The notes under the pieces: model-generated
Told to the model about the DNA's origin: nothing
Database searches by the model: none
The model's input: only the letters and a program-made list of their open reading frames with translations
Translations under genes and position numbers: made by a program
Origin: Planctomycetota bacterium
GTDB taxonomy: Bacteria; Planctomycetota; UBA11346
Assembly: GCA_041641915.1 (NCBI GenBank)
Contig: JBEPXK010000001.1
Span: forward strand, 1-26,344
Length of the DNA: 26,344 nucleotides
Reading direction: 5' to 3'
Part shown: piece after piece, positions 1 through 26,344 of the stretch
Layout of the letters: the number at the start of each line of letters is the position of its first letter
Numbering within the stretch: the first letter of the stretch is position 1

Positions 1-118
1 GACCGGGCACCGGCACGCGCGCGAGTACGCCACGCAGCGCCGCTTCCGGGCCGGTGAGGCGCACCAGCGCCAACGCGGCCGGCCCATCCGGCGTCAACCA
101 AGAGAAGCAGGGGCTCAT
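1..118 (-). CDS. mnmE: 5' end of a probable tRNA-modification GTPase MnmE/TrmE-like protein (runs off window start)
   Basis: ATG at 118 overlaps the gluQ TGA (ATGA). Hand translation [39 protein letters not shown] resembles the MnmE N-terminus (TPxGxxAIAxxRLSGPxA). Only 39 codons are visible; not in the supplied ORF track. Confidence 0.55.
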
Positions 119-1068
119 GGCGCGACCAGTTCCAGTCGCCGGCCATCCCACCGCAGGGTCCGGTCCGTGCGCGCCACCCGTTGCCAGCTGAAGTCGGCGA
201 CGAGTTCAGCCGGCGTGATCGGGGCATCGGTCGGCCGCAGACCGGCGAGCTGCGCCAGCAAGCCGCACAACGCCGCCGGGCTGTAATGCTGCGCGAGCGT
301 GTCGCAGGCGACCGCACCGTGGAACTTGGCCAGCTTGTCGCCGTACGGTTCGAGCAGCAACAGGTGATGGCGATAGACCGGCACCCGCTGGCCCAAGGCG
401 CGGGCGAGCGCCACCTGGACGGCGGTGGTGCCGGCGAGGTCACGGCCGCGGACGATGCGGTCGACTCCGACCGCGGCGTCGTCGACCACCGAGGCCAGAT
501 GATAGGCGACGGCCCCATCGCGCCGCCGGACCACCGGGTCGCCGCAATCGCGCCCCGGCGTGGCACCGAGATCGCTGCCATCGCGATCGCGCACGACGAT
601 GCGCGCCGCGTCGAGGTGGAAGCGCAGCGCGTGCGCGCCGGCAGGCGGCGTGGTCGACCCGCGACAGGTACCCGGGTAGATCAGTCCGCCGTCGCTACCC
701 CGCGCGGCCTGCGCCCGGATTGCCTTGCGGCTGCAGGCGCAGGGGTAGAGACGCCCGGCGCGCTCCAACCGCTCCAGCGCCGCGCGATGGCGCGCCGCGT
801 GCTCGCTCTGCACCTCGATCAGGTCCCAGTCGAGCCCGAACCACTCCAGGTCGCGTCGTAGCGCCGCGGTCAGGACCGGCGAACACCGTTGCGGGTCGAG
901 ATCCTCGAGCCGCAGCACCACCCGGGCGCCACGCGCGCGGGCGTCGAGCCAGCACAGCAATCCGGCCAACAAGGTGCCCGGGTGGGCGCGACCGGTGGCC
1001 GACGGCGCGAAACGCGAAACCGATCCGGCGTCGCCCGTTGCGTCCAGGTCGGTCATCGGCGTCGGCAT
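115..1068 (-). CDS. gluQ: Glutamyl-Q tRNA(Asp) synthetase (stand-alone GluRS catalytic domain)
   Basis: [15 protein letters not shown] (HIGH-like), LRLEDLD, Zn site YPCACSRK...[25 protein letters not shown] (KMSKS-like); no anticodon-binding domain. Start moved from the track's 1332 (which overlaps the upstream gene) to ATG 1068; ATG 1056 is an alternative. Confidence 0.88.
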
Positions 1069-1084
1069 CGCCGCAGCTGCTCCG

Positions 1085-1744
1085 CTATTCCCACATGCTG
1101 TAGGTCTGCTCGGCTCCGCCGCCAGCGCTCTGCCAGCACAACGCCCCGCCGCTACGATCGCGGTCCACGAACACGTAGACCACCCCGCCGTCGGCCAGCC
1201 CGAGATCGAGCAGGTCGCCGGCGATGCGATGATGGAAATCGAGTTTCCGGCCGGTGAGCGCCTCGACGTCGATCGGCGCGTTGGCCCACAGCGGATAACC
1301 GCCCCACTTGGTGCAATCGCAGCCGATCTCATCGACCAGATCGACCCAGGCGTCGGACGCCTCCATATCCAGGCCAGTGGGGTCGACGTCGAGGTCGACC
1401 GGCTCCTCCATCGCCTCGCCGAAGACCAACTTGGCCCCGCGCCAGTCGCCCGGGTTGACCCCCTTGATCAGCGACAGGCTCAACTCCGCCGCCGGCACGA
1501 TCAACACCGCGTTGTCGCCGAGATGCGGCAGGTTGTCGCGTGTCTCCACCGGCGCCGAACGATCGATGAAGCTGACCACCATCAGATCGGAACCGGGCGC
1601 GAACGGTACCGCCGAAACCAGGGCCATGGGCATGCCGGTACGCTTGCCGTGCGGCGTCTCCAGCCCGCGTTTGACATGGCCGCCCAGTTGGCCGTCGGCC
1701 TCCTGGGGCTTGGGAGCACGGATGAGCTTGCGGCTGGTGGGCAT
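1085..1744 (-). CDS. Hypothetical protein, DUF1963/YwqG-like
   Basis: C-terminal pattern [11 protein letters not shown]...[14 protein letters not shown]...CWQS resembles DUF1963 (KLGGYPxWxQ...GDxGxxYxF...WQ). GGAGGT RBS upstream of ATG 1744 favours it over the track start 1786. Confidence 0.6.
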
Positions 1745-1795
1745 GGTCGGGGGGACCTCCTGAGGCGTGGCGCTGACCCGGGCCACGAATCGTGC

Positions 1796-1824
1796 AGTCT
1801 ATCCTGGTTTCGCGCGAGCGACAA
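1796..1824 (-). promoter_or_regulatory. Candidate sigma70 promoter for the DUF1963-gluQ-mnmE unit
   Basis: Minus strand TTGTCG (1824-1819), 17-nt spacer, TAGACT (1801-1796), about 50 nt upstream of ATG 1744. Confidence 0.5.
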
Positions 1825-1866
1825 GACGCCACCGCCGCTACGAGCCCCGCTACGCGAGCCCGGCGC

Positions 1867-1902
1867 CAACAACAGCAGCGCCGCGGTCGCCCGCGGCGCT
1901 GC
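1867..1902 (-). terminator. Intrinsic terminator downstream of tRNA-Arg
   Basis: Perfect 12-bp stem GCAGCGCCGCGG/CCGCGGCGCTGC (1875-1886/1891-1902), GCGA (GNRA) loop on the minus strand, followed by TGTTGTTG. Confidence 0.65.
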
Positions 1903-1906
1903 GCAT

Positions 1907-1980
1907 CACGCCCACCAGGATTCGAACCTGGGACCTGCTGCTTAGAAGGCAGCTGCTCTATCCAACTGAGCTATGGGCGC
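1907..1980 (-). tRNA. tRNA-Arg (anticodon TCT), 3' CCA not encoded
   Basis: Reverse complement GCGCCCATAGCTCAGTTGGATAGAGCAGCTGCCTTCTAAGCAGCAGGTCCCAGGTTCGAATCCTGGTGGGCGTG: 7-bp acceptor stem, D arm, anticodon arm GCTGC-CTTCTAA-GCAGC, GGTTCGAATCC T arm. Confidence 0.97.
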
Positions 1981-1991
1981 CAGTTGCGCGC

Positions 1992-2019
1992 AGCCTGGAG
2001 CCGGCCGGCGGGGAGTCAA
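1992..2019 (-). promoter_or_regulatory. Candidate sigma70 promoter of tRNA-Arg
   Basis: Minus strand TTGACT (2019-2014), 16-nt spacer, CAGGCT (1997-1992), 11 nt before the tRNA 5' end. Confidence 0.4.
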
Positions 2020-2057
2020 TTGCCACCCTGCACCGTGTGACCCCGTCCCGCCTGCCC

Positions 2058-2084
2058 TTGCGCGGCCAGGGTCGGGCCTAGGAT
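2058..2084 (+). promoter_or_regulatory. Weak candidate promoter for the carA-purE operon
   Basis: TTGCGC (2058-2063), 15-nt spacer, TAGGAT (2079-2084); spacer is suboptimal. Confidence 0.25.
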
Positions 2085-2108
2085 GCGCCCACCCGAGGAG
2101 GAACGGTG

Positions 2109-3263
2109 ATGACCCAGGCCAGGCTGGTGCTCAACGACGGCACGATCTTCCGCGGCACCGCCGTCGGCGCGATCGGCACCGTGACCGGCGAGGCGGTGTT
2201 CAACACCGCCATGACCGGCTATCAGGAAGTGCTCAGCGATCCAAGCTACAGTGGCCAGATCGTGACCATGACCTACCCCGAGATCGGTAACTATGGCGTC
2301 AACCCCGACGATATGGAGAGCGACGCGCCGCACGTCTCCGGCTTCGTCATGCGCCAGTGCTGCCGCCGCCCCTCGAACTTCCGTGCGGTCGAACCGCTGC
2401 ATACGTTCCTCGAGTCCCATGGGGTGGTGGCGATCGAAGCGGTCGACACCCGGGCGATCACCAAGCGCCTGCGCGTGGCCGGCGCCATGCCGGCCCTGCT
2501 CTCGAGCGAGGACTACAGCGACGCGGAGCTGATCGAGCGCGCCGGCCAGGTGCCGGACATGAGCGGGCAGGACCTCGCCTCGCGCGTATCGACCGACCGC
2601 ATCTACGAGTGGACCGAAGCCGTCAACCCGGCCGCCTTCGGCGGCGGGATCAGCTGGACGCCGTTGAGCGACCGGCCGCGGGTGGTGGTCATCGATCTCG
2701 GCGTCAAGCGCAACATCCTGCGCCTGCTCGCCTCCTGCGGCCTGCACCTGACGGTGGTTCCGGCCTCGACCCCGGCCGCGGACATCCTGGCTCTGGAGCC
2801 AGCGGGGATCTTCCTCTCCAACGGCCCCGGCGATCCGGCCGCGGTCACCGCCACCATCGAGACGGTCAAGCACCTGCTGCCCCACGGCCTGCCGATGTTC
2901 GGCATCTGCCTCGGGCACCAGCTGCTCGGCCTGGCGATGGGGGCCACAACCTACAAGCTCAAGTTCGGCCACCGCGGCGCGAACCACCCGATCAAGAACC
3001 ACGCCAGCGGCGCGATCGAGATCTGCAGTCACAACCACGGCTTCGCCATCGACCTTGACTCGCTGCCCCGTGAGGTCGCGGTGACCCACCTCAACCTCAA
3101 CGACCGCACCTGCTCGGGCATCGCCCATCGCTCGCTGCCGGTGTTCAGCGTCCAGTACCACCCGGAGGCCTGCCCGGGTCCCTCCGATCCGATCTACCTG
3201 TTCAAGCAATTCGCGGACCGCATCGCTGCGCATGCGTCCCAGACCAATCAGGAGGCTACATGA
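2109..3263 (+). CDS. carA: Carbamoyl-phosphate synthase small (glutaminase) subunit
   Basis: GEAVFNTAMTGYQEVLSDPSYSGQIVTMTYPEIGNYG, FLSNGPGDP, nucleophile motif GICLGHQ, QYHPEA. GAGGAGG RBS; GTG 2106 is an alternative start. Confidence 0.97.
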   Translation: MTQARLVLNDGTIFRGTAVGAIGTVTGEAVFNTAMTGYQEVLSDPSYSGQIVTMTYPEIGNYGVNPDDMESDAPHVSGFVMRQCCRRPSNFRAVEPLHTFLESHGVVAIEAVDTRAITKRLRVAGAMPALLSSEDYSDAELIERAGQVPDMSGQDLASRVSTDRIYEWTEAVNPAAFGGGISWTPLSDRPRVVVIDLGVKRNILRLLASCGLHLTVVPASTPAADILALEPAGIFLSNGPGDPAAVTATIETVKHLLPHGLPMFGICLGHQLLGLAMGATTYKLKFGHRGANHPIKNHASGAIEICSHNHGFAIDLDSLPREVAVTHLNLNDRTCSGIAHRSLPVFSVQYHPEACPGPSDPIYLFKQFADRIAAHASQTNQEAT

Positions 3264-3763
3264 GCGACGTCGTCATCATCATGGGATCCACCAGCGATCT
3301 GCCGGTGGTCGAGAAGGCGAAGACCCTGTTGCAGGAACTCGACGTCACGGTCGCGATGCGGGTCGGCAGCGCCCACCGCACCCCGGAGCATGTGCGCGAA
3401 CTGATCGCCAAGGCCGAGTCCGAGGGCACCAAGGTCTTCATCTGCGCCGCCGGTGGCGCAGCCCATCTCGCCGGCGCCGTGGCTGCGCTCACCGCCCGCC
3501 CGGTGGTCGGCATCCCGCTCGCAGCCGGCGCGCTCGGCGGGGTCGATGCCCTCTACAGCACCTGCAACATGCCGCCGGGCATGCCCGTGGCGACGGTCAG
3601 CGTCGGCTCGTGGGGCGCGACCAACGCCGCCCTGCTCGCGGCCCAGATCCTGGCCGTGGCCGACGACGCGCTGCACGAACGCCTGTGCGCCTGGCGCGCG
3701 CAGAAGACCAGCGACGTGATCGCCAAGGATCAGGAGCTGCAGGCCGGCGACAGCCAGGGATGA
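3260..3763 (+). CDS. purE: N5-carboxyaminoimidazole ribonucleotide mutase
   Basis: IIMGSTSD, SAHRTP, AGGAAHLAG, DALYSTCNMPPGMPVATV; ATGA overlap with carA; AGGAGG RBS. Confidence 0.96.
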   Translation: MSDVVIIMGSTSDLPVVEKAKTLLQELDVTVAMRVGSAHRTPEHVRELIAKAESEGTKVFICAAGGAAHLAGAVAALTARPVVGIPLAAGALGGVDALYSTCNMPPGMPVATVSVGSWGATNAALLAAQILAVADDALHERLCAWRAQKTSDVIAKDQELQAGDSQG

Positions 3764-4584
3764 GCCCGCCGCCGGTCGTCTGGCAGGGCGGTCTGACCGG
3801 CCGTCTGCACATCGCTGGCTCCGCACCACTCGATGACGCCGCGGCGGTGACCGCGCTGCTCGCAGACCGGCCGTTGCTGCCGCCACGGATCAACGCGCTC
3901 GCCGCCGCCTATGCATTGCCGTTGGCGTGCATCGGCGGCGACGCGGGTCCCAGCGAGACGCTCGAGCCGCTGCTCGATGCAGCCGATGCCAGCCTGCGCG
4001 CCGCCCAACCGGGCAACGCCCACCTGCTCCATGCGCTGCGGCGTATGCGTGATTGCTTCGATCTGCACAGTCATCTGTTGCAGGCGCTGGAGATGCGCGC
4101 GCGGCTGTTGATGGAAGCCGAACGCATCGGCCGTGAGGCCCACGCGCGTGATCGTGCTATCGCCACCTGCATCGACCGTCTCGCCGAGCACAGAGCCGGT
4201 CCGGTGATCGAGTTCGGCCGCTGCCCCGCAGACGACGCGCAGGCTCAGGTCGAACGCATCCGCGCCGGCGGCTGCAGCGCGGTGGCCATCCGGTGCTGGT
4301 GGTGCGCACGCAGCGGCGATGCCGCGGTTCCGGCACTCGGCCACGCGGCAGCGATCGCCGCCCGCCAGACCGGGGCCGCGGTCCACCTCATCGCTCCGCC
4401 GAGCGCACTGCATCCGGGCACCGATCGCGGCGAGGACATTCCGCTGTTGCCAGGCGCCGAGCTGCTGCCCAGCGAACTGATCAGCACCCTGGTCACCGGC
4501 AGCCGGTCCATCACGCCCGGCAGCCCGACAGATCTCGACGCTGTGGCGCGTAGCGAAATGAGCGGCCTGTTCTCGGCCCTGTAA
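3760..4584 (+). CDS. Degenerate methylthioribose-1-phosphate isomerase (MtnA)/eIF2B-family protein, 274 aa
   Basis: ATG 3760 overlaps the purE TGA. Segments align by eye to MtnA: RINALAAAYAL ~ RGAPAIGAAAAYGL; AAQPGNAHLLHALRRM ~ TRPTAVNLFWALDRM; SGDAAVPALGHAAAIAARQTGAAVHLIAP ~ NGDVANKIGTYxLAVLAKxHGIPFYVAAP; LLPSELISTLVT ~ DVTPxELITAIIT. Confidence 0.7.
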   Translation: MSPPPVVWQGGLTGRLHIAGSAPLDDAAAVTALLADRPLLPPRINALAAAYALPLACIGGDAGPSETLEPLLDAADASLRAAQPGNAHLLHALRRMRDCFDLHSHLLQALEMRARLLMEAERIGREAHARDRAIATCIDRLAEHRAGPVIEFGRCPADDAQAQVERIRAGGCSAVAIRCWWCARSGDAAVPALGHAAAIAARQTGAAVHLIAPPSALHPGTDRGEDIPLLPGAELLPSELISTLVTGSRSITPGSPTDLDAVARSEMSGLFSAL

Positions 4585-4590
4585 CGGCGA

Positions 4591-4644
4591 AGCGGATCGA
4601 CCCGCAGGCCGATCCGCTCCGACATCCATCCGGCTGATGCCGGA
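4591..4644. terminator. Two tandem hairpins between convergent genes (candidate terminator region)
   Basis: AGCGGATCG/CGATCCGCT (4591-4599/4610-4618) and TCCGGC-TGAT-GCCGGA (4629-4644); no U-tract on either strand. Confidence 0.4.
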
Positions 4645-4645
4645 C

Positions 4646-4972
4646 TCAAGGCATCTTGAGCGCCTGTCGGTCGCTGCGCCGCGACTGCTTGTCGTGGATC
4701 TTGCGCAGCTGCGCCGCACACTTGTCGGTCGCGCCGTCGATGGCGGCATACACGGTCGGGGCGACCACATGCGCGACCACGTCCTTCTCGTGCGACAGGT
4801 GCATATCCACATCGACCCGGTAGCACTTGTTCTCGGCCTCGCCGATGGTGACCACGATCTTGGTCAGTTCGATGTTGAACCGACTCAAAGAACCCAGCTT
4901 CTCCTCCACGGTACCGCGCAAGCGGTCCGAGATCTTGTAGTTGTGCACGCCCGAGATGTGGATGTCTGTCAT
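4646..4972 (-). CDS. hpf: Ribosome hibernation promoting factor (short HPF/RaiA type)
   Basis: IHISGVHNYKISDRLRGTVEEKLGSL...VYAAIDGATDKCAAQLRKIHDK matches the S30AE/HPF pattern; GGAGG RBS 6 nt upstream. Confidence 0.9.
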   Translation of the reverse strand: MTDIHISGVHNYKISDRLRGTVEEKLGSLSRFNIELTKIVVTIGEAENKCYRVDVDMHLSHEKDVVAHVVAPTVYAAIDGATDKCAAQLRKIHDKQSRRSDRQALKMP

Positions 4973-5144
4973 GGAAGACCTCCGATTCCGACGGCCGAGT
5001 CCCCTGCCGCGCCGCCTGCTTGGTGATGTCGACCCAGGGGGGTCCTGAAACCTTTGTAGCCGTGGGGATTGAGCTGGTCAATCATGCTTCCGAGCATCCC
5101 CGGACAGCCCCGCCGGGTCCGATCAAACACACCGGAGGCTTCTA

Positions 5145-5169
5145 TCAGAGGGGGCGCTGCCCCCTCTGA
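5145..5169. repeat. Intergenic palindrome, copy 1 (REP-like)
   Basis: TCAGAGGGGGC-GCT-GCCCCCTCTGA; exact reverse complement of 25588-25612. Confidence 0.8.
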
Positions 5170-5203
5170 GGGAGAGCTCACACCGGACAACGAGCGCGAA
5201 GGC

Positions 5204-7396
5204 TCAGCCAGCATCGGCGCGGCGCGGCGCGACCGGGCGCTTGCGACGCGGCCACAGCGCCCGGCATCGCCGTACAAGCGCCTCCGTGATCCGCTGACGA
5301 TGGCGCACCCACGGGCCGGCGGCGGCGACCACCACCAGGCCCAGGAGCGCGGCGTGGGCGGCGCAGATCGAGCCCAGCATCACCTCGCCCATCGCCCCTG
5401 CGCGCACCGGCTTGGCTCCGCCGCCGCTGCCGCCCGCGGCCTCGGCGATGAGGTAGGCGCGACCCAGCCCCGCGAGCAGCACGGTCAACAACCAGGCGCT
5501 ACCATCGCCCAGTGGCGTGAGCCAGCCCCCTGCACGGCCGTGATCGACCTCGCGCAGACCGGCAAAGAGCACTGGCAACAGCGCCACCCACGCCACTGGA
5601 GCCACCAAAGCGAGCCAGGGCATGCCGAACACCGCGTACACGGTGGCACCGAGGGCCAACGCCGACCAGGCCAGCGTGGCAGGCTCGAAACGCCGCCCGG
5701 CCGCCTCGTGCACCCGCACCACCCATATCGCCTGCAAGGCGAGGACCACCACCGGGATCCGCGCCAGCGAACGCAGGGCGAGCAGCAGATGGTCGTGGTC
5801 GAAGAGGATGTGCACCGCGAACGGGTCCTTGCGCGGGATCCACCAGGCCAGGTAGGCACAGGTACCCAACGCCGCGGCAGCGAGCACCGGCCAACGCGCG
5901 CTGCCGCTACCGACCAGATTGGCCACCAGCACCGCGACCCCCGCCGCCATCACAGCCTCGCTCCAGGCATCGCCCGTGCCGCCGTAGAAGGGACGCAGCA
6001 CGGCCAGGATCACGAAACCGGTCGGCAGGACCCAGATCATCCCGAGTTCTCGGTACCGCACGAAGGGGTAGAGCAGGGCCAATCCACCCGCGCCGCAGGA
6101 GAGCGCCAGTAGCGGCGGAGCCCCCAAGGCCCAAGTGGCCAGGGCCAGCAGGGTCGAAACCAGGACGGCGCCGAACGCGCTATGCGCAAGCATGCTCGCG
6201 GCGAGCGGCGCCACCAGCACCACCAGCACCGGCAGGACCCAGCCGGTGGTCAGATGCGGCCAGGTGGGATAGCTCAGGCTCAGCAAAGCGAGCGGCACCA
6301 GGTGCGAGGTCCGCAAGCCGCGGCGGCCGACGTCCACCACCGCCTCGGAGACCTGGGTGCGGACGGTCCGCCAGACCTCGCTCACCGGTCGATCACCGGG
6401 GACGGTCAGCGGCTCGACCCGCGGCAGGCTGGGCGTTCCCGGCTGCGCCTGCCCCCCGGCGATGCGGCCGGCGACCAGCAGCAGCAGGCAGATCGCGGCG
6501 CCGCCGGCAAGGGTGCTCAGCGCATGGCCGGCACCGGCCGGCACCAACAGCGCGACCACGGCCGCGACCACCGCGAAACCGAGCAGGCGCTCGGCGCTGA
6601 GCCACAGCTGCCCCCCCTGCGGCACGGTGCACAGCAGGCCAAGCACGCCACCGCCAGCCAGAATGAGGGCGGCCTGCATGCTCAGGTCCAGCACGGCCGG
6701 ACGGCCGCCGGGCCAGGGGCCGGTGGCCAGCGCGAGCAGCGTCAGCAGGGTCGCGAGCAGGAGGCCCGCCCCCACCGGCCAGAGGAAGGAGCGCCGGGCA
6801 CGCAGAACCGGCGGCAACAGATGGATCAGAGCGAGCCCGAACAGCAGCGCGGGACCGGCCCGTCCGAGGTCCGCGAGGGTCGGCGCCCGCAACGGCGAGC
6901 CCCCGGCGCCGGGGCCGAGCAGCAGCACCAGCGCCACACACCACACCAAACCTCCGCCGAGCAGCACCGGGCGTCCGTGCATCAGCAGCGGCAGCAGCGA
7001 CCACGGCAACAAGGACCAGGCAAGGATCTGCCGCGTTGGCGCCCCCCACAGCAACTCGGCGGTCGCCGCGAGCGGGAGCACGGTCACCACGGCGATGGTC
7101 AGCTGCAGCCGATCGCCAAGCGCGAGGCCAACGTAGGCCATGGCCAGCGCGGTGACGATCAGCGCCTGGCCGGGGCCGAACTGGACGGTGATCGACATCG
7201 CCAGCACCACCAGACCGCTGATGACGACGGCGAGCAGACCGAGGGCCCAGCGCGGCAGACGGGCAAACAGACTCCATACGCCGAGCGCCAAGCCGGTGGT
7301 CGCCAATGCGAACAGGCCGGTGCCCGGATGATCGCTGTGCACCAGCTGGGCCAGCATCGCGAGTGTCGCCAGAGCGTAAGCGGCCGCAGCGAACAT
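5204..7396 (-). CDS. Polytopic membrane protein of unknown function (730 aa, roughly 20 hydrophobic segments by eye)
   Basis: Nearly continuous Ala/Leu/Gly/Val hydrophobic segments. Start moved from 7564 to ATG 7396 (GGGGAGAG RBS; the upstream frame is Arg/Pro-rich and overlaps the divergent gene). Confidence 0.75.
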   Translation of the reverse strand: MFAAAAYALATLAMLAQLVHSDHPGTGLFALATTGLALGVWSLFARLPRWALGLLAVVISGLVVLAMSITVQFGPGQALIVTALAMAYVGLALGDRLQLTIAVVTVLPLAATAELLWGAPTRQILAWSLLPWSLLPLLMHGRPVLLGGGLVWCVALVLLLGPGAGGSPLRAPTLADLGRAGPALLFGLALIHLLPPVLRARRSFLWPVGAGLLLATLLTLLALATGPWPGGRPAVLDLSMQAALILAGGGVLGLLCTVPQGGQLWLSAERLLGFAVVAAVVALLVPAGAGHALSTLAGGAAICLLLLVAGRIAGGQAQPGTPSLPRVEPLTVPGDRPVSEVWRTVRTQVSEAVVDVGRRGLRTSHLVPLALLSLSYPTWPHLTTGWVLPVLVVLVAPLAASMLAHSAFGAVLVSTLLALATWALGAPPLLALSCGAGGLALLYPFVRYRELGMIWVLPTGFVILAVLRPFYGGTGDAWSEAVMAAGVAVLVANLVGSGSARWPVLAAAALGTCAYLAWWIPRKDPFAVHILFDHDHLLLALRSLARIPVVVLALQAIWVVRVHEAAGRRFEPATLAWSALALGATVYAVFGMPWLALVAPVAWVALLPVLFAGLREVDHGRAGGWLTPLGDGSAWLLTVLLAGLGRAYLIAEAAGGSGGGAKPVRAGAMGEVMLGSICAAHAALLGLVVVAAAGPWVRHRQRITEALVRRCRALWPRRKRPVAPRRADAG

Positions 7397-7542
7397 CGCT
7401 CTCCCCCGGTAGCACCGGCGCAGCCTGACCGGGCCCAGCCCATCGCGGACCGCGAGCCGACGCCCCCGGTCCAGCATCGGCCCCGAGCGGGGAGGCTTGA
7501 GCTCGGGCTTGGCGCGCCTCTTGCTTCCATCGCGAGGATTCC

Positions 7543-10257
7543 TTGGTAGACGTGCGCCCCGCAATGCAGGAGCACCAACAGCAGGCGAGTAATCGACCGG
7601 ACGCCCCAGGCGATCAGGCCGATGCCCCCCCGTCGGAAGGCCGACGGCAACGGTGCTTCACCCTCCGGGCGCTGACGCTCGGGGCGGTCCTGACCGTGGT
7701 CTTCGCCCTGATCACCCCCTGGAACGACTGGTTCCTCGAGAACACCTCGCTCTATCTCCACTATCTGCCGCCGGCGGTGCTGCTGGTCATCCTGGTCATG
7801 GTGCTGGTGGTCAATCCCCTGCTCGGCCGACGCCGGTTCGCGCAGGGAGAACTGGTGGTGGTGGTGGCGATGCTGCTGGCCCTCGGCGGCGTGGTCAGCA
7901 GCGGCCTGGTCCGCTACCTGCCCGGCATGATCACCCTGCCCGCGACCCGGCTCAAACCGGGCGGCACCTACGAACGACTGCGCGAACCGCTCGGTCCGGA
8001 GGACCAGGCCGCCGCGCGCGCGCGCTTTGAGCGCCACCTCGCACGCCGTTTCGCACGGCTGGATGCCGACGGCAACGATACACTCAGCCCCAACGAACTC
8101 GGCGACGCCAACGCGCTCGCCACCGCCGACAGCGACAACGATGGCGCCGTGTCGCTGCCCGAGTACCGCGCCCACATCCTGCAGCAGGATCCGGACGCCC
8201 TGCCCGACGCCCGCTGGGCGCTGCCGCACGAGCTCTTCCTCGGCATCCCCCCGGTGGGCACGATCGCGCGTGACGATCCCGAATACCGCTACGTGGTCGA
8301 AGGCTACCTCAACGGCCTCGCCACCGCCGCCCAGGACGACGTGCGCCACCGTGCGCGCGTCACCTGGACCGAAGACGGCCAGCGCAATCAGGGCGAGGCG
8401 CTCGCCGGGCGCACGGCGATCGACCGCGGCATCGCCGGCGACACCGGCTTCCTCGATCTGGAGACCAGCCGGGTCGGCCAGGCGCTGCGCGGGCTCGAAC
8501 CGGGCGACCGGACCACGGTGGATACCGGGCGCAGCCACACCGCTGGGCCCGGCGAGACCGTGGGCGCGATCGCCCAGCGCTATTACGGCGACCCGGCCGC
8601 GGCCCCGGCGCTGCGCGCGGCAAATCCGCAGCTCGGCCCGGACGCGCAACCGGCACCGGGCACCACGCTCACCGTGCCGGTCCGGCTCACGGTCGAGGCG
8701 GTCGCGGATCCGCCCACGCCCTATTGGGCCTGGGTGGACCCGCTGCTGGCCTGGGCGCCGCTGCTGCTCGGCGCCTTCATCGCATCGATCGCCACGGCCT
8801 TCGTCCTCCGCCGCCAATGGATCCACCACGAACGCCTGCCCTACCCCATCGGCCAGGTGATGCTCTCCCTGCTCGAGCCGGCGCCACCGCGTCGCTCGTT
8901 CAACGCGCTGTTCACCAACCACGGCTTCTGGGCCGGCTTCGTGATCGTCTTCCTGCTGGTGTTGTGGAACGGCCTGGCGCGCTGGGGCCTGGTCGAGGTC
9001 GGCTTCCAGACGGTGTTCGACTTCTATAACGGTCCCGACGCTCCGTTCCAGGGCAGCCCCTGGCGTCAGGCCTACCGTCCGGCATTCCTCTTCATCCCCC
9101 GGATCTCCTTCAGCATCATCGCCCTGACCTTCTTCCTCGCGCTCGACCTCAGCTTCAGCCTGTGGTTCGCCTTCGTCGCGATCAACATCCTGTTCCTCGT
9201 CTCCTACAGCAGCGGAATCCCGCTGCACAAGGCGGACGTGCAGCAGGCGGGCGTCGGCGGCTACGCGGTGATGTGTCTGCTGATCCTCTGGCTGGGGCGC
9301 TCCCACTACCTCGCCCTGTTGCGCGCGGCCTTCACCGGACGCGGCGACGAACAGACGCGGCGTACCGTCCCGTACGTCTGGGCGCTGATCATCGGCGCCG
9401 TGACCATGGTCCTTGCCCTGGTCAGCTACGGGGCGGGGCCCGGCGCGAGCACCCTGGCGGTGCTGCTGTTCCTCGGTTTCATGCTGGTGGTCAGCCGGAT
9501 CGTGGCCGAAACCGGGATCCCCTTCATCCAGGTGCCGAACGAATGGACCGTCAACAGCGTGCTCTTCAGCGCGGTGGGCTTCAGCATGCCCCCCTCGGCG
9601 CTGATGCCGCTGACCCTCATCGGCATCAGCCTGATGGCCGACACCCGCGAATCGCTGATGCCCTACGCGGTCCAGACCTCGTATCTCGCCGACCACAGCG
9701 GAGCACCACCACGCCGCACCGGTGCAGTCATGCTGGTGGTCGTCTGCATCGGGATGCTGATCGCCGGCGCCTCGATGCTACGCCATGCCTACAGCGGCGA
9801 CGGACCCAAAGACACCAGCTGGCCCGGCTATCTGCTCGAGACCCAGGCCTTGAAGAAGGTCGCCGGTGGCATCCGGACCGAGGAACGTGCCGCGACCGAC
9901 CACGCCGCCCACGCCCACCAGGAACGCCAACAGCAACGCACCTGGACCGCCTACGGTGCCGGCGCCGGTCTGGTCGCCACGCTCGGCGTGCTGCGGATGT
10001 TCTTCGCTTGGTGGCCGCTGCATCCGATCGGCTTCCTCGCCGCCACCTCCTACCCCGCCTGGCTGATGTGGTTCAGCTTCCTGCTCGGCTGGGCATGGAA
10101 GGCGGGGGTGATGCGCTATGGCGGCTCCGGCGCTTATCATCGGCTCAAGGCGGTGGCCATCGGCATGATCGCCGGCGAGATGACCGCGCTGATCCTCTTC
10201 ATCATACTCAAGATCGCCAACCCGGACCGTCTCGGCGCCCTACGGATCCTCGGATGA
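7543..10257 (+). CDS. DUF6785/DUF6784-like multi-TM membrane protein with inserted EF-hand pair, GreA-C-like and LysM domains
   Basis: N-terminal FTLRALTLGAVL...LPPAVLL...NPLL...GELVVV and C-terminal WWPLHPIG...WFSFLLGWAWKAGVMRYGG...Y recall DUF6785/DUF6784. EF loops at 8062-8097 and 8128-8163; LysM at 8536-8679. Start is TTG 7543 (GAGGA upstream) or ATG 7564. Confidence 0.75.
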   Translation: MVDVRPAMQEHQQQASNRPDAPGDQADAPPSEGRRQRCFTLRALTLGAVLTVVFALITPWNDWFLENTSLYLHYLPPAVLLVILVMVLVVNPLLGRRRFAQGELVVVVAMLLALGGVVSSGLVRYLPGMITLPATRLKPGGTYERLREPLGPEDQAAARARFERHLARRFARLDADGNDTLSPNELGDANALATADSDNDGAVSLPEYRAHILQQDPDALPDARWALPHELFLGIPPVGTIARDDPEYRYVVEGYLNGLATAAQDDVRHRARVTWTEDGQRNQGEALAGRTAIDRGIAGDTGFLDLETSRVGQALRGLEPGDRTTVDTGRSHTAGPGETVGAIAQRYYGDPAAAPALRAANPQLGPDAQPAPGTTLTVPVRLTVEAVADPPTPYWAWVDPLLAWAPLLLGAFIASIATAFVLRRQWIHHERLPYPIGQVMLSLLEPAPPRRSFNALFTNHGFWAGFVIVFLLVLWNGLARWGLVEVGFQTVFDFYNGPDAPFQGSPWRQAYRPAFLFIPRISFSIIALTFFLALDLSFSLWFAFVAINILFLVSYSSGIPLHKADVQQAGVGGYAVMCLLILWLGRSHYLALLRAAFTGRGDEQTRRTVPYVWALIIGAVTMVLALVSYGAGPGASTLAVLLFLGFMLVVSRIVAETGIPFIQVPNEWTVNSVLFSAVGFSMPPSALMPLTLIGISLMADTRESLMPYAVQTSYLADHSGAPPRRTGAVMLVVVCIGMLIAGASMLRHAYSGDGPKDTSWPGYLLETQALKKVAGGIRTEERAATDHAAHAHQERQQQRTWTAYGAGAGLVATLGVLRMFFAWWPLHPIGFLAATSYPAWLMWFSFLLGWAWKAGVMRYGGSGAYHRLKAVAIGMIAGEMTALILFIILKIANPDRLGALRILG

Positions 10258-11156
10258 ACGACCAGCCCAGCCGCCTCTTCGCCATCCACGGATTCTACTT
10301 CCGCATTCCCGCCACCTGGGAGCTGCGGGTGAACAAGGGCTACTGGGGCAACGGCTATGAGATGTTCATCGATCATCGCACGCCGACGCTCAACCTGACC
10401 TGGGAGCGCTTCAGCCGCACCCCGGACTACGACCGCACGGTCACGCGCATGGCCAAGCGCGCAACCCAACACAGCGACCTCAAGCTCACGCGTACCGACC
10501 CGCTCACCGGCACGCGTCAGGGCCGACGCGTGCGCCTGGAGGGCAGCGAAGGCGTGTTCCACGCCGCAGTGGTCCGGCCCGATCCGGACGTGAATCTGGT
10601 GCTGGTCATCCGCCAGATGCTCCCCGGTTCGGCGCTGCCGCTCAACCGCCTGATCGATAGCGTCAAGGCGCTGGGCGAAGACGCGCCCACCCCCTGGCGC
10701 TTCCACGGCCTGGCCCTGGACCTGCCGCCGTGGTGGCGCCTGCACGGGACCGAACACATGGTCGGGCTGACGCGTGCGGTCTGGTTCCATCGCCCCAAGA
10801 ACCGCCTCAAGACCGCCGGCGTGCTGGTATTACGGCGCTATGCCTGCGCCAGCCGCATCCTGCGCGAAACCACCATCGATCAGTGGGTCGAGGAGCGGCT
10901 GGAGAAGCGCGAGACAATGCGCCAACGCGCGTACGCCTCGGACGGTACCTTCTCCGCCATCGCGGACGCCCCGGGGCTTTCGCCATGGCGACGCCTGCGT
11001 GGCGTGCGCGAAGAACGGCATCTGGCCGCTTGGATCGAAGAAGGGGAAGACCGGCTCGTGATACAGGAATGGAAGGGAGCGGGACCGCCACTGCCGCTCT
11101 TGCGTTATCCGCAAGACCCCGAGGATGGTGCGCTTCCGCGAATGGAGAATACCTAG
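10254..11156 (+). CDS. Hypothetical 300-aa soluble protein with two PsbP/DcrB-like repeats
   Basis: ATGA overlap with the upstream gene (true start inside track ORF 9162..11156). Internal repeat LFAIHGFYFRIPATWEL / WRFHGLALDLPPWWRL; no signal peptide or TM seen. Confidence 0.75.
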   Translation: MNDQPSRLFAIHGFYFRIPATWELRVNKGYWGNGYEMFIDHRTPTLNLTWERFSRTPDYDRTVTRMAKRATQHSDLKLTRTDPLTGTRQGRRVRLEGSEGVFHAAVVRPDPDVNLVLVIRQMLPGSALPLNRLIDSVKALGEDAPTPWRFHGLALDLPPWWRLHGTEHMVGLTRAVWFHRPKNRLKTAGVLVLRRYACASRILRETTIDQWVEERLEKRETMRQRAYASDGTFSAIADAPGLSPWRRLRGVREERHLAAWIEEGEDRLVIQEWKGAGPPLPLLRYPQDPEDGALPRMENT

Positions 11157-11530
11157 TGTCCAACCCGGCGCGACTGGACGCCGAAACCGTCGCCGAGGCG
11201 GTCCCCCGATTGCGGGAGGATGTCACCGTCTCGCAGGCCCCGGATGGGGCGATCCGCCTGCGTAGCGCCGAGCTCCGTCGCACCCGGCTCGGATCGGTGT
11301 TGGCCTGGTTGTTCCGCCTGCCCCTGCGGATCGAAGTCGAGCTGGACGAGATCGGTAGTTGGGTCGTCGCCCGGATGGATGGGCGATCGATGCAGGATAT
11401 CGCCACCGATCTCGCCGCCGACCGCAAGCTCACACTGCGTGAAGCCGAAGCCGCACTGACCGTTTTCGTCCAGTCGCTGCTCGCCCGGCGGCTCCTCACG
11501 CTCGAAGGGTTGATCAGGAGTTGTGCATGA
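11156..11530 (+). CDS. PqqD-family (RiPP recognition element, RRE) protein, 124 aa
   Basis: GTG 11156 overlaps the upstream TAG; GGAG RBS. VELDEIGSWVVARMDGRSMQDIATDLAADRKLTLREAEAALTVFVQSLLARRLL matches the PqqD pattern (LDxxGxxIWxxxDGxxTVxEI...L...L). Confidence 0.85.
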   Translation: MSNPARLDAETVAEAVPRLREDVTVSQAPDGAIRLRSAELRRTRLGSVLAWLFRLPLRIEVELDEIGSWVVARMDGRSMQDIATDLAADRKLTLREAEAALTVFVQSLLARRLLTLEGLIRSCA

Positions 11531-13167
11531 CCGAGATGCCCGAAGACATCGCCAAACGCAAGCTGGCCATGCTGGGCAAGCCGCCGATCCTGCCACTGAG
11601 CGTCCCGGCGCGCGTCGCCTGGGGATCGATCCGCATCCGTCTCTCCCGCAGCCTGGTGACCGTCTCGTCGGTCATCCTCGCCGTGGCCTTTCTGCTCGTG
11701 GTGCTCGGTGAAAGCCTCAGCACCACCGCGGTCTACCACACCTACAAGCGCCAGAACCGGCCGTTGGAGCGGGTGCAGACCCTGCACGCGGTGCTCGAAC
11801 GCCCCCGCAAGCGCATCGAACTGCTGCGGCTGCTCGCCGAGCAACCCGATCAGACGCGCTCCTGGCTCGCGAGCCACGACCTCGACCTGCCGCCGGCCTA
11901 CGAACCGCGTCATGCCGTCGCCCTGCTGACCCTGGCCGAATGGGCCAACGAACTCCAGCCCATCGCCCGCTACAAGATGCTCGGCAATCGCGATACCGCC
12001 GACTGGCTGTTCTCGCTGACCAGCGCAGAGCGCACCGAACAGGTGATCGCCAAGGCCCGCACCATCAACAGCCGGGCGCTGCCCTTCGGCCAGGTCGAGC
12101 TGGCCAACCTCAGCGAGAAGGTGCCGCTGGTCGAACAGGCGGTAGCAGCCGCAGTCACGGTCGAACGCGCGCGTCATCGCACCGTGCAGGAAGCCGGCGG
12201 CTCGAAAGCGGTCCTGCGCGAGCTGCGCGACCAGGGCGACCGGGAAGCGGTGGCGGCCATGGGCCTGCCGCTGCACCAGGTCCTGCCCGAGCTCGACCAG
12301 GCGGGCATGCGCGAGTTGCGCAACGAACTGGCCTTTGAGCCCTTGCGCGACCAGGCGCAGGAGATCGTCGCCACCATCAACCGGGTGTTCTCGCGCCTGC
12401 GCCCGTTGGGCATCCTCGCCCTGGCCAACGAGGACCTGCTGCAGGAAGGCGAGGGCTACGCCGCCGAGCTGCGCGAGCTGCTTGGGGAGCAAACGGCAAA
12501 CCAGGCCATCGCCGCCCTGGTCGAGGAACGCAGCCTGAAGCCCCTGCAACAGGCGCTCACCCAAGCAGAGGATGACGAGAACGCGCGCAAGACCATCGAT
12601 GTGGGCATCTCGGCCGAAGCCCGCTCGCTGCTGCTGTGGAAGCTGGCCGACCAGTTGACTGCAGAAGAACGCGAGCAGCTCGAAGCCTTCCTCGCCGAAC
12701 ACCGCGCGCTGTTCAACCTGCGTGATACCTTCCTCGATATCGGCTTCGATCCCGAGGGCACCCAAGAGAAGACCTTCTGGCTGCTGGTGCTTTCGATGCT
12801 CGTGTGCATCGTCGGGATCGTCAATTCGATGATGATGGCGGTGACCGAGCGTTTCCTCGAGATCGCGACCATGAAATGCCTCGGGGCGATGGACAGCTTC
12901 ATCCTCAAGGCCTTCCTGATCGAATCGGGCACCGTCGGCCTGGCCGGCAGCGTCCTCGGCGCCGTGCTCGGCGTGGGCATCGTGCTGGTCCAGGCCTCGG
13001 CCCGCTTCGGCAGCATCTACTGGGCCAGTTTCCCCGCCGCCGACCTCGCCAAGGCCGCCGGCGCCGCGCTGGTGACCGGTCTGGTCCTGACCATCGTCGG
13101 CGCGCTGCTCCCGGCCTACAAGGCTGCGCGCATGCACCCCATCGAAGCAATGAGATTGGAAGCCTGA
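11527..13167 (+). CDS. MacB/FtsX-type ABC permease
   Basis: ATGA overlap. N-terminal RLSRSLVTVSSVILAVAFL TM, about 350-aa helical loop, FtsX domain VGIVNSMMMAVTERFLEIATMKCLGA...FLIESGTVGLAGSVLG with 3 TMs. Confidence 0.9.
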   Translation: MTEMPEDIAKRKLAMLGKPPILPLSVPARVAWGSIRIRLSRSLVTVSSVILAVAFLLVVLGESLSTTAVYHTYKRQNRPLERVQTLHAVLERPRKRIELLRLLAEQPDQTRSWLASHDLDLPPAYEPRHAVALLTLAEWANELQPIARYKMLGNRDTADWLFSLTSAERTEQVIAKARTINSRALPFGQVELANLSEKVPLVEQAVAAAVTVERARHRTVQEAGGSKAVLRELRDQGDREAVAAMGLPLHQVLPELDQAGMRELRNELAFEPLRDQAQEIVATINRVFSRLRPLGILALANEDLLQEGEGYAAELRELLGEQTANQAIAALVEERSLKPLQQALTQAEDDENARKTIDVGISAEARSLLLWKLADQLTAEEREQLEAFLAEHRALFNLRDTFLDIGFDPEGTQEKTFWLLVLSMLVCIVGIVNSMMMAVTERFLEIATMKCLGAMDSFILKAFLIESGTVGLAGSVLGAVLGVGIVLVQASARFGSIYWASFPAADLAKAAGAALVTGLVLTIVGALLPAYKAARMHPIEAMRLEA

Positions 13168-13174
13168 CCAACCG

Positions 13175-16100
13175 ATGCGCCATATCCGACATCTGCCCCG
13201 TCTCTGCTGCCTCCTGCTCGTCGCCACCGCCGCCACCGCGGTCGAACCGGCGCTCAGCCCCGACCTCGAGCGGGTCCGTGCGCATGCCGAGGCCCTCCTC
13301 GCCATCCCCGATCGCTCCATGGGCTCGCCCGGCGCCGATGCCGCCGCCGATCTCATCCGCGAGCGCCTCGACGCCCTCGGACTGGAGGCCGATCGCATAC
13401 GCGAGGCCCGGACCACGGTCACCGTCCCGGTCGATCACGGCAGTTCGCTGCGCGTCGCCGCCGAGGGCGGTGAGACCATCATCCAGCTCGCGCCGCATGT
13501 TCCCAATGGCGCAGCACTCAACACCACCGGCGGCGAGCCGATCACCGGCCCGCTGGTGATCCTCGGTCGTGGCGACGCCGCGGCGCTGCGCGCCCACGGC
13601 AAGGATTTGCCAGGCAGCATCGTGGTGCTCGATGGCGATTCCGGCGACGCCTGGCTCGACTGTGCCGAAATGGGCGCCCTGGCGGTCATCTTCCGCAAGA
13701 GCGAACGCATCGACCACCATCAGCTCACGCAGCAGTTCGTCACCGCCAGCCTCTCCTTCCCCCGCTTCGTCGGCGAAATCGACGACGCGCTCCAGGGCGC
13801 CGAGGCGACGCTGACCAGCACCGTGACCATGGAACGGCGCAACGTGCGCACCCTCTGCGCCCTGATCGAAGGCGAGATCGGCCAGCACACCGCGGTCCTC
13901 GCCAGCGGGTACGAAGCCGCTGGCCTGATCCCCGGCCACGATCCCGCCGCGACCCGCGCCTGGAACGCCGCGCTCCTGCTCGAACTCGGACGCCAATTCG
14001 CGGAGCATCCGCCACGCAACAACATCCTGCTGGTATTCCACGGCGGACGGGCCGAGCACTTCCGCGGTCTGCGCATGCTGCTCGCCAGCCTCAACGATCC
14101 GGCCCTGAGCCAGAACGAGAACACCACCGCGATCGAGGCCAAGCGCCTCGCACTGGATATCTGGCGTACCGAACAGGTCCGCCGGGCCTTCACCGCATTC
14201 CTCGACCAGACCGACGAAGCCTCGCCCGAAACCATCACCATCGCCAAACTCGAGGAATTGCTGCGCGCGATCAACGAGGATACCCTCGAACCCTTCCTCG
14301 AGGAGGACGAGCCGCAGGCGACCACCGCCACGATACCGGAAGCCGATGCCAAGCAGGTGCGTCGCGGGGTGGTCAATCGCATCCTGGCGGTGTTCTTCAC
14401 CGCCGGCCTGATGCTGGTGTTTTTCATCCGTTGGCGGACCGGCCGGCCGGGCTGGTTCCTGCTCACGGCGATCGCCATCGGCGGCGGACTGGTCATCTAC
14501 CAGCTGGTCGCACCGGTCGAACCGGAAACGATCGTGACCGAAGTGGCCGAGGAGCGCAAACAGGTCGAGGACCTCGGGCTCGCCTTCCTCTCCGAGGAGG
14601 CCGGTCGCCGGGCCGACCAGGAACAACCGGTGGTCGAACGTCTGCGCCTCTACACCAAACTGACCGAGAAACAGAAGGTCAGCGCGGAGAACCGGCTGCA
14701 GAGACTGCTGTTGCAGGAAGAACTCGAAGCCCTGCGCGGCGAGGCCCTGCCCAGCGACCGGGAGCGACTCGTGAAGCTGACCGCCGACCTCGGCGACCAC
14801 ATCCAGTTGATGCGCGACGTGCAGCAGAAGCTGGGCAAGATGGAGCTCAACGACCGCGAGGCCGCGGTGGTCCGCCCGATGATCCTCGATCTGCTCGGCG
14901 ATTCGGACGAGGCCGACACGATCATCGGCAGCCACCTGCGCACGCTGCGTCTGCGCCACCGCGACCTCCAGGATGCGCTCGCGATCCAAGAGATGGTCGG
15001 CCCGGGCCGCACCGCCCTACTGATCGGCTTCGACCTGACCGACGGCAACTGCGCCTTCTCCGCCGCGGTGCTCGGCTCGATCGCCGCCGCCGCCAAGAAG
15101 CTGACCTGGATCGGCAACGAGTGCCAGCGGGTGGCCCATGATCTGGACACCGATCACCTCGACGGCGCGCTCGCTTTCGACCCCTCCCCCTACGGCCAGC
15201 ACCACGGCAGCCCCACGGCGTGGTGGCCGCAATTCTACGCGCACGAGGCCGGCGTCGCCAACCTCTACCTCAACGCGCTGACCCTCTCGACGGTCAACGA
15301 CAAGCGCGCCAAGATCGGCACGCCCCAGGACACCGCCGCCGCCTTCGATACCGGAACCGGCGAGGGTCCGGGATATTTCGCCCGTCAGACCCGGGGCCTG
15401 ACCGCCCTGGTGCGCGACCTGGTCGAAAACACCAATTACACCAGCAAACGCCTCGACCTGGTCAAGAAGGGCCTGGCCTGGAAGACGGTCGAAATGCAGA
15501 CCGAGAGCCGCGGCAGCGCCACCGGCCTCAAGGGCTTCCCCTTCGGTGAGCTCCACGTCCAGGAAGGCCCGGCGCTGGGCTACTTCCCCGACGTGCGCCC
15601 GGTGCAGATCTTCTGGACCGACGCCTTCGGCAAGGTCACCGTCCCCTGGCTGCCGAACCAGCTCAACGAACCCAACCCCGGTACCTGGGCGCTGCTTCCC
15701 TTCGCCCACGATTCCGTCGGCCGGCTGACCCATGTGCTGACCGTCGGCAAGCAGAAGACCGCCGGGCTCAACGCGCAGGGCTTCGACGTCAAGGGCTCGC
15801 TGCGCGACATGCTCACGCAGGTCTTCGCCTGCCAGACCAGCCAGCTCTACAACCTGACCAATCCGCGTTCGATGATGCCGCTCAACGAGGTCCGGGTGCT
15901 CAGCTCCAGCCGTGACGCCCCACCCGATGCGAGCTATTTCGAGAGCGACGGCCAGGTCGCTGCCGTGTTCGCGACCAAGGGCACCCGCCTGCGCATCATC
16001 GCCCGCCAGGGCTCCGTCGGCCGCGAATACCTCCTGCTCGGCGACCACGAACAGGGCGACGAATTCCTCGGCCTGCGTCCCGGTGGCCCGTTGAACTCGG

Positions 16101-18928
16101 TGCTGGCACGCACGCTGCGCCCCAGCGTCGATCCCACCGCCGCGGCCGGGCAGACGGCCCAACCCGATCCCGCGCCGGAGGCCGACAGCGACGAGGAGCA
16201 ACCGGAGGCGAGCGACGGGCCGGCCGTGGCCGATCTGCCCGCGACCGCCGATAAAGACGCCATCCCGCTGGTGCTGGCCGAGCGCGCTGCTGCCCCTGCG
16301 GCCCTGGCGGTCGCCCAGGACTTCTTCCAGATCTGCCGCGCGCGGCTGGAGCGGCTGCAGCGCTTCGGGATCAACCCAGAGAGCCTGTGGGCGCTGCACG
16401 CCAAGGCCCAGTCCGAGCTCGACGAGGCCAAGCGGCTGCTCAAGGCCGGCGACGTCCAAGGCGCCGAAGGCGCAGCCGAGGCCGCCTGGTCGCTTGAGAA
16501 CCGGGTCTATCCCGCCCTGCTGGCAACCGCCAACGACGTGGTCTACGGCCTGGTGGTGATGCTGATTCTGGCCATCCCTTTCAGCATGATCTGCGAACGC
16601 CTGTTCGTCAGCGGCAACACCATTTTCACCAAGGTCGCGGGCTTCGGCGCCTTCTTCGTTGCCACCTTCCTGTTCTTCTTCTTCTTCCATCCCGCCTTCA
16701 GCCTGGCGGTGACGCCGATCATCATCTTCCTCGCCTTCGTGATCATCGTGATGAGCGTATTGGTGATCGGGATCATCTACCGCCAGTTCGAGGCCAGCAT
16801 GACCCAGATGCGCATGCAGGGGCTGGGCATGCACCGGGCCGACGTCAACCGTCTGGGCACCCTGCTGGCCACCGGTCAACTCGGCATCAGCAACATGCGC
16901 CGGCGTCCGTTGCGCACCTTCCTCACCGCAACCACCGTGGTGCTGATGACCTTCATCCTGCTGACCTTCGCCGGTTTCGGCAGCAAGGCTGGGATCCGCC
17001 AGCAGGACCTCGAGGTCGCGCCGGCCTACAACGGCATTTTCCTCTCGCAGCCCGGCTGGCTGCCCTTCGCCGAGAACAGCGTGGATCGCACCGTCAACAC
17101 CTGGGACCGCGACCTGCACGTCTTCCCCCGGCGATGGCTGATGGCCGGCGTCGACGTCCCCCGCTTCGATATCAACCACCCCGAGGGCGACGAACCGACC
17201 TCGCTCATGGGTGTGGTCGGCGTCGATCCCGGCGACCCCTCGGGCGCCGAACGCTCCGCCCTGCGCGTGTGGTTCGAAGACGGCGAACGTCACACCGCCA
17301 CCGGTTTCGCGAGCGACGAGGACTGGATCTTCCTGCCCCAGCGCCTGATCGACAACTCGGGCTATCGCGAGGGCGATAGCATCCCCTTCCAGGGCCAGCG
17401 CCTGCGCCTCGGCGTGCTGCAACAGACTGGCGACGATGCTTTCACCAAAGTCACCCATCTCGACGGCAGCCCCTTCACCCCGCTGGCGCCCGAGGCGATG
17501 GACGAGGAACAGCGCAAGCACTTCCAGGAGATGAAGAAGCAGGCGGCCGAAGGCGGCGAGGTGGTGGTCGAATCAACTTCGCTGACCCACCTCGATGCCG
17601 ATCAGGTCGCCCTGACCTCCAATGCGGTGCTCGCGCGACTGGGAGCCGAAATCCGTTCGATCGCGATGGTGCCGTGGACGGATGCAGCCCGCCAACAGCA
17701 GCGCGATCCCGAGCGACATCTGCCCGCCGAGCTCGCCGATCTCGACGAACTCGGCGCCGAGGTCACCAATCAGCTCGCACTCAGCGTCCTGCTCGGCAAC
17801 AAGGGCAAGACGCATCGGATGACCGCGGTCGGCCAGCTGGCCATCGGCGGTCTGGCCGACGTGCTCATCCCGCTGATTCTCGGCGGCATGATCATCTATT
17901 CGACCATGCTCGGATCGGTGGCCGAACGTGGGAAGGAGATCTTCATCTACTCCTCGCTCGGTCTGGCTCCGATCCATATCGCGGCGCTGTTCCTGGTCGA
18001 GGCGACCATCTACGCGGTGATCGGTGGCATGGGCGGATACATCGTCGCGCAGATGCTCATCGCCTTGCTCGGCTTCCTCGCCGATGTCGGGCTGCTCGCG
18101 ACCCAGCCCGACATCAACTATTCGAGCTTCACCGCGGTGATCACCATCCTGCTGGTCATGGCCACGGTCCTGCTCTCAGCGCTCTACCCGGCCTTCGTCG
18201 CCTCGCGGGCGGCCAATCCCGGCACCGAGCGCCGCTTCCGCGTTCCGCAACCCGACGGTGACGACCTCGACATCGAATTCCCGTTCACCGTCGCCGCGCG
18301 CGATATCCGCGGTCTGCTCGCCTACCTGAAGACCTTCATGGATGCCAACACCGAAGCCTCGACCGGCTGCTTCACCGCCGCCGATGCCGAGATGGTCGCC
18401 GATGGCGACATCTTCGCCGTGCTGGCCAGGACCTGGCTGGCGCCGTTCGATCTCGGCATCAGCCAGACCTTCCGCATGACCGCCAAGCCGACGGACATGA
18501 AGGCCATCTACAGTATCCACATCTCGCTGCATCTGCTCTCCGGCCAGCGCAGTGCCTGGCGTCGGGTGACCATCCCCTTCATCCAGGAGCTGCGGCAGCA
18601 GTTCCTGGTCTGGCGGACCCTCGATGAGCAGACCACCGATCGCTACCGCGCCGCCGGTGGCGACCCCGATGCCGCGCAGCGGGTGGCCGAACATGAGCGC
18701 GAGGCCGCAGTCCAACGGGTCCAGGCCGAGAAGGACATGAAACACCACCATCGCCGCGGCGGGCCGGAAACCAAACCGGCCGCAGACGACGCGGAACAGC
18801 CCGAAGACAAGCCGGCAGCACACAAGGTCGAAGGGGTCGCCGACACCGACGACGCGGCGCCTCCACAAGCAGCGCCACCCCCCGAGGAGGTCGAAGGTGA
18901 TGAGCAGCGCAAAGGAGGGCGGTCATGA
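13175..18928 (+). CDS. 1917-aa fusion: signal peptide, degenerate M28 peptidase/PA-like region, extra TMs, MacB/FtsX permease, C-terminal cytoplasmic domain
   Basis: Sec signal MRHIRHLPRLCCLLLVATAATA. M28-like scaffold around AVLASGYE, NAALLLELGR, ILLVFHGG, IGFDLTDG, GTPQDT. MacB TM1 ISNMRRRPLRTFLTATTVVL; FtsX YSTMLGSVAERGKEIFIYSSLGL...FLVEATIYAVIGG. Confidence 0.85.
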   Translation: MRHIRHLPRLCCLLLVATAATAVEPALSPDLERVRAHAEALLAIPDRSMGSPGADAAADLIRERLDALGLEADRIREARTTVTVPVDHGSSLRVAAEGGETIIQLAPHVPNGAALNTTGGEPITGPLVILGRGDAAALRAHGKDLPGSIVVLDGDSGDAWLDCAEMGALAVIFRKSERIDHHQLTQQFVTASLSFPRFVGEIDDALQGAEATLTSTVTMERRNVRTLCALIEGEIGQHTAVLASGYEAAGLIPGHDPAATRAWNAALLLELGRQFAEHPPRNNILLVFHGGRAEHFRGLRMLLASLNDPALSQNENTTAIEAKRLALDIWRTEQVRRAFTAFLDQTDEASPETITIAKLEELLRAINEDTLEPFLEEDEPQATTATIPEADAKQVRRGVVNRILAVFFTAGLMLVFFIRWRTGRPGWFLLTAIAIGGGLVIYQLVAPVEPETIVTEVAEERKQVEDLGLAFLSEEAGRRADQEQPVVERLRLYTKLTEKQKVSAENRLQRLLLQEELEALRGEALPSDRERLVKLTADLGDHIQLMRDVQQKLGKMELNDREAAVVRPMILDLLGDSDEADTIIGSHLRTLRLRHRDLQDALAIQEMVGPGRTALLIGFDLTDGNCAFSAAVLGSIAAAAKKLTWIGNECQRVAHDLDTDHLDGALAFDPSPYGQHHGSPTAWWPQFYAHEAGVANLYLNALTLSTVNDKRAKIGTPQDTAAAFDTGTGEGPGYFARQTRGLTALVRDLVENTNYTSKRLDLVKKGLAWKTVEMQTESRGSATGLKGFPFGELHVQEGPALGYFPDVRPVQIFWTDAFGKVTVPWLPNQLNEPNPGTWALLPFAHDSVGRLTHVLTVGKQKTAGLNAQGFDVKGSLRDMLTQVFACQTSQLYNLTNPRSMMPLNEVRVLSSSRDAPPDASYFESDGQVAAVFATKGTRLRIIARQGSVGREYLLLGDHEQGDEFLGLRPGGPLNSVLARTLRPSVDPTAAAGQTAQPDPAPEADSDEEQPEASDGPAVADLPATADKDAIPLVLAERAAAPAALAVAQDFFQICRARLERLQRFGINPESLWALHAKAQSELDEAKRLLKAGDVQGAEGAAEAAWSLENRVYPALLATANDVVYGLVVMLILAIPFSMICERLFVSGNTIFTKVAGFGAFFVATFLFFFFFHPAFSLAVTPIIIFLAFVIIVMSVLVIGIIYRQFEASMTQMRMQGLGMHRADVNRLGTLLATGQLGISNMRRRPLRTFLTATTVVLMTFILLTFAGFGSKAGIRQQDLEVAPAYNGIFLSQPGWLPFAENSVDRTVNTWDRDLHVFPRRWLMAGVDVPRFDINHPEGDEPTSLMGVVGVDPGDPSGAERSALRVWFEDGERHTATGFASDEDWIFLPQRLIDNSGYREGDSIPFQGQRLRLGVLQQTGDDAFTKVTHLDGSPFTPLAPEAMDEEQRKHFQEMKKQAAEGGEVVVESTSLTHLDADQVALTSNAVLARLGAEIRSIAMVPWTDAARQQQRDPERHLPAELADLDELGAEVTNQLALSVLLGNKGKTHRMTAVGQLAIGGLADVLIPLILGGMIIYSTMLGSVAERGKEIFIYSSLGLAPIHIAALFLVEATIYAVIGGMGGYIVAQMLIALLGFLADVGLLATQPDINYSSFTAVITILLVMATVLLSALYPAFVASRAANPGTERRFRVPQPDGDDLDIEFPFTVAARDIRGLLAYLKTFMDANTEASTGCFTAADAEMVADGDIFAVLARTWLAPFDLGISQTFRMTAKPTDMKAIYSIHISLHLLSGQRSAWRRVTIPFIQELRQQFLVWRTLDEQTTDRYRAAGGDPDAAQRVAEHEREAAVQRVQAEKDMKHHHRRGGPETKPAADDAEQPEDKPAAHKVEGVADTDDAAPPQAAPPPEEVEGDEQRKGGRS

Positions 18929-20922
18929 GCAAGGCCCTCGCTGATAAGGAACTCAACCAATATCGCGACCTCATCCAGCCACCGGGCTATTTCGAGGAGG
19001 GCTTCACCTGGCGCACATTGCTGGGCACCGTCTTCGTCGGCGTGGTCATGCTGCCGGCGGCGATGTACATGCACCTGATGATCGGCAGCATCAGCCTGGC
19101 CCCCGCGGCCAAGTGGGTGACGGTCATCCTGTTCCTCGAGATCGCCAAGCGCGCCCGCAGCTTCCTCAAGCCGGCCGAGCTGCTGGTGTTGATGAGCCTG
19201 ATCACTGCCTTTGTCGGCACCACGCCGATCGAGGGTTTCTTCTGGAAACAGTACGTCGTCCAAAGCGATGCGGCCCGATCATTCGGGCTTGAAGGCTTGT
19301 TCCCAGACTGGTACGCGCCGACGAGCGAAGAGGTGCTCGATCGGCGGTCGTTCTTCCAGGCGGAATGGGTGTTGCCGATCGTGCTGATCTTCCTGCAGCA
19401 GGCGATCGGACGCGCCGACAGTCTGATCCTCGGTTACGGCTTGTTCCGCCTTACCAGCGACGTGGAGAAGCTCCCCTTCCCCATGGCCCCCCTCCAGGCT
19501 TCGGGCATCCTCGCACTCTCCGAGGACACCACCGCCAAGGATGGCTGGCGCTGGCGCTGCTTCTCGATCAGCGCCTCGATCGGTATGATCTTCGGCCTGC
19601 TCTACATCGCCATTCCCACGATCACCAGCACCTTCCTCGATGAACCGTTCCAGATATTCCCCATCCCCTGGTTGGATACGACCCAGGCGACCCAGGAGGT
19701 GTTGCCGGCGACGGCCACGGGCATCAGTTTCGATCTGAGCAACTTCTTCTTCGGCATGGCCTTCCCGTTCTTCGCCGTGCTCGGCAGCTTCATCGGGCTG
19801 CTGGTGACCTTCATCGCCAACCCCGCGCTGCACGACGCCGGCATCCTGCATACTTGGAAGCCGGGCATGAGCACAGTCGAAACCATGTTCGCCGACAACA
19901 TGGACTTCTACCTCTCCTTCGGTATCGGCCTCTCGGCGGCGGTGGCGGTGATCGGCTTGGCCCAGACCTTCGGCAAGGTGCGCAAGGCCAAGGCACGCGG
20001 GCCGACCCTCGACGTGGCCGAGAAGCCGAAGGTGACCAAGGTCCAGGGCGTCTCGCGCGGGGACATCCGCACCGTGACCATTCTCCTCGCCTACCTCGTC
20101 TCCTGCAGCGCCTACATCGTGATCAGTGGCGTGTTGCTCGACTGGGATTTCGGCGGTGGCGGCGCCCTGCTCTGGGTCCTGCTGTTCTTCGCCTTCATCT
20201 ACGTCCCCTTCATCAGCTACACCACCGCCCGTCTCGAAGGCCTCGCCGGCCAGGTCATCGCGCTACCGATGGTCAAGGAGGCGGCGTTCATCCTCTCCGG
20301 CTATCAGGGCATCCAGTGCTGGCTGCTACCGATCAGCTGGCACCACAACTACGGCATCGACACGGTGCAATACCGCGTTGCCGAACTGGTCGGCTGTTCC
20401 TTCCGTTCGATCTGGAAGGCCAAGGCGGTGCTGTTGCCGACGGTGTTCCTGTTCTCGCTGATCTACGGTCAGTTCATCTGGAGCCTCGGCCCGATTCCCA
20501 GCGCCAAGTACCCCTTCGCCCAGGAGATGTGGGATCTGCACGCCCGCAACCAGATCCTGATCTGGACCTCGACCATGGGCGGCTACAGCCCCTTCATGGA
20601 CGCCATCAACGGCTTCTACATCGCCGCTGGCGGCGTCATGGGGTTGGTGGTCTACACCACCCTGTCCGCCTTCGGCCTGCCGATGCTGCTGCTCTACGGC
20701 ACGGTCAAGGGACTGGGGCAGACGCTGCCGCAGATGGTGGTGACCCAGATGCTCGGTGCGCTGTTCGGGCGCTTCGTCATGGCCAAGAAGTTCGGCCCCG
20801 ACCGCTGGCGTCAGTACGCCATCGTCCTCTCGGCCGGCTTCGGCTGCGGCACCGGACTGATCATGATGTTCTCCACCGGCGTGCGTTTCCTCGCGTCCGC
20901 CGTCTACCAGAAACCGTTCTGA
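18925..20922 (+). CDS. OPT/YSL-like multi-TM putative peptide transporter
   Basis: ATGA overlap. Many TM segments; FEEGFTWRTLLGTVFVGVVMLPAAMY and EKLPFPMAP recall OPT-superfamily patterns (FTxRA..., LPFP). Confidence 0.7.
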   Translation: MSKALADKELNQYRDLIQPPGYFEEGFTWRTLLGTVFVGVVMLPAAMYMHLMIGSISLAPAAKWVTVILFLEIAKRARSFLKPAELLVLMSLITAFVGTTPIEGFFWKQYVVQSDAARSFGLEGLFPDWYAPTSEEVLDRRSFFQAEWVLPIVLIFLQQAIGRADSLILGYGLFRLTSDVEKLPFPMAPLQASGILALSEDTTAKDGWRWRCFSISASIGMIFGLLYIAIPTITSTFLDEPFQIFPIPWLDTTQATQEVLPATATGISFDLSNFFFGMAFPFFAVLGSFIGLLVTFIANPALHDAGILHTWKPGMSTVETMFADNMDFYLSFGIGLSAAVAVIGLAQTFGKVRKAKARGPTLDVAEKPKVTKVQGVSRGDIRTVTILLAYLVSCSAYIVISGVLLDWDFGGGGALLWVLLFFAFIYVPFISYTTARLEGLAGQVIALPMVKEAAFILSGYQGIQCWLLPISWHHNYGIDTVQYRVAELVGCSFRSIWKAKAVLLPTVFLFSLIYGQFIWSLGPIPSAKYPFAQEMWDLHARNQILIWTSTMGGYSPFMDAINGFYIAAGGVMGLVVYTTLSAFGLPMLLLYGTVKGLGQTLPQMVVTQMLGALFGRFVMAKKFGPDRWRQYAIVLSAGFGCGTGLIMMFSTGVRFLASAVYQKPF

Positions 20923-20943
20923 GTCCAGCAGGGATCGATTGAC

Positions 20944-21756
20944 ATGACCGAAGACACCCACGACCCGCAGGCGATCTACCAGACCTACTGGGACCCGGAG
21001 CACGTTTCCGACCACGGCGACTATGCTCGGGGCAAGGAAGTCATCGTCCGCGCCCGCGATGTGAAGAAAATCTACAAGGCGGAGACCGACAACCCGGTGC
21101 ACGCCCTGCGCGGGATCACGATGGAGATCTACACCGGCGAATACCTCGCCATCATGGGTCCCTCCGGCTCGGGCAAGTCGACCTTCTTCAATGCCATCGG
21201 CGGTCTGGACAAGCCCACCTCCGGGCAGGTCTACATCGACGAGGTCGACATCGCCCAGCTCGACCCCAAAGAGCTGGCCTGGCTGCGGTGCCGCAAAATC
21301 GGCTACATCTTCCAGAGCTACAACCTGATCACGGTGATGACGGCGATGGAAAACATCATGTTGCCGATGACCTTCGCCGCGACCCCCGCCGACGAGGCAC
21401 GCGAGAAGGCTTTCGAGCTCTGCCGCCTGGTCGGCATCGACCACCGCGCCGACAACAAGCCGGCCGAACTCTCCGGTGGTCAGCAGCAGCGCGTGGCCAT
21501 CGCCCGCGCGTTGGCCAACGACCCGGCTATCATCCTCGCCGACGAGCCGACCGCTAACCTCGACTTCCGCACCGGCAAGGAGATCATCGAGCTGATGGTC
21601 AAGCTCAAGCAGGAGAAAGGCGTGACCGTGATCTCCGCGACCCACGACCACGAGATGCTCGCCATTTCCGATCGGATCATGTGGATCCGCGACGGTCAGG
21701 TCGATCGGGTCGAGTTGCAGAAGGACCTCAAGATCCAGAAGGGCAGCATCGAGTAG
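20944..21756 (+). CDS. ABC ATPase, LolD/MacB/FtsE type
   Basis: Walker A GPSGSGKST, Q-loop GYIFQSYNL, signature LSGGQQQRVAIARAL, Walker B ILADEPT, H-loop SATHD. Confidence 0.95.
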   Translation: MTEDTHDPQAIYQTYWDPEHVSDHGDYARGKEVIVRARDVKKIYKAETDNPVHALRGITMEIYTGEYLAIMGPSGSGKSTFFNAIGGLDKPTSGQVYIDEVDIAQLDPKELAWLRCRKIGYIFQSYNLITVMTAMENIMLPMTFAATPADEAREKAFELCRLVGIDHRADNKPAELSGGQQQRVAIARALANDPAIILADEPTANLDFRTGKEIIELMVKLKQEKGVTVISATHDHEMLAISDRIMWIRDGQVDRVELQKDLKIQKGSIE

Positions 21757-21777
21757 CCGCCCCGCCCGGGCAAAAGC

Positions 21778-24700
21778 TCAGCGCTGGCGGCGCCGTTTGC
21801 GCCAGGACTCGAGCGCCGGGTCGGGGGTCCATTTCCCGACCTGGAGCCGTCCGAACTGCTCGAGTGCCGGGCGCTGCGGGTCGAGCTGCTGCCAGCGGCT
21901 GACGAACACCGGTTCGGCCCGGTGGTAGCGGATCAGATCGAAGGGAACGGTCGTCCCCTCCGCCGGTCGCTCGTCGAAGCCGAGCGCGCGCCACGGCACG
22001 CTCCACTCCATCACCCAACCCGCGGCATCGCGGCCGCAGGCCACGCGCACATCGGCCAGGGTGAAATCCGGATCCTCGCCACGCAGGTCCGTCACCACCC
22101 CCGCGGCGTTGACCACCAGCCGGACGGCTGCCGCCACCCCCTGTGGCTGCCACCGCACCTCCACCGCGTCGTCCTGCCATACCGCGCCGTCGCGGGTATC
22201 CACCGTGCAGCTCGGCACCTCACCGCCGACCACCGGGCAACGGACCACCCCGTAGAGCCGCTGTGCGTCGGCCACCAGAGTGGCCCAGGCATCGACCGGG
22301 GGGTGGGTATAGTCATCGCGGTCGAGCAGGCCCCAGGCGTCGTAGGCGCGAAAGCGGTGTTCGTGGCGCCACACGGCATCATCGTCGCGCCCGTCAATGA
22401 CCGGCGCGGTGGCGTCCGCGGCGATGGCGGCGCAGTTGACCCGGCGCAGCTTGCGCACCAGCTGGAGCGATTCCTCCAGGCGCCGCTCCAGCTTGTGCCG
22501 CAGCCACTGCCCCGGCGAGAACCGCCGCCGCGCCAGTTGTGTCGCCTCCGCCAGCAGCCCGAGCATCTGCGCGAGATGGCCGCGCCGCCACTCGAGATCG
22601 GCGAGCATGCTCAGCGCCAGGATCCGGGGCGGATGATCGTCGCCAGTGCGGGTGTGGATGCGCTGCTCGAGTTCACGCAATTCCTCCACCGCCTGTTCGA
22701 GCTCTCGCGTCTGGCCGACACACTGCGCGCGGTAGGCCCGCGCGACGAGCACCTCGTGATGGTCGGGGCCGAGGGTGCGACTACCGCGATCGATCGCGGT
22801 ATCGAATGCCGCCACCGCCGCGTCCAACCGGCCGCGCCCGTAGTGCACCTTACCGGCACGCACCAGACATTCGATCGTCAGCGGATGTCCTGCCCCAAGC
22901 ATGCGTTCGCAACGTACACGCGTCTCGTTCACCAGGTCGAGCGCCGCGTCGTCGTCGAGCACGGCCGCGAGCGCGATGGCGCAATCGATGGCGATGCGAT
23001 GATCCGGCCCCAGCTGTTGCAGACTCGCGGTCCGCACCGCGCGCAGCTCCTTTTCGGCCCGGGCGAACGCGCCGCGCCAATAATAGGCCCGCCCGCGCAG
23101 GACCCGGGCCGCGAGCAACATCACATCCTGTTCCCCGGCGTGGGCCGCCTGTTCGCGACAGAAGCCCTCAAGCTCCTCGAGCACCAGGGCGTGTTCGCCG
23201 GCCTCGTGCAGATGCTCGATCGCACGCAGGCGACAGTCCATGGTCTGCGGATGATGCGGCCCAAGTTCGCGCTCGCACAAGGCCCGCGCCTCGCGGTGGA
23301 CCGCCGCGGCGCGCTTGCGCTGCCCGGTCAGATAGAGCCAGCGCCCACGCAACAGGTCGATCGCCACCCGCTCATCGAACGGCAGATCCGCCACGGCCGC
23401 TGCGGCTTCATGCAGCTGCGCCAGCGCGGGGCCGGCCTGGACCAGGCGACCGGCTTCGATCGCCGTCTGGACCAGAAGACGGCGGGTGGTGATGACCTCG
23501 CCCTGCGCCGGTCCCAGGCGCGCCAGCTGTTCGACCAACACCGCCGCCAGCAGTTCTTCGGCCTCGCGCAGGTGGAACTGCTGGAGTTTCAACGCGCCGA
23601 GGCGCTGACGCACCAGCAGATCGAAAGCCCCGCTGCCGGCGCTATCCGCCGCCAGAGCACGTTCGAGATGCTCCTGCGCCTGCTCGAAGCGACTGAGCGC
23701 GGCGAAGGTGCTGCCCAGGGTGAGGTGCAGCTGCTGCTGGAGCTCAGGGCTGTGCGCCACCGTGCGTTGCGCCCGCGCCGAAGCGGCTTCGAGCACCTCG
23801 AGCACGCTGACATCCAGACCCATCCGCGCCGGATCGGCCGATTCGAGCATGTCCTGCAGGAAGGCGTTGATCACCTTGACGTTCGCGCTTTCGGTCCGGG
23901 CCACCGCCTCGGCCACGGCGGCCTTGTCGCGCTGGGCCCGGGCCTCGTCGCGCGCGGCGAGCGCCAACGCGCGTTCGTGCTGGATACGGAAAAACGCCAC
24001 CGCCACCACCACGCATACCGCGGCGGCGAGAATCGCCGCCGCTCGGGTCATCAGCCGCAACCGCCGCGCATGGATCTCGCGCTGGCGCAATGCCGCACCG
24101 ACCTCGGCCCGGAAATCCGCCTGGTCCTCACCCTCTTCGTTCAGCAGGCTCTGCGCCAGCTCAAGGTCGCCGTGGGTGAAGGCGCTACGTGCGTACGCCA
24201 CCCGCAACACGGACATGCCCGCGCGCGCACGCTGGTTCTCCTGCCACAGCGCCACCGCCTCCTCGTAGGCGAACAGCGCCCGGGCATAGTCCTCGTAGCG
24301 CCCGTCGGAGCGGGCGGTCTTCGCATGCGCTTCGGCCTCGTCGGTGAGCACCAGGCTCTCCGCGTGGGCCTGGTAATCGCGAATCGCGGCCGCGAAGGCC
24401 CGGGCGTCGGCATAGCGGTCCGCCGGATCCGTGGCCATCGCGCGGTAGGCGATCCGTATCAGTTCGCCATCGGCGTCCACCGGCACGATCGCGTTGCTCG
24501 CGGCTTTGGCCAGACACTCCATCACCGACGAGCCCCGATGCGGCCGCTGCCCGGTGACGATCTCGAACAGGATCGCCCCGAGCAGGTAGACATCGCTGCG
24601 TACCCCGATGCGGGCGATATCGGCCTGGGCCATTTCGGGGGCCATATAGGCCGGGGTTCCGCCGGTGACGTTCTTTTGCGTCAACGCCACCGCCTTGGGG

Positions 24701-25488
24701 CGCACGCCGGGCGGCACCTCTTCCGGACGCGCAGCGGCGGCGAGCCCCCAGTCCATCAGATAGACCTCACCGAAATCACCGAGCATGATATTACTCGGTT
24801 TCAGATCACGGTGGATCACCCCCCGCGAATGGGCGAAGGCCACGGCGTTGCTGACCGCCAACAGGATCTCGAGGTTCTCGCTGATCGGGCGCCGGGCGAA
24901 ATCCAGCGACCACGGCCGGCCAGCGACCCGCTTCATCGCGTAGTAGAGGTCTCCCCCGGGGCTGTGGCCCAGATCGTAGAGCGGCGGGATGTTCGGGTGC
25001 TCGAGGTCGGCCGTGACCGCAGCCTCGCCGAGGAAGGCCTCGCGGCTGGTGGTGCCCTCGCGCAGCTCTTCTTTGAGCACCTTGAGCGCCACGATCCGGT
25101 CACAGCTCGTCTGCCGCGCCGCCAGCACCACGCCCATGCCGCCGGCACCGAGCTGATCGAGCAACTCGTAGTGGTGGGTTGGCTCGCCGGAGTCCTCTGT
25201 ACCATCCCGGTCGCCAACCGGAGGCCCGAAACTCCCCTCCCGCGGGCGCACCGAAACCGTCCCCCCGGCGCTCGATCCGAGCGATCGTCGCTGGTGCCCG
25301 CCGAGGGTCACCGTGGCGTTCGTACAGCCTTTGGGGATCGCTTCGGCCCAGCCCGGTCCGACCGCCGTCGGCGCGACCGGCGGCCGCGACGCGGCGGCAC
25401 GAGTCGCCCCTTGTTGATCGATCGCATAGTCGCCCCGTTGCGGCGACGACGGGTCGGGTTTGTCGCAGTCGGGCTCAGCGGGCATCAT
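21778..25488 (-). CDS. Hanks-type Ser/Thr kinase with TM, TPR repeats and C-terminal CBM9-like (DOMON-like) domain
   Basis: LGAGGMGVV, VALKVL, HRDLKPSN, DWGLA, GTPAYMAPE; TM AAAILAAAVCVVVAVAFF; TPR-like repeats (LGPDHR/LGAGHP/LGPDHH); APVIDGRDDDAVW...DDAVEV...WVMEWSVPWRALG. Start 25488 or 25485. Confidence 0.9.
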   Translation of the reverse strand: MMPAEPDCDKPDPSSPQRGDYAIDQQGATRAAASRPPVAPTAVGPGWAEAIPKGCTNATVTLGGHQRRSLGSSAGGTVSVRPREGSFGPPVGDRDGTEDSGEPTHHYELLDQLGAGGMGVVLAARQTSCDRIVALKVLKEELREGTTSREAFLGEAAVTADLEHPNIPPLYDLGHSPGGDLYYAMKRVAGRPWSLDFARRPISENLEILLAVSNAVAFAHSRGVIHRDLKPSNIMLGDFGEVYLMDWGLAAAARPEEVPPGVRPKAVALTQKNVTGGTPAYMAPEMAQADIARIGVRSDVYLLGAILFEIVTGQRPHRGSSVMECLAKAASNAIVPVDADGELIRIAYRAMATDPADRYADARAFAAAIRDYQAHAESLVLTDEAEAHAKTARSDGRYEDYARALFAYEEAVALWQENQRARAGMSVLRVAYARSAFTHGDLELAQSLLNEEGEDQADFRAEVGAALRQREIHARRLRLMTRAAAILAAAVCVVVAVAFFRIQHERALALAARDEARAQRDKAAVAEAVARTESANVKVINAFLQDMLESADPARMGLDVSVLEVLEAASARAQRTVAHSPELQQQLHLTLGSTFAALSRFEQAQEHLERALAADSAGSGAFDLLVRQRLGALKLQQFHLREAEELLAAVLVEQLARLGPAQGEVITTRRLLVQTAIEAGRLVQAGPALAQLHEAAAAVADLPFDERVAIDLLRGRWLYLTGQRKRAAAVHREARALCERELGPHHPQTMDCRLRAIEHLHEAGEHALVLEELEGFCREQAAHAGEQDVMLLAARVLRGRAYYWRGAFARAEKELRAVRTASLQQLGPDHRIAIDCAIALAAVLDDDAALDLVNETRVRCERMLGAGHPLTIECLVRAGKVHYGRGRLDAAVAAFDTAIDRGSRTLGPDHHEVLVARAYRAQCVGQTRELEQAVEELRELEQRIHTRTGDDHPPRILALSMLADLEWRRGHLAQMLGLLAEATQLARRRFSPGQWLRHKLERRLEESLQLVRKLRRVNCAAIAADATAPVIDGRDDDAVWRHEHRFRAYDAWGLLDRDDYTHPPVDAWATLVADAQRLYGVVRCPVVGGEVPSCTVDTRDGAVWQDDAVEVRWQPQGVAAAVRLVVNAAGVVTDLRGEDPDFTLADVRVACGRDAAGWVMEWSVPWRALGFDERPAEGTTVPFDLIRYHRAEPVFVSRWQQLDPQRPALEQFGRLQVGKWTPDPALESWRKRRRQR

Positions 25489-25579
25489 GCTTTCCGGGGT
25501 GGTGAACTGGAGAGGTCTGCATGATGGCCTTCGCTGCGCACAGACAACACCTGCATCACGCGAGCCGCAACGAACTTGA

Positions 25580-25620
25580 GGCTTTCTTCAGAGGGGGCAG
25601 CGCCCCCTCTGAAGAAAGCC
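25580..25620. repeat. Intergenic palindrome, copy 2 (REP-like; perfect 19-bp stem)
   Basis: GGCTTTCTTCAGAGGGGGC-AGC-GCCCCCTCTGAAGAAAGCC; core shared with 5145-5169. Confidence 0.8.
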
Positions 25621-25685
25621 TCGTACATCATCGAACACTGCGATAATGCAAGCTGCCCAGGAACCGAAGCACCAGGCGTCGAGGC

Positions 25686-26344
25686 TCAGCCGTTGCTGTC
25701 CTGCTCGTGGTTCTCCCAGAAGGCATCCATGTCGGGCGCGAAGATGGTGATCTGCGGCGCGCCGACGTCGGTGATCAGCGCCGGCTGCTCGTCGGGCCCC
25801 GGAACATAGCCTCCGCCATTGGCCTGGACCTGGGTCCAGTAGGTGGCCGCCGCCGGGCTCAGATCAGCAGCGGGCATCTGGTCCAGGGCGACCCACATCA
25901 CGTCCTGGATATCCTCCCACGCGAGCCCGGCGCCATGATTCATCGCGTAGTTGACCAGATCCCAGCGCTTGCCCGCGTGGCGGTCGGGCAGTCCCGGCGC
26001 GAAGGGGTTGTAGACGGTCGCTGCGTAATCGTGGTTCTCCTTCATGGTCGCGTCCTTGTCGACGCACCAGGCAGGAAACACGCCGTTGCTCAGATCGCAA
26101 TCCGCCGGCACGTTGGAGAGGGTGTGATGCCAGTACGACGCCGGTCCCGGATGCTCGGTGTTGAGCGTGATCGGGCCATCAGGCAGATTGAACGGTGGCC
26201 ACCACGCCTTGGTGTCGTAGCTGGTGTACATGGTGAAGGTGCCGGGGAAGAAATGCTCCAGCGCCCACACGCCGGTCTGATTGGCCCCGGCCAGATTGAC
26301 GGTCGCGTAAACGGTGACCACCTTCTGCTCGGTGGCGTCGAAGT
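25686..26344 (-). CDS. 3' end of a larger protein (begins beyond the window) with a thioester-domain-like region
   Basis: Frame is open to the window edge (FDATEQK precedes the track's GTG 26321). Motifs FPAWCVD...WDLVNYAMNH...DIQDVMW. Confidence 0.7.
   Translation of the reverse strand, partial: FDATEQKVVTVYATVNLAGANQTGVWALEHFFPGTFTMYTSYDTKAWWPPFNLPDGPITLNTEHPGPASYWHHTLSNVPADCDLSNGVFPAWCVDKDATMKENHDYAATVYNPFAPGLPDRHAGKRWDLVNYAMNHGAGLAWEDIQDVMWVALDQMPAADLSPAAATYWTQVQANGGGYVPGPDEQPALITDVGAPQITIFAPDMDAFWENHEQDSNG

Follow-up and report, generated by a model that had tools for sequence, protein, structure and literature searches.

A run of seven closely spaced genes in a Planctomycetota genome raises the question of whether they encode a single envelope machine and, if so, what it handles. 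The genes, here numbered G1 to G7, lie at positions 7564-21756 of a 26,344-nucleotide stretch of contig JBEPXK010000001.1 (positions 1 to 26,344; hereafter the window), all on the plus strand and all with open reading frames. Direct reading of the sequence placed ATGA overlaps at 10254-10257, 11527-11530 and 18925-18928, a TAG/GTG junction between G2 and G3 with one common base at 11156, and gaps of 7 nt between G4 and G5 (13168-13174) and 21 nt between G6 and G7 (20923-20943), exactly the co-directional arrangement given in the original prediction. The operon is bounded upstream by a divergent gene for a polytopic membrane protein of 786 aa (5204-7564, minus strand) and downstream by a convergent Ser/Thr kinase-TPR gene (21778-25488, minus strand).

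Distribution of the gene set

About 80 species genomes, spread over at least six phyla, were found to have the same gene families side by side, arranged in one of three gene orders. The carriers belonged to the Planctomycetota, Verrucomicrobiota, Kiritimatiellia, Lentisphaeria/Victivallales, Fibrobacterota/Chitinivibrionales, Desulfobacterota and Acidobacteriota. A neighbourhood survey had been proposed for the PVC group, Armatimonadota and archaea; the range proved wider, with the Desulfobacterota as the largest group in the sampled loci, and there was no archaeal locus among the best 80 returned. Within 151 Planctomycetota genomes the OPT gene (G6) was present in 23, the giant gene (G5) in all of these and one more, and G2 in 21 of the 23 as well as in the same additional genome, in some cases on another contig. 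Copy numbers agreed in multi-copy genomes (e.g. 4/4/4 and 3/3/3), and the overall distribution was patchy, with carriers making up about 15% of the sampled Planctomycetota.

The recurrence of the same gene set across phyla, together with the co-occurrence at the level of whole genomes, is more than expected by chance. It was extremely improbable in our estimation that the genes are mere neighbours, that is, separate transporters linked by chance or local synteny: the scans for promoters and terminators, which yielded signals at chance level, and a search of RNA runs, in which none contained this DNA, leave room for such an explanation, but the families are adjacent in three orders in at least six phyla, they co-occur with matching copy numbers even when unlinked, and G2 and G3 are sometimes fused. 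Non-co-occurrence in other genomes had been named beforehand as the outcome that would overturn the idea of one complex, and the module instead recurs in these roughly 80 genomes. We are highly confident that the operon encodes one inner-membrane machine, composed of a type VII ABC system (G4, G5 and G7), two OPT-fold proteins (G1 and G6) and a G2-G3 binding unit. The single, ATP-driven envelope complex originally proposed is in line with this conserved module and its type VII core.

Components of the machine

G4 (11527..13167, 546 aa) contains a Pfam FtsX domain at residues 419-538 (5.9e-15) and matches NCBIfam entries for LolC/E, MacB and FtsX. It consists of a first transmembrane helix (TM1), a helical loop of about 350 aa and three C-terminal TMs, and the total length of the protein varies with lineage, from about 490 aa in the PVC group to about 230 aa, with almost no loop, in the Desulfobacterota. 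The giant protein G5 (13175..18928, 1917 aa) starts with an N-terminal anchor and a PA/M28-like pseudo-peptidase domain (~25-350), followed by a TM hairpin insert (351-450), a periplasmic region with helical, alpha/beta and beta-sandwich parts (455-1120), a conserved 3-TM block (~1125-1200), a single canonical MacB/Lol-type FtsX unit (~1240-1680) and a conserved cytoplasmic tail domain (1690-1850). A structure model of residues 455-1125 (pLDDT 73) gave no informative fold match.

The FtsX unit of G5 has a Pfam FtsX match at 1567-1678 (1.2e-8), and its top match among solved structures was MacB, both with the single sequence (2.2e-6) and with a profile (6.5e-13). A profile of the C-terminal half of G5 retrieved MacB, YtrF, LolF and LolC from the PDB (6.5e-13 to 8e-8), the alignments with LolF and MacB covering part of the periplasmic domain and TM2-4. 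In hhalign comparisons, this FtsX unit (unit 2) matched the C-terminus of G4 with a probability of 98.4%, whereas the 3-TM block matched neither of the two (0.4% or less). Since G5 has one detectable FtsX unit, we read the two proteins as a LolC/LolE-type pair: judged from sequence, G4 and G5 look like one LolC/LolE-like heterodimer. The FtsX domains of the MacB/FtsX system with two permeases and one ATPase in the original prediction thus stand, and such a heterodimer describes them better.

No Pfam family matched the N-terminus of G5 by itself, but a profile built from 40 orthologues matched the PA-M28 aminopeptidase 2ek8 (4.8e-21) and YwaD (5.3e-19), and also the transferrin receptor, nicastrin and nicalin; a language-model feature search likewise pointed to M28. 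Active M28 peptidases bind zinc and catalyse through the residues H-x-D, D, E-E, D/E and H. The HHD, DD and EE motifs of 2ek8 align with f-y-D, r-e and h-a in the consensus of the G5 family and, by manual reading, with G-Y-E, T-R and R-A in G5 itself, and none of the domain's invariant or near-invariant columns is occupied by His, Asp or Glu. An active M28 peptidase was rejected on these grounds, since the fold is present but the zinc-ligand and catalytic Glu motifs are not conserved in the family, which argues for a binder rather than an enzyme. Of the peptidase-like scaffold originally suggested, the fold was recovered and the catalytic motifs were not.

G7 (20944..21756, 270 aa) is the sole ATPase gene of the operon. 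It has a Pfam ABC_tran domain (8.1e-35), and its best NCBIfam entries were LolD, MacB and DevA, with values of 1.6e-65 for LolD, 7.8e-63 for the N-terminal half of MacB and 6.1e-58 for FtsE; bacteriocin and darobactin exporters were also among the NCBIfam matches. The Walker A, signature, Walker B with its Glu and H-loop motifs all read as intact, and the protein has an N-terminal extension of 34 aa. Most PVC relatives contain a second ATPase gene that is absent from this window. In a tree of the ATPases, one type was universal and the second specific to the PVC-type gene order, and G7 clustered with the ATPase encoded behind the small FtsX gene in other phyla. One universal ATPase type, together with a single G5 FtsX unit homologous to that of G4, fits a LolC/LolE/LolD2-like engine of 1:1:2 composition. 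The engine would then be a LolCDE-like type VII ABC in which the FtsX heterodimer is powered by a G7 dimer, and it would carry on its outer side the very large periplasmic domain of G5, whose first part may serve as a non-catalytic PA/M28 binder.

The putative membrane partners of this engine are two OPT-fold polytopic proteins, G6 and G1. G6 (18925..20922, 665 aa) had no Pfam match by itself, even at E 10, but 17 of its 26 orthologues matched OPT (PF03169; best 6.8e-12). The homologues number at least 1654; PF03169 is annotated on those with about 50% identity, and the source records call some 'OPT/YSL family transporter'. The earlier OPT-like call thus holds by way of the orthologues, G6 itself lying under every Pfam threshold, and we class the protein as a probable divergent member of the OPT family, assigned through these relatives. 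The alignment of 26 sequences has a mean column identity of 61% and more than 100 invariant columns, with 47-50% identity across phyla, and no other part of the module is as conserved as G6.

G1 (7564..10257, 897 aa; the frame opens with TTG at 7543 and has its first ATG at 7564) is an OPT-fold-like polytopic membrane protein. The DUF6785/6784 assignment made for one of the multi-TM proteins was borne out, with 240 bits against a gathering score of 25 for DUF6785 (5.5e-71) and 80.5 bits against 26.4 for DUF6784 (1.1e-22). A weak relationship links the family profiles of G1 and G6, which have an E[KR]LP[FY]P motif in common. After TM3, G1 has an additional loop of about 270 aa, predicted to be periplasmic from the positive-inside rule, which contains two EF-hand loops and a segment resembling LysM. 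The LysM match reached 18.2 bits in the full protein and 20.7 bits in the excised loop (Pfam cut-off 20.9), the EF-hand matches were also below cut-off with two DxDxDG-type loops visible, and a LanM-like match scored 27 bits. Orthologues of G1 are typically about 660-720 aa long and mostly gapped in the insert region, which places the insert outside the conserved machine; a LysM-like segment is thus present as first reported, but not as a conserved component. The Ca-binding, LysM-like loop, a gain of this lineage, may anchor the complex to the cell wall.

The two small proteins may act as a single, non-enzymatic binding unit on the cytoplasmic side. G3 (11156..11530, 124 aa, GTG start) was above the Pfam cut-off for PqqD (25.2 bits against 23.4), 34 of 35 orthologues likewise matched this family (best 2e-14), and the G3 family profile matched the lasso-peptide PqqD chaperone 9x90_B (2e-7), PqqD 3g2b and TbiB1 in the PDB, all in agreement with the PqqD/RRE call made earlier. 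G2 (10254..11156, 300 aa), left unnamed at that stage, matched no Pfam or NCBIfam family. Its AF2 model (pLDDT 94.4, pTM 0.89) assigned residues 1-140 to the Mog1/PsbP/DcrB/Eag-chaperone fold, with matches to Mog1, PsbP, BT_1490 and TplEi at Z 11-12, and the C-terminal domain was weakly START-like (Z 7). The near-invariant residues were restricted to P, W, L, R and the start Met, with no catalytic-type residues in the conserved columns, and no signal peptide was seen on reading the sequence. G2 and G3 occur as single fusion proteins in three genomes (L020, L021 and L023), and the G2 fold was also matched by a 426-aa AFDB model with the name 'PqqD family protein'. On the modelled structure, G2 is a candidate two-domain cytoplasmic adaptor working with the PqqD protein G3. 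Among the domains proposed at the outset, Pfam thus matched DUF6785 and DUF6784 in G1, PqqD in G3 and FtsX in G4 and G5, while LysM was below cut-off, OPT was reached only through the orthologues of G6 and MacB_PCD gave no match.

Related systems and possible cargo

We found no description of this gene set in the literature, as the original prediction had anticipated. The closest parallel is with LolCDE, which likewise combines two different FtsX-type permeases with one LolD-type ATPase gene; LolD was the best NCBIfam entry for G7, and LolC, LolE and LolF were among the PDB matches of G4 and G5. Judged by gene content, the module would fit a LolCDE-like heterodimer with one ATPase gene. In contrast to LolCDE, one of the permeases is a giant of 1917 aa that includes PA/M28 pseudo-peptidase and unassigned domains, the two OPT-fold proteins and the Mog1/PsbP-PqqD adaptor are obligatory partners, and all scores lie far under the curated Lol equivalog cut-offs (49 bits against 362 for lolCE and 221 against 308 for LolD). 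MacAB-TolC is resembled in the FtsX unit of G5 and in G7, but here ATPase and permease are separate proteins and the module has no gene for a MacA-type adaptor or a TolC-type channel. As in FtsEX-EnvC and FtsEX-PcsB, an ATP-driven FtsX engine would move a large extracytoplasmic domain, possibly with a wall link through the LysM-like loop, whereas the present module is patchy, multi-copy, without a hydrolase or EnvC-like partner, and has OPT-fold partners. Known OPT/YSL carriers act alone, coupled to the proton gradient and with no need of an ATPase, whereas the two OPT-fold proteins are here always encoded with an ABC engine. G3 shares its fold family with discrete RREs such as PqqD and the lasso-peptide B1/E proteins (e.g. 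TbiB1), but its partner has a Mog1/PsbP fold and there is no radical-SAM, YcaO, lasso cyclase, protease or precursor gene nearby. A RiPP biosynthetic cluster was rejected because neither the window nor the conserved neighbours of 80 loci included a precursor peptide or a tailoring enzyme (radical SAM, YcaO, lasso B2/C). The transferrin receptor, nicastrin and nicalin also have a PA/M28 fold with unconserved catalytic motifs as the outer receptor of a membrane complex, but these are eukaryotic and of unrelated context, and here it is an ABC permease that has the domain within its outer loop region.

Our favoured but tentative reading, held at well below even confidence, is that the machine takes up periplasmic oligopeptides or peptide conjugates. 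A peptide or protein cargo is suggested by analogy with the known roles of the OPT, PA/M28 and PqqD families: three independent parts come from peptide-handling families, and characterised OPT members are importers. The pseudo-aminopeptidase domain of G5 would capture one end of a peptide, the ATP-driven motion of the FtsX pair would be passed outward as in MacB and LolCDE and would deliver or push the ligand into the OPT-fold channel or channels, and the G2-G3 unit inside would bind the arriving peptide or gate the ATPase in response. MacB-style efflux is disfavoured by the lack of an exit route of the MacA/TolC type: genes for membrane-fusion or outer-membrane-factor proteins were absent from the window, the three Pfam-annotated relatives and the scanned recurrent neighbour families. 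Weighing against uptake, the substrates of known type VII ABCs are periplasmic or in the outer leaflet, with no known case of driven import, OPT carriers are proton-coupled, G6 itself is below all Pfam thresholds, and the distribution is patchy with no peptidase or peptide-catabolism gene as a conserved neighbour. The strong conservation of G6 across phyla is also easier to reconcile with one universal cargo, e.g. an envelope component, than with nutrient peptides of varied kinds.

Export or secretion, which we consider unlikely on balance, would reverse the direction: G2-G3 would recognise a peptide or unfolded protein segment made in the cytoplasm, an OPT-fold protein would take it across the inner membrane, and the ABC with its giant domain would release, process or pass it on. 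This fits better than uptake with the normal binding of RRE domains to unmodified precursor peptides made in the cell, and the PDB neighbours of G3 include cytoplasmic leader-peptide binders; Eag/SciW chaperones, of the same fold as the G2 N-domain, bind hydrophobic stretches in secreted effectors, the known type VII ABCs work outward, and exporters are among the matches of G7. Against it stand the import activity of characterised OPT members, the absence of a conserved outer-membrane exit component, and the absence of any conserved precursor-like small ORF or tailoring enzyme in the window or the recurrent neighbour families of 80 loci. Rather improbable is remodelling or quality control of the envelope without bulk transport, as in FtsEX-EnvC or LolCDE, where ATP hydrolysis would shift the giant domain to control a wall or lipoprotein process involving, e.g., peptidoglycan stem peptides, and the OPT-fold proteins would recycle fragments. 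The FtsX/Lol-type engine, the single universal ligand suggested by the conservation of G6, the LysM-like wall-binding segment and the receptor or gatekeeper role of dead M28 domains in the transferrin receptor and nicastrin would all suit such a function, but up to four copies per genome in a patchy distribution are unusual for housekeeping, no EnvC/PcsB-like hydrolase is conserved nearby, and the LysM match is sub-threshold in an insert that typical G1 orthologues lack. That same absence applies to the EF-hand loops, which in a YSL-type uptake of metal chelates or small molecules would bind metal while the M28 domain captures and the OPT-fold proteins carry the metal-ligand complex. The OPT/YSL family does include metal-chelate carriers, the G5 profile matches the transferrin receptor, G1 has EF-hand and lanmodulin-like loops, and TonB-ExbBD genes are located directly downstream in one Verrucomicrobiae locus; however, the TonB adjacency is confined to that locus and no chelator-biosynthesis genes are conserved nearby, making this reading highly unlikely.

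Returning to peptide uptake, it is doubtful, though possible, that the machine represents a hybrid class in which a type VII ABC feeds peptides through a dead-aminopeptidase receptor into OPT-fold channels with an RRE-type cytoplasmic receiver; if true, these would be the first ATP-assisted OPT carriers and the first importing type VII ABC. New here are the fold of G2 and its fusions with G3, the single FtsX unit of G5 that makes G4 and G5 a likely heterodimer, and the absence of the G1 insert from typical orthologues. The function is directly testable, since there are cultured carriers (Solidesulfovibrio aerotolerans DSM 16695, Desulfovibrio sp. DV and Verrucomicrobia bacterium LW23). Type VII ABC systems are defined by the target of their outer domain, be it drugs and toxins, lipoproteins, wall hydrolases or haem, and to these the module would add a branch that is widespread and unstudied and whose set of partners is without precedent. 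It would also show the RRE peptide-recognition fold outside peptide natural-product pathways, and would provide DUF6785/6784 and the G2 family, both large and 'unknown', as well as the bacterial OPT proteins, with a first functional context.

Layout and source of the gene block

The seven co-directional genes, here named G1 to G7, occupy positions 7564-21756 of the plus strand by ORF reading, with the frame open from a TTG at 7543. They code for a DUF6785/6784 protein (G1), a protein with a predicted Mog1/PsbP-like fold (G2), a PqqD/RRE protein (G3), a small FtsX permease (G4), a giant FtsX protein of 1917 aa (G5), a divergent OPT protein (G6) and a LolD/MacB-type ATPase (G7). The gene junctions listed in the original prediction were all exact on reading the sequence: ATGA overlaps at 10254, 11527 and 18925, a TAG/GTG overlap with one common base at 11156, and gaps of 7 and 21 nt. 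Since the block is bordered upstream by a divergent gene for a 786-aa polytopic membrane protein without a Pfam match (5204-7564, minus strand) and downstream by a convergent kinase-TPR gene (21778-25488, minus strand), it forms a self-contained operon-like unit. Scans for promoters and terminators yielded signals at chance level only.

The start region of the divergent membrane gene abuts the start of G1, and the two may have a common promoter region. The same gene accounts for the strong A-over-T skew of the plus strand at 5-7 kb, and the plus-strand ORFs opposite to it (5069-6112 and 6182-7549) look spurious; the G+C content of 68% also gives rise to many other long, artefactual ORFs on either strand. 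The segment at 2106-4584 contains carA (2106-3263), followed by a purE-like ORF (3260-3763) and another ORF that extends up to 4584.

The window is the entire 26.3-kb contig, and the parent MAG is about 85% complete in 913 contigs. The nearest relatives of the window proteins were found in Planctomycetota, and the only sequencing run containing the full stretch was a hypersaline-lake metagenome. The window is 99% identical to a public contig labelled 'uncultured Brocadiaceae', a label that fits oddly with the G+C content and the hypersaline-lake source.

Conservation of the gene set across genomes

More than 584 loci with relatives of G6 were identified in a scan limited to a single genome for each species; the best 80, plus three others, were analysed using iterated HMMs built from the window proteins. 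These loci represent Planctomycetota, Verrucomicrobiota, Kiritimatiellia, Lentisphaeria/Victivallales, Fibrobacterota/Chitinivibrionales, Desulfobacterota and Acidobacteriota. Some carriers are in culture, among them Solidesulfovibrio aerotolerans DSM 16695, Desulfovibrio sp. DV and Verrucomicrobia bacterium LW23, and the module is also present in a MAG assigned to Candidatus Kuenenia stuttgartiensis, which is grown in enrichment. A gene-neighbourhood survey, as suggested in the original prediction, thus found the gene set adjacent in three recurrent orders across phyla. The Planctomycetota type has the same order as the window. The PVC type consists of G1, the small FtsX gene, an ATPase gene, the giant gene, the OPT gene, a further ATPase gene, G2 and G3, or else has the G2-G3 pair in front, and the Desulfobacterota type consists of a minimal FtsX gene, the ATPase gene, the giant gene, G1, G6, a gene for a ~200-aa secreted protein, G2 and G3.

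We searched 151 sampled Planctomycetota genomes. G6 was present in 23 of these, and the giant gene (matches with E no worse than 1e-38, in frames of at least about 740 aa and mostly >1100 aa) in 24, namely all 23 with G6 plus genome G100. G2 was found in 22 genomes (21 of the 23 with G6, and G100), whereas the other 127 sampled Planctomycetota genomes contained neither the giant gene nor G2. Weaker matches to the N-terminal domain of G5 elsewhere were mostly in frames of 400-750 aa, which we read as ordinary M28 peptidases, and a few were partial matches in longer frames. Co-occurrence was kept also where G2 was located on a separate contig from the other genes, as in genome G012, and genomes with multiple systems had matching copy numbers (for example 4/4/4 in G101, and 3/3/3 in G050 and G143). 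The co-occurrence pattern is far from chance, though the genomes are related and non-independent. The system is accessory: some 15% of the Planctomycetota genomes in the sample have it, sometimes in multiple copies. Genome G100, which belongs to the window's family, contained four giant matches and one G2 and no G6-type OPT gene at E 1e-30 or better, reflecting either a more divergent OPT partner or an incomplete assembly.

In the Desulfobacterota versions, the additional gene between the OPT gene and G2 codes for a secreted protein (about 200 aa) with a signal peptide and no Pfam match. This protein occurs in 22 loci (for example L038:12027-12647, L040:11176-11772 and L030:4725-6041, where it is duplicated) and may be a lineage-specific periplasmic subunit. 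Genes for STAS, an RsbW-like kinase, a cNMP-binding protein, a 5TMR-LYT/SpoIIE phosphatase and a roughly 840-aa exporter of the type I ABC class recur beside these modules, as do a sigma-54 regulator and DnaJ. The partner-switching set (L038:14209-15739, minus strand; L046:11963-13357; L050:15272-17794, minus strand) could indicate regulation or plain synteny. As a clue to function, the sigma-54 regulator, STAS/RsbW/SpoIIE, DnaJ and exporter genes were set aside as lineage synteny. At a single Verrucomicrobiae locus (L007:13960-16120), genes for TonB, ExbB and two ExbD proteins directly follow the module; then come one gene without a Pfam match and one coding for a Peptidase_M3 domain.

Domain architecture of the ABC engine and its partners

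G4 is an FtsX permease according to Pfam, with a lineage-variable outer loop that is nearly missing in the Desulfobacterota form of about 230 aa. Pfam searches with the excised G4 loop and with the middle, second outer domain and tail of G5 gave no matches. A profile of G5 residues 25-350 (approximate limits) from 40 orthologues matched the PA-M28 aminopeptidases 2ek8 (4.8e-21) and YwaD, as well as the transferrin receptor, nicastrin and nicalin. The HHD, DD and EE motifs of 2ek8, which we take to be the M28 metal ligands, are aligned with positions that are not conserved, and the invariant columns include no His, Asp or Glu; we read the domain as a probable pseudo-peptidase. Of the peptidase-like scaffold proposed originally, the profile match to PA-M28 proteins is thereby retained, but the catalytic motifs that characterize M28 enzymes are missing.

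Residues 351-450, 951-1050 and 1851-1917 of G5 are inserts missing from most orthologues. The first (window 14225-14524) is a two-TM hairpin between the M28-like domain and the remaining outer domain; it corresponds to 82-97% gaps among the orthologues and leaves the topology unaffected. Residues 455-1125 gave an AF2 model of moderate quality (pLDDT 73), with a helical bundle, an alpha/beta part and a beta sandwich; its structural neighbours were only generic helical bundles and beta sandwiches, and a profile search against PDB returned nothing relevant. There follows a strongly conserved block of three TM segments (about 1125-1200) without similarity to FtsX (hhalign Prob <=0.4%), and for this reason G5 was rejected as a duplicated FtsX permease of the ADOP/YbbP type. 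The unit at about 1240-1680 is clearly homologous to the FtsX domain of G4 (hhalign Prob 98.4%), and also to MacB, LolF, LolC and YtrF, while the conserved cytoplasmic tail (1690-1850) had no relative in a PDB sequence search.

G7 is a LolD/MacB-type ATPase with every motif intact. With one FtsX unit each in G5 and G4, the simplest reading of the sequences would be a heterodimer of the LolC/LolE kind together with a dimer of the ATPase; the two permeases and one ATPase of the original prediction are recast in this form. In a tree of the ATPases, all 50 encoded after the small FtsX gene formed one clade (support 0.999), and 28 of the 33 encoded after the OPT gene formed a separate clade (support 0.999). 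With midpoint rooting, G7 and four single-ATPase relatives from Planctomycetota were sister to the small-FtsX clade (0.82), despite their location after the OPT gene. One ATPase type is therefore universal and the second is limited to the two-ATPase, PVC-type loci, which supports this reading of the engine.

G1, which has 897 aa when counted from the ATG, matched DUF6785 (5.5e-71) and DUF6784 (1.1e-22). Its third TM segment is followed by a loop of some 270 aa in which two EF-hand-type loops and a LysM-like sequence are seen; the latter corresponds to the predicted LysM, although its Pfam score falls just below the cut-off. Since this region is mostly gaps in typical orthologues of 660-720 aa, the EF-hand/LysM insert is outside the conserved system. 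The window's own genome (G000) has a second DUF6785/DUF6784 paralogue of 978 aa on contig C18 (L089:365-3301, minus strand), where its neighbours are unknown genes and one for a TPR protein, none of them an FtsX or ABC gene, and the family thus also exists outside the machine.

G6 is the most conserved component (mean column identity 61%). The OPT-like assignment holds at the level of the family rather than for G6 by itself, which has no Pfam match: among at least 1654 homologues, those about 50% identical carry PF03169 (OPT), and 17 of 26 aligned orthologues matched the OPT profile. Single-sequence and profile searches of PDB with G6 found nothing relevant. G6 and G1 show no similarity in BLASTP and a weak link in profile-profile comparison (Prob 29.5%, E 5.7e-4), with an E[KR]LP[FY]P motif in both.

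G2 (300 aa) matched no family and evolves fast, with a mean column identity of 18% and only P, W, L and R residues and the start Met near-invariant. Its structure was predicted with confidence from a 70-sequence alignment (pLDDT 94.4), and in this model the N-terminal domain has a Mog1/PsbP/DcrB/Eag-chaperone fold (Z 11-12) and the C-terminal domain is weakly START-like (Z 7). Because no signal peptide was seen on reading, G2 is taken to be a cytoplasmic binding protein and not an enzyme. HPr-kinase-like enzymes occur beside some lasso RREs; such a role for G2 was rejected given the fold, the lack of a P-loop by reading and the non-conservation of catalytic residues. The PqqD/RRE assignment of G3 was confirmed, with 25.2 bits against a cut-off of 23.4 and PqqD matches in 34 of 35 orthologues, and its family profile matched lasso RRE and PqqD structures. 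G2 and G3 are joined in one protein of 435-461 aa at three loci (L020, L021 and L023), and a 426-aa AFDB model named 'PqqD family protein' matched the G2 fold. The two probably constitute a single functional unit, which appears to be non-enzymatic.

Candidate functions and relation to known systems

Family membership was found for FtsX, ABC, DUF6785/6784 and PqqD, and the cluster context of RiPP systems is missing at the window. In engine architecture the closest system is LolCDE, but the window proteins are below the LolC, LolE and LolD equivalog cut-offs. MacB gave the best structural matches; no MacA/TolC-type partner is conserved in the module or among the recurrent neighbour families scanned, and the system is therefore not a MacAB-like efflux pump. 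Export of a peptide or protein is ranked second and considered unlikely. FtsEX is similar in its mechanotransmission to an outer domain, and an FtsEX- or Lol-like role in envelope remodelling with recycling of fragments is a rather improbable third. Uptake of metal chelates, in fourth place, is very improbable.

We tentatively favour ATP-assisted peptide uptake, while giving it less than even chances. It is favoured because of the lack of a conserved MacA/TolC partner, the peptide-handling families behind three unrelated parts (OPT, PA/M28 and PqqD), the accessory distribution and the conservation pattern, in which the cytoplasmic G2-G3 pair is fast-evolving and the periplasmic domains are variable, whereas conservation is high in the OPT protein and the TM core. 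Against uptake, we know of no type VII ABC system that drives import, the known OPT carriers are proton-driven, and the extreme conservation of G6 would fit better with one universal ligand than with varied peptides.

Full-text literature searches turned up no publication that deals with DUF6785/6784 or with this combination of genes, in agreement with the original view that no characterised system has this set. We conclude that the system is conserved and undescribed in the searched literature, and regard it as a machine of the type VII ABC kind whose set of partners is unprecedented.

Follow-up and report, generated by a model that had tools for sequence, protein, structure and literature searches.

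One loop of a polytopic membrane protein of the DUF6785+DUF6784 type, encoded by an uncultured member of the Planctomycetota, carries a large ectodomain that is predicted to face the periplasm and in which a compact EF-hand pair precedes a domain resembling the C-terminal domain of GreA/GreB that is itself split by a LysM domain. What is new is this arrangement of domains, the folds themselves being known. The gene (7564..10257, plus strand, as are all features described below) lies in a 26,344-nucleotide stretch of DNA, here called the window, whose source is likely a hypersaline lake. The protein represents a clear case of stepwise nesting, with a LysM placed in a GreA-like domain that is placed in a transporter loop, and it puts a GreA/GreB-type domain in a predicted extracytoplasmic setting. 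The structural model also offers an annotation for an uncharacterised family, as DUF6785/DUF6784 would adopt the OPT/YSL fold. Since all parts are known folds and the function is a proposal, we regard the immediate significance as moderate.

The gene, defined from the open reading frame list, Pfam, an AlphaFold2 model and a structural match to barley YS1, encodes 897 residues when read from the ATG at 7564 and 904 when read from the start of the frame, a TTG at 7543; an identical 897-residue protein is present in the protein collection as P0003. Pfam's curated thresholds are passed for both DUF6785 (PF20581; 240 bits versus a cut-off of 25) and DUF6784 (PF20580; 80.5 bits versus 26.4), and the insert splits the DUF6785 match between profile positions of about 114 and 139. 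The AlphaFold2 model of the whole protein (pLDDT 93.5, pTM 0.91), used as the query, aligned with barley YS1 (7wsr_A) at Z 23.1 and an rmsd of 3.9 Å over 542 of 600 residues, the alignment running collinearly between model residues 29-887 and chain residues 46-666, and YS1 was also found by Foldseek (E 2.8e-6, probability 1.00). In this predicted structure the membrane body of the DUF6785+DUF6784 protein matches the OPT/YSL transporter fold: it is collinear with YS1 (7wsr/7wst) over its entire length and, like YS1, has a discontinuous helix, which here stands before the insert. It departs from YS1 in that a sequence-level match is absent, in that the aligned ranges leave YS1 no space for a 270-residue ectodomain at this point, and in that the DUF6785 gene is located in an ABC/FtsX operon. 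Pfam OPT gave no match at E <= 1 for the whole protein, and the search of a family profile against PDB sequences for a link to YS1 returned two chance xylanase matches only. Neither DUF6785 nor DUF6784 is mentioned in the indexed literature.

The entire soluble insert spans residues 117-386 (7912..8721), as delimited by alignments, K+R density and the model, and its 270 residues compare with a loop of about 55-60 in basal family members. It is preceded by a membrane helix (residues 94-118 of the 897; 7843..7917), located by hydropathy and model secondary structure, that is discontinuous at a GG, runs from in to out and follows an RRR-rich loop, and it is succeeded by a long membrane helix (residues 387-422; 8722..8829) that hydropathy, the model and K+R density orient out-to-in and that leads into RRQWIHHERLPYP. 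We infer that the first of these helices corresponds to TM2 of YS1, which is a discontinuous helix (PMC9691689). Across 64 homologues the K+R density alternates along the N-terminal tail, the loops and the insert (0.158, 0.029, 0.244, 0.091 and 0.150), and the Arg-rich ends of both flanking helices lie opposite to the insert side, a pattern found family-wide. In YS1 the outside is marked by the disulfide-bonded TM4-H4 loop (PMC9691689), and because our mapping to YS1 puts the insert loop on the disulfide-bearing side, the insert is predicted to lie outside. The periplasmic orientation that the first-pass annotation had proposed from the parity of transmembrane segments is supported, at the level of prediction, by this family-wide positive-inside pattern together with the collinearity with YS1.

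Modelled alone, the insert (pLDDT 94.3, pTM 0.84) yielded the folds of paired EF-hands, of the GreA/GreB C-terminal domain and of LysM in structure searches, so that the three modules read earlier from the sequence were all recovered and go beyond a chance resemblance; the positions then assigned to the EF-hand loops, to the LysM-like segment (8536-8679) and to the strand VRLTVEAV (8680-8703) proved exact and in frame. The compact EF-hand pair (7990..8205), recognised from its loops, a profile search and a structural match, has two in-frame loops, DADGNDTLSPNE (8062-8097) and DSDNDGAVSLPE (8128-8163), each of 12 residues with ligands at positions 1, 3, 5 and 12 and with 10 residues between them; in loop 1 Asp replaces Gly at position 6. 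About 15 homologues keep both loops with an identical start-to-start spacing of 22 residues. A profile of the insert matched calmodulins among the PDB sequences at E 1e-9, and in the predicted model the pair superposed on calmodulin/troponin lobes with Z 8-9.7 and an rmsd of 1.2-2.3 Å over 56-69 residues. EF-hand Pfam models matched 14-18 of 48 members (best E 1.2e-8), the window's own protein scoring about 21 bits, under the Pfam cut-offs of 25-30. Lanmodulin (LanM) has four loops with Pro at loop position 2. The insert shares with the compact EF pairs of LanM/XopAW the canonical 12-residue loops spaced 10 residues apart, gives weak NCBIfam matches to both and reaches Z 7.5 between its EF-hand pair and LanM 8fns; unlike LanM, it has only two loops, both without Pro at position 2, and a lanmodulin identity was rejected with NF053806 at 27.1-29.6 bits versus a cut-off of 135. 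The pair is followed by a conserved connector, WALPHELFLGIPPVG...DDPE (8206..8277), which the alignments show to be common to all members of the beta-domain clade.

The first part of the GreA/GreB C-terminal-like beta domain (8278..8520), identified by structural match, profile, Pfam and hhalign, comprises a helix, PEYRYVVEGYLNGL, a strand with HR..V.W and the motif LDL...G..L.G...GD; the domain resumes after the LysM with its final strand, VRLTVEAVA (8680..8706; model strand 258-266). The top structural match was E. coli GreA (1grj_A, chain 75-158; Z 10.0, rmsd 2.1 Å, 74 residues), with Rnk (3bmb_B, Z 8.1) and GreB (2p4v_A, Z 7.7) also matching the insert model; in the whole-protein search the beta domain matched 9a7t_B at Z 10.1, and a search of AFDB was led by GreA/Rnk clusters. 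The GreA alignments span the LysM, extending from model residue 128 to 268. Among PDB sequences a beta-only profile retrieved Rnk/Gfh1/GreA chains alone, weakly (E 0.1-1), PF01272 weakly matched 12 of 48 members (best E 3.7e-4), and hhalign against the canonical GreA that the genome encodes separately gave P 9.3e-4. PF01272 (GreA_GreB; cut-off 26.9 bits) had no match in the window's protein at E <= 1, and the beta-only profile found no stand-alone donors of the domain at E <= 0.01 in 5.8 billion proteins (candidates of 52-165 residues). The likeness to the C-domain of GreA/GreB/Gfh1/Rnk extends to the fold over the whole domain and to the G..L.G...GD motif, which stands in the same register. 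Gre factors are cytoplasmic, bind RNA polymerase and carry an N-terminal coiled coil with an acidic tip, and the C-domain of GreA is in its native context a protein-binding module. The insert domain differs from the GreA family in being without the coiled coil, predicted periplasmic and split by a LysM, and in carrying the family-specific HR..V.W motif. No Gre N-terminal domain was found by Pfam, the EF-hand pair and connector standing before the beta domain; a Foldseek alignment of the EF-hand helices to the GreA N-terminal coiled coil, with an rmsd of 13-16 Å, was discarded as not a real match.

The LysM (8521..8679; Pfam match 8536-8679) is predicted from structure and profile searches together with a borderline Pfam match. 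PF01476 scored 20.9 bits on the insert alone, at a cut-off of 20.9, and 18.2 bits on the whole protein, and 5 of 48 members have a LysM Pfam match at E <= 1 (best E 5.3e-5). In the predicted model the fold matches 4xcm_B (Z 7.6), 4uz2_A (Z 7.4) and 5k2l_A (Z 7.1), with an rmsd of 1.4-1.9 Å over 48-49 residues and 31-33% identity to solved LysM domains. It shares with the LysM of T. thermophilus NlpC/P60 (4xcm/4uz2) two strands flanking two helices, at 31% identity, and with solved LysM domains the pattern G-E-T...IA...Y...N...G..L.VP; in Pfam and structure searches it also resembles the Kbp/Phage_tail_X subtype. Unlike the LysM of hydrolases and of Kbp/YgaU, it occurs as a single copy within another domain, in one loop of a polytopic membrane protein. 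A LysM fold is no proof of peptidoglycan binding, since the Kbp of E. coli is a cytoplasmic protein that binds K+. That the LysM interrupts the GreA-C-like domain ahead of its final strand, as the first-pass annotation had suspected, is supported by the predicted model and by homologues without LysM (P0005, P0015, P0016 and others), in which the flanking strands are directly joined with clean junctions. The annotation tools used left the GreA-like and LysM parts unannotated.

The beta-domain clade comprises 38 rows of the tree with a support of 100, and the domain, found in 5 of the 401 Planctomycetota genomes searched, all of one family, arose once, at the base of that clade. Whether the insert is lineage-specific had been an earlier question; the full architecture proves to be so and is uncommon in the family. 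Within the clade the occurrence of both EF-hand and LysM is patchy. The LysM is missing from close sisters and, in one genome, from one paralogue but not from another, so that it is an optional accessory; naturally occurring forms that have or lack a given module, among them P0011 without EF-hands, constitute ready-made controls. Other family members have unrelated inserts in the loop that holds the ectodomain, which makes it a hot spot for insertion. P0050, labelled 'B' in the tree through an alignment artefact, has a 185-residue insert unrelated to the beta domain. The operon with a MacB-type ABC machine is conserved in relatives, giant FtsX permease genes are linked to DUF6785 genes also in members that lack the beta domain, and the most basal DUF6785 members stand alone.

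We tentatively propose that the insert is a periplasmic ectodomain, built stepwise on an OPT/YSL-fold inner-membrane protein, that is stiffened by Ca2+ and docks to peptidoglycan. A single insertion would have brought a GreA/GreB C-terminal-like domain into the first large loop that faces outward; the compact EF-hand pair would then have been gained N-terminally by some lineages, or by an early ancestor with later losses, and in a subset a LysM would have been spliced into the hairpin before the last strand. The EF-hands would bind Ca2+, stiffening the link to the membrane helix, and the GreA-like domain would serve as a scaffold and take no part in transcription. Divalent cations are expected, on our assumption, to be abundant in a hypersaline lake, and for this reason the EF-hands would more likely be structural than sensory. 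The ligand of the LysM would be a glycan that contains GlcNAc, with the peptidoglycan sacculus the most probable one, and the protein would thereby be docked, along with the MacB-type ABC machine of the same operon, to the wall. If the LysM does bind the cell wall, an inner-membrane carrier or ABC machine would be physically tied to peptidoglycan, in a phylum formerly thought to be wall-less. A possible target for the LysM exists, since genes for PBPs and Mur ligases are present in the genome and peptidoglycan synthesis is established for Planctomycetes (PMC4432640, PMC4432595). The Ca2+-sensitive tether envisaged in the first-pass annotation appears doubtful in view of the predicted compact and rigid packing, the variation of the LysM between paralogues and the likely hypersaline source. 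In the whole-protein model (pTM 0.91) the module appears compact and packed against the membrane body, so that it may fall short of the sacculus.

A module of this kind could instead form a substrate-capture lid over the outward cavity of the OPT-fold core domain, its LysM capturing soluble ligands that contain GlcNAc, either muropeptides or chitin oligomers, and delivering them to carrier or ABC machine while leaving the sacculus unbound, a reading we consider rather unlikely. It would agree with the predicted compactness and rigidity (pTM 0.91 for the whole protein, 0.84 for the insert) and with the unrelated inserts at the same hot spot elsewhere in the family, and the coexistence in one genome of paralogues that have and that lack LysM would fit a tuning of specificity. 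The insert further emerges between helices equated with TM2 and TM3 of YS1, that is, in the substrate-binding core domain, and the YS1 ligand is located near the extracellular side of this domain (PMC9691689); the helix mapping is, however, drawn from aligned ranges only.

We judge it unlikely that the GreA-like domain, alone or along with EF-hand and LysM, provides a docking surface for a periplasmic partner. The obvious candidate partner would be the giant M28-like/FtsX permease of the same operon, through its large periplasmic part, the LysM being a structural add-on as in phage baseplates. The linkage of DUF6785 and giant FtsX genes irrespective of the beta domain speaks for such docking, as do the native protein binding of the GreA C-domain and LysM-like matches that include the baseplate proteins 9gtp_P and 8kea_J and Pfam Phage_tail_X, but the most basal members stand alone, and the LysM is 31-33% identical to glycan-binding LysM domains. 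More speculatively, and with little likelihood, the module might be a gating ectodomain on the mobile core of an OPT-fold elevator, linking the conformational cycle of that protein with Ca2+ and with peptidoglycan state within an undescribed envelope machine of one Planctomycetota family, made up of two OPT-fold proteins, a MacB-type ABC and a PqqD-like protein. That the insert is cytoplasmic, with its GreA-like domain in contact with RNA polymerase or some other target in that compartment, is highly improbable: a cytoplasmic location is, to our knowledge, shared by every characterised relative of the GreA C-domain and by Kbp-type LysM domains, but the Arg-rich helix ends lie opposite the insert throughout the family, the YS1 mapping puts the loop on the disulfide-bearing side, the Gre N-terminal coiled coil is absent and the genome already has a canonical GreA.

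The insert profile also retrieves multi-EF-hand and multi-LysM proteins. Against a set of 1.84 billion representatives, its best 150 matches were mostly such repeat proteins, with family members only at the very top, and Pfam confirms both kinds.

The insert lies within a single long open reading frame (7543-10257, + strand) whose product, starting at the ATG at 7564, is identical to P0003, the window's own 897-residue protein in our collection. In Pfam this protein matches both DUF6785 (240 bits) and DUF6784 (80.5 bits); the first of these matches is interrupted, and profile positions 139-495 pick up again only from residue 392. The first-pass annotation had described a nested EF-hand/GreA-C-like/LysM insert in this protein, an observation that was confirmed and whose structural interpretation is supported. 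EF loop 1 (8062-8097), EF loop 2 (8128-8163), the LysM-like stretch (8536-8679) and the last strand of the beta domain (8680-8703), all on the + strand, were found exactly where they had been placed.

An AlphaFold2 model of the insert alone (residues 116-386, 48-sequence alignment; pLDDT 94.3, pTM 0.84) was compared all-against-all with 48,161 PDB representatives, and all three proposed folds were recovered in this predicted model. The top match was E. coli GreA (1grj_A; Z 10.0, rmsd 2.1 Å over 74 residues), with model residues 128-268 superposed on residues 75-158 of the GreA C-terminal domain, followed by Rnk (Z 8.1) and GreB (Z 7.7). EF-hand lobes align to model residues 28-99 (Z 8-9.7, rmsd 1.2-2.3 Å) and solved LysM domains to residues 204-260 (Z 7.1-7.6, rmsd 1.4-1.9 Å, 31-33% identity). 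GreA, Gfh1, GreB and Rnk entries also lead Foldseek searches against the PDB and the AlphaFold DB clusters. The GreA alignment continues across the LysM domain, and in LysM-less homologues the pre-LysM strand is joined straight to the last strand (...G--xxxVxAV...); these clean junctions place the LysM domain before the last strand of the beta domain, as first proposed.

Sequence evidence agrees with the predicted folds. The insert profile matches calmodulins at E 1e-9 and, among 1.84 billion cluster representatives, retrieves Pfam-confirmed multi-EF-hand and multi-LysM proteins. With a beta-domain-only profile, all five PDB sequences at E <= 10 are GreA-family C-domains (Rnk 0.1, Gfh1 0.37-1), and hhalign aligns the beta domain with the genome's own GreA in the same register (P 9.3e-4). 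Pfam GreA_GreB matches 12 of the 48 family inserts (best E 3.7e-4) and has no match on the window's own sequence, where the EF-hands score about 21 bits, below cut-offs of 25-30, and LysM is marginal (20.9 bits against a cut-off of 20.9). Since these curated scores are marginal, we class all three parts as relatives at the level of fold, the GreA-like part being a remote one rather than a Pfam-grade member.

In the whole-protein AlphaFold2 model (64 homologues; pLDDT 93.5, pTM 0.91), the sole significant solved match to the membrane body is the barley OPT/YSL transporter Yellow Stripe 1 (YS1; Foldseek E 2.8e-6). A second structural alignment gave Z 23.1 and rmsd 3.9 Å over 542 residues, with collinear ranges (model 29-887, chain 46-666). 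The match is specific, since the paper on the YS1 structure (PMC9691689) reports no structural homologues for that protein, and together with this collinearity it leads us to assign DUF6785/DUF6784, on the predicted model, to the OPT/YSL fold. Neither Pfam nor the family profile searched against PDB sequences links these families to YS1, and no paper naming DUF6785 or DUF6784 was found in the indexed literature; the match thus provides a fold for two Pfam DUFs, and the insert combines known folds in a new way within an OPT-fold family that is itself unstudied.

The first-pass annotation had also put the insert in the periplasm. Hydropathy predicts three helices before the insert (32-50, 70-88 and 98-116) and the next one after it (397-415). 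K+R density across 64 homologues alternates (N-tail 0.158, then 0.029, 0.244, insert 0.091, then 0.150), the positive-inside pattern of a protein whose N-terminus is inside and whose insert is predicted to be outside. YS1 itself comprises a TM1-H1 helical hairpin, a discontinuous TM2, then TM3 with arm helix H3, and its TM4-H4 loop is disulfide-linked to the C-terminal strand (PMC9691689). One YS1 loop is termed extracellular in the title of a cited reference. Applying a C-terminal offset of about 221 residues puts YS1 Cys250 where model helix 453-474 ends. We take the extracellular loop to be that between TM6 and TM7, and residue 386 would lie on the same outer side as Cys250, a mapping drawn from aligned ranges rather than a residue-level alignment. 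The charge pattern and the collinearity with YS1 support the predicted orientation, and the insert very probably faces the periplasm.

The loop is about 55-60 residues long in basal members; with the beta domain it reaches about 140, with EF-hands as well about 220, and with LysM in addition about 272. It is an insertion hot spot. A tree of the membrane body alone groups the carriers of the beta domain in one clade (38 rows, SH-aLRT 100), in which a single member, P0043, has lost it secondarily. EF-hands and LysM are patchy within this clade, and the sister of the window's protein is a LysM-less form (P0005, support 100). Among 401 evenly drawn Planctomycetota genomes, with 12 first-look candidates and no more scored per genome, the five that carry the beta domain all belong to one GTDB family, the window's (4 of 23, in addition to the genome of the window itself). 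The full architecture recurs in a genome from the window's genus, another genus includes a genome with two paralogues of which one lacks LysM, and only three of the 1.84 billion representatives cover the full nested profile among the matches listed. Going by these homologues, the architecture is therefore a rare, lineage-specific one that also exists outside the window's genome.

The gene opens a conserved operon, which also has genes for a 300-aa protein, a PqqD-like protein, an FtsX permease, a 1,900-aa FtsX protein, a 665-aa membrane protein and an ABC ATPase. A beta-domain-less member (L010) already stands beside a giant neighbour with Pfam Peptidase_M28 and FtsX, whereas a basal member stands alone. 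PBPs and Mur ligases are encoded in the genome, and Planctomycetes make peptidoglycan (PMC4432640, PMC4432595). Our best, tentative reading is a periplasmic module whose EF-hands would bind Ca2+ and make its connection to the membrane helix more rigid. The GreA-like domain would act as scaffold, and LysM would bind cell-wall glycan and so anchor this protein, along with its ABC partners, at the wall. Three features speak against a simple tether: the predicted module is compact and rigid, paralogues may have or lack LysM, and this LysM also resembles the Kbp/Phage_tail_X subtype. It is rather unlikely that the insert instead captures substrate above the core domain's outward cavity, and docking of a periplasmic protein partner is a still more doubtful role. 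A cytoplasmic insert, at odds with the charge pattern, is highly improbable. This DNA occurs in full in only one dataset, a hypersaline-lake metagenome, which is a possible source; assuming such a source to be rich in divalent cations, the EF-hands of the periplasmic module are more likely structural than sensory.

In the window, the downstream genes (10260-21756; 298-aa, PqqD-like, FtsX, 1,917-aa FtsX, 665-aa and ABC ATPase products) are kept in relatives' loci L001 and L002. The 665-aa protein (18925-20922) has no Pfam match and aligns faintly with the DUF6785 profile around an ERLPYP motif (hhalign P 0.005), so it may be a very remote paralogue that shares this fold. A divergent upstream frame (5204-7564, - strand) encodes a 786-aa polytopic membrane protein without a Pfam match, and a similar 847-aa gene occupies this position in L001. 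Tandem DUF6785 copies occur in L002 and genome G227; in G273, the sister-genus genome with the two paralogues (L012 and L013), one copy combines EF-hands, beta domain and LysM and the other lacks LysM. On contig C18 of the window's own genome, a second DUF6785/DUF6784 paralogue (P0207, 978 aa; L007:368-3301, - strand) has at the same loop an insert of about 325 residues that is unrelated and has no Pfam match, and in another protein, P0050, this loop carries yet another insert, of about 185 residues.

Follow-up and report, generated by a model that had tools for sequence, protein, structure and literature searches.

The window, the whole stretch of DNA analysed here, is an entire 26.3-kb contig (C1) of a 4.67-Mb MAG that is 85% complete. 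It carries seven co-directional genes, A to G, between positions 7543 and 21756. These genes and the two short features within them that matter for what follows are listed below.

7543-10257, + strand: A, first gene of the coupled operon, polytopic protein of 904 aa with DUF6785 and DUF6784 (PF20581, E 5.5e-71; PF20580, E 1.1e-22)
10254-11156, + strand: B, partner protein of 300 aa with tandem Mog1/PsbP-like domains, basic (pI 9.9) and cytoplasmic (AF2, fold search, co-occurrence)
11156-11530, + strand: C, cytoplasmic protein of 124 aa with the PqqD/RRE fold (PF05402, profile versus PDB, AF2 model, TfuB1 match)
11285-11314, + strand: in C, residues 44-53, subfamily-specific hydrophobic helix between β2 and β3 (DSSP of the model, alignment)
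11527-13167, + strand: D, FtsX-type permease of 546 aa (PF02687, E 5.9e-15)
11575-11598, + strand: in D, residues 17-24, motif G-K-P-P-I-L-P-L of the cytoplasmic N-terminal tail, a candidate RRE ligand (alignments of cassette FtsX N termini)
13175-18928, + strand: E, giant permease of 1917 aa with an exported N-terminal domain and an FtsX domain near the C terminus (PF02687 at residues 1567-1678)
18925-20922, + strand: F, OPT-superfamily polytopic protein of 665 aa (homology to a PF03169-annotated protein)
20944-21756, + strand: G, ABC ATPase of the LolD/MacB type, 33-aa N-terminal extension (PF00005, E 8e-35)

The junctions within the operon are ATGA overlaps (A/B, C/D, and E/F), a TAGTG overlap (B/C), and gaps of 7 nt (D/E) and 21 nt (F/G). 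The TAG stop codon of B and the GTG start codon of C have one base in common, and the stop codon of C overlaps the ATG of D, which bears out the earlier statement that the gene is translationally coupled on both sides. A GGAG sequence lies 8 nt upstream of the GTG. The neighbouring gene has an orthologue, 92% identical, that NCBI labels Planctomycetota.

D and E each have an FtsX domain (PF02687) and G has an ABC ATPase domain (PF00005); the operon encodes a type VII (MacB/FtsX) ABC system. The best NCBIfam matches of G are LolD/MacB models that fall below their equivalog cut-offs (220.7 bits against the LolD model, cut-off 307.75), and PADLOC returned generic ABC and FtsX matches and no defence system. 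F has no Pfam match; BLASTP aligns it end to end (E 3e-25) with a protein annotated as OPT (PF03169) at a distant locus, L032. The same locus encodes a giant protein of about 1464-1474 aa with M28, MacB_PCD, and FtsX domains, to which E is related overall (phmmer, E 6.8e-76). The exported N-terminal 408 aa of E (13175-14398) are homologous to the Peptidase_M28-annotated domain of that giant and have no M28 match in Pfam even at E≤1, so this domain is strongly diverged.

Housekeeping genes are among those flanking the operon. On the minus strand, a highly hydrophobic polytopic protein of 730 aa without a Pfam match is encoded divergently from the operon (5204-7396), and the gene for a TPR-containing Ser/Thr protein kinase of 1236 aa (21778-25488) converges on G at a distance of 22 nt. 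No such kinase was seen beside the cassette in relatives.

Fold of C and the search for a RiPP context

C matches PF05402 over residues 61-114 with 25.2 bits (gathering cut-off 23.4; E 2e-5). This is the only PF05402 match in the whole MAG, and homologues of C reach 54.5 bits against the same model. A word-indexed search with C recovered no sequence except C itself; an exhaustive HMMER search yielded 136 cluster representatives (50% clustering level, E≤1e-3), nearly all of them 100-180 aa long and matched over their full length. When a profile built from 50 of these homologues was compared with the PDB, it found PqqD (3g2b, E 2e-8) and the lasso B1 proteins 9x90_B (E 8.5e-8) and TbiB1 (E 2.4e-6), and all matches to solved structures with E≤0.01 were PqqD or lasso B1. 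The AF2 model of C (pLDDT 91.4) has the three-stranded sheet and three-helix winged-helix fold and superposes on TfuB1 (6jx3_B) with Z 12.1 and an rmsd of 1.5 Å (84/85 residues aligned), and on TbiB1 with Z 11.8. C is thus confirmed as a real PqqD-like gene, as observed in the initial annotation, which was also right that it encodes no signal peptide; a transmembrane segment is likewise absent (maximum KD19 1.14).

Because RREs share a winged helix-turn-helix architecture, and wHTH domains from non-RiPP proteins turn up as weak matches in the fold search with C, we considered that it might be a DNA-binding regulator of the operon. This is extremely improbable: the only transcriptional regulator in the profile-versus-PDB list has an E value of 0.96, the pI of C is 6.3, and the gene sits in the middle of the operon, with coupling to both of its neighbors and, in some lineages, fusion to B.

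The subfamily differs from solved relatives in one respect. TfuB1 and TbiB1 lack the hydrophobic helix (~20 residues) that is conserved in C and its homologues between β2 and β3, where the 50-sequence alignment shows an 'LA.....P' block. The TfuB1 alignment places its 84 residues within residues 15-116 of the C model and skips the extra-helix segment, and the alignment with PqqD from the PDB begins past it. This extra helix (residues 44-53) might lie near the peptide groove and could even fill it in cis; if so, the RRE may bind no peptide.

RRE/PqqD domains are used to flag gene clusters for peptide natural products, whatever their class. C is not accompanied by the precursor and leader-dependent enzyme that would identify it as a biosynthetic RRE. 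Pfam and NCBIfam scans of the window found no radical SAM, YcaO, lasso, or other RiPP enzyme, and the operon has no slot for a precursor ORF, since adjacent genes either overlap or are separated by just 7 or 21 nt; the earlier report of neither enzyme nor precursor in the 26 kb therefore stands. A modifying enzyme was also absent from the 30 loci of the phylum and the other contexts that we examined. Because no examined locus encodes one, genome miners would score these enzyme-free PqqD loci as false positives.

C could still be a genuine RiPP chaperone acting in trans, with precursor and enzyme encoded elsewhere in the genome. The whole-genome search for SPASM proteins that had been recommended found three, all on contigs other than the window. 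The protein on C68 was identified, with 475.6 bits, as an anaerobic sulfatase maturase. The second (genome G000, contig C802, 307-1455, locus L004) is a PapB-like radical SAM/SPASM protein with a score of 191 bits, below the cut-off, and the third (C219, 3017-4129) is an unassigned radical SAM/SPASM protein resembling peptide maturases. Both lie on short contigs, lack an N-terminal RRE of their own, and show no co-distribution with PqqD. The maturase-like protein on C802 is a candidate enzyme for such a chaperone; its homologue was found in 1 of 24 genomes of the family, a PqqD non-carrier, and in 0 of the 13 family carriers, and we rejected it as a trans-acting partner of C.

The other candidate enzymes are no better placed. 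No YcaO was found in the genome; the best PqqE match in this 85% complete assembly scores 61.5 bits against a cut-off of 381, so that C is not assigned to a PQQ pathway; and the search for a lasso B2 protease (PF13471) found only a generic transglutaminase (PF01841) on another contig, which as a protein is under the PF13471 cut-off. A RiPP cluster elsewhere that would account for C in all carriers of the operon, which the initial annotation had named as a refutation of its reading, is thus not seen in the searches for the C802 SPASM protein, YcaO, PqqE, and transglutaminases. Together with the synteny of the B-PqqD pair with FtsX/ABC genes across phyla, these results make a RiPP function in trans very unlikely.

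A constant partner and a conserved cassette

The initial annotation had called the PqqD-like protein stand-alone. It is a separate ORF, but it is not alone: the gene directly upstream, which had been overlooked, encodes its constant partner. B has no family match in Pfam, NCBIfam, or PADLOC. Its AF2 model (pLDDT 90.3) consists of two beta-rich domains, and fold comparison identified the alpha-beta-alpha sandwich of Mog1/PsbP-like proteins. The N-terminal domain matches 3hlz with Z 12.3 and both Mog1 (5yfg) and CyanoP (2xb3) with Z 11.9 (126-141 residues); more broadly, Z is 10-12 to BT_1490, Mog1, CyanoP, and TplEi, 9.2 to DcrB, and 9.1 to the Eag chaperone SciW. The C-terminal domain resembles the fold less strongly (Z 7.8). 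The tandem domain arrangement is also that of TplEi, a T6SS immunity protein.

The invariant residues of B are chiefly tryptophans and glycines, and the predicted fold is a binding, non-enzymatic one. Mog1/PsbP-like proteins are a very broad superfamily, so the match tells little about function. B shares the fold of its N-terminal domain with the Mog1/PsbP/DcrB/DUF1795 (Eag chaperone) superfamily (Z 9-12) and differs in having no sequence family match, in being cytoplasmic and basic, and in being found with an RRE and an ABC engine rather than in a T6SS or photosystem context. Co-folding of B and C as a complex scored 0.01, under the mark, in a single run without controls, and so speaks neither for nor against binding.

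Eight or more genera of the family share the arrangement B-C-D-E-F-G, with protein identities of 30-60%. In a sample of 301 genomes from the phylum, the C subfamily occurs in 63, about a fifth of the Planctomycetota sampled. Of the 30 best loci in this sample, 28 have B immediately before PqqD and 29 have an FtsX gene immediately after it, as a rule with an ABC ATPase gene next in line. The two loci without a neighboring B belong to one genus (g5), in which B is on another contig. Since B, FtsX, and ABC ATPase genes flank PqqD at most of these loci, the common form is a four-gene cassette, B-PqqD-FtsX-ABC, and the window holds an expanded form of it.

A profile of B detected it in 36 genomes, all among the 63 carriers of the PqqD subfamily, and in 0 of 238 non-carriers. 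The 36 is a lower bound, as the first filter overlooked at least one carrier (G025) in which a local HMM detects B, and kinship among the 301 genomes makes these co-occurrence counts descriptive rather than a statistic. The two proteins are also found fused, with the RRE at the C terminus, in P0033 (E 3e-29), in P0138 (24% identity over 276 aa), and as one 472-aa frame in G158; in the AFDB entry A0A651H3X0, a 'PqqD family protein', residues 1-277 have the B fold. B is an obligate partner of C.

Seven more contexts, from genomes or metagenomes beyond the phylum sample, all have PqqD next to genes for FtsX, an ABC ATPase, an OPT-like protein, or a giant permease; in two of the seven it stands between two ATPase genes, and one is on a contig whose neighboring genes look archaeal. 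Clusters that look like B are present in other phyla. The assignment of the RRE to a transporter and not to a RiPP pathway, as first suggested, is accordingly backed by synteny, co-occurrence, and fusions.

Several loci depart from the common arrangement. At L032 (GCA_037917685.1, JAVCBU010000012.1, 10001-19399), a PqqD-subfamily gene stands beside the genes for the OPT protein, the M28+MacB_PCD+FtsX giant, and an OPT/DUF6785 protein. Other genes on that contig look archaeal (NFACT, EMC6, prefoldin, DUF2116), and no B homologue was detected on it. At L073 (3868-4275) and L074 (400-825), PqqD lies between two ABC ATPase genes with no adjoining B. Such an arrangement hints that the ATPases pair as heterodimers and that PqqD is linked to the part of the engine that binds nucleotide. 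Two genomes of family f57 have open frames of 548 aa (L064, 2837-4480) and 561 aa (L065, 2504-4186), both on the minus strand, with a PqqD-like domain at the C-terminal end. Their N-terminal ~410 aa match no Pfam family and not the B profile; these frames may have a different fusion partner or may merely be long GC-rich open frames.

A B-PqqD pair detached from transport genes occurs in genome G039 (L026, contig C33, 6947-8347), between a HisF-like gene and a gene for a 647-aa protein with an adenylate/guanylate-cyclase domain. No FtsX or ABC genes lie within ~10 kb of it, and a second B-PqqD pair is present in the same genome on contig C77.

Proposed role of the B-PqqD pair at the ABC engine

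The data establish an RRE fold for C, a link between C and both B and the FtsX/ABC genes, and the lack of any modifying enzyme. Our preferred explanation, to which we give a probability of about 0.5, is that the PqqD protein and B form a conserved cytoplasmic two-protein accessory of a MacB/FtsX-type (type VII) ABC engine, with the RRE clamping a part of the machine. Genomic context and predicted folds point to such an accessory. That C is, in the broader sense, a non-RiPP accessory of an ABC machine, paired with B, is probable; the specific mechanism of a tail clamp or regulator is tentative.

The RRE would keep its usual activity, holding a short extended peptide segment beside strand β3 and helix α3, and would most plausibly clamp the conserved cytoplasmic N-terminal tail of FtsX (G-K-Q-I-x-L-P-like); alternatively, it might bind a cytoplasmic peptide signal. 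Either way, B would be tethered to the engine and the ATPase cycle tuned, and no RiPP leader would be presented to an enzyme. In the window, the engine is expanded by the giant FtsX permease with its M28-related exported N-terminal domain and by two OPT-fold/DUF6785 membrane proteins. Against this explanation stand the detached pair in G039, which shows that the pair can exist away from ABC genes, the lineages with PqqD between two ATPase genes and no B nearby, and the extra helix of C, should it fill the groove.

Type VII ABC systems (MacB, LolCDE, FtsEX) work by mechanotransmission on substrates outside the cytoplasm, and their substrates take no path through the membrane domain. Because these engines act on extracytoplasmic substrates, a cytoplasmic RRE is more likely to be a tether or regulator than a cargo receptor. 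The earlier proposal of a cytoplasmic substrate-recognition adaptor holds for the link to the transporter; substrate recognition fits poorly with an engine of this type.

The ligands first put forward, the N termini of the ATPase and the OPT-like protein, were not sustained. The N-terminal extension of G is missing from the ATPases of minimal cassettes that keep PqqD. In F, conservation of the first ~20 residues does not extend beyond the family, and such minimal cassettes have no F at all. On the basis of N-terminal alignments, the tail of the FtsX permease is the better candidate. In cassettes elsewhere, including distant ones, the FtsX N terminus has a motif like G-K-Q-I-x-L-P-W/L/F, and in PqqD-linked permeases this tail precedes the usual amphipathic helix, at which two unlinked FtsX paralogues of the same genome, lacking the tail, directly begin. 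This control within the genome comprised six FtsX-like frames, of which two were usable as unlinked and stand-alone, too few for a test. For RREs of the PqqD/lasso group, binding to W/Y/L-x-x-P/L/I motifs is reported (PMC12710340). The tail is a reasonable candidate ligand because it travels with PqqD, is absent from the two paralogues, and can be read against the motifs bound by this RRE group. DevC-type permeases begin with a similar P-L-A-W, so the motif may be generic. The conserved C-terminal P-L-x-x-L tail of B is another candidate ligand suggested by sequence conservation.

Other functions for the pair are conceivable outside RiPP biosynthesis. B-PqqD could deliver substrate, capturing a ribosomal peptide or protein tail and handing it to the ABC/OPT machine for export without modification. 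RRE folds bind peptides, a peptide theme runs through the operon in its OPT-superfamily proteins and M28-related domain, and the fold superfamily of B (Mog1/PsbP/DUF1795) includes SciW; Eag chaperones hold effector segments ahead of secretion. Nevertheless, such delivery is unlikely, given the extracytoplasmic substrates and missing transmembrane path of type VII systems, the minimal B-PqqD-FtsX-ABC cassettes that have no OPT-like channel, and the fact that no conserved small ORF fits the operon. A related and more doubtful possibility is that the pair is a cytoplasmic receptor that reads a short motif in a ribosomally made peptide or protein and either passes this ligand to an OPT-fold channel powered by the ABC engine or gates that channel. 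If true, this would be leader-dependent peptide handling without a modification enzyme and the first RRE serving as a transporter subunit.

B and the RRE might instead be an assembly chaperone that holds hydrophobic or extended segments of FtsX or of the giant permease before insertion and stays outside the mature machine. The resemblance of B to SciW and DcrB and the conservation of the FtsX N-terminal tail and TM1 beside the B-PqqD pair are in keeping with this idea. The close translational coupling of the pair within the operon and its recurrent fusions speak for a stoichiometric partner instead, and the fold match of B, to so broad a superfamily, carries little functional weight. We consider such a chaperone improbable.

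An accessory of the ABC engine, our preferred explanation, would set the pair apart from the closest known systems. C resembles PqqD and lasso B1 proteins (TfuB1, TbiB1) in fold and in detectable sequence homology, and like them it is a small stand-alone protein that is either split from or fused to its partner. Unlike them, it has no precursor peptide, radical SAM enzyme, protease, or cyclase as partner; its constant partners are the non-enzymatic Mog1/PsbP-fold protein B and an FtsX/ABC engine, and the C-terminal position of the RRE in the B-PqqD fusions is a further difference. The engine in turn resembles MacAB-TolC, LolCDE, and FtsEX-EnvC in that FtsX-fold permeases are encoded together with a LolD/MacB-like ATPase and that a permease bears a large extracytoplasmic domain.

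To our knowledge, none of the described type VII ABC systems has a cytoplasmic RRE or a Mog1/PsbP accessory, and we know of none among MacB, Lol, and FtsEX for which a module that controls or docks the engine from the cytoplasm is described. The OPT-fold/DUF6785 partners and the giant M28-related permease likewise lie outside the type VII systems known to us. Our literature searches found no report linking PqqD with FtsX, none mentioning DUF6785, and for PqqD with MacB unrelated genome reports only; a survey of RREs (PMC12710340) does not mention permeases. RREs and type VII ABC systems are themselves known, and we found no paper on the recruitment of an RRE as a transporter subunit or accessory, which appears to be new. 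The initial annotation's interpretation is, on the whole, partly supported, and the finding suggests that type VII ABC engines can have a cytoplasmic module for control or docking. As a small soluble pair, B-PqqD offers a handle for the pull-down of a large, widespread, and unstudied membrane machine.

The DUF6785 protein encoded at the start of the operon has a feature of its own. Residues ~164-224 and 332-379 of A form an inserted region with weak EF-hand/lanmodulin-like matches (NF053806, E 3.4e-6, far under the cut-off) and a weak LysM-like match (E 0.0025), sequence hints of calcium or cell-wall binding on an exposed loop.
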